From a virus (Duplodnaviria > Caudoviricetes), in the IMG/VR virus record IMGVR_UViG_3300016665_000157, positions 1 to 41,095 of that record: 41,095 nt of DNA; one strand, written 5' to 3'. Shown one piece after another: positions 1 to 41,095 of the stretch (its first letter is position 1; each line of letters begins with the position of its first letter). The notes beneath the pieces are model-generated. The model saw only the letters and a program-made list of their open reading frames with translations, was not told the DNA's origin and made no database searches. Position numbers and translations under genes: made by a program.

Positions 1-66
1 CTCCCGGCCAAAAATGCATACTTTTAGTTTCTCCCGGCGCGCCCCGCGCCCCGATTACCCGCGCTT

Positions 67-116
67 AGGGTTGCAATCGCGCCACATTACCATCGCGCAG
101 GGTTGCAATCGCGCCA
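67..116 (+). repeat. 18-bp direct repeat AGGGTTGCAATCGCGCCA (67-84, 99-116) near the genome end; possible terminase-binding/packaging element
   Basis: Exact duplicate read from the sequence; lies between the HNH gene and the genome end. Function is inferred. Confidence 0.7.
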
Positions 117-162
117 TTGGCTATGCGTTATGCATACTCGCGCATTACCAAACCCCGCAATG

Positions 163-176
163 TACCCCATGGGGTA
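163..176. repeat. Perfect 14-bp palindrome TACCCCATGGGGTA
   Basis: Seen directly; near-identical twin at 2904-2917. Confidence 0.85.
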
Positions 177-240
177 TAGCGGGCGGGCTTGGTTTGTGCT
201 GGGTTTGGGCCGGTATCGGCCAGCGGGGCGGGGCGGGCCG

Positions 241-666
241 CTAGGGGCGGGGCATATCGGCGGGCAGGGCCGCCAGGGAATAGTCAATCGGGCCGTTATC
301 GGTGTAATGACGGAAAACCCCACGCCCCTCAAGTCCCGTTTTGACGCTATGGCATGGCCCGCATAGGCTTTGCAAGGGGCTTGCATGGAAAGCCCATGGG
401 CCAAGCTTTCGCCACGGGATAACGTGATCAACGTGGGCCGCTTGCGTTACCCGGCCAGCAAGGGCGCAAGCTTGGCAAAGCGGGGCCATAGATAACTGGC
501 GCATACGGGCGCCATGCCATGCGGCCGTTTTGTATGCTTGATCGGACTGCAGCTTGGCCGCTTGCGGTTTGCTGGCGGGCGCATGGCCACCGCAAAACCT
601 ACTGCCCTTGATGCTAGGGGCTTTGCAACCGTAATGGGCGCATGGCGGGCGGGGCAGTGTAGGCAT
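241..666 (-). CDS. Packaging-associated HNH endonuclease (HK97 gp74-like)
   Basis: N-terminal CxxxGC...FCxxH zinc motif, PLCQAC...HVDHVIP...LQSLCGPCHSVKT HNH core; directly upstream of terS if the genome is circularised; ATG at 666 preferred. Confidence 0.9.
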   Translation of the reverse strand: MPTLPRPPCAHYGCKAPSIKGSRFCGGHAPASKPQAAKLQSDQAYKTAAWHGARMRQLSMAPLCQACALAGRVTQAAHVDHVIPWRKLGPWAFHASPLQSLCGPCHSVKTGLEGRGVFRHYTDNGPIDYSLAALPADMPRP

Positions 667-801
667 GGCCCCTAGTGTCGCTGACCGCACCAGGGCGCGC
701 ACCAGGGCGCATAAGGGTTTACCCTAAGATACAGAATGTTGGCAAACATGATGTAATGCATGCACGGTCAACGCTGACCGGGACACTATAGGACAACCCC
801 C

Positions 802-897
802 ATGCGTGAAAAAATCGTTGACATCGTAACCGCCGTTTGCATCGGCCTTGCCCTTGCCGCACTGGCTTTGCATGGCCTTGGTGCACTGATCCAATAA
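802..897 (+). CDS. 31-aa single-TM membrane peptide (MREKIVDIVTAVCIGLALAALALHGLGALIQ), not in ORF track
   Basis: AGGA RBS upstream, hydrophobic stretch, first ORF of the rightward operon. Confidence 0.6.
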   Translation: MREKIVDIVTAVCIGLALAALALHGLGALIQ

Positions 898-925
898 ACC
901 AAACCACACTACAGGATAAAACATC

Positions 926-1186
926 ATGATCGCAATTCACACAAAGCACATTGCCGCAACAAATACACGGGCGGCAAAGATCAAAGCATATAGCTGCAAT
1001 GGCCACAAAGTATTGGTGAGCATTGATTACTCGCTGGGTGACGTTGAGCGCCATGCAGTAGCCGTCAAAAAATTGATTGAAACCCAAATGCAATACACGC
1101 CCGATTACTCCGTTATGACCTATGGCGGGTCAGCTGACGGCAAGGGCTACACGTTATGTTTTATTCAATCAACTATTAAAATGTAA
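926..1186 (+). CDS. Hypothetical early protein
   Basis: 86-aa ORF with AGGA RBS, co-oriented in a compact operon. Confidence 0.75.
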   Translation: MIAIHTKHIAATNTRAAKIKAYSCNGHKVLVSIDYSLGDVERHAVAVKKLIETQMQYTPDYSVMTYGGSADGKGYTLCFIQSTIKM

Positions 1187-1198
1187 AGGGGCAAAACA

Positions 1199-1879
1199 AT
1201 GAAAATTATCCCCATCAAGAAGGCCGATGCCCGCGCCGTTTGTGGCACGCTCACCCAGACTAGCAAGATGCCCTGCAAATCCTCAAGCTTGCCCACGGAA
1301 GCTTGCATTACGGGTTTTCGCATGGCCCAAATCCCCGGTTCCATTTGCGCCATGTGCTATGCGGACAAAGGGTTTTACGCCATGTATCAAAACACAATCA
1401 AACCCGCGCAACATGCCCGCTTGGATGCGGTTTGGCAAGCCATGCAAAGCCCGGAATTAGCGCATATTTGGGTTAGCGCTATGGTGTCGTTGATCGGTAA
1501 CGACAAATATTTCCGTCATCACGATAGCGGGGACTTGCAAGGGCTTGCCCATCTTGAATTGATTGCCGATGTTGCCCGCGCCACGCCGCATTGCATGCAC
1601 TGGCTGCCGACACGGGAATATGGCATTGTGCGAGAGTACATTGCCAAGCATGGCGCGTTGCCCGATAACTTGATTGTGCGGTTATCGGCCATGTATCCCG
1701 ACAAACCCGTTAAAGTGCCCGCCAGCTTGGCCGATGTTAAAAACGTGACCGTGTCGAATGTGCATACCACTAGCGGGCGCGTGCATGGCATGGCATGCAA
1801 TGCACCGGACAATGGCGGGGCATGCGGGGATTGTCGGGCGTGTTGGACTGATGCGCCCGTGTCTTATGCTTTGCACTAA
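1199..1879 (+). CDS. Gp88-like protein (Cys-rich, possibly Fe-S/radical-SAM-like)
   Basis: Motifs SKMP..SSSLP..AC..G...GSICAMCYA, FRHHDSGD, WLPTRE and C-terminal CGDCRACW, typical of the phage GP88 family as recalled. Confidence 0.75.
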   Translation: MKIIPIKKADARAVCGTLTQTSKMPCKSSSLPTEACITGFRMAQIPGSICAMCYADKGFYAMYQNTIKPAQHARLDAVWQAMQSPELAHIWVSAMVSLIGNDKYFRHHDSGDLQGLAHLELIADVARATPHCMHWLPTREYGIVREYIAKHGALPDNLIVRLSAMYPDKPVKVPASLADVKNVTVSNVHTTSGRVHGMACNAPDNGGACGDCRACWTDAPVSYALH

Positions 1880-1891
1880 TAGGGGCTTGCA

Positions 1892-2212
1892 ATGAAAAAA
1901 CCGGTTTTTATGCTTTCCCGGCGCGGAATGGATCCCTTGCCGACACCATATCACCCGCTGATCTATACACGCATGAGCGATGCATGGCGTTTTGCTTTGC
2001 ACAAATCGGGGCGCGACTGGGCAGTGTCTGACATTGCCAGCGGGGCGCGGGTTTGTCGGGTTAGCGCATCATATAAGGGCGTGCCTGTAGCGTCTGGCAC
2101 GCTAACCCTAGCTCAGGCCCGACAATGCGCCCTTGCCGATATTGATGCAATAGTTGACCGCATAGGGTTTGAGCGGTTTGCGGCCGTACTGGCAAACCCC
2201 AAACCGTTTTAA
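1892..2212 (+). CDS. Hypothetical early protein
   Basis: 106-aa ORF preceded by AGGGGCTTGCA-ATG. Confidence 0.7.
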   Translation: MKKPVFMLSRRGMDPLPTPYHPLIYTRMSDAWRFALHKSGRDWAVSDIASGARVCRVSASYKGVPVASGTLTLAQARQCALADIDAIVDRIGFERFAAVLANPKPF

Positions 2213-2222
2213 GGGGCTTGCG

Positions 2223-2417
2223 ATGAGTTTTTTTTCTGATGTTGACATCATGCGGGGCAGTGATCCCCGCCCGTTTGGGGCTTGTCTGGCCGATGTCGCG
2301 CCCCGCTTCTACTGGCAATGCGGCCCCGCCGATACTAGCGGGTATGCACTGTTTGAATGCGCCGATACTGGCGCGATTGTGCGGTTTGCCCTTGCGGATT
2401 TTTGGCCGCTAATCTAG
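2223..2417 (+). CDS. Hypothetical early protein
   Basis: ATG at 2223 preceded by the same AGGGGCTTGC leader as 1892; followed by a terminator. Confidence 0.65.
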   Translation: MSFFSDVDIMRGSDPRPFGACLADVAPRFYWQCGPADTSGYALFECADTGAIVRFALADFWPLI

Positions 2418-2435
2418 CTAGCAAACCCAAACCCG

Positions 2436-2459
2436 CCCGGCCATGCGCCGGGTTTTTTT
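2436..2459 (+). terminator. Rho-independent terminator of the rightward early operon
   Basis: CCCGGC-catgc-GCCGGG hairpin followed by T7. Confidence 0.85.
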
Positions 2460-2479
2460 GGGCTTGCTATGTTAGTAAG

Positions 2480-2900
2480 CGCTCACTTCGCTAGGTTATC
2501 CCCGGCCCGTGTCTTGATGCTATGGGCGCGGGCGGGGATAGTTGCGCCCGGATATCGGCGCGGGGCTTTGCGGCCCGCTGGCGGGGCTTTGCTGCCCCTA
2601 GCGGGCGGGCGCATAGCGCGGCCCCTAGCGGGCGCGGGCTTGGCCGCATGGCGGGCTTGGCCGCATAGCGGGGCGCGGGCCATGCACTAGGGGCGCGGGC
2701 CGCACTAGGGGCGCGGGCGCGGGTTTTCCGGGCCGCTGGCGCGTGCATTGTGGCCGCTGGCGGGCGCGGGCGGGTTATGGGCGCGGGGCCGCTGGCCGCA
2801 TGGCGCGGGCATGGCGGGCGCGGGCGCAGCGGGCGGGTTTGTAGCGATTCCGACCTACAAACCGCGGGCGCGATGGGCGCCGGTACTCATTTGCGGGCGC
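2480..2900 (+). repeat. Non-coding polarised G-rich degenerate repeat tract
   Basis: About nine co-oriented GGGCGCGGG copies (2524-2824); tandem GCGGGCTTGGCCGCAT (2634-2649, 2651-2666) and GCACTAGGGGCGCGGGC (2684-2700, 2702-2718). Confidence 0.85.
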
Positions 2901-2903
2901 CGA

Positions 2904-2917
2904 TACCCCTAGGGGTA
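2904..2917. repeat. Perfect 14-bp palindrome TACCCCTAGGGGTA, with overlapping GGGGTACCCC palindrome
   Basis: Seen directly; differs from 163-176 only in the central dinucleotide. Confidence 0.85.
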
Positions 2918-2989
2918 CCCCAGACACCCTCGAGGGGTCGAAAAAATGGGTTACCCCACTACGCATTCTTAAAAAAAAAATTTTGAAAC

Positions 2990-3013
2990 AAAAAAAGCCC
3001 GGACGAACCGGGC
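2990..3013 (-). terminator. Rho-independent terminator of the leftward operon
   Basis: Minus strand GCCCGG-TTCGT-CCGGGC followed by T7. Confidence 0.85.
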
Positions 3014-3044
3014 TGAACATGGCAATTTTTTTTGGAAGGAAAAA

Positions 3045-3254
3045 TTATCCAAAATTATCTGGCAATGGATAAATTTTGCGCTGGATATTTTTGGCAGGAT
3101 TGGCTGACTCGTTGCTGACCTGGCTGACTTGGGTTGACTCACCTTTGTAGCCGTGCGCGTAGGCGGCGCGGGCTACTGCGAGGGCTTTTGATTTGCTGTC
3201 AAATGGCCCTTTGCTTCCCCAATACCAGCCGTCTTTGCGTTTGGTCAGCGGCAT
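3045..3254 (-). CDS. Small basic hypothetical phage protein
   Basis: MPL.K..DGWYWGSKGPF.SK.KAL.V..AAYAHGY; last gene before the terminator. Confidence 0.65.
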   Translation of the reverse strand: MPLTKRKDGWYWGSKGPFDSKSKALAVARAAYAHGYKGESTQVSQVSNESANPAKNIQRKIYPLPDNFG

Positions 3255-3261
3255 GATTTGC

Positions 3262-3648
3262 TCACTTGAACCGAGTCAGTTTGTAAATCGTTGACCGGCA
3301 CAGATCAGCAATTTCATCCACGATGTTTTGGATTTCCGTTTCCTGCGGGAAGCCATCCATTTTCCGCATCAGGTTGGTTTCATCAAACAGTTGGTTGACC
3401 AGCGCCAGACCATTTTCCCCAGGAAAATAGGGCTTCAAACTGGAAATATTTTGGCTTTTCCGCTGGAGGCAGGCTTCGGCCAGGGTGTCGGTCAAATCTT
3501 CCAGTCCTTCGTAGAACTCACCCAAGGCAATGTGTTCAGCATAGCTGACGCTGTTCAGGTGGTGGACATGGGCGGCGGTGACACCATGCAGCAGGCACAT
3601 GATGTAGTCGTTCAAGACGTTGGATTGCTCGTTGACGTTGAATCGCAT
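3262..3648 (-). CDS. Ferritin/Dps-like four-helix protein (DUF5856-like)
   Basis: HxxHL...SYAEHxALGEFYEGL....D.LAE and C-terminal IQNIVDEI......TIYKL pattern; AGGAG RBS. Confidence 0.7.
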   Translation of the reverse strand: MRFNVNEQSNVLNDYIMCLLHGVTAAHVHHLNSVSYAEHIALGEFYEGLEDLTDTLAEACLQRKSQNISSLKPYFPGENGLALVNQLFDETNLMRKMDGFPQETEIQNIVDEIADLCRSTIYKLTRFK

Positions 3649-3669
3649 GGCGTTCTCCTTGCGGGCATT

Positions 3670-4056
3670 CTAGCCCATGACCTCTTTCATGGCGAGATGG
3701 AATGTCTGCACCGGAATGGTTGTCCATTTTTCCACACAGATTTGCAAAGCATTGTCCACAGTGACTGCGTAATCCTTGCGCCATCTGAATCGCGCCTCAC
3801 TGCATTGTGTCAGGACGTTCATGGCCGAACGTAGCTTGCGGTATTCCACGCTTTGTGTCTGGCTCATTAGCTCATATGCCCGAGCCATGCTGAAGATGCC
3901 ATCTGCCAAGGGCACGATTAGTGCTTTGACATCCTCACCATCTTCGGCCAGGTACAGCTTGATCTGGCAATCCAGCATCAACTTCTTGAGCCGTTCTTTG
4001 GCATATGCCCGTGCGATGGGATTGCGGGCAATGTTGCGAGGCTTGATGTCAATCAT
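3670..4056 (-). CDS. Hypothetical protein
   Basis: ATG at 4056 overlaps the upstream stop (ATGA coupling). Confidence 0.7.
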   Translation of the reverse strand: MIDIKPRNIARNPIARAYAKERLKKLMLDCQIKLYLAEDGEDVKALIVPLADGIFSMARAYELMSQTQSVEYRKLRSAMNVLTQCSEARFRWRKDYAVTVDNALQICVEKWTTIPVQTFHLAMKEVMG

Positions 4057-4238
4057 GGTGCCTTTCCAAAGTAACGTGTGAGTTTGCCGTCTTTTTTCTT
4101 GACGATTGTCCAACCCTTTTCTTTTAGGTCGGCCAGGCGTCTGTGCGGGGTGACGCTAGGCAAGGTTTGAACAATATCCACGCTGGTGCAACCCATCCTG
4201 CGGGTCAACAGCTTTTTGAGTTTGTCCTGTTGTGTCAT
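4053..4238 (-). CDS. Small winged-HTH-like protein
   Basis: RRLADLKEKGWTI motif; ATGA coupled. Confidence 0.6.
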   Translation of the reverse strand: MTQQDKLKKLLTRRMGCTSVDIVQTLPSVTPHRRLADLKEKGWTIVKKKDGKLTRYFGKAP

Positions 4239-4408
4239 TTAGTCCTCGTTGCTCTGAATGTCCAACATCCCGCGCACATCCATTTGACAGGTGTCATTTG
4301 AATGCCCCCTTCTGGCAACTTTTCTGTCTTGCACTTGTAGCATTCTTTGAATTTATGCCCCTGAATTTTTTTGTCGTTCAGTACCAGTTGCTGCTTTACG
4401 AAACTCAT
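4235..4408 (-). CDS. 57-aa zinc-finger protein (CYKC...PEGG...WMCAGC), not in ORF track
   Basis: Manual translation MSFVKQQLVLNDKKIQGHKFKECYKCKTEKLPEGGIQMTPVKWMCAGCWTFRATRTK; two CxxC pairs; stop overlaps the next ATG. Confidence 0.7.
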   Translation of the reverse strand: MSFVKQQLVLNDKKIQGHKFKECYKCKTEKLPEGGIQMTPVKWMCAGCWTFRATRTK

Positions 4409-4571
4409 TCAACTTCTTTCTTGATTCTTGCTCTGCCATTTTGTACCCAGCAAAGAATGCCATTTCCATGACCTCTTTGCGCGGCATCATCTTGCTGTCC
4501 AACAAATAACCGTATTTGTTTTCGGCACGGCGTGTCCATTCAATAGCCAAACTGCGGGCGCTGATTTTCAT
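4353..4571 (-). CDS. Hypothetical protein
   Basis: ATGA-coupled ORF in the leftward operon. Confidence 0.55.
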   Translation of the reverse strand: MKISARSLAIEWTRRAENKYGYLLDSKMMPRKEVMEMAFFAGYKMAEQESRKKLNEFRKAATGTERQKNSGA

Positions 4572-4795
4572 GCTACTTCCTCGATTATTTTGATTTGATT
4601 CATCGGAACCCAGCGTTTAGATGACCACATCCCTAACCCTTTTACTTCAACCAAAAAGCTGAATCGCGGCTCAACAAAATCTGATCCAGTCGCATCAATG
4701 TAACGGCCAGTGGGGCGAACAATTGTCACGGTTCCAAAGTCCATGACCGCAATTTGCTTCTTTTTCAGAATTTCGGATACGTCAATTTTGCTCAT
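4568..4795 (-). CDS. Hypothetical protein
   Basis: Start MSKIDV at 4795 overlaps the upstream stop. Confidence 0.6.
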   Translation of the reverse strand: MSKIDVSEILKKKQIAVMDFGTVTIVRPTGRYIDATGSDFVEPRFSFLVEVKGLGMWSSKRWVPMNQIKIIEEVA

Positions 4796-5172
4796 GCTGC
4801 ACCCCCAGTCGCTTTGGCGATGGCGGCATCCAGTAAATCTATGGCGTTGCCTTTGCTGCCATTGCACATCCATTCGCCACCGTTGCCCATTGTCTCGTCC
4901 CAGTAGCAGATGGCGAAATCTTCTTCGCTGTCATTGGCGAACCGATACCGTTCGGCATCAGCCCGCAAAGCCTCAAGCTCATCTCCACGCAGATACCATT
5001 CGCGTTCAAAGTGTTCGGCTTGATCGTTGGCTTTATTTAGGCTGACCCTCAGGGCTTCGTTTTCTGCATGTAAGCGGCGAAGCTCAAATGCGGCTTCTTT
5101 TATCCATCGCGTGGACGCGCTCATATGATCCAGCCAATCAGCCAGCAGCAGGGATTTGGATTGTGTGCTCAT
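4792..5172 (-). CDS. Hypothetical phage protein (ELRRLH / DAERYR motifs)
   Basis: Start MSTQSK at 5172, ATGA coupled; motifs common in proteobacterial phage accessory ORFs. Confidence 0.65.
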   Translation of the reverse strand: MSTQSKSLLLADWLDHMSASTRWIKEAAFELRRLHAENEALRVSLNKANDQAEHFEREWYLRGDELEALRADAERYRFANDSEEDFAICYWDETMGNGGEWMCNGSKGNAIDLLDAAIAKATGGAA

Positions 5173-5870
5173 GCCATCACCTCGTAGTCGTGAAACACGC
5201 AACCAAGATCTGCTCGACCAACTTTGCACGGTTTGACCCACACATTCTTGCCAGAACGCAAGCGCCGGACATGGCCCCTGCGGTCGTGCAGCCTGGGCGA
5301 TGCGTGCGTACCGCCCTGCGGCTCATTGCGGGCCTCTTTGGCCTTGATGTAGACCGTAGTCCAATCGTATGTCGGCGGCTTGCCCTGGGCGATTTTGCGC
5401 TGGTTGGTGAATGTCTGTTTGACCACGGGCCGGTAAACGGCACAACCTTTGTCCATGGAAGACAGCCACATGGCGACCAGCGACAGCATCAGCTCGGCCA
5501 CATCCTGCGGCACCTCGTGATTTTCATCTGCTGGGCCATATCGAATCTGCCCTTCATCAATCACGTAGACCAGGGGTGGAAACGTTTCCTGTTTGCCGGG
5601 TGGCCCTTTGGTGATGTCCACCACAATACCCTCCTGCGGATCAGATCCAGCCACCAGCATCATGACTTCGTAGTATGGATGCGTCTTGCTTTGCCCGCCA
5701 TACAGAACCAAACTCTTCTCAAACGGTGGCCGGTGCGTTTCCAGATACTTGAGGTTGACGGCCCGGTCGCCGGAAAAGACATCAGACACATCAAACCACT
5801 GCACTTCTGTCGGGTCAAAGCCAGCACCAATGACCGCCTTCATGATCGAGCGAATCAGTGGGGTGGTCAT
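5169..5870 (-). CDS. Conserved hypothetical protein with GGTHASPRxHxRRGH motif
   Basis: 233-aa ORF coupled at both ends; His/Arg-rich C-terminal motif. Confidence 0.75.
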   Translation of the reverse strand: MTTPLIRSIMKAVIGAGFDPTEVQWFDVSDVFSGDRAVNLKYLETHRPPFEKSLVLYGGQSKTHPYYEVMMLVAGSDPQEGIVVDITKGPPGKQETFPPLVYVIDEGQIRYGPADENHEVPQDVAELMLSLVAMWLSSMDKGCAVYRPVVKQTFTNQRKIAQGKPPTYDWTTVYIKAKEARNEPQGGTHASPRLHDRRGHVRRLRSGKNVWVKPCKVGRADLGCVFHDYEVMA

Positions 5871-6235
5871 GCCTGCCCCCTTGCGCGGATGGCGGCGGCG
5901 CAGTCAGCACACGCCGCAAGAAACAGTGCTTCATCTCTTGCTGGGATTGTTTGCTTCATATAGTGCTGAGCCAGCGTCTCATCACACACTTTCGCACACG
6001 CCTCCCGCTCAGCAGCGATTTCGCGCTGCATGTACTCGACGGTCACGGTGCCGTGCTGCGTCGGCTGGTTCTCGGGGTCGGTGAAAAGCTGCATCATGGC
6101 TTTGCGCTCGGCAGCAGCGACAAGGGCGGCGAAATCTACAAGGGTGTCCACCCAACCGTCATAGTTGCAGAGCGTATCGCTTTCAGGATCAATTCCAACT
6201 TCCCGCGCTATGCAGATGATGTCTTCTTGATTCAT
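5867..6235 (-). CDS. Hypothetical protein, EREACA motif family
   Basis: AAEREACAKVC...CAAAIRARG; start 6235. Confidence 0.7.
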   Translation of the reverse strand: MNQEDIICIAREVGIDPESDTLCNYDGWVDTLVDFAALVAAAERKAMMQLFTDPENQPTQHGTVTVEYMQREIAAEREACAKVCDETLAQHYMKQTIPARDEALFLAACADCAAAIRARGQA

Positions 6236-6483
6236 GCCTGGTTCCTTTCTCTGATGGCGGCGGCGCAAGCACGCGCCTCCATATCTTCGCGGTTACAGTC
6301 GCCCATGTCTCGGTCATCGCATACTTGAGCGCAAGCCTCACGTTCAGCAGCGGCTCCAGCGGCATAGGCGGCATGGAAAAAGCGTTCAAGTGCTTTCCAG
6401 TCGGAATCAGAAATCAGCGAGGGGTACTTTGCCGCTGGAATCCCAGCTTCCAGTGCCATGCGAATAGTGTCATCGCGGGTCAT
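6232..6483 (-). CDS. Hypothetical protein, EREACA motif family
   Basis: AAAEREACAQVC...CAAAIRER; paralogous to its neighbour. Confidence 0.7.
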   Translation of the reverse strand: MTRDDTIRMALEAGIPAAKYPSLISDSDWKALERFFHAAYAAGAAAEREACAQVCDDRDMGDCNREDMEARACAAAIRERNQA

Positions 6484-6830
6484 GCGTTTTTTTCCTTCAG
6501 CTTACTATTAGCCCATTGAGCGCCAGCCAAAAAAGCAGGATCGTCACATGAGCAATCGGGCATGTCATCCCATGTCAGTCCCACCCACGGCTTGCGTTGT
6601 GGGAGTATGTAGAGGGGCGTGCCATTCGGCACATCCGACTCGATGCAAGCGTTCTTTATGCGCTCACCGTGAACCGAATACACATACCCAACCGGCTTCT
6701 GCTGTGCTGGCTGCTCCAGCGCTTGGCGCAGGGCGGCTTGAGCAAACTTAGCCACGGGGAATGGCATGGCCTTGTCAATCTGCTTCAACGCCTCCAGCGC
6801 CATGCGTGCTGCTTTCTCAAGGTCGCTCAT
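6480..6830 (-). CDS. Hypothetical phage protein (ALEAL..., WVGLT..., LKEKN motifs)
   Basis: Start MSDLEK at 6830, ATGA coupled. Confidence 0.65.
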   Translation of the reverse strand: MSDLEKAARMALEALKQIDKAMPFPVAKFAQAALRQALEQPAQQKPVGYVYSVHGERIKNACIESDVPNGTPLYILPQRKPWVGLTWDDMPDCSCDDPAFLAGAQWANSKLKEKNA

Positions 6831-6985
6831 TCTTCCCCCTTTTTGCCGCACCAGTTGCACTCACCCTGCACATCAATGTAGGTTTTTTCAACAGGGCAAA
6901 AATGTTGCCACAGTCGCGCCTCAATCCACTCGGTGTATTGCTGGTCAGGGCAGGGAGGTTCTTTAGGTTCTTGAGGTTCTGTCAT
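6827..6985 (-). CDS. Small Cys-containing hypothetical protein
   Basis: HFCP...CNWCG; start MTEPQ at 6985. Confidence 0.55.
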   Translation of the reverse strand: MTEPQEPKEPPCPDQQYTEWIEARLWQHFCPVEKTYIDVQGECNWCGKKGEE

Positions 6986-7311
6986 GTCTTGTCCGGCAGT
7001 GGAATGTTGATCGGCCACAGTCCCTGCTCCACCAGGCATTGAACTGTGCGTTCATGGGCATTCTGCCATAGATTTATTCGCTCTTGTTTAGAAAACCCTT
7101 TGCCCTGGTCAAGTAAAAAATGGCATTTGTAACAGAGCGATGCAATGCGGTTGTCATCGGCTTTGATGCCACGACCTTTGCCATGAATGGATTGGTTGCT
7201 GTGAGCCGCAACCACAGTGCCGTCATCTGCGCCGCAATGTTGGCATGGGATATGGCGGGCGTTGGTAAGCAATTCCTTGCTGCGGATGTATTGGTGTTTC
7301 GGATATTTCAA
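6982..7311 (-). CDS. DUF1364-like zinc-binding putative nuclease
   Basis: CQHCG...TVVAAHSN...GKGRGIKADD...C..CH..LD. Confidence 0.75.
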   Translation of the reverse strand: MKYPKHQYIRSKELLTNARHIPCQHCGADDGTVVAAHSNQSIHGKGRGIKADDNRIASLCYKCHFLLDQGKGFSKQERINLWQNAHERTVQCLVEQGLWPINIPLPDKT

Positions 7312-7606
7312 TGGTCACTCCGTTTTGGGCACACCAGGCCATCAAGTATTCGGTGAACTCAATAGCTTCTTCCTTGGTCAGCTTGTGGCTTTGCAAGCCC
7401 AACTGAACAATCCCTTCGCCATCCAGCGCGGGAACAACCTGGCTCGGTTTCTCGCCGCGCTCCCTGCGCCAGTTGTAGAGGTGCAGACGTTTCCAGTCAT
7501 CTGTTGTCCAGCGGCTTCCCAAATGGGTTGCTTGCTTTGCGATTTGCCCCAAGATGCTGTGGAACATCTTGTTCTGCTGGCCAGAACGTTGTACGTCAAT
7601 CTTCAT
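7223..7606 (-). CDS. ninB: NinB/Orf-like recombination protein
   Basis: RS..QN...H..L..IAKQ....G......DWK.L, VP.LDG...V.LG..S..L...E..E..EYL.AW. Confidence 0.75.
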   Translation of the reverse strand: MKIDVQRSGQQNKMFHSILGQIAKQATHLGSRWTTDDWKRLHLYNWRRERGEKPSQVVPALDGEGIVQLGLQSHKLTKEEAIEFTEYLMAWCAQNGVTIEISETPIHPQQGIAYQRPPYPMPTLRRR

Positions 7607-7859
7607 GAATGGCTTTCAGGGCATCTTCCGGGCTGTTGACCCGGACAAGTGATGGGGCAGGCCAGTTGGCAAAAAAATCTTCTTGCAATGCGGTCAACTT
7701 GCTTTTGCGCGTGGTTTTGACTTCCATCAGCAAGGTCTTGGTTTTGTAGCCGACCAGCAAATCCACTGGACGGCCAATCACCCACACAAATGCCCCAGCG
7801 TTTCGCAGCGCCTGAACGATTTGCTTTTGATTGGCGTCAGTGCGTGCGGCTCTACGCAT
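7596..7859 (-). CDS. PD-(D/E)xK nuclease, VRR-NUC/resolvase-like
   Basis: RAAR.DANQ..IV.ALR..GA, VDLLVGY, MEVK. Confidence 0.75.
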   Translation of the reverse strand: MRRAARTDANQKQIVQALRNAGAFVWVIGRPVDLLVGYKTKTLLMEVKTTRKSKLTALQEDFFANWPAPSLVRVNSPEDALKAIHED

Positions 7860-8604
7860 TCAACAGCTTCCAAGCGGTTGCGGCACACAATGGGACTTGT
7901 CCATTCCCAATGGCTTTAAGTCTGTCCACCCTGCTGGATAACCCATCATTGCTTCCGAATGTTCTGGGATCGGATACGTCAGGCCAAATTTGATTTTGCA
8001 CCAGTGCCTTAGTTGGTCTGTTCTTTCTCGTCCTGTTTTGCTGTGAACAGTTACTGTCCCGCCTTTCCAATCGTCTGCTAATGGAGTTGGCAACAATCCA
8101 GATTCGTTCGCGTTTATGAGAGGCTCCGACAGCGTTTGCTCCCAACACTCCCCATCTCGCATCAAACCCCATCTCGGCCAAATCTCCGAGAACGGTTCCA
8201 AGTCCCCGAGAAACGAGCATTGGTGAGTTCTCCACAAAGACGAATCTTGGTCGTACTTCGCAAATGATCCTTGCCATTTCTCTCCACATTCCGCTTCGTT
8301 CTCCGTCAAGTCCATCTCCTTTTCCTGCGGCTGAGATGTCTTGGCACGGAAATCCTCCAGATACAACGTCAACAATTCCTCTCCACGGCTTTCCGTCAAA
8401 GGTTTGAACGTCATCCCAAATCGGGAAAGGCGGGAGAATCCCGTCATTTTGTCTGGCGGCAAGTACGCAAGCTGCGTAAGGTTCCCATTCAACGGCGCAG
8501 ACTGTTCGCCATCCGAGCAATTTGCCGCCAAGGATTCCTCCCCCTGCTCCGGCAAACAAAGCGAGTTCATTAAGGCTTGGCTGATTAACCACATGATTTA
8601 CCAC
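7852..8604 (-). CDS. DNA (cytosine-5) methyltransferase, main (alpha) polypeptide
   Basis: Motif I LFAGAGG, IV GGFPCQDIS, VI ENS, VIII HKRERIW, X LKAIGNGQVP; no recognisable motif IX. Confidence 0.92.
   Translation of the reverse strand: MVNHVVNQPSLNELALFAGAGGGILGGKLLGWRTVCAVEWEPYAACVLAARQNDGILPPFPIWDDVQTFDGKPWRGIVDVVSGGFPCQDISAAGKGDGLDGERSGMWREMARIICEVRPRFVFVENSPMLVSRGLGTVLGDLAEMGFDARWGVLGANAVGASHKRERIWIVANSISRRLERRDSNCSQQNRTRKNRPTKALVQNQIWPDVSDPRTFGSNDGLSSRVDRLKAIGNGQVPLCAATAWKLLNA
7860..8594 (-). CDS. Overlapping alternative-frame ORF, putative MTase beta polypeptide carrying motif IX
   Basis: 244 codons open in a second frame; contains LLPTP and PEHSEAMMGYPAGWTD resembling motif IX. Confidence 0.6.
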   Translation of the reverse strand: MWLISQALMNSLCLPEQGEESLAANCSDGEQSAPLNGNLTQLAYLPPDKMTGFSRLSRFGMTFKPLTESRGEELLTLYLEDFRAKTSQPQEKEMDLTENEAECGEKWQGSFAKYDQDSSLWRTHQCSFLGDLEPFSEIWPRWGLMRDGECWEQTLSEPLINANESGLLPTPLADDWKGGTVTVHSKTGRERTDQLRHWCKIKFGLTYPIPEHSEAMMGYPAGWTDLKPLGMDKSHCVPQPLGSC

Positions 8605-8804
8605 TTTCCGTCCTCAACATATTCTTGGTTGTAACGGTTCGGCACGCGCCGACACTTGCTTTTTTTGACCCAGATTGGCGGCGCAGGAAACGGCCAAATT
8701 GGATTGATGACCGACAGATGCAACGCATCATCCGTGCGGTTGATTTCAAGGGCTTGTTCGCCCGTTGGAAGTTCCCAGAGGTCGCCTTGCATCACATCAT
8801 CCAA
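8598..8804 (-). CDS. Hypothetical protein
   Basis: 68-aa ORF filling the operon gap. Confidence 0.55.
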   Translation of the reverse strand: MDDVMQGDLWELPTGEQALEINRTDDALHLSVINPIWPFPAPPIWVKKSKCRRVPNRYNQEYVEDGKW

Positions 8805-9178
8805 GCAGAAGCAATATCGGGCCGGGGCTTGAATTGCCTGCGGCGCTTTGCGGCCAAGTAGTCCAAGTATTTTTCAGGATCGGCTTTGGTGCGCTCCCAT
8901 GCACGAGCATAACGTTCGTTTTTGCTCATTGGCGCGGGTTTTGGGGCGTTTTCGCCCTGCCCCGCCACATAGACCTTCACCGGATACCAATTCGCGCCCA
9001 CACGGTCATATCGTGCGATGTGGACACGGTTGTTGTCCAACAAGTATTGCAGGTAGCGACTGGCAGTGTGCGGGTCAACAGCAATTGCCTCTGCAACTTG
9101 GTGTTTGTTCATCCCATCACCCAGCACCTCGAGGATGCGTTCAATCTTGAGCAACGCAGGGCCGCGAGTGAATTTCAT
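8792..9178 (-). CDS. HTH DNA-binding protein
   Basis: MNKHQVAEAIAVDPHTASRYLQYL HTH; start MKFTRG at 9178. Confidence 0.7.
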   Translation of the reverse strand: MKFTRGPALLKIERILEVLGDGMNKHQVAEAIAVDPHTASRYLQYLLDNNRVHIARYDRVGANWYPVKVYVAGQGENAPKPAPMSKNERYARAWERTKADPEKYLDYLAAKRRRQFKPRPDIASAWMM

Positions 9179-9194
9179 GCTGTTGTATTTCAAT

Positions 9195-9683
9195 TTATTT
9201 TTCCGTTTTTTCCGTATATTTATAATCGCCATGATGCATATTAACTGCTTGATGATAAATTTTTATTGCATCTTCAAGATTTTTGTATTTTCCTAAATAA
9301 ATTTTTTTCCCGTATTTTGATATTTGCGGCACCCATCTTTTATCTTGTTTGCTCCAGGTAATTCCTTTGTAACCGCTTGCACTGTTTGTATATTTTCGAT
9401 TAAAGGAATTTTGCGAAGCATTTGCTTCTCTTAAATTTTCAATTTTGTTATTTTGTGGATTCCCATCAATATGGTCAACAATTTTTGGCAAATATCCATA
9501 ATGCATTAAAAATATTGCTCTATGCACAAGCATGTATTTGTAATTTAATTGGAAATGCAAATAGCCTGCTTTTGTTTTTGATCCTGCCATTGCACCTGCT
9601 TTTGTGCCTTTTCTGCTGGTTTTCCAATAAAGACATCCGTCTTTATATTCCAGTTCATTAAGCAATATTTGCTGTGTAAGCAT
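9195..9683 (-). CDS. HNH homing endonuclease with C-terminal AP2-like domain
   Basis: VHRAIF..HYG..P..VDHIDGNPQNNKIENLR; SGYKGI.W.....RW...I....K..YLG; AT-rich relative to flanks. Confidence 0.9.
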   Translation of the reverse strand: MLTQQILLNELEYKDGCLYWKTSRKGTKAGAMAGSKTKAGYLHFQLNYKYMLVHRAIFLMHYGYLPKIVDHIDGNPQNNKIENLREANASQNSFNRKYTNSASGYKGITWSKQDKRWVPQISKYGKKIYLGKYKNLEDAIKIYHQAVNMHHGDYKYTEKTEK

Positions 9684-9721
9684 GTCGCACCTCATCATTG
9701 GTGGAAGTCATCATTGAAAGA

Positions 9722-9772
9722 TAACAGCAGGACGGTGATGAGTCGTCTTTTCCCCCGCTAAAGGTAGCTGTT
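9722..9772 (-). ncRNA. c4/CI-like antisense RNA upstream of the HNH gene
   Basis: AACAGC/GCUGUU closing stem, small hairpin, GAAAA bulge, GACG/CGUC stem with loop ACUCAUCAC complementary to two downstream UGAUGA(G) sites. Confidence 0.7.
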
Positions 9773-9781
9773 GCAATCATT

Positions 9782-9976
9782 CTACAACAATTTTTCTTGT
9801 TGCATCAATACCATATAAGCCCTGATGCGTCCAACACTTCCAGGGCCATATCTTTTTTCAATCATCTCGATGCGCTCAGGCGTCAGCACTTTTTGCTTTG
9901 TCCACAGCCATGTCCTGTACAAAACCCTAGCCTCGGCACGCTCAAGAATCTGTCTGTCCGTCAATGATGTTTCCAT
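9782..9976 (-). CDS. Hypothetical protein
   Basis: 64-aa ORF in the operon. Confidence 0.65.
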   Translation of the reverse strand: METSLTDRQILERAEARVLYRTWLWTKQKVLTPERIEMIEKRYGPGSVGRIRAYMVLMQQEKLL

Positions 9977-10145
9977 TTATGCAACGATACCACAAACGAT
10001 CTTTGCTAACAATTTTTTCTTCGGCGGCAAGAGAACGCATCACGTACTTGATCTGCAACTCTGTGTAACCAGTGACTTCGCGGATTTGCTTGCGGGTCAG
10101 CGGGCCATGCATCAACAGCTTTTGGATAACTTCTGTGCGGGTCAT
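9942..10145 (-). CDS. Small winged-HTH protein
   Basis: LLMHGPLTRKQIREVTG...L; ATGA coupled to the rep gene. Confidence 0.65.
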   Translation of the reverse strand: MTRTEVIQKLLMHGPLTRKQIREVTGYTELQIKYVMRSLAAEEKIVSKDRLWYRCINGNIIDGQTDS

Positions 10146-10867
10146 ACTTTTTTCAGGACGGATTGAATTTGTTGACGGATGTGGTCAGGCATGGGAGCCG
10201 CCAGCTTGCGGTCGTTTTCTATCTTAACCAAAACAGGGTCAGGTTCTTTGGGGCCAGGAACAGTTGACCGGGCAATGTCGGCAGCACGTTGAGCAAAGGT
10301 TGCTCGTTCAACAGGCTTGATCCAATCGGCTTGGAGTCCTTGCGATCCACGCGAACACCAAATGGCAAGAAATTCGTTGATGGACATATCGGCCTTCTTG
10401 GCTTCCCGAAACGCAGCGTTGACCACGGTCTGCGTCACGGGTGCTTTTTTGGCTTTCCTGAGTTGCTTCCAATCTTCCCAAATTTGTTGGTCAACATCAG
10501 GGGGGCGGGCAACGCCAGTTGCCTTCTTCTCTGTCTCTGTCTCTGTCTCTCTCTCTGTCTCTGGTGCATCACTTTGATATCGCTCTGATATCACGTTGAT
10601 ATCATCATGTTCCAGCCAATGTGACAGCTTGGAAACGCAATCAGAAGTTTGCTTTTCTGACATCCTTAGCCGAAAAGCCAAGGTTTTGATGTCAGGAATG
10701 ACTCCATCAGCTTCACTTGCGATCAACCAGCACATGACCAGCACTTTGCTGGCAAGTGGATCAAGTTGATGCCATTCCATGTCATCCAGAAGTTCTCTGT
10801 ACAGCTTGATCCAAGGAGGTCTGCGATCCTTGAAATGCTGAAATTTAGACCAGTTTTTGATCTTCAT
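10142..10867 (-). CDS. Phage replication initiator protein (lambda O/DnaD-like architecture)
   Basis: N-terminal IKNWSKFQH.K.R.PPWIKLY, ETE linker, C-terminal W.DW...RK.KKAP.T...GSQGL.ADW. Confidence 0.75.
   Translation of the reverse strand: MKIKNWSKFQHFKDRRPPWIKLYRELLDDMEWHQLDPLASKVLVMCWLIASEADGVIPDIKTLAFRLRMSEKQTSDCVSKLSHWLEHDDINVISERYQSDAPETERETETETEKKATGVARPPDVDQQIWEDWKQLRKAKKAPVTQTVVNAAFREAKKADMSINEFLAIWCSRGSQGLQADWIKPVERATFAQRAADIARSTVPGPKEPDPVLVKIENDRKLAAPMPDHIRQQIQSVLKKV
10529..10603. other. Putative replication origin inside the rep gene
   Basis: TGATATC x3 at 11-bp period (10575, 10586, 10597) next to a CTCTGT repeat with strong purine/pyrimidine strand bias. Confidence 0.6.
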
Positions 10868-10896
10868 GTCGCGCCCAAATTGTGCCGCCCTGAAGA

Positions 10897-10960
10897 AACC
10901 AACGGCAGGAGGGGCGGTATCTCTTTTCGGCCTGGGGATCAGCCAGACCTAGCCGGGGTT
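10897..10960 (-). ncRNA. c4/CI-like antisense RNA upstream of the replication initiator
   Basis: AACC.CGGC/GCCG..GGUU closing stem, GGUCUGG/CCAGGCC hairpin, GAAAA bulge, GAG/CUC stem with loop AUACCGCCC complementary to downstream GGGCGG and GGGCG. Confidence 0.7.
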
Positions 10961-10967
10961 CAAAATC

Positions 10968-10997
10968 ACTGTATCACTTTTTTGACCCGATGGTCAA
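10968..10997 (-). promoter_or_regulatory. Putative sigma70 promoter for the c4-like RNA/rep with overlapping inverted repeat
   Basis: Minus strand TTGACC-18 nt-TACAGT with TGn extension; TTGACC-N4-GGTCAA at 10982-10997. Confidence 0.5.
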
Positions 10998-11198
10998 GTT
11001 GACCTTGGCCGCGCCCTTGGCAGCGTTCTGACTGTGCTTGAGGCTGTTGAGCCATTGATGGTCAAAAGTCTGCGGCGTCCAGTTCTTCCAATCAAAAGCG
11101 TTGCCCTGGCTTTTGGGCGTCCCATCGCGCCACACTAGGGTTTTTACTGTCTTTTTCTGTTGCATTTTTTTGCTCTGTTGTGTTGAAAGCCAGATCAT
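10974..11198 (-). CDS. Hypothetical protein (start may be 11164)
   Basis: First ORF of the leftward operon. Confidence 0.5.
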   Translation of the reverse strand: MIWLSTQQSKKMQQKKTVKTLVWRDGTPKSQGNAFDWKNWTPQTFDHQWLNSLKHSQNAAKGAAKVNLTIGSKK

Positions 11199-11210
11199 AT
11201 CATGTATGAT
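11183..11210 (+). promoter_or_regulatory. Putative sigma70 promoter for the rightward operon
   Basis: TTGAAA-16 nt-TATGAT in the divergent intergenic region, flanked by TGTTGTG / CACAACA inverted repeat. Confidence 0.5.
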
Positions 11211-11236
11211 GGAGCCTCCACAACACAGGATATGAC

Positions 11237-11404
11237 ATGAAAACCACCCTTCCGCTGATCCCAGTCGGCCATCCCGACTACAAATGGCGCTCTGGCGCAG
11301 ATGTCCAGGCTACCTGGCATCGCTACACTGGCTGGACACCTCCGTCCGGTAGCTGGGTCAAACCGCTACAACCGATTCAATCCACACCGGCTTTCATCAA
11401 ATGA
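11237..11404 (+). CDS. 55-aa hypothetical protein, not in ORF track
   Basis: AGGA RBS; MKTTLPLIPVGHPDYKWRSGADVQATWHRYTGWTPPS...; stop overlaps the next ATG. Confidence 0.7.
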   Translation: MKTTLPLIPVGHPDYKWRSGADVQATWHRYTGWTPPSGSWVKPLQPIQSTPAFIK

Positions 11405-11580
11405 CTGACGTTGCAGACGTTCGCAATTACGTGCGGGAACATGCTAACGATGTGCCGTTCTTGGAAAGCCTACTTGCGGCCATCATCTGCAACACGCAGG
11501 ACAAAGCAGTTGAGCAAATCATGCTTGATTGCTACATGAAACTTACAGAAGTGAAAAAGGCGTTCAACCAGCCTGTTTAA
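11401..11580 (+). CDS. 59-aa hypothetical protein, not in ORF track
   Basis: ATGA coupled; MTDVADVRNYVREHAND... Confidence 0.65.
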   Translation: MTDVADVRNYVREHANDVPFLESLLAAIICNTQDKAVEQIMLDCYMKLTEVKKAFNQPV

Positions 11581-11603
11581 TGGTTGTTTTCTTGGAGATT
11601 GAA

Positions 11604-12221
11604 ATGGGATTTATTGCATCTGATTCTGGCGGCGGCGACTACAAAAAAGTCCCGCAAGGCGTCCATATGGGACGTTGCTACAGCCTTATTGACTTGGGGA
11701 CGCAGCTTGTCCGTAGTCAGCATGGCGACAAAACACTCCACAAGATTCGCATCGGGTGGGAGTTGTTTGGCGAGGACGAGCAGGGCGCCCCCCTTGAGGT
11801 TGAGGGCAAGCCCATGACCATCAGCAAGTCCTATACGCTGTACCTCAACGAAAAATCCAATCTCCGCAAGGATTTGGAATCGTGGCGGGGTCGTGCGTTT
11901 ACTGATGAAGAAGCCAAGGGCTTTGACATCACCAAGTTGCTCAACGTGTGGTGCATGGTTAACGTCACACACAGTGAGAACAATGGCAAGACGTACACGA
12001 ATGTGGCGTCCCTGACCCCTCTGCCTGCCGCGCTCAAGAATGCCAAGCCTACGCCTTATCACGAGGTTGTTGTGTTTGACCTTGACCAGCCAGACTGGGC
12101 GGTGTTTGAGAACTTCCATGACAAACTCAAGGAAGCAATCAAAACCTCGCCTGAGTATGCGATGGCCGCTGGCACTTCCAGCATGGGTGGCCTTGGCGAA
12201 ATGCAATCGGATGACTTCTGA
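11604..12221 (+). CDS. Putative ssDNA-binding/replication protein (NGO0469-like)
   Basis: G.H..RCY..IDLGTQ, SK.YTL.L.EKSNLRKDLESWRGR.F, acidic C-terminal tail ending DDF; GGAG RBS before ATG 11604. Confidence 0.7.
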   Translation: MGFIASDSGGGDYKKVPQGVHMGRCYSLIDLGTQLVRSQHGDKTLHKIRIGWELFGEDEQGAPLEVEGKPMTISKSYTLYLNEKSNLRKDLESWRGRAFTDEEAKGFDITKLLNVWCMVNVTHSENNGKTYTNVASLTPLPAALKNAKPTPYHEVVVFDLDQPDWAVFENFHDKLKEAIKTSPEYAMAAGTSSMGGLGEMQSDDF

Positions 12222-12715
12222 TGACTTCCCTGTATCAACTTGCAAACGACTTCCGTGAGCAGCTTGATTCATTGTTTGACCCGGAAACTGGTGAGGCTCT
12301 GCCCGAGTTTGAACAGTTCCGGGTCATGCTGGGCAACAAGGCCGCGCAGGTTGCGGCCTATGTCCTGAACTGTGAATCTGATGCTGACCAAGCCAAAGAT
12401 GCCATCAAACGCATCAAGGCTCTACAAACCACGTATGAGCGCAAAGCGGAACGATTGAGGACTTACCTTGCCGAGAACATGAAAACGGCTGGTATCAACG
12501 AAATCAAAGCCGCAGACGGTTCTTTTGTGGTCAAGCTGTATGTTGATCGGGATGAATCTGTTGTGATTGAGGAAGGCGCAAAGTTCCCGCCGGAACTGTG
12601 CGTTGACCCCAAGCCACCAGAGCCATCCAAGACCAAGATCAAAAACGCCATTCTTGCCGGTCAGCCTATTGCCGGTGCAAAAATTGTTCGCAAAGACAGG
12701 TTGCAAATCAAATGA
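12221..12715 (+). CDS. Siphovirus Gp157 family protein
   Basis: MTSLYQL start, coiled coil, C-terminal K..IK.AI..G..I.GA......LQIK. Confidence 0.85.
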   Translation: MTSLYQLANDFREQLDSLFDPETGEALPEFEQFRVMLGNKAAQVAAYVLNCESDADQAKDAIKRIKALQTTYERKAERLRTYLAENMKTAGINEIKAADGSFVVKLYVDRDESVVIEEGAKFPPELCVDPKPPEPSKTKIKNAILAGQPIAGAKIVRKDRLQIK

Positions 12716-13053
12716 GCATCAAAGACAAGACACTACAAAATGCCATCAAATTGCTTGATGTGCTGGGTTGCCAATACGCCATCATTGACCACAATGGTGA
12801 CAAGTGGGGGGGGCTTGAAATAGCAAAACCCAAGGCATGCAAACGCATACTCAACAATTTCAAAGACACCGGCTACATTGAACAGCTTAGGACAATGCAA
12901 GTCGGTGATGTGTTGACGTTTGTTGCGCCTGAAGGAAAAACGGCCAAGCAATATCGAGGCGCAATTTCTGGGACGGCTCACAACCTTTGGGGGCCTGGTT
13001 CCAGCACCACTTCCATCAGCGGCAATGCCGTTGAAATTCTCCGCATTTCTTAA
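12712..13053 (+). CDS. Hypothetical protein
   Basis: ATGA-coupled 113-aa ORF. Confidence 0.7.
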   Translation: MSIKDKTLQNAIKLLDVLGCQYAIIDHNGDKWGGLEIAKPKACKRILNNFKDTGYIEQLRTMQVGDVLTFVAPEGKTAKQYRGAISGTAHNLWGPGSSTTSISGNAVEILRIS

Positions 13054-13062
13054 GGAAACACC

Positions 13063-13245
13063 ATGGCACAAAGCCGAATCTATCTCATTGAATTCCAGGG
13101 CAACAAACACTTGGTCAAGGCAATCAACCGCACGATTGCTGTTGCGTACATTGCTGAAAAGCACATGAACGTTGAAGTTGCCAGCCAGGAAAAACTCATT
13201 GAAATGCTCAACCAGGGCGTGACTGTGGAGTCCACTGTCAAATGA
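13063..13245 (+). CDS. Hypothetical protein
   Basis: AGGA RBS; 60 aa. Confidence 0.7.
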   Translation: MAQSRIYLIEFQGNKHLVKAINRTIAVAYIAEKHMNVEVASQEKLIEMLNQGVTVESTVK

Positions 13246-13547
13246 GCTATGCAGACATTGAAATGCAAGTGATTCGCTGGGCAGAGGCTCGGCGCATCAT
13301 CCCCAACAGCACGCCGACAGCCCAGTTGCTCAAAGCGTTCAGCGAGATGGGCGAACTAGCAGATGCAACCGCCAAGAATGACCGCGCAGGCGTTGTTGAC
13401 GGGGTTGGCGATGTGATGGTTTGCCTCATCAACTATTGCGCCTTGCAGGACATTGATTTGGTCAAATGCCTTGAGGCAGCATATGAGGAAATCAAAGACC
13501 GCAAAGGGACAATGATGCCATCTGGCGTGTTTGTCAAAGAAGGCTGA
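13242..13547 (+). CDS. MazG-like nucleotide pyrophosphohydrolase
   Basis: QLLK..SE.GELADA......DGVGD..V.L, CLE.AYEEIKDRKG.M...GVFVKE. Confidence 0.88.
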   Translation: MSYADIEMQVIRWAEARRIIPNSTPTAQLLKAFSEMGELADATAKNDRAGVVDGVGDVMVCLINYCALQDIDLVKCLEAAYEEIKDRKGTMMPSGVFVKEG

Positions 13548-13974
13548 CTTCTGCCTGTCGGCGCTTAACCAGACCGGGGAGGACTTTGCCTCCTCCCCGT
13601 GTCCATTTCATCAATTCTTCTTTTGCGCCATCCCAATCCTGAGCATTGATTTTTCGGCGCAACGTGCTGGTTTGCAATCGCCCAACACCGGTATTAAAAG
13701 CAAAATCAACAATCGCATTGCAACGGCGCTCATCATTCGCAAGCACAGGGCACAACCTCAACACACCTGGCAAATAAGTGTGTTTGAGTTCGTGCATCAA
13801 TAGATCGTATGCTTGCTGCTCACTGACCCAGGCGTCTTGTAACGTCACCTTGCGGCCATCGGCGTAATAGGTTGACCCGTAGCCAATCGTCGCAATGCCA
13901 GCAGGGCACAGATAGGGCTTTGACCTAAAGCCCTCAAACCGTTTGCACAGTTCGGCGGCAATTGTGAGGTTCAT
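13534..13974 (-). CDS. Endolysin, GH24 lysozyme
   Basis: FEG....PYLCPAG..TIGYG.T, GGGKVLPGLVKRRQAE; start 13974. Confidence 0.93.
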   Translation of the reverse strand: MNLTIAAELCKRFEGFRSKPYLCPAGIATIGYGSTYYADGRKVTLQDAWVSEQQAYDLLMHELKHTYLPGVLRLCPVLANDERRCNAIVDFAFNTGVGRLQTSTLRRKINAQDWDGAKEELMKWTRGGGKVLPGLVKRRQAEVSLL

Positions 13975-14465
13975 AGCCCACGTTGCTTCAAAGTGCGGTC
14001 GAGAAACCAATAGTTAATGGTGCCCGACAGCAACGCAGAAAAGTCGGGCGACATCATGATTTTGAACACCTCGGTTGGCGGCAGACCATTTGCCCATGCA
14101 TTCCAGGCGAACCAGATGTTTGCAAACGACCAGATCACCAAAATCCAATACGTGACCACAGGACGCACGCTGGCAGACAGTTTTGCCGCCCACCCACCTG
14201 CGGCCTTGGTCATCTCGGTTTGTTGCGTTATGGCGGCATTGAATGCGTCCATGACACCGACATCAAGAGCAGCATCCCGAGCAGCGCCAATCTCGGCCAG
14301 CTTCTGTTGACCGCGCACTTTTTCAAGATCGCATTGCTTGTCAAACATGGCGAGTTCATGCTGGCGCTCGTTCTTCTTATCAAAAAACTTCAACACCTCC
14401 GGAGCCAGCCGGAAGATGCCACCAATCAAGCCGCCAAGGACACCGCCGCCAAGTAGTTCAACCAT
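13971..14465 (-). CDS. Holin (3-TM, GTA-holin-like)
   Basis: N-terminal Gly-rich TM, SVRPVVTYW, NYWFLDRTL; adjacent to the endolysin. Confidence 0.75.
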   Translation of the reverse strand: MVELLGGGVLGGLIGGIFRLAPEVLKFFDKKNERQHELAMFDKQCDLEKVRGQQKLAEIGAARDAALDVGVMDAFNAAITQQTEMTKAAGGWAAKLSASVRPVVTYWILVIWSFANIWFAWNAWANGLPPTEVFKIMMSPDFSALLSGTINYWFLDRTLKQRGL

Positions 14466-14556
14466 ATGCCCACCATAAAACAAGTTGCCTGCAAGTAAAC
14501 AGGACGATCAAAAAAGCAATGGCCGCATAGATGAATCCAAGCAGCCAGTCTTTCAT
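14458..14556 (-). CDS. 32-aa hydrophobic peptide in the lysis cassette, not in ORF track
   Basis: MKDWLLGFIYAAIAFLIVLFTCRQLVLWWAYG; overlaps neighbours at both ends. Confidence 0.55.
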   Translation of the reverse strand: MKDWLLGFIYAAIAFLIVLFTCRQLVLWWAYG

Positions 14557-14762
14557 GATTTCATGTGGCTTATTACCCAACTGACAACGCCTCCAACACC
14601 AGAGGCAATTGTCATTCCCATCCAAAACCCACCTTTGGACTTGTTGGCAAGTTCAAGAAGTTCCTGAATCTGGCCTTCCATCTTGTCCATTTTTTTGTCC
14701 ATGTTTTGAACGCGCTCCCACAGCACGCCATACTTTACGGGGTCAATTTCATTCGGTTCCAT
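14553..14762 (-). CDS. Small coiled-coil plus C-terminal TM protein (holin/XhlA-like)
   Basis: Coiled coil then GGFWMGMTIASGVGGVVSWVI. Confidence 0.7.
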   Translation of the reverse strand: MEPNEIDPVKYGVLWERVQNMDKKMDKMEGQIQELLELANKSKGGFWMGMTIASGVGGVVSWVISHMKS

Positions 14763-15807
14763 GGCTCATGAACTCAAGGTTGGCAATCAGACGAGAATTG
14801 TCCGGGGCAAATTTTAATGCCTCACGGCACAACTGGGTAGCCTCATCTTTGAGTCCAAGATTCCAGGCGCAAATACTCGCCAAATCCCAAGGCTTCTCAG
14901 TCCAAACAGAAGGATCCATTGTGTAAACCAGCGCCTTGTCTTTGATTGCAAGTGCACTTTTCGCCGCAGCATAACCCTCTGCCCACATGCTTAAACGATA
15001 GCAAATCATGGACAGTTCAACCCACGGCTCACGGGTGCCTGGTGCCTCTGCAACGGCCAGCCGCGCCCATTTGATTGCCTCCCAACTATTCCCAAGTTCA
15101 TCGTGGCACTTGGACAAAAGGCGCATGGCATAGCATCGCTCGTTCTGCCAGGTTGCCTCGGGCATTGCCAGATACTTTGTCAGCGCCTCAATGGCTTCTT
15201 GCCAGCGGCTGTAAAACGTCAATTCTCGCGCATGGTAAAAAGCGTTGCGCGGGCAATGCGGGTCTTCCTTGACCGCCAACTCAAGCAGCGGCATGTATTG
15301 TCCACGGCTCTTTGTCGGATCAGGATGATGGCTGACCAGCAACATGTCCGTGTGAGCATAGACCTCGGTGATCCTTGCATCAGCGCGGGGGTACTCATGC
15401 ACCGGGTGGTGCCAGTGATAGCCGTGCCGGTGGTGAATTTTTTCGTAGTAGAAACTGATGCCACAACCCCAGTCAAATTTGTATCGCAGACGGGTCGTGT
15501 CATCTTTCCAAAGGCGCTCAATTTCCTCGCGCCAGCCAGGCTCAAGCACTTCATCAAGGTCAAGCGAAATGCACACATCAAAGTCGCCAGGGATGAGCGC
15601 AAGAGCCGCATCACGGGCTTTGTCAAACCGCCAGGGTTTGATGCAAATGTCATAGACAAATGCACCAGCTTCATGTGCCAGTTTGGCTGTCTTGTCTGTT
15701 GAGCCAGTGTCAGCAATCAAAATCAGATCGGCATCTTTTGCGGACTCACAAAAGCGTTGCACAAACTGTTGCTCATTCTTGCTGATTGCATAGACTGCAA
15801 TTTTCAT
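14749..15807 (-). CDS. GT2 family glycosyltransferase with C-terminal TPR repeats
   Basis: KNE....RF..S, DTGSTDKT, F..AR..AL, SLDLDE (DxD), VHE, TPR-like helices; ATG 15807. Confidence 0.9.
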   Translation of the reverse strand: MKIAVYAISKNEQQFVQRFCESAKDADLILIADTGSTDKTAKLAHEAGAFVYDICIKPWRFDKARDAALALIPGDFDVCISLDLDEVLEPGWREEIERLWKDDTTRLRYKFDWGCGISFYYEKIHHRHGYHWHHPVHEYPRADARITEVYAHTDMLLVSHHPDPTKSRGQYMPLLELAVKEDPHCPRNAFYHARELTFYSRWQEAIEALTKYLAMPEATWQNERCYAMRLLSKCHDELGNSWEAIKWARLAVAEAPGTREPWVELSMICYRLSMWAEGYAAAKSALAIKDKALVYTMDPSVWTEKPWDLASICAWNLGLKDEATQLCREALKFAPDNSRLIANLEFMSHGTE

Positions 15808-15823
15808 GTCTTGTCCTGTTTTT

Positions 15824-16321
15824 TTAAATATTGGTGGGTTCACTTACGCTGTCGCTGACAACGAACGGATCGGGGTCGATGTAGCCAGGCTCCTTGGGCC
15901 AGACCACTTCCCACGGGAAGCCTGCCTGCTGGGTCACATCGCGCAGTTCCTGACGATACACGGCCCAGACAGCGCTGTCCACAGGGGCATCAGGCAACTG
16001 AGTCCAGTCGCACTGGTAAAGCAGCACGTCACGCTGTTTGCGTACCTCTGCCGCCTGCGCCTCAGTGCGCTGCTGGAGTTCTTCGGGGGTCAGCGGCTCG
16101 GCCTTGACTGTGTAGACCATGCCGTCTTGGATGTACGGCGTGGTTGCCACTAGCTTCTCGGTCGCTTGGTCATACGGAACCCATACCGACACCGGCATGA
16201 GGTCGTTTTCCTGCATGAACGACGGGTTGGGGCCGCTGGGCGCAAAGCTCGTGTCCGGGAACATCGCCGTGTAGTCCGCGATGTCGAGCACTTGTCCATC
16301 TACTACTTTTGCAACAAGCAT
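15824..16321 (-). CDS. Tail fibre assembly chaperone
   Basis: VRKQRDVLL..CDWTQLPDAP....WAVYRQELRDV.QQAGFPWEV.WP..P. Confidence 0.85.
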   Translation of the reverse strand: MLVAKVVDGQVLDIADYTAMFPDTSFAPSGPNPSFMQENDLMPVSVWVPYDQATEKLVATTPYIQDGMVYTVKAEPLTPEELQQRTEAQAAEVRKQRDVLLYQCDWTQLPDAPVDSAVWAVYRQELRDVTQQAGFPWEVVWPKEPGYIDPDPFVVSDSVSEPTNI

Positions 16322-16330
16322 GGTGTGTCC

Positions 16331-20627
<4,297 letters not shown>

Positions 20628-20628
20628 A

Positions 20629-20685
20629 ACAGTTCCCTGTTCTCAGGTGGTGACGTTTCCCCACTCACTGCGGGGCACGAACTGT
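20629..20685 (-). promoter_or_regulatory. Putative structured 5' leader RNA of the fibre operon
   Basis: ACAGUUC/GAACUGU closing stem enclosing two hairpins, ending 1 nt before the ATG; TAGAAT -10 upstream. Confidence 0.55.
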
Positions 20686-20709
20686 CTTATGTTGTGTTTT
20701 TATTCTACA

Positions 20710-21315
20710 TCAAGCAGTGCGTTTCCACATATAGACAACGATGTAGGGCGGCAGGTTGGCATTGGTGCCAGACGAACCAGTTGTGCTGATATTGGTTGTG
20801 TGGTCGTGACCAGGGTCAGTAATCGTAACAATACCGCCTGTAGCAGCATACCCTGACGCCAATGTACGTTGTGAATGACGAGTTTCGCTGCCGTTGCCAG
20901 AACCAATTGGGGTCGTGGCAGTGATGCCGGTTTGGTTGCCAAGAGTGGATGCAGTATGGCTGTGGCTGACAACAATTGCATCTTTGGAACCGCCTGTACC
21001 TTCTGCGGTATTGAAAGAAGGATCGCCAGCGTTGTAGCTGACCGGCACTCGACCAGCGCCAAACGCGACCCAGGTGCCAAAGCCAAGCAATGTTGCCGGG
21101 TTGGTGCTACTGGTCGCATTGATGTAGATAGAGCCTACCGGGTACATCAGCTTGCCAATTTCAGCCTGAAGGGCAGACGCTGCACCAGCCGCAGTTGTTG
21201 CGCCAGTGCCGCCATTGGCAATTGGAACAGCATTCACCAGACCATCGGATGCGTCAAGGCGCCCAGATGAGTCAAGGTTGTTGGCAAGCTGGGAAAGATT
21301 GTATGCTTGTGTCAT
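20710..21315 (-). CDS. Tail/baseplate structural protein (T4 gp10 C-terminal-like short fibre)
   Basis: YPVGSIYINA...NPATLLGFGTW.AFGAGRV.V, HSH/HDH motifs, NLPPYIVVYMWKRTA. Confidence 0.8.
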   Translation of the reverse strand: MTQAYNLSQLANNLDSSGRLDASDGLVNAVPIANGGTGATTAAGAASALQAEIGKLMYPVGSIYINATSSTNPATLLGFGTWVAFGAGRVPVSYNAGDPSFNTAEGTGGSKDAIVVSHSHTASTLGNQTGITATTPIGSGNGSETRHSQRTLASGYAATGGIVTITDPGHDHTTNISTTGSSGTNANLPPYIVVYMWKRTA

Positions 21316-21324
21316 GGCTTTTCC

Positions 21325-24300
21325 TTATGCCGCGCCGTCACGGGCATATGTTTGGTTGTTGAGCAGAGTGTAATTGTTGTTGATGGCACTCGTCAAAGTG
21401 TACCCAGCACTATTGGCCGTGTAGTCATACGACGAACCTTTTGCAAGCAATGCTCCATTGGCATAGAGCGAGAACGCAAGCGGATTGTTGGCAAACGAAT
21501 ATGACAATGCGCCATTGACCGAGTAAGCAACAGTGTTAGTAATGTTGCTACATGGCACGCCATAGTTGTTTTCGGCAAACTGAATGAAGATGAATTTGCC
21601 CGTCAACGCAGATGGGAATCCGGTGATTTCAGTACCGGACACATCGTAGTCAACTTCGCTAAAAGCAGTTCCGTTGGCAAACAGCATTTCAAACCCGTTC
21701 GCTACAGAAAAAGCAGTTGGCGTAATTGTTGTCGCGCCAGTCACATCAATTTCTGCGCGGCTGAATGGCGCATATGCGGAACCAGCAGCACGATAACGAT
21801 ACAAGCTATTGCCAGCAGTCACGCCAGAAATGGTTGTGGTGAATGTAATCGTCTTGGTTGACGAATTCACCGTGCTAACCGTGTATTGTGTTGGCGTACC
21901 ACTATTTGTGAATGTGATCTTGTCACCAGCATTGACCAACTGATATGGCATTTGATTGACCACAACAGAACTAGCCCCGACAGTCACCACTTCCGAGCGC
22001 AAGTTCTCGTAGTACGCATCTGTGCTGACTGCGCGGAAATTCAACACAACAACAATCTCGCCAGCAGTACATGCATTGTTCATGACCACCGTTGAGGCTG
22101 TTTCTGTGTAGTCATCAGTGGACAGCAACACGCCATCACGGAACACCAGCACATTGCCGACAGTGTGAGTCACCGAAAAAGACGTTTGTCCTCCGGTAGC
22201 AGAGAACACCGATTCGGTGAAATAGAAGCCATCTGGCTGCGTGTAGCCAACCACGCGCCCATAAACGTCAATTGTCAGCGTTGATACGTTAACCGTCTTG
22301 CTGTAAACACCAGCGCCAAAATTGAGGAACTTTTCCAACGACACAACCATGGAGCCATTTGTGTTGTTGGTCACACTCAACAAGCCATCAGCACTGCTGA
22401 CAGATGTCGTGCCAATCTTGGTCAACTGACCTGTGCGCTGGTCAAGGTCAATGATGTTATTGCCTGTCTCCAATGCTGACCAAATAGATGTGTCAAACTT
22501 GGCCGTATCTGTTGGAACAAATGTGGCACTCACGCCAGCATATGCCGCCCCACCAACATCAAAACTGAATCGTCGGCTGGTTCGATTGCAGAACAATACA
22601 AAGTCTGACGAACCAAATGTCAGGCCAGCCGGGAGCCATGTGTACAACGATGGATCAGTGACAGGATTCGCTGATGTTGTATTGCAAACACCATAATATG
22701 TTTTGCCAGAAGATGTAAGGCTGAATCCTGCGCCAGAAGAACTAGTTGCATATGCCACCGACAAATACCGATTTTGAAATTGGATTGTGGTTGGAGTCCA
22801 ATTCAAAACAGTGGATGGCGCAGAGAACTGACTGCTTGCCAACCCATTAACCAACTTGGTGAAGAAATACCAACTACCAGGCGGCGGCGAGAAAGTCACG
22901 GTGGGCAGCGTCTGGCCGGTTGTATAGGGCGTTCCGTTGCTAGGCGTAGCCGTCACCCCTCCAAAGTACAACTGACTTGCTGTGGGGCTGCTAAAGGCCG
23001 AATACCACACCTCGGCATACAACACAAAGTTAGCCGCACCCATGTAAGGCTGGATTGTGATTGTCGGTGTCGGGATGCTGGGATACTGAGCAATCACCAC
23101 AGGGGCAGGAACCGGGCCAAAATAGCTTGGGTCGGGCAAATTGCTGTTGCCTGCCGCCGTGTACTTGGTAATGTCTTGATCGTCATAGACCTGGGAGTTG
23201 TATTCGTTCAACTCAAAGGACGCGCCAAGAGTGCCGTCAGGCATACAGAACTCAGTGACACGCATGACACGGAATGGCTTTGCATCCCAGCCATAGTTGG
23301 AGTTGGTCACGGACACCACATCGCCAGCTTCAACTTGAATGCCAGGGTAAGCAGACTTAAAGCTGACAATCAAATCCTCGCGGGCTTGCTCAAGCAAACG
23401 ATTGGCAAGGTATTGTGCTTGCACACTGTCATTGACCAACGAAAAAGACAAACTTGTTTTATTGGTCGGCTCGTTTGCGTACAACAATCCAGATGGTGTT
23501 TCGGAATACACATAATTGGATTTGTCGCGGTTGGTGCCATCAGGGAATTCAGCTTCAATCTGATTGATGCTGCTAGTGATGTCAAAAGCACTGACGCGAA
23601 TCTCGCCAATAATGACATCATCAGTAAACGCATACGCAACTGTTTCTGGCCTGTTAGCAATGACACTCCATTTGCCATTGACTTCATCGTACTGATTCCA
23701 AGAATCGCACGCAGTCATGATCTGATTGATGTTGTTCAAGCAACTTTGACCCGTATCAATTACGCCATTGATGCGATAACGTGGCTGCGTGTATGTGGTG
23801 CCGTTGAATTGGTAGGAAATGGTTTCGTTGGAGTATGTGTTCAGCGCAGTTGCAGATGCTGAATCAACCAACGATGTGTCCATCGCGCAACCATAAACTT
23901 GATTGGTCAAGTAGTCATACCAAACATCACCAGGCAATGCAACAGTTTGACCATTGAGCGCATGTTTGACCTTGTACGTAATGTTTTGAATGCCAGTTGC
24001 ATCATCTTCACGGCTATAAATTAGCTTGATGATGACAAAAGCCAAACCATTCATTTGCCGTCCACTGGCAGGCCAACGCAAACTAGCATCAATGTCCACG
24101 CCACCCATCACGCTGCTAGGCAAACCAGCGCCATTTGCGCTAGTAATAACACCCGCTTCTGTGGAGGTGTAAAAGTACATGAACAGATTGCCATCAATCT
24201 TTGTGTCCACATTCCCAGAACCGTCTGTCAAGCTGACCACACGAGTTTGGTCAGTGCCATCAAACGTCATTTTGCGATCGCCCCAATACATATCAGTGCG

Positions 24301-24609
24301 ATCAAAGGTAAATTGACCGTTGGGGCTGATGTGCGAAATCGTCATGACATAGTACAAAGTCTGATTGTCTGTAGTCATGACGGCATCAACAAACTGACCT
24401 CCCGTGTAGGCAGTGCCATACACAACAGGAATGCTGTTGGTTGAAGAAGGTGGAATTTGTTGACGGACGCCGTTATCTGTTTTCTGCGATTTGCTCGGGG
24501 CGAATGTGCTAGTAATAATTGCCGAAACAACATAGTTAACAGCAAATGCTGTCGCGTAATATGTAAACCCTGTAAGAGCTAATTGTGTCGCAATTAGTGT
24601 TCCGACCAT
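21325..24609 (-). CDS. Tail tip / central fibre (host specificity J-like) protein
   Basis: 1094 aa; IPVVYG N-terminal motif, RYRINGVIDT, GDVV.VT....GW..K.FRV; position after tape measure. Confidence 0.85.
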   Translation of the reverse strand: MVGTLIATQLALTGFTYYATAFAVNYVVSAIITSTFAPSKSQKTDNGVRQQIPPSSTNSIPVVYGTAYTGGQFVDAVMTTDNQTLYYVMTISHISPNGQFTFDRTDMYWGDRKMTFDGTDQTRVVSLTDGSGNVDTKIDGNLFMYFYTSTEAGVITSANGAGLPSSVMGGVDIDASLRWPASGRQMNGLAFVIIKLIYSREDDATGIQNITYKVKHALNGQTVALPGDVWYDYLTNQVYGCAMDTSLVDSASATALNTYSNETISYQFNGTTYTQPRYRINGVIDTGQSCLNNINQIMTACDSWNQYDEVNGKWSVIANRPETVAYAFTDDVIIGEIRVSAFDITSSINQIEAEFPDGTNRDKSNYVYSETPSGLLYANEPTNKTSLSFSLVNDSVQAQYLANRLLEQAREDLIVSFKSAYPGIQVEAGDVVSVTNSNYGWDAKPFRVMRVTEFCMPDGTLGASFELNEYNSQVYDDQDITKYTAAGNSNLPDPSYFGPVPAPVVIAQYPSIPTPTITIQPYMGAANFVLYAEVWYSAFSSPTASQLYFGGVTATPSNGTPYTTGQTLPTVTFSPPPGSWYFFTKLVNGLASSQFSAPSTVLNWTPTTIQFQNRYLSVAYATSSSGAGFSLTSSGKTYYGVCNTTSANPVTDPSLYTWLPAGLTFGSSDFVLFCNRTSRRFSFDVGGAAYAGVSATFVPTDTAKFDTSIWSALETGNNIIDLDQRTGQLTKIGTTSVSSADGLLSVTNNTNGSMVVSLEKFLNFGAGVYSKTVNVSTLTIDVYGRVVGYTQPDGFYFTESVFSATGGQTSFSVTHTVGNVLVFRDGVLLSTDDYTETASTVVMNNACTAGEIVVVLNFRAVSTDAYYENLRSEVVTVGASSVVVNQMPYQLVNAGDKITFTNSGTPTQYTVSTVNSSTKTITFTTTISGVTAGNSLYRYRAAGSAYAPFSRAEIDVTGATTITPTAFSVANGFEMLFANGTAFSEVDYDVSGTEITGFPSALTGKFIFIQFAENNYGVPCSNITNTVAYSVNGALSYSFANNPLAFSLYANGALLAKGSSYDYTANSAGYTLTSAINNNYTLLNNQTYARDGAA

Positions 24610-24611
24610 TT

Positions 24612-25058
24612 TTATTCCTTCACAAATGTCACCGACACAGGCTTGTAGCCGCGCTTTCGGTAGTCAATCAATGGGCCAGTGGACGATGTGGAGGTGGCAA
24701 TCATTTGGATGTCACCACGAGCCAGCATCTCACTGCCAATCCTGTCAAATTCTTTCCACAACCGCCCACCAATTGTGCCATTTCTATACTCTGGCTCAAC
24801 CCACCAAAGAAGTTCATGCAACTCCTGAACTTTGGGCGACCAAATGTTGCCTTGTCTGATGGCAATCAATGCGCCGTGCATGTGCTTGTCAATTAGGATA
24901 AAGCCACGGCCAGCAATGATGCCAAACAAAAGTTCTTCCACAAATCGAGGGAAGTGATTTGTTTCTTGGCCCAACGTCTTGATTGGATTTTCAAACGCAT
25001 ACGCTTGAACAATCTCAAGCAATCTTGGAATGTCGTATCTTGTTGCAAGGCGAATCAA
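24612..25058 (-). CDS. GNAT-fold acetyltransferase-like protein in the tail module
   Basis: MIRLAT..DIP, WWVEPEYRNGTIG.RL (GNAT motif A). Confidence 0.7.
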   Translation of the reverse strand: MIRLATRYDIPRLLEIVQAYAFENPIKTLGQETNHFPRFVEELLFGIIAGRGFILIDKHMHGALIAIRQGNIWSPKVQELHELLWWVEPEYRNGTIGGRLWKEFDRIGSEMLARGDIQMIATSTSSTGPLIDYRKRGYKPVSVTFVKE

Positions 25059-25702
25059 TCGTTTGCTCCTGCTGAAACATTGTCTTGTGAAGGGGCATCA
25101 GTTACTGCTTGGCTTCCCTTGGGCGGCGGCGCTCCAAAATCAAAGTAAGCATTGGCAATCACCGGAACGCGAGACATGCTCAGGTCGCCTGGGTAATATG
25201 CCTGCCAAATTTTCGGGGTTGTTCGCACGCCACCAGTTCGGTTCTCAAGAATTGTGCGAAACGATGAACACGACAATCCAACCGTAGCAACGCGAGTGCG
25301 GGCCTGCTCATTCCAATCTTCAGTGATGGAATAGTTGGAAACAATGCCGGTGTAACGTTTAAAGAATTGCTGTGTCGGGGTGGTGATGATCTGATTGTTG
25401 CCATCCAGAAACCCGCGCCACACCTCAATTCTTGAGCCTTTGATGTTGGCGGCAAGAACCAAAGAAATGCTTGTACCATCAACACCAGTCAATGACACAG
25501 ACAGGTCAGTGCTAGTGGCTTTGAGGTCGCGCTTAACCTCGGAAATGTTGAGCAGACTGCCAAGATTGGTGTAATCAACACCATTGACCGTGATAGGGCT
25601 TGCAGCGTTGCAAAACGTGTATGTCGCAGTTGATGTGGTCAACCGGACAAATTCAGCGTGATTGATTGAATTGCTGCTCAACGCAGCCATTGTCGTACTC
25701 AT
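25055..25702 (-). CDS. Minor tail protein (tail tip/hub, gpL-like position)
   Basis: Start MSTTMAAL at 25702 (ATGA); Y..LG.LL.IS.V, KGSRIEVWRGF. Confidence 0.75.
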   Translation of the reverse strand: MSTTMAALSSNSINHAEFVRLTTSTATYTFCNAASPITVNGVDYTNLGSLLNISEVKRDLKATSTDLSVSLTGVDGTSISLVLAANIKGSRIEVWRGFLDGNNQIITTPTQQFFKRYTGIVSNYSITEDWNEQARTRVATVGLSCSSFRTILENRTGGVRTTPKIWQAYYPGDLSMSRVPVIANAYFDFGAPPPKGSQAVTDAPSQDNVSAGAND

Positions 25703-26337
25703 GTGATGTCCTCTCGAAACACAAACGGGCCGTCCCACTGAACGAATGCGCCGCCAGGTGCAGGCACAAGTGTATATGTTGGGCAGGCTTCTGCCAACAC
25801 ATTGAATGTGCAATCCACACCGCAAGCCACGGCAGTTCCTGCAATCGGCGTGCCAATGATGGGACGATGGATAGACACCGTAGCGGTTGCACCTGTGTAG
25901 GCAACGTTTGCCGTGATTTTGTAGGTGTAGCCGTTGATGCAAATGAAGTCGCCAGCCTTGAAAATGTCGCCAGTAGCCGTGGGAATGCCAGTCAAAGACA
26001 ATGTTTGCGAGTTGGCCGCAGGTTGAGCCGCCAACGTGATGCCGGTCGGCGTAGACGCAGCACCACCCTGGTAAGCAATGAACCAAGACAAATTGCTGTT
26101 GTTGAAATTGATGACCTCGGGGTTTTGCCGATCAAGGTTGTCAATTGTCTGGATGATGTCGCGGCTGGTTTGGTAGGGCAGATATGCATGAGGCGTGACG
26201 CTAAACACCCAGGGCACTGCGGTGAGGTATTGCGCCACACGAACAAAACCAGAACGGCTCACTTGCTGACCAACAACCCTGCGGTTGTTAACCATCATTG
26301 ACTGTTGAATATTGAACACAGTTTGAAAAGACATCAC
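25699..26337 (-). CDS. Distal tail protein-like
   Basis: Directly after tape measure; FKAGDFI.ING..YKIT, VQWDG.FVF.E. Confidence 0.7.
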   Translation of the reverse strand: MMSFQTVFNIQQSMMVNNRRVVGQQVSRSGFVRVAQYLTAVPWVFSVTPHAYLPYQTSRDIIQTIDNLDRQNPEVINFNNSNLSWFIAYQGGAASTPTGITLAAQPAANSQTLSLTGIPTATGDIFKAGDFICINGYTYKITANVAYTGATATVSIHRPIIGTPIAGTAVACGVDCTFNVLAEACPTYTLVPAPGGAFVQWDGPFVFREDIT

Positions 26338-28769
26338 GTTCTCCCGTAGGTGGTGGCAAGGATTTTCTCGCCATACTTGTTAGCCGCCCACACAGCGTTC
26401 GGGCTACTCATCAGGCGTTCCTCAAACGACTTGGAATCAATCGCGCTGATGTTGAAATAGTTGTTCACAGTGCTGCTACCGACATTCTCCAGAGCATTGT
26501 TGGGAATGATGGTTCCGCTTCCGTTAGGAACAAACAACTCAGGGCCACGCTCCCCAACCATGTAAGGCGTGCCATCATAGACCGGGCCACCATTTGCCCT
26601 TGGCGCAAGATATTGGTTGAACGAGGCATCAAGTGCGCCACCACCACTAGGCGATGGCCCCATACTTGGCCCAGTAAAAAAGTTGAAGGCGTAGCGCATG
26701 ATCTGCAATGCTTGAGCCTTCATTTGCATAGCAAGCATGTCACGAATAATGCTTTGTGCAAAATCTTTGAATTTAGTTTTGCCGCCCTTTACAAAGTTGT
26801 CAATGGCATTGCCCATTGCGGAATACACATTGTTAAACACTTGTTGCGACTTCAACGTTTTGTCTTGCAATTCAATGTTGAAGTTTTCAATGGCTTGCTG
26901 TTTGTCCAGTTGTGTTTTCAAGAATTCTTCGTCGGCTTGACCAACAATTTCACGCCGTTTTTGTTCGTACTTCAAAGACACTTCCGCAAGTTTTTGATCC
27001 TTTTCTTTCATGTAAATCAGGCGGTTCTGCAATTCAACCATTTCTTTTGCATTTTCAAGAGACTTGGTTTCGTTTTGTGCTGAAGTACGAATTGCTGCTC
27101 GTCGCTGATCCTCTGCGACCTCGGCAGCACTAATTTCTTCTTGCGTTCGGATGTATTCGTTGTATTCAGCAATACGATTACGATCACGGATTGCACGCAA
27201 TTTGTTTTGCGTATCAATTTCAATAGCAATAATTTGCTGGTCAGCAATCTTCTTGTTTTGTGCCGCAAACACACCGCGCTCGGCTTCATTTTTTTGAGCC
27301 ATGTCGCGCAACACATCAGCCTTGCGTTTTTCTGCATCAAGTTCAATTGCTTGTATTTCACTTGCGCCCTGCTTGGCGGCTTCAATTTTGTTGGCGGCAA
27401 CAAGTTTGTTGTACTCGTTTTGTAGCTGCACGCCTTTTGCAATGTCGCCAGCCGCAATGAAATTGTTGATGGCTTCTTTTTGACCGGCAACACTTTTTGC
27501 AGTGGCCGAACGATTTTGCAACCGCTGAATCTCCAAAATGTTTTCTTTGGAGTCCTTAAGGGTTTGCAAGATTTTGCGCCAGCCACGCGCAAAAGCAGTA
27601 TCCTCATCAGCAGCACTGCCTTTGAGTTTTTCTTCAATATCGGCAATTTGCTTATCAAGGGATGCAAGAGTTTCGCTTTGAGATGGGCCTGCAATGAGAT
27701 TCTTAAACTTGTCCCAATAGTCCGACATTGCTTTGGTGACTTTATTCCAAGCACCTTCAAGCACACCAAGGTCACGCGCTTGCTGTTGCAATTTAGTATT
27801 GAGTGCAACAGTGGCAATCTGAATAGCATCTTGCGTTTTGCCAGCACGCTCAAGAGCCGCAATTTGCTTGTATTGCTCAAGCGTAAGGAAATTCATTTCC
27901 TTGTTGAGCGATGCAGCACCAGATGCTGTGCCATTCAAACCGCCAGCCAATTTCTGCGCGGCTGTGGCAGCATCAACGCCAGCAATCTTGGAATAATTCA
28001 AGACGGCTTGCGACATAGCACTGATGGTTTTGTCAGTGTATTGGCCTGTGGCAACCAACGCCATGATGGCATCTTTGGCTTTCCCAGTGCCAACACCCAT
28101 ACGGTCGCCTAGAACCGTAGCTAGATCATTAAATTGGTCATACGACAACTTTGTGTAGTTGCCGGTCAAAGCCATTGTGTCTTTAAATTTGTCCAGTTCT
28201 TTGTCTGCTTGATATGCGGCAATAGCCACCGCGCCTAGCGCTGTAGCAAATGCGCCCATAGCCACATTGACGGGCGTCACAAACGTGCCCAGCACCCTAA
28301 ACATGTTGCCCAGGCCACCCATTGAATCCTTCAACTGACCGCCTTGCTGAATCAACGCGATCATGGGGTTTTGGCCGGATGCAATCTGCGTAAACAAATC
28401 GGTGGTCTGATAGGTCAGCGCCATCTTCTGTTGTTGCGTCATGCCATCGGTGACGTTCTTTTGCGCCTTGGCAACATCGTCATATGCTTTGGCTTGCAAA
28501 CGCAGAGCATCAATCATGCTCTTGTCGGCATTCTTGTAGCGACCAGCAGCAATCTGGCGCTCAATCAATTCAACCTTTGTCAGCGTCTTGCCGTAATCGG
28601 CAGTCTGATAAATCAGGTCTTGCAGGTCTTTAGCGGCTCGTTTTGTGGCCGATTGAGCAGACTTAGCCAAGCCATCAAATGCGGCTTCTGCTTCCGAAAT
28701 TTTGGTTTTCAGTTCCGCACTATCAACCGCGAGAACAATGCCCAATCGGGCTGCGTTTTGGCTTGCCAT
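26334..28769 (-). CDS. Tail tape measure protein
   Basis: 811 aa Ala/Gln-rich helical; Q.TD..TQIASGQNP..ALIQQGGQLKD; RANGGPV....PYMVGERGPELFVP. Confidence 0.95.
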   Translation of the reverse strand: MASQNAARLGIVLAVDSAELKTKISEAEAAFDGLAKSAQSATKRAAKDLQDLIYQTADYGKTLTKVELIERQIAAGRYKNADKSMIDALRLQAKAYDDVAKAQKNVTDGMTQQQKMALTYQTTDLFTQIASGQNPMIALIQQGGQLKDSMGGLGNMFRVLGTFVTPVNVAMGAFATALGAVAIAAYQADKELDKFKDTMALTGNYTKLSYDQFNDLATVLGDRMGVGTGKAKDAIMALVATGQYTDKTISAMSQAVLNYSKIAGVDAATAAQKLAGGLNGTASGAASLNKEMNFLTLEQYKQIAALERAGKTQDAIQIATVALNTKLQQQARDLGVLEGAWNKVTKAMSDYWDKFKNLIAGPSQSETLASLDKQIADIEEKLKGSAADEDTAFARGWRKILQTLKDSKENILEIQRLQNRSATAKSVAGQKEAINNFIAAGDIAKGVQLQNEYNKLVAANKIEAAKQGASEIQAIELDAEKRKADVLRDMAQKNEAERGVFAAQNKKIADQQIIAIEIDTQNKLRAIRDRNRIAEYNEYIRTQEEISAAEVAEDQRRAAIRTSAQNETKSLENAKEMVELQNRLIYMKEKDQKLAEVSLKYEQKRREIVGQADEEFLKTQLDKQQAIENFNIELQDKTLKSQQVFNNVYSAMGNAIDNFVKGGKTKFKDFAQSIIRDMLAMQMKAQALQIMRYAFNFFTGPSMGPSPSGGGALDASFNQYLAPRANGGPVYDGTPYMVGERGPELFVPNGSGTIIPNNALENVGSSTVNNYFNISAIDSKSFEERLMSSPNAVWAANKYGEKILATTYGRT

Positions 28770-29243
28770 TTACTTTCTCCTGCGCGAGACTTTGCCCCAG
28801 AATTCTCGCAGATAATCTTCAAAATCAGTCTTGAATAGGCTGATGACCTGATCCTTGTTTTGCTCCAATGCGCGGCGCAAAAATGGCTTGCCAGCAATCT
28901 TGGATGTGCCAAATTCCTGCGCCAATGAGACAGCAGATTTCTTGACAGACACAACCGCAATGGCAACGTCTGTTTGGCTAACAAAGGTGGATTTGTAGTC
29001 GCCAGAGGTAGGCCGTCTGGCAACGAGTTTTGCAGTGTCCCGCATGTGAAACGGGTTCTTGGCGTCACGGGGCTTGTCACCCACCGGAGCCGTAGCAATG
29101 ACCTGCTGCAACACAGGCTCCATTGCGTTTTTTGCCGCCTTTACAAGAACAGCATTTGTGGCCTTCTTGGGGTCAGACAGGTCGGCCAACTCAAGCAGCT
29201 TCGCTTCAAGTTCCTCCAACCCCTTGACCTCAATGATGACCAT
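28770..29243 (-). CDS. HK97 gp10-like tail completion protein
   Basis: V.GLEEL...L..L, AP, QEFGTSK...KPFLRRAL. Confidence 0.8.
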   Translation of the reverse strand: MVIIEVKGLEELEAKLLELADLSDPKKATNAVLVKAAKNAMEPVLQQVIATAPVGDKPRDAKNPFHMRDTAKLVARRPTSGDYKSTFVSQTDVAIAVVSVKKSAVSLAQEFGTSKIAGKPFLRRALEQNKDQVISLFKTDFEDYLREFWGKVSRRRK

Positions 29244-29244
29244 T

Positions 29245-29595
29245 TCATGCTTTCAAGAAAGCCTCCGATCCTGGGGCCAACATCATGAAAGACAAAAGTC
29301 TGTCATTCACTTGTTGTCGCAACTGTTCCTCAGTAGGCGGCGGCGAGATGTATTCATGCGTTGACGGCAAGACATCCTTCATTGTGAAGGGCCGTGCCGA
29401 CTTTTGTATTTTGCTGTTCAGGTTCCCTGTGGTCAAGGAACTCAAAGCCAAGAGGATTGCCTTTGGCCCAATCATGCCGTCAGACAGCATGATCTCAATG
29501 TTTCGCATGTCATCAGCCGGGACATCATCAGGACACCCGCCATGAGCGTAAATGTACGCCCGAGCCTGCTGGCGAATGTCCTGAATTAGTTTTTT
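29245..29595 (-). CDS. Tail assembly chaperone -1 frameshift extension (gpGT-like)
   Basis: Open -1 frame entered at slippery A-AAA-AAC (29589-29595) just before the chaperone stop. Confidence 0.75.
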   Translation of the reverse strand, partial: KKLIQDIRQQARAYIYAHGGCPDDVPADDMRNIEIMLSDGMIGPKAILLALSSLTTGNLNSKIQKSARPFTMKDVLPSTHEYISPPPTEEQLRQQVNDRLLSFMMLAPGSEAFLKA

Positions 29596-30056
29596 CGGCT
29601 TTCCTTGTACCCAGGCTGGATGGCCTCTGTGATCTTGGAAATCATTTCCAATTGCACAGGCATCGGCCACTCAGCTTCAACTTCTTCATACGTCAAGCCT
29701 TCCCAATCCCCATTCACAGGAACGAGCAGCTTGATGTATTCAACAATTCGTTGTTCCATCGTCAGGACGGTCTTGACCAGATCCCGAGTGGAGCGCCCAT
29801 CAAAAATGACATCATCCTCCGTGATGGTCAACGCATCGGAGTTTTGCATGTCCTTGAAGGGAGCCGTCATCTTTTCGTAGCGGCGTTGCGCTTCGTCTTG
29901 GTCGATGTTGGCAATACGCGCCTCAATCTCATCCAATTCCTTTTGCAAAGGAATCCTCACTTTGAAGGTGAAGCCACCAAGTTCAAAGGTCTTGGTGCGG
30001 ATAGTGTCGGCGGCTTTTACATATGCCTCGCCAAAGGCAGAGCCAAATCTTGTCAT
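29586..30056 (-). CDS. Tail assembly chaperone (gpG-like)
   Basis: Acidic 156-aa ORF between tail tube and tape measure, ending at a slippery heptamer. Confidence 0.75.
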   Translation of the reverse strand: MTRFGSAFGEAYVKAADTIRTKTFELGGFTFKVRIPLQKELDEIEARIANIDQDEAQRRYEKMTAPFKDMQNSDALTITEDDVIFDGRSTRDLVKTVLTMEQRIVEYIKLLVPVNGDWEGLTYEEVEAEWPMPVQLEMISKITEAIQPGYKESRKN

Positions 30057-30274
30057 TTCTTGATGATCCTGTTGTAAATTGTCTGATTGAGTTCAATGGC
30101 GTATTCCACCACTTGCTCAGGCGTCATTTTATCCGCATGGCTGCGGGCGATGTCATGAGCCAAAACAATCGCCGTGATGCGCTGTTGAGTGAAGCCAAAC
30201 CAATTCTTTGAGGAATCGGCCTGGCCCACCAGAAACGCTAGAAGGTCTGTGCTGTCTTTTACTGTTACTGTCAT
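30053..30274 (-). CDS. Hypothetical protein in the tail module
   Basis: 73-aa tightly packed ORF. Confidence 0.7.
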   Translation of the reverse strand: MTVTVKDSTDLLAFLVGQADSSKNWFGFTQQRITAIVLAHDIARSHADKMTPEQVVEYAIELNQTIYNRIIKK

Positions 30275-30275
30275 G

Positions 30276-30458
30276 TCATTCCTCTGTCAGAGGGGCCGGG
30301 TTGTACTTTTGCAAGAGTTGCAGGGCAACATACTCAGCGGTGTCAGGCGTAGCCTTAAACGCCGCAAGTTCAGCAGCATCCACGGGGAGACTGCGGGCAA
30401 CAACTTCAATGTCGCCCATAGTCTCCACGATCAACTTGATAGCGTCCTTGGCTTTCAT
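30276..30458 (-). CDS. Hypothetical protein in the tail module
   Basis: 60-aa ORF, TAATG-coupled. Confidence 0.65.
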   Translation of the reverse strand: MKAKDAIKLIVETMGDIEVVARSLPVDAAELAAFKATPDTAEYVALQLLQKYNPAPLTEE

Positions 30459-30976
30459 TAGTTGTTCGACCAGCCGTACTGGTTGCCTCGGGGATGGATT
30501 GTAAACACAGCTTTGGCTTCCGCACCGGGCTGGGCATCAATCTGGAAGTTGCCAACGCGACCGTTGAACGCATATGCAACCGTGTTGGTGCCATCAACAG
30601 CGGCAACCACGAACGTGCGGTCAACCGTGCCGTTGTAGGCGTCAGCGCGGATTTGCAGCAGCGCGGCATCGCTGGGGTTCCAGGCGGCGGTGATGGTCAG
30701 GCTGGTCGGCGCAGATTGGGTCGGAATCTTGTCCGACTGGCGCGAACCGGCAACAGCATAGTTCGCCATTGCATCATCCATACCGAAAGCCGGGATGGCC
30801 TCGGCGGGAATTTGCACGCCAGCAGCGCCTGTGCCGTTGGCAGCGGTGCCAACAATGGTCTGCACTTGCGATGCCCACACCGACAGGTTTGCTGTCGTGA
30901 ATGCGCTCGGCGTAGCAGCCGATTGCATCCACATGCTTGCGGAAAAGCCGGGAAGGACTTTGCTCGGGATCGACAT
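30458..30976 (-). CDS. Major tail tube protein, paralogue 2
   Basis: Highly similar to 30986-31480; AAGGAG RBS; position before chaperones. Confidence 0.75.
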   Translation of the reverse strand: MSIPSKVLPGFSASMWMQSAATPSAFTTANLSVWASQVQTIVGTAANGTGAAGVQIPAEAIPAFGMDDAMANYAVAGSRQSDKIPTQSAPTSLTITAAWNPSDAALLQIRADAYNGTVDRTFVVAAVDGTNTVAYAFNGRVGNFQIDAQPGAEAKAVFTIHPRGNQYGWSNN

Positions 30977-30985
30977 GATTGCTCC

Positions 30986-31480
30986 TTAAGCGTTGTTTGA
31001 CCAGCCGTACTGATTGCCACGGGGGTGAATGGTAAACACCGCCTTGGCTTCAGCACCAGGCTGCGAGTCGATTTGGAAGTTGCCCACACGGCCATTGAAG
31101 GCGTAGTAAACAATGTTTGTGCCATCGGTGGCCGAAACCACGTAAGTGCGATCCACAGTGCCGCTGTAGGCATCAGCACGCACCAGCAGCAAGTTGGTGT
31201 CGCTGGGGTTCCAAGCAGCCGTGATCGTCAGGCTTGTCGGGGCCGATTGCGTGGGAATCTTGTCCGATTGACGCGAACCAGCCACGGCATAGTTTGCCAT
31301 CGCATCGTCCATGCCAAACGCAGGGATCGCCTCAACAGGCAGTTGGTTGGCCGACACGGCAATGGGCGACACGCTGGCAACCAGGGCCAGTTGAGCAGTC
31401 GTCAAAGGGGTCGGATTAGCGCCGGGTTGGCAGTAGAGGGCAGCACTGAAACCAGGCAAGACTTTGTTAGGCAGAGCCAT
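30986..31480 (-). CDS. Major tail tube protein, paralogue 1
   Basis: Follows the tail terminator; AAGGA RBS; beta-rich C-terminus F.GRV..F.I......AK..FTI. Confidence 0.75.
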   Translation of the reverse strand: MALPNKVLPGFSAALYCQPGANPTPLTTAQLALVASVSPIAVSANQLPVEAIPAFGMDDAMANYAVAGSRQSDKIPTQSAPTSLTITAAWNPSDTNLLLVRADAYSGTVDRTYVVSATDGTNIVYYAFNGRVGNFQIDSQPGAEAKAVFTIHPRGNQYGWSNNA

Positions 31481-31519
31481 TTTGCGTTTCCTTCAAGAAG
31501 TTGAACAAATGTCTTGTCT

Positions 31520-31939
31520 TTACGCTGAAATGTCCAAGGTGCAATCCAAATAGATTTGCGCCATATTTTCTTCGTTGTTGTAGCTATTGTAAAGCCACAT
31601 CACATCAGCTTTTGTGAGATAAAACCCATCAGCCAACGAACCAAATTGCCCGCTGTAACCGTGTAGCTGATCCAAAATTGTATTGGCGATTGTGAAACCA
31701 TCTTCAATCTTTTGCGTAAAGATTGACATTTGGAAAACAGGTCGGTCAATACCTTTTACGGTTTTGTTTGTGCCCGTGTAGACCGGCTGGTGAACGTTCC
31801 GCAACTGCCACACAACGAACTTCGGTTCATTGGCAAAATTGCGGTTGAACGAGGCGTAAACCGGCACAGGATTGACAATTTGACTCAGTTGATACTGAAT
31901 CGCCTTGCCATACTGTACAACGTTGTTTTGCTGTGCCAT
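31520..31939 (-). CDS. Tail terminator/completion protein
   Basis: Size and position; FQMSIF...I...L.GYSG. Confidence 0.7.
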   Translation of the reverse strand: MAQQNNVVQYGKAIQYQLSQIVNPVPVYASFNRNFANEPKFVVWQLRNVHQPVYTGTNKTVKGIDRPVFQMSIFTQKIEDGFTIANTILDQLHGYSGQFGSLADGFYLTKADVMWLYNSYNNEENMAQIYLDCTLDISA

Positions 31940-32284
31940 TTAAACCGCCGTAACAGGGTCAGAACGGTAACACATGAATGTCACGCGCATCCGGTCATTG
32001 GACTCGCGCACATCCGTGATACGCCAAGAATTGCCGCGCCAAGTGATTGAATACGACTGTTGGTGGTCAACAATCTGCTTCATGTTCGGCGTGTAGTTCA
32101 AGGTGAAATTCACCAAGTCCTGATACAGACGATACTTGTCTGCAATCTTCACATTGTTCGCAACATCACCCACCAACGCACGAGTGCCAAACCACTTGGT
32201 TTCAGTAGTTTCACCTTCGCCAAAACTTGACTTGGAGAAAGTCAGGTTGTTGACAGTAATGTTCTCGTAGCGGGTAATTGCCAT
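31940..32284 (-). CDS. Head-tail joining (closure/stopper) protein
   Basis: 114 aa; I.WRG..WRI.DV; position. Confidence 0.75.
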   Translation of the reverse strand: MAITRYENITVNNLTFSKSSFGEGETTETKWFGTRALVGDVANNVKIADKYRLYQDLVNFTLNYTPNMKQIVDHQQSYSITWRGNSWRITDVRESNDRMRVTFMCYRSDPVTAV

Positions 32285-32955
32285 TACATCACCAGCGGTT
32301 TGTACTTGCGGAGCAACGTGGTCACACCAAACGGAATGTCCTTGAGCTTCGTTTCGGTCGCATTGGCCCGGTTGTTGTACAGATGAGTGTACAGGAGCAG
32401 GGCTGCTTGCTTGATGACCGGATACGTCTGCAAAGGATTGGGCGCGGTGGAGTATTCCACCACAATCGGAGCCGTCATCGCGCTGTTGATGTCAGTCGGG
32501 ATGCTGTTAACCACAACCTTGTTGCCAGACGCATCGTAGTAATACTGCGTTGAGGAAATTGTGGTCAGCACCGGAGGCGATGCATTGCTCCAGAACCTCA
32601 CCGAGTTGATGGTGACACCCGATTGAGTTGGGTATTGATTCTGGCTGACCTCGGGCAAGTCAAGGCTGACAGGGCTTGCCACGAGGCTTTCCGCACCATA
32701 CCAGACTCGGTAAGTGATGGGGAAGATGGACATCCCAATGTAGTCCTCGATTGCCATACGGACGGCAAGTTCAAGGCTCTTGAGGTATTCATCTTGGCTC
32801 TCGTCCTCGTACAAGTTGATGTGCTGGGTAATCTCATTCAACGTCAGCCAAGGCGTGACCACATCACGGTCGATTTCCTCAACCTTGACGTAATTGAATG
32901 GATTGCGCGTTTGCGCCCCAAACGGGAAGCCAGCAATCAAATCTGTAGATGACAT
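32284..32955 (-). CDS. Head-tail adaptor (HK97 gp6-like)
   Basis: LTL.EI..H, A.R..IEDYIG, IKQAALLL.THLYNNR, IPFGV..LL..Y. Confidence 0.88.
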   Translation of the reverse strand: MSSTDLIAGFPFGAQTRNPFNYVKVEEIDRDVVTPWLTLNEITQHINLYEDESQDEYLKSLELAVRMAIEDYIGMSIFPITYRVWYGAESLVASPVSLDLPEVSQNQYPTQSGVTINSVRFWSNASPPVLTTISSTQYYYDASGNKVVVNSIPTDINSAMTAPIVVEYSTAPNPLQTYPVIKQAALLLYTHLYNNRANATETKLKDIPFGVTTLLRKYKPLVM

Positions 32956-32965
32956 TACCTACCCC

Positions 32966-33979
32966 TTACGCAGACAGACGGGCACCAGCAAACGGGTCGC
33001 GCACAGTGCTAACCACACGCTTTTCCGCATAGATGGTCAAGAAGCCAGGAGCAGTCTGTTCAAAGACTTGGATGCTCATTTCTTCATTGTCACCGATTGT
33101 CAGGAATCGCGGCCAGTTGGCAAGGTAAATCGGGAAAGACGAGGACAGGTACGGGTTCGGCACCACAGGGAAGCCAAACATACGAGCCACAGCGCCACCA
33201 TCCTCGTCACCCACCTCAAGGAACAGCGGCAGACCTTGCGTGTCCTTCAGTTGGCGCAACGATTGGATCATTGCAGGCGACACATGCCAAGCATTACCGG
33301 GCAGGCTCCAGTATTGGCTGGGGAAGGCATTGACCACGTTCACAATGTCGTTGTACGCAATTGTGCCGCCAGCCTGGGCCACAGTTGCCAGCGTGTGAAT
33401 GCCGCTTGTGATGGCTGTGCCAGAGGTGCCATAAGCGGCAGTCGAGGCACTTGTGTACATGGCAAGACCACGCAAGCCAGAAGTCGCGCCAGTGGCCGTT
33501 GTGGTCGAACCAGACTGGTCGTTGTTGATCGCCATCGAGGCGGCTTCCTGTTGGCCGAATTCCAGCGCCAGGTCATCAACAATCGCGGCTTGTAGGCCGT
33601 TCACATCCGACATCACAGCAGTGCGGATAGGCAATTGAGCCGTGATCGCACGCACAGGCAATTGCCAAATGCTTGTGTCGGTGTTCGGGGTGCCGGTGTT
33701 GTTCTGCACCGGATAGCCCCAAGGATTTGTTTGGTAAGTTGCGTTACCAGTCTTGGCAACGAACTGCGCGTCACTGCCAGACACGGGAATGATTCGTGCG
33801 GCTTGACGGAAAGGATTGGCGTAACGCAGTGTGGCGAACGCATCATCAAACAGAACGCGACCACCCACACCAGAGCCAGAGCCAGTGATGGCAGATGCTT
33901 CCTTCAGGTCGATGGTGACTTTGCTGCCCTGTTCATAGGCTTCTTTGATGCCAGCAAGGATTTTTTCGGTAATGGTCAT
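32966..33979 (-). CDS. Second HK97-fold capsid protein with short N-terminal leader
   Basis: Colinear similarity to 34043-35392 from LKEASA to VRDPFAG. Confidence 0.88.
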   Translation of the reverse strand: MTITEKILAGIKEAYEQGSKVTIDLKEASAITGSGSGVGGRVLFDDAFATLRYANPFRQAARIIPVSGSDAQFVAKTGNATYQTNPWGYPVQNNTGTPNTDTSIWQLPVRAITAQLPIRTAVMSDVNGLQAAIVDDLALEFGQQEAASMAINNDQSGSTTTATGATSGLRGLAMYTSASTAAYGTSGTAITSGIHTLATVAQAGGTIAYNDIVNVVNAFPSQYWSLPGNAWHVSPAMIQSLRQLKDTQGLPLFLEVGDEDGGAVARMFGFPVVPNPYLSSSFPIYLANWPRFLTIGDNEEMSIQVFEQTAPGFLTIYAEKRVVSTVRDPFAGARLSA

Positions 33980-34003
33980 GGCGGTTCCTAAAACAGTGAA
34001 TCC

Positions 34004-34031
34004 AAAAAAGGGGAGAGGTTTCCCCCTCCCC
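34004..34031 (-). terminator. Rho-independent terminator between the two capsid genes
   Basis: Minus strand GGGGAGGGG-GAAA-CCTCTCCCC followed by T6. Confidence 0.88.
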
Positions 34032-34042
34032 TTTCTTTACGC

Positions 34043-35392
34043 TCAGGTGGCGGTGCCAGTCGAGCGATAACGGACGCCAGCGAACGGATCGCGCACCGAG
34101 GTGCCCAGACGTTTTTCACCGTAGAAGGTGATGAAACCAGGGGCAGTCTGGTCGTAGCGACGAACCAGCATGTTCAGGCGATCAATGATCGTGTAGAACC
34201 GCGAGAAGTCGCCAAAGTAGGCCGGGTACAGGCTGTTGGTGCCAGCGGAGCCAGTCGTGGTCTGGCTGGGGGTGTCGAGGTAGCTGTTAACCACCACCGG
34301 GAAGCCCAGCACAGTGCCCACGATGCCGTTGGTTTGCAGCGGGTTCATACGCTCAAACACCGGGGTGCCGTTGTTGTCGGTCAGACCACGGATTTGAGCC
34401 ATGAACACGTTGTTCACCATCAGCACAGCCGATTCAGTCCAATACTGCTGCGGCAGGCTGTAGATGAAGTTCACCAAGTCCTTGTAGGTGACGTTGGCGG
34501 CACCGACAGTGTTGGCATTGGTGGTCAACTGGTCGTATGTGGCCAGGCTGTGCAGACCGCTGGAAGAACCAGTGCCCGACGAGCCGAAAGCAGCCGTGCT
34601 GACCTTGCCACCAGTGTAGGTGGCGTTAGCGCCGCCGTACTGATCCAGGCCGCGCAGGCCATCAGCACCACCAGTAGCCGTGTCCGAACCCGTACCAGTC
34701 TGGTCGTTGTTCTGGATCATCGACAGGGCTTCCTTCTGGGCGAATTCAGCCAGCATATCGTCAACCACGTTGGCTTCCAGGCCATCAATGTCGTCCAGAG
34801 CCGCAGTACGGATCGGGAACTGAACGTTGATGTCCTTCAGCACGATTTGCCAGATGCTCGTGTTTTCAGTCGTGGCCGAACCGTTGTTCTGGATGCTGTA
34901 GCCCCACTGAGCGCCAGCATCGCCGGTCTTGACACGGAACTGATACGACGAACCATCCGTAGCCACAGTGCGGGCAACGCCGCGCAGCGGGTTGTACAGA
35001 CGCAGAGCAGCAAACACCGGATCGTAAGCAGTACGACCACCCTTGCCATCACCACCAGCGGTCAGCGCGGAGGCTTCCTTCAGGTAGTCTTGCATCTGGG
35101 CTTCGTCAGCAAAGATCTTCAGTTCTTTTTCAAACGAGGACTTGCCCGAGGCGATGCCCTTCAGTTGCTCACGAACGTTGCGGTTAACGTCCTGGCGAAC
35201 CGACTTGGCTTTTTCTTTGTGAAAGGCGGGGGCTTGCACCTGTGCCACTTTGGCTTCCAGGGCAGCAACCTTTTCCACAAACTCGGCCTTCACGGCTTCA
35301 ATGGCGGCGGGGATCTTGGCTTCAACAGCCGCGACAGCCTCGGCCTGCTTGGCTTCGATGGCGTCGAGTTTTTCAATGATGACTTGCGACAT
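34043..35392 (-). CDS. Major capsid protein (HK97 family) with N-terminal scaffolding delta domain
   Basis: Coiled-coil N-terminus; GTVLGFPVVVN, YFGDFSRFYTIIDR, GFITFYGEKRLG. Confidence 0.95.
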   Translation of the reverse strand: MSQVIIEKLDAIEAKQAEAVAAVEAKIPAAIEAVKAEFVEKVAALEAKVAQVQAPAFHKEKAKSVRQDVNRNVREQLKGIASGKSSFEKELKIFADEAQMQDYLKEASALTAGGDGKGGRTAYDPVFAALRLYNPLRGVARTVATDGSSYQFRVKTGDAGAQWGYSIQNNGSATTENTSIWQIVLKDINVQFPIRTAALDDIDGLEANVVDDMLAEFAQKEALSMIQNNDQTGTGSDTATGGADGLRGLDQYGGANATYTGGKVSTAAFGSSGTGSSSGLHSLATYDQLTTNANTVGAANVTYKDLVNFIYSLPQQYWTESAVLMVNNVFMAQIRGLTDNNGTPVFERMNPLQTNGIVGTVLGFPVVVNSYLDTPSQTTTGSAGTNSLYPAYFGDFSRFYTIIDRLNMLVRRYDQTAPGFITFYGEKRLGTSVRDPFAGVRYRSTGTAT

Positions 35393-35394
35393 GA

Positions 35395-36195
35395 TTAACC
35401 TTTCAATCGGCTTTCAAGGAGTTTAAGGAGTTCACGCTGCTCAATGGCCGCGAGAATTTCCGCTTCGGTTGCCTCCGCATCAGAATCACTCTGGTTCGGC
35501 GCAGTTTCAACAGGCACTTCAACAGCATCACGCTGTTCCAGCACCTGCTTGAACACGGATGCGGCGGCAACCGCTTCCGACTTGGACAGCCCTGCATCCC
35601 GCAGTGCTTCTTCCAAAACTTTGAGGTCGGCGCTGCCGTCTTGCCGGAAATACTCCAGCTTTTTGACTTGCGCCTTGGGGTTGTTGGGGTACATCACCAC
35701 GCTGGTTTCCCGCAGGCCACCTTTGGTGATTTGAAAATAGCCTTCATGCCAAAGGTCAGCAGAGCCAGCCGGTAAAACTTCGCCATTTTCCTTGACCCAT
35801 TGATATTCATCAGCATAAGCGCCCACGCTCACACCGCCAAACATGTTGGGCGACTCGCACATGACTTGATAGAGGTCAGAACCAGCAGTGGTGTTGAGGA
35901 ACAAACGACCCTTGGCATTCATGCCTTCATCGTCCATCTCAACTTCGTACCACTCGCCAACAGGCATCGTGTCAGCGTTGTGATTCAGGAACATCGGCAG
36001 GGGTCGGCCAGATGCGGCAAACTCCTTGGCCCATTCCATGAAACCTTCAGGCTTGTAGAAGAACTTGCGGCCATCTGCGCCTTCACGCGCACCCCAAGTG
36101 GTGATGCGGGCCTCAATCTTGCCTGTCGGTTCGCCGTTTGCGGCCTTTTCGGACAGGTTGAGTTTGGCTTCGCAGATCAGTTGAACTTGCTTCAT
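35395..36195 (-). CDS. Prohead protease (HK97 family)
   Basis: PMFLNH....PVG.W, GVSVG, LRETSVVMYPNNPKA; ATG 36195 preferred. Confidence 0.92.
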   Translation of the reverse strand: MKQVQLICEAKLNLSEKAANGEPTGKIEARITTWGAREGADGRKFFYKPEGFMEWAKEFAASGRPLPMFLNHNADTMPVGEWYEVEMDDEGMNAKGRLFLNTTAGSDLYQVMCESPNMFGGVSVGAYADEYQWVKENGEVLPAGSADLWHEGYFQITKGGLRETSVVMYPNNPKAQVKKLEYFRQDGSADLKVLEEALRDAGLSKSEAVAAASVFKQVLEQRDAVEVPVETAPNQSDSDAEATEAEILAAIEQRELLKLLESRLKG

Positions 36196-36328
36196 TGATT
36201 GCCCCAATTGCAATTGACAAATCGTTGTCTTGTATTTTAGGGCTATTCTGTCTTTGTACGTGTTTTACGTAATCAGGTTGTAAAACCTGTTTGGCTAATG
36301 CTACCAGATATTTTGAATCGGTACGCAT
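36113..36328 (-). CDS. Possible small basic protein between portal and protease
   Basis: 71-aa AT-rich ORF overlapping the protease start. Confidence 0.35.
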   Translation of the reverse strand: MRTDSKYLVALAKQVLQPDYVKHVQRQNSPKIQDNDLSIAIGAINEASSTDLRSQTQPVRKGRKRRTDRQD

Positions 36329-36334
36329 AATTTT

Positions 36335-37732
36335 TCAAGTGGTGCCCATGTTCATCTTGCGGGTCTGATTTCCACCACCGCCACCAGTGTCCTGCGGGGA
36401 AGTGCCGGGAATCTGCTCGGCGTCTTTGCTGTCATCTCGCAATTCATCGCCGCCTTCCATCGGATCAAGCCCCATATACGCACGGGCTTCGTTGGGCGTG
36501 AGAATACCACCTTTGACGCCAGCAGTCGCAAAATTCATTTGATCCAGCGGCGCACCCTTGAGGAAATCCTTGGTGTCAAACTCGATGGACAGGCTGGGGA
36601 AGCCGACAAACAGGTGGCTGTTCAACTTTTCTTGGACATTCACAATGGTTGGGTAAATTGCCGACTTGTAAAACTCGTCCATCGCGGTTTGTGTGTTGTT
36701 GAACTTGCCGTCATGAATGCCAATCATCTGCGGCGGCACACCAAACAGGCCACAGATGCGGCGCATGGTTTGCTGCTTGAGTTCTCGCGTGTCGTTGTCC
36801 TGCAACTTCAGCATTTCCAGCGGCGTGTACTTCATGCCCTGGTCAAGCAGCATCCCTTGGCCTGGCTTGGACGGATCGGATTGCTTGGAACCGACCATGT
36901 TGCTCCAAGCCTCTTTCAGTCGGGCAGCAATCTCTTTGTATTTGCTGTCAGGGATGACTTGCTCGGTCATAAACACGCCAGAAGGCTTCGCGCCGTTCTG
37001 CATGACGTAGTTGGCGTACAGGTCAATGTCTTGGTCAAGACCAACCAGTTCGGCCATCAGCACGCCTTTGTTGAAACCAGCAGAACCCTGCCAGGCCATC
37101 TCTTTGCAGTGCATCACCTGATGGGCGGCAAGAGGCTCGTCACGGTTAAAGCCATAGCTCGGGGTTGACAAACGGTAGGACGGATACCGGGTCGGCGTGA
37201 TCGTCACAGCAATCAGCGTCGAGTCCAGAATGTACATTTCCAGCGGCGTTTCTGTCGTGGACTTTTGATCCTTCCTCCACCAAAGGGTAAAGGACTCACC
37301 AGCCAGTTCGTACCACATCAACCACTGATACCAGAACTCGTACTTGGACTGGAAATTGTTGGGGTTGTTCAGCAAACGGGCAACCTGCTTGGCCTTGGCC
37401 TTGTCGCGGGCACCAACCGACTTGTCTTTGACCGCATCAATCTTTTTGCCGTCCTCATCTTCGTAAAAGACTTTGATGGGCAATTGAGCGAGGGCACGGG
37501 CTTTGACAGCAACGCACGACATAACCGTGCTGTTGCGTGCCAGCATGGACATGTCCACAGGCCGACCAGCATTGGTTGAACTGGCGGTTGTGACGTACAG
37601 AATCTGCGTATTGACGTTGGGCTGCTGATTTGTGCCTTGGTAAACAATGTTGTTGCCCAAAGCAGTCTGGCCGAACATGCTGTTCGACGAATTATCGTCA
37701 ACACGTTTCTTAAAAATGTCCAAAATTTTCAT
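36335..37732 (-). CDS. Portal protein (HK97 family)
   Basis: LLNNPN..QS..EFW, NGAKPSGV, LDQGMKY.PL, ICGLFGVPP.MIG, GILTPNEAR...GLDPMEGGD. Confidence 0.96.
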   Translation of the reverse strand: MKILDIFKKRVDDNSSNSMFGQTALGNNIVYQGTNQQPNVNTQILYVTTASSTNAGRPVDMSMLARNSTVMSCVAVKARALAQLPIKVFYEDEDGKKIDAVKDKSVGARDKAKAKQVARLLNNPNNFQSKYEFWYQWLMWYELAGESFTLWWRKDQKSTTETPLEMYILDSTLIAVTITPTRYPSYRLSTPSYGFNRDEPLAAHQVMHCKEMAWQGSAGFNKGVLMAELVGLDQDIDLYANYVMQNGAKPSGVFMTEQVIPDSKYKEIAARLKEAWSNMVGSKQSDPSKPGQGMLLDQGMKYTPLEMLKLQDNDTRELKQQTMRRICGLFGVPPQMIGIHDGKFNNTQTAMDEFYKSAIYPTIVNVQEKLNSHLFVGFPSLSIEFDTKDFLKGAPLDQMNFATAGVKGGILTPNEARAYMGLDPMEGGDELRDDSKDAEQIPGTSPQDTGGGGGNQTRKMNMGTT

Positions 37733-37733
37733 G

Positions 37734-38378
37734 TTAATCTTTCAAAAAAGACCAGCCTTCGCTTGGAGGATACCATTTTTTTCTTGTTGTTGAAAAGTAT
37801 CCGTGGCAATAGTTAAGAACACTTGTCTTGGTGCATTTGTTTGCAATCGCGGCATCCCTAGAACTTACAAAAATCCCAGCAGGCGTTTTATACACACCTT
37901 TTTGCTTTGCTCGTTTAAGATTTTGCAAGTGTTCATCAGAAAATTTGCGACCTTTTAATGCCAAAGAGATGTTTTGCAACTCTTTGCTTGTCTTGATTCT
38001 TCCTTTTAATTTTTGCGATTGCTCTGGTCTTTTTTTGCCAGCAAACGCATGATTTTGTTTTATTTTTTCTATTGTTTCTGTTGTGTGTCCTCGGCAAACA
38101 AACTTCATGTCTTGATTGTGTTTGTTTAACGATCTTTGATCTTTTTTTGCGTCAACAGAAGTCAAAATTTCAGTCTCAAGCTGCCGCATTTCTTCGGCAT
38201 CTCCAATTGCAAGAATTTGTCTTTGCCAATCGTTAGGAGCCGCCAAAATTAATGGCTTAACTGTTTTGCTTGAACATATGTATCCATCGTCAAGATGAGC
38301 ATTTTTTGCCGTGCGCGAACCAACATACCACATCAAAGATGGCTTGTGAATCCACTTGTAAACATAGCAATTTTTCAT
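37734..38378 (-). CDS. GIY-YIG homing endonuclease with NUMOD3-like repeats
   Basis: YVYKW......WYVGS, Y..SS, HTTETIEKI / LKGRKFSDEH; AT-rich, free-standing between terL and portal. Confidence 0.8.
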   Translation of the reverse strand: MKNCYVYKWIHKPSLMWYVGSRTAKNAHLDDGYICSSKTVKPLILAAPNDWQRQILAIGDAEEMRQLETEILTSVDAKKDQRSLNKHNQDMKFVCRGHTTETIEKIKQNHAFAGKKRPEQSQKLKGRIKTSKELQNISLALKGRKFSDEHLQNLKRAKQKGVYKTPAGIFVSSRDAAIANKCTKTSVLNYCHGYFSTTRKKWYPPSEGWSFLKD

Positions 38379-38402
38379 CTTTACGAGCCAATTCCCATCA
38401 TA

Positions 38403-40082
38403 TTACCACTCAATTGAACGAAAACCAAACGATTCCGACACGAACACATTGTCCAAATGACCATGAATTGCCATGATTAGGGCAATGATGCCGTCCACCT
38501 TGGCTGATGGGTCTGCTTCATTCTTCCTGACCTTGACGTTTCCATTTACATCGGTGTAAACCTCGCAGTTGCCCAGTTGCCAACCAACAAAAGGATTGCC
38601 ATCGTGGTGAATGGCTTTCTTCATAATCAACTGCTCGGTGGCCTTGGACGGGTTTGACAGCACAGCCATCCCCTGCCCCACCTTCACCACCGGCAAGCCT
38701 TCTGCATACAGGTTCGCCACCAGTGCAGCAGCGTTGTATGGGTCATAGTTGACCGCCTTGACCTCGTGTTCAACGCACTGCTGCTTGATGTACGACTCAA
38801 TCTGGTTAAGGTCGGTTACATTACCAGGCGTCAGGTGCAAAATGCCAGAACGCACCGCCTCGGCAAAGATTGGCTTGTAGTGGTTCGGGATCAAGTCCAT
38901 TGATTCTTCTGGCAGGAAGAACTTGAACACCGCCTGGAAATCTTCCTCGGTGTAGCGATGCAAGGTACACACCGCATTCAAGTCGCGGGTATGTGCCAAG
39001 TCAAATGCAAGGAACGTGCTTTCAGGCTTTTGGTCGGGCTTTTGCCTGATGGACTCATCCCAATATCGGCGGTCAATCCAGGCTGAATTGGCGCTGACAT
39101 AGATGTTCAGTTGCTTGCACAGGAATTCATTCAAAGACGCCGGTTTGGCTGACGCTTCCTCGGCCATATGTTGAATATGCTCTGTCGTAACAGAGATGCC
39201 CAACATAGGATTAGCTTTTCCCCAAACAGCAGGATCAGCCCAATGGTCACCGGGATCAACGCTATATAAAAGACCAAACCAGCGGAAATTGTCAGCAGCC
39301 GCGCCCCGTAGTAATGAACGGAAGTGCGATAAGTCCTCATAGAACTTGGTTTCCTTTGTAAAGCTGGCAGTGGTCAAGTACATCCGCAACGGGTTCTTGC
39401 GGGCACCCATACCTGAGTGCAGCACCTCAATGTTGGTGCGCTCTGTCACCTGGGCGGCTTCATCCACCATCGCACAGGACGGGTTCTTGCCGTCACCAGT
39501 CTTGCGGTTTTCCCGTGACAGCGCCCGGTACGTGGATGTGCTGTCGCCAGCTTTCTTCAGTTCACTGCGGTAAACAAGGAACTTGGCTTGCAGTTCAGGA
39601 ACCATGCCCTCAACGATAGCCTTGGACGAATCAAAGCAAATTGACGCCTGCTCACGGTTTGTCGCCAGGGTGAACACTTCCGCGCCAGCATCGCCAAACT
39701 GCAACTCGTACAAGGAAATGATGGACGCAATGGTGGTCTTGCCCGACTTGCGGGGCACAAACAGGATGACATCCGTTGTCCAACGAATGCTGGTGTCGCG
39801 TTTGTCGCGGAACCCATAGATGCCAGCCAAAAACAGGATTTGGAAGGCTTGGAGTTCAATACGTTTGCCAGCGTCCGGCCCTTTGACATGCCGACAGAAA
39901 CTGACGAACTTCAGGACATGCTCAACCTTGGCCGGGACAAATTCATAGGGCGCGTCCTTGCGCTCCACCATGTCCAGAAACCGCTGGCACGCTAGGCGAA
40001 CATCCTCACACGCAAGAATGTCGCCACGTACAACCCCAATGGCGTACTCAAACGCCTTGTTAAGCGTTGGCGAATAGCTCAT
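38403..40082 (-). CDS. terL: Terminase large subunit
   Basis: Walker A VPRKSGKT, Walker B AMVDE, W.KANP.LG, FDLA, YDPYNA, KVDGIIA. Confidence 0.96.
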   Translation of the reverse strand: MSYSPTLNKAFEYAIGVVRGDILACEDVRLACQRFLDMVERKDAPYEFVPAKVEHVLKFVSFCRHVKGPDAGKRIELQAFQILFLAGIYGFRDKRDTSIRWTTDVILFVPRKSGKTTIASIISLYELQFGDAGAEVFTLATNREQASICFDSSKAIVEGMVPELQAKFLVYRSELKKAGDSTSTYRALSRENRKTGDGKNPSCAMVDEAAQVTERTNIEVLHSGMGARKNPLRMYLTTASFTKETKFYEDLSHFRSLLRGAAADNFRWFGLLYSVDPGDHWADPAVWGKANPMLGISVTTEHIQHMAEEASAKPASLNEFLCKQLNIYVSANSAWIDRRYWDESIRQKPDQKPESTFLAFDLAHTRDLNAVCTLHRYTEEDFQAVFKFFLPEESMDLIPNHYKPIFAEAVRSGILHLTPGNVTDLNQIESYIKQQCVEHEVKAVNYDPYNAAALVANLYAEGLPVVKVGQGMAVLSNPSKATEQLIMKKAIHHDGNPFVGWQLGNCEVYTDVNGNVKVRKNEADPSAKVDGIIALIMAIHGHLDNVFVSESFGFRSIEW

Positions 40083-40553
40083 TGGGCTTCCCATCTAAAT
40101 TTAGATTGCCCAACAACAGATTGCCATTCTCTCCCAGGACGATTTTGCCATCCTGAAGAACTATTGGGCTTAAGTTCGGCAACACATTTCCAACCGACTC
40201 CACGCATAGATGCGCCACTTTCTGATTGCAAAGTGTATGTAATCAATTTTTGCCAGCCTAATGCTTTAGCAGCTTGCCAACATCTTGCGTACAAAAAAGA
40301 ACAAACTCCTTTAGGTGCGCCATCAATAACACAACAGCGCGTTACTTCTAACGTTTGTCCATTGTCCAAAAATCTTGCAACTGGCCTACCAACAATTGCA
40401 ACACCACATAATTTTTCACCATCACTAACGCCAACGGCAAAAATGCCGCCTGCGGGAGGTTTGTTGTGACGATGGAAATTGCCTACAAACTCACGCGCCT
40501 CAGTGAGTTTAATTGGAACCGCAAATAACGTCATGCGTTGGCGAATAGCTCAT
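40064..40553. repeat. 19-bp direct repeat GCGTTGGCGAATAGCTCAT (40064-40082, 40535-40553) flanking the inserted gene
   Basis: Exact duplicate read from the sequence. Confidence 0.92.
40079..40534 (-). CDS. XF1762-like / Mom-related GNAT-fold protein
   Basis: FV...HRH..P, GVAIVGRPVAR, LEVTR, S.LY...W.AAKALG...LITYTL.SESGAS....GW. Confidence 0.75.
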   Translation of the reverse strand: MTLFAVPIKLTEAREFVGNFHRHNKPPAGGIFAVGVSDGEKLCGVAIVGRPVARFLDNGQTLEVTRCCVIDGAPKGVCSFLYARCWQAAKALGWQKLITYTLQSESGASMRGVGWKCVAELKPNSSSGWQNRPGREWQSVVGQSKFRWEAQ

Positions 40554-40902
40554 CAATCTCACTTGCCTTTGCTTTCAGTTTCGGACGCCCTCGAGCAACC
40601 AGACCAAGTTCACCAAGAATCTTGGTGGCCTTGTCGATCATCTCTGTCCGAATCTTGTACCAAGGGCCAGTGGCTTCACCGCTGTTGTAGTTCGCGGTAT
40701 GTCCCATCTCACGGATGTTGATTTCTGCCGTCAGCAAAGAATCAACCGTCAAAGTCAGCATCCCAATCAGCATCTCATCGGACGCCGTGAGCGCACCTGT
40801 GCTTGCCTCGACCTCTGCACGGACAGCAGTTTCAAAGGCATTCCGATCCCAAGTGTTCGGGTCGTTCAGGTATTTCAGGATATGGCGGGCTTTCTTTGAC
40901 AT
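40531..40902 (-). CDS. terS: Terminase small subunit (P27-like)
   Basis: P...I......A.KIL.ELGL....R; AGGAG RBS; upstream of terL. Confidence 0.8.
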   Translation of the reverse strand: MSKKARHILKYLNDPNTWDRNAFETAVRAEVEASTGALTASDEMLIGMLTLTVDSLLTAEINIREMGHTANYNSGEATGPWYKIRTEMIDKATKILGELGLVARGRPKLKAKASEIDELFANA

Positions 40903-40923
40903 AAGTTCTCCTATCTTGTGAAC

Positions 40924-40998
40924 TGGTGCTGACAGAAGGAATCGAACCATCAACCTACCGCTTACAAGGCGGTTGCTCTACCGTTGAGCCATGCCAGC
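40924..40998 (-). tRNA. tRNA-Thr (anticodon UGU)
   Basis: Acceptor GCTGGCA/TGTCAGC plus ACCA, D arm GCTC/GAGC, anticodon arm ACCGC-CTTGTAA-GCGGT, T loop TTCGATT (one T-stem mismatch). Confidence 0.92.
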
Positions 40999-41095
40999 AT
41001 TGAGCAAAGAATAGCACAAAAAGGGAGGGCGGGAAGGTGACCATCCCTCTCCCCCCGTTCACCCCCTCTGTCGTTAGGACACGGGGGAAATTGAC

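Follow-up and report, generated by a model that had tools for sequence, protein, structure and literature searches.

The window analysed here is the whole stretch of 41,095 nucleotides of IMG/VR record IMGVR_UViG_3300016665_000157. It belongs to a small lake phage, and its terminal block is found in about a hundred related phages. The gene order terS-terL-portal-protease-capsid, with an HNH gene beside cos, is that of an HK97-like cos siphovirus. A five-gene operon on the plus strand and the HNH gene are both present inside the first 2950 bases, as had been described in the first-pass annotation (Table 1).

Table 1. Features of the terminal block and its immediate neighbours
Feature	Position	Strand	Basis or remark
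Putative leader block depleted in Type I geometry and asymmetric A-words	1..2950		Word counts, spacing statistic
Physical genome end	1..60		Cos end opposite terS; 10-nt cohesive segment missing from assembly
HNH packaging nuclease, HK97 gp74-type	241..666	-	Pfam HNH, PHROG 144; core gene, carries signature
palA, conserved 12-bp palindrome upstream of operon	714..726		34/98 loci
Hydrophobic 31-aa ORF, first of inward operon	802..897	+	Sequence; no family match
Conserved 86-aa phage protein (PHROG 3199), small alpha/beta fold	926..1186	+	72 homologues, predicted structure
GP88 (PF17338)	1199..1879	+	Predicted partial TIM barrel; radical-SAM-like candidate
106-aa ORF	1892..2212	+	Common to 7 block clusters
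64-aa ORF	2223..2417	+	After GP88, commonest block family (26 loci)
Terminator-like hairpin and T-run closing inward operon	2435..2461	+	Consensus match only
palB, conserved palindromic site near inner edge	2475..2490		35/98 loci
Non-coding GC-rich repeats, then C/G runs and A-tracts at inner edge	2500..2996		Candidate injection-stop region
Terminator-like hairpin of convergent minus-strand genes, just outside block	2996..3014	-	Consensus match
DUF5856 / PHROG 858 gene, landmark just outside block, unpurged	3262..3648	-	Family match

In GP88 a non-canonical three-cysteine motif, CX13CX2C (C36-X13-C50-X2-C53), is invariant in 31 of 31 sequences and is close to the CX14CX2C motif given for QueE in the available text of PMC4389238. 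The predicted fold of GP88 aligns with QueE (Z 5.4, rmsd 4.2, 140 aligned), viperin (Z 5.1) and PFL-activase (Z 5.0), the radical-SAM matches being tied with chitinases at 5.9. Foldseek gave no match at E <= 0.001, PDB and NCBIfam were searched by sequence without any meaningful result, and the literature searched (largely openly accessible main texts) assigns GP88 no function. GP88 may be radical-SAM-like, as a candidate only. The structure of the 86-aa protein is predicted with a pLDDT of 93.7; the structure search returned no match at Z 5 or more and the atlas search no lead. Ocr, ArdA and SAM lyase are known anti-restriction proteins. No known family of this kind was found among the ORFs of this block or among 118 block proteins of relatives, an Ocr-like family in the block included. 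The DUF5856 gene was also considered as a homologue of T5 A2 and was discarded, having no similarity to it (E 0.41).

The genome has a fixed end at position 1, namely the HK97-type cos end opposite terS. Contigs X2, X6 and X7, which come from runs of three other studies, and IMG/VR record L001 end at this same base, and in sequence comparison G001 matches both genome ends. In four relatives assembled across the junction (L168, L169, L173 and L175), 10 extra bases lie between the two end sequences, as expected for HK97-type ends, described in PMC9410871 (Fig. 1 legend) as 10-nt 3' overhangs. The terminus proposed earlier for position 1 is therefore borne out both by the independent contigs that stop there and by junctions that fit cos. 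The 3' polarity of the cohesive ends would follow from the loss of the 10 bases from the assembly. A long terminal repeat was rejected, since no end repeat appears among those shown, the relatives have a cos junction, and the depth of the block is not raised (20.3 against 19.9, and 20.9-23.5 against 22.3-22.9, which is a weak measure).

The compositional distinctness of positions 1-2950 is confirmed by word counts, with expectations taken from the rest of the genome. GCCC is found 99 times against 24 expected, GCGC 55 against 16, GGCC 39 against 14 and CATG 35 against 14. Depleted, on the other hand, are GAG/CTC (20 against 50), GAA (30 against 96), CAG (53 against 118), GAAC (1 against 26) and also GAC. 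A binned scan places the compositional step between the 2801 and 3001 bins. The GAG/CTC contrast noted previously stands, but the capsid gene contains 8.4 per 0.6 kb and not about 12. As for the leucine codon bias, the CTG share is lower in the block (24% against 37%), but the preference for TTG and CTT is not specific to it: these two account for 23 of the 42 Leu codons of five block genes, but also for 135 of 262 in six large genes for structure and packaging, which leaves the lower CTG share as the only distinctive feature. GGGG-type ribosome-binding sites accompany 63 of 344 ORFs inside blocks and 61 of 1239 outside.

Type I geometry was measured with a statistic that counts adenine half-sites facing each other at spacers of 5-8 bases, back-to-back pairs and C/G pairs serving as controls. 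Facing adenine pairs number 511 in the block against 640 expected (0.80), whereas the minimum among 141 overlapping windows elsewhere in the genome is 0.92. Back-to-back adenine pairs (656 against 640) are not depleted, the C and G controls give 1.02 and 0.99, and single-position adenine sets give 0.94, which is inside the background range of the genome. Neighbouring 1-kb bins give ratios of 1.03 and 0.62, a sharp step like that of T5, with the change point at 2931. When the protein is held fixed, HNH genes (n=20) still carry the signature (0.86, z -7), whereas terS, terL, portal and capsid (0.99-1.02) do not; the DUF5856 genes (n=27), just outside the block, give 1.02. GP88 genes under synonymous shuffling give 0.87 at spacer 6 and 0.88 at spacer 7. 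Since the core HNH gene is purged and terS, across cos, is not, the signature is positional, as had been claimed against a recent foreign insert.

The proposal that target motifs of host defence have been purged from the block holds for Type I geometry and asymmetric A-words, but not for palindromes. Those of 4 and 6 bp are less avoided inside the block than elsewhere; for 6 bp the ratios are 0.72 against 0.40 in this genome and 1.05 against 0.51 in relatives (49 of 50 loci). This relaxed avoidance is a surprise, as it is not predicted by plain first-in exposure. An explanation of it as a by-product of word purging was considered and not established: a 5-mer-matched null gives about 2550 palindromes against 2478 observed, and for GC-only palindromes the ratio lies under 1 with a Markov null but is 0.95 with synonymous shuffling.

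Two conserved palindromes are concentrated in the blocks. palA occurs at 1.83 per 10 kb inside and 0.21 outside, and is likely a protein-binding site. palB, at 2.69 against 0.025 per 10 kb, is a candidate part of a stop signal; it lies downstream of GP88 in 20 of 65 loci, with the last copy 101-617 bp inside the edge, and is absent at the edge in the other 45. A role of palB as a host site was not retained, since a search of one bacterial bin gave a single near match, which is uninformative. The region 2420-3060 folds as a single strand at z -5.5. This block lacks the exact DnaA-like seed, which 10 of 98 blocks contain, and the seeds which we take to be FadP-like and TetR-like are without clear enrichment in blocks.

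The bias is present at the same end in relatives. With GP88 itself removed, the Type I mark is found in 100 of 103 GP88-bearing loci, which belong to several terminase families, and it is also found in 9 of 9 HK97-like relatives recovered by HNH. In 42 of 43 loci the block and the terminase gene are neighbours. All seven HNH-found relatives spanning the whole block are purged although they have no GP88 match; the signature being identical with or without GP88, this gene is not the necessary factor. Caulobacter phage Seuss, which carries GP88 in mid-genome, has no block, and Roseobacter CRP-2 gave no Type I signal.

Among known phages, the closest parallels are with the first-step DNA of T5 and BF23 (Tequintavirus), which likewise lies at the genome end, carries this Type I signature and is sharply bounded. 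In the same test, T5 1-9700 gives 0.84 against 1.01, and the change point (9339) falls within the annotated stop signal at 9140-10149. As here, the inward operon of T5 runs into non-coding DNA rich in repeats and palindromes, which faces convergent genes (10.1101/866236). However, the T5 leader is a terminal repeat of about 10 kb, whereas the block is about 3 kb of unique sequence in a cos phage, and palindromes are more avoided in the T5 leader (0.69 against 0.84) but relaxed here. The edge here is non-coding and rich in repeats, and no DnaA box like those of the T5 injection stop was matched in the block; A1 and A2 have no PHROG match in the block, and no block ORF is of A1's size. Location-dependent Type I restriction has been shown experimentally in T5-like phages (PMC10644984) and in murciaviruses, together with avoidance of Type I motifs (PMC12455610).

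HK97 and Methylophilaceae phage P19250A, the closest cultured relative (terL 62% identical), share with this phage the head module order, the HNH gene before the cos end and the 10-nt cos. However, both are without inward operon or sharp block (in HK97, 0.91 in the last 3 kb against 0.96; in P19250A, end bins of 1.07 and 1.04), and P19250A was rejected as a cultured model on this account. The cultured Acinetobacter phage Mithridates has, as here, an inward operon with GP88 at the genome end and, facing it, genes on the opposite strand; the ratios are 0.86 at spacer 6 and 0.88 at spacer 7, and the word pattern is correlated at rho 0.63. It differs in its 97-kb genome, a weaker overall ratio (0.93, spacers 5-8) and the lack of palindrome contrast. 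In the literature searched (largely openly accessible main texts), leaders of this kind in cos siphoviruses have not been reported.

Under the lambda paradigm, packaging finishes with the end opposite terS, and the cell receives this end first. By analogy the block likely enters first, and the match of its depletion to the first-injected DNA of T5 points the same way. We consider it probable that the block is a first-in leader of the T5 kind, whose inward operon blocks Type I-like systems while the rest of the genome is probably held at the inner edge. Packaged last, the block would enter the cell first; the operon would be expressed early and would block Type I and similar SAM/ATP-dependent restriction systems through ORFs that we infer to encode anti-restriction or counter-defence products. 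GP88, as a SAM-consuming enzyme, could be one such product, although it would not be required. The remaining 38 kb would be held back at the repeat-rich inner edge and enter afterwards; this pause seems moderately probable provided that the rest of the model is right.

A first-in purge could also arise without a dedicated stop, if entry were slow or pulled, as in T7, by the host RNA polymerase as it transcribes the inward operon, the edge marking where the pull or the time window ends. The early-injected region of T7-like phages, that of Ocr, resembles the block in holding small variable genes, and in these phages Type I motifs matter only in first-entering DNA, as would be the case here. The operon ends at a terminator-like site some 500 bp inside the edge, with everything beyond on the opposite strand; many loci lack palB or an A-tract edge; and pooled relatives show a slight gradient past the edge (0.94-0.97 for 1.5 kb), so that full return to 1 is not immediate. 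However, the T7 virion is of another type and its signature is weak and diffuse (0.94), without the sharp step seen here and in T5, and the 500 bp beyond the terminator are purged as strongly as the genes. Entry without a stop is judged unlikely.

Much less probable is that the block is unmodified virion DNA, a phage enzyme such as a Mom-like protein shielding adenines elsewhere. This would account for the bulk of the genome ignoring Type I geometry and for the depletion of CAG, GAG and GAC, and a Mom-like gene (40079-40534) does lie between terS and terL, besides a C5 methylase. Nevertheless, T5 DNA, which according to PMC10644984 lacks non-canonical bases, has the same signature and a word pattern resembling that of the block (rho 0.39), and a Mom homologue is found in only 3 of the loci listed, whose flanks are partial. 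We know of no mechanism that spares 3 kb from modification, which also counts against this explanation. The idea of a foreign or fast-evolving cassette, its composition due to origin, codon habits or non-coding share and not to restriction, appears the least credible. Gene content of the blocks does turn over fast (232 clusters among 543 ORFs), about one third of the block is non-coding, and in P19250A DUF5856 lies directly beside HNH, which makes the operon an insertion. But the protein-fixed contrast between HNH and terS, together with an adenine effect specific to orientation and spacer, which cannot arise from codon usage, largely refutes it, and the signature is equal with or without GP88.

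With the leader reading, 40-kb cos siphoviruses and several other terminase types join the T5- and T7-like phages as carriers of restriction-purged DNA that is injected first. A bolder generalisation, which we put forward with some doubt, is that T5-style two-step entry could be a portable module of 2-4 kb in many small freshwater phages with unrelated head types. Such a module would bring a stop signal of its own and uncharacterised proteins that inhibit Type I, Type III and BREX systems, a SAM-destroying GP88 of radical-SAM type among them, and the spacing statistic could show for any phage, with no more than its sequence, which DNA is injected first. The T5-calibrated test locates leaders of this sort, with their edges, in cases that palindrome counts miss, and it narrows the candidates for restriction inhibitors to a focused library of a few hundred small uncharacterised proteins.

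The block formed by bases 1-2950 is a terminal leader that is real, positional and purged of Type I restriction sites. A purge of the DNA that enters the cell first is very probable, and its combination with a dedicated pause is somewhat favoured. The leader would bring the T5/T7 strategy, in a new form, to small phages; the literature search found no report of such a leader in small phages of this kind. The first-pass annotation had described bases 1-2950 as compositionally distinct, and this strong difference was borne out by word counts, the step expected near 2.95 kb being located at ~2.95-3.0 kb; the inward-pointing five-gene operon was also confirmed.

The 41,095-base whole virus record was found in freshwater metagenomes, and its minus-strand gene order is of the HK97 type according to Pfam (terS, Mom-like, terL, portal, protease, two capsid-family genes, tape measure and tail). 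The capsid-family genes form a tandem pair, both members of which are also present in P19250A, the Methylophilaceae phage that is the closest cultured relative. A 300-bp direct repeat (78% identity) corresponds to two paralogous tail-region genes, and a laminin-G/lectin fibre gene lies beside a collagen-repeat fibre gene; a glycosyltransferase gene comes after them. Related to the host, GP88 (the PF17338 gene of the operon) has a sole match among 185,579 species genomes, on a 6.9-kb contig of a Burkholderiales bin, and the best cultured terL match (62%) is from a Methylophilaceae phage; both point to Betaproteobacteria.

Features of the window, ordered by position where coordinates are available
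Feature	Coordinates	Strand	Remarks
HNH packaging nuclease gene	666-241	-	inside block
Five-gene operon	802-2417	+	inward
86-aa ORF	926-1186		
19-bp palindrome	1198-1216		overlaps GP88 start codons
Terminator-like site			after operon, inside block
palB palindromic site	2475-2490		near inner edge
Non-coding repeats			~500 bp, ending in A-tracts; inner end of block
Small basic ORF and DUF5856 gene	3045-3648	-	
Glycosyltransferase gene	14749-15843		
Two fibre genes	16331-20145	-	
300-bp direct repeat region	30458-31480	-	
Capsid-family genes	32966-33979; 34043-35392	-	
Homing-endonuclease-like gene	37734-38378	-	AT-rich, terL/portal gap
Mom-like DNA-modification gene	40079-40534	-	wedged between terS and terL; PHROG 1384, E 3.5e-34
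terS	40953-40531	-	Pfam

Position 1 was upheld as a real terminus, since contigs from three studies (runs X2, X6 and X7) stop there and the IMG/VR record G001 has an identical start; contigs of X1, possibly the source run, stop at base 1 too. G001 and the window also share their end bases, 142 nt beyond terS. Among 12 loci found through HNH, three (L167, L170, L171) stop where the window stops and four (L168, L169, L173, L175) cross the junction, with 10 extra bases between the end sequences. The 3' overhangs of HK97 are given as 10 nt in the Fig. 1 legend of PMC9410871 and as 12 nt in its Discussion. The window ends fit trimmed 10-nt 3' overhangs of the HK97 kind. Judged from these sequences, the shared contig ends and the 10-base junctions in relatives make the block the genome end opposite terS. 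In lambda, the end opposite terS is packaged last and ejected first; by analogy, the block end would be packaged last and enter the cell first. A fixed genome end is also suggested for another phage, which has its own type of terminase and a portal-sized gene of 723 aa: the independent contig L008 begins (position 1) exactly at the outer block edge of L006 (8554).

Type I sites consist of two adenine half-sites facing across a spacer, with 6-7-base examples in PMC10644984 and PMC12455610 and an 8-base Polynucleobacter spacer in PMC7522526. The statistic used here takes 18 trinucleotides defined by rule and counts how often they face their complements across spacers of 0-15 bases. Within the block of the window, observed/expected ratios at spacers 5-8 are 0.79, 0.75, 0.83 and 0.82 (total 511 vs 640 expected), whereas back-to-back pairs are not depleted (656 vs 640); the rest of the window gives 0.99, with a minimum of 0.92 over 141 overlapping windows. 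With a broader adenine set the ratio is 0.89. It is 1.02 for the C control and 0.99 for the G control, and the 0.94 obtained for single-position adenine sets lies inside the background range. The claim that the leader is purged of defence target motifs stands for Type I geometry and not for 6-bp palindromes, which are less avoided inside. By the same test, T5 bases 1-9700 give 0.84, compared with 1.01 for the 30 kb that follow, and the change point, 9339, falls within the annotated stop signal; T7 1-3000 gives 0.94, the last 3 kb of HK97 0.91 vs 0.96, and P19250A shows no Type I depletion signal.

Related loci were collected from 11 GP88 loci, the best 80 of 457 viral matches and the best 80 of 530 metagenome matches, leaving 105 after dereplication, window included. 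Nearly all of them have a sharp block under a word model trained near GP88, with a median length of 2867 bp (range 1244-4968; 43 loci with both edges within the contig). With GP88 removed, facing pairs dip in 100/103 loci and back-to-back pairs in 53/103; outside the blocks the value is negative in 42/59 loci, with a mean of only -0.01 vs -0.10 for blocks. Against synonymous shuffling of 104 GP88 genes the ratio is 0.87 at spacer 6 and 0.88 at spacer 7, the z-scores overstating independence because the genes are related. The bias lies at the same end in relatives, as had been anticipated: in 42 of 43 loci with enough flank, the nearest large gene past the outer edge encodes a terminase and is directed away (39 named by PHROG, three in the same family as named ones), and these terminases belong to several families.

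A foreign insert would be the alternative to a positional bias. The conserved HNH genes inside the block are themselves depleted (20 genes, 0.86, z -7), whereas terS (6), terL (5), portal (5), capsid (8) and DUF5856 (27) genes are not (0.99-1.02), which supports the positional reading. Of ten relatives found through HNH and oriented on the cos end (L166 and L177-L180 omitted), L168 is too short and the other nine gave 0.58-0.85 over the first 2.5 kb, L169 and L170 being near-identical. None of the seven HNH-found relatives spanning the whole block has a GP88 match. Since DUF5856 directly abuts HNH in P19250A, operon and purge arrive jointly as a module inserted between these two genes.

Six-bp palindromes are halved outside the blocks (0.51) vs 1.05 inside (49/50 loci); in the window the values are 0.40 and 0.72, respectively. 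A null matching 5-mer counts fails to account for this contrast, and an origin as a side effect of word purging is not supported. Our best guess is that Type II sites come under weak, per-site counter-selection, which a strong, all-or-none counter-selection of Type I-like sites swamps in a fast-changing block.

The words lost, pooled over 59 loci, are GAAC, GAAG, AGTT, AAGA, AGGA, CGAG, GAGT and CAAC. With the protein held fixed, GP88 codons move from NAC to NAT and from NAG to NAA with no AT shift overall; GGAG is reduced to 0.43 and GAAG to 0.45 (50 loci). Upstream of start codons, GGGG is found in 63/344 block ORFs vs 61/1239 outside, and GGAG in 53/344 vs 272/1239.

The window block resembles T5 (10.1101/866236) in that an inward operon ends and is followed by a repeat-rich spacer and then convergent genes. 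The conserved site palB is enriched ~100-fold in blocks and lies 101-617 bp inside the edge in 20/65 loci, with DUF5856 next door in 16 of those 20; its enrichment and placement suggest a candidate stop signal, and in many loci there is no inner edge of this kind. The small basic ORF and DUF5856 flank this edge in many relatives with differing head types.

The predicted fold of GP88 is a confident partial barrel (pLDDT 87) with an invariant CX13CX2C motif; its structural matches are weak and tied, radical SAM enzymes being among them. Phage T3 has a SAM-cleaving enzyme, and by this analogy a SAM-consuming role might be considered for GP88, doubtful as it is; if true, it would fit Type I, Type III and BREX systems as targets. 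No match to anti-defence families was detected among the other block ORFs of the window or among 118 block proteins from its relatives. Several cultured phages carry their GP88 homologue close to a record end, others in mid-genome. One X2 contig cleanly lacks the 86-aa ORF, skipping bases 916-1192, which indicates that block genes are gained and lost between close strains. A 19-bp palindrome, which we take to be Fur-box-like, is enriched in blocks (26/98 loci), with a single match in the window.
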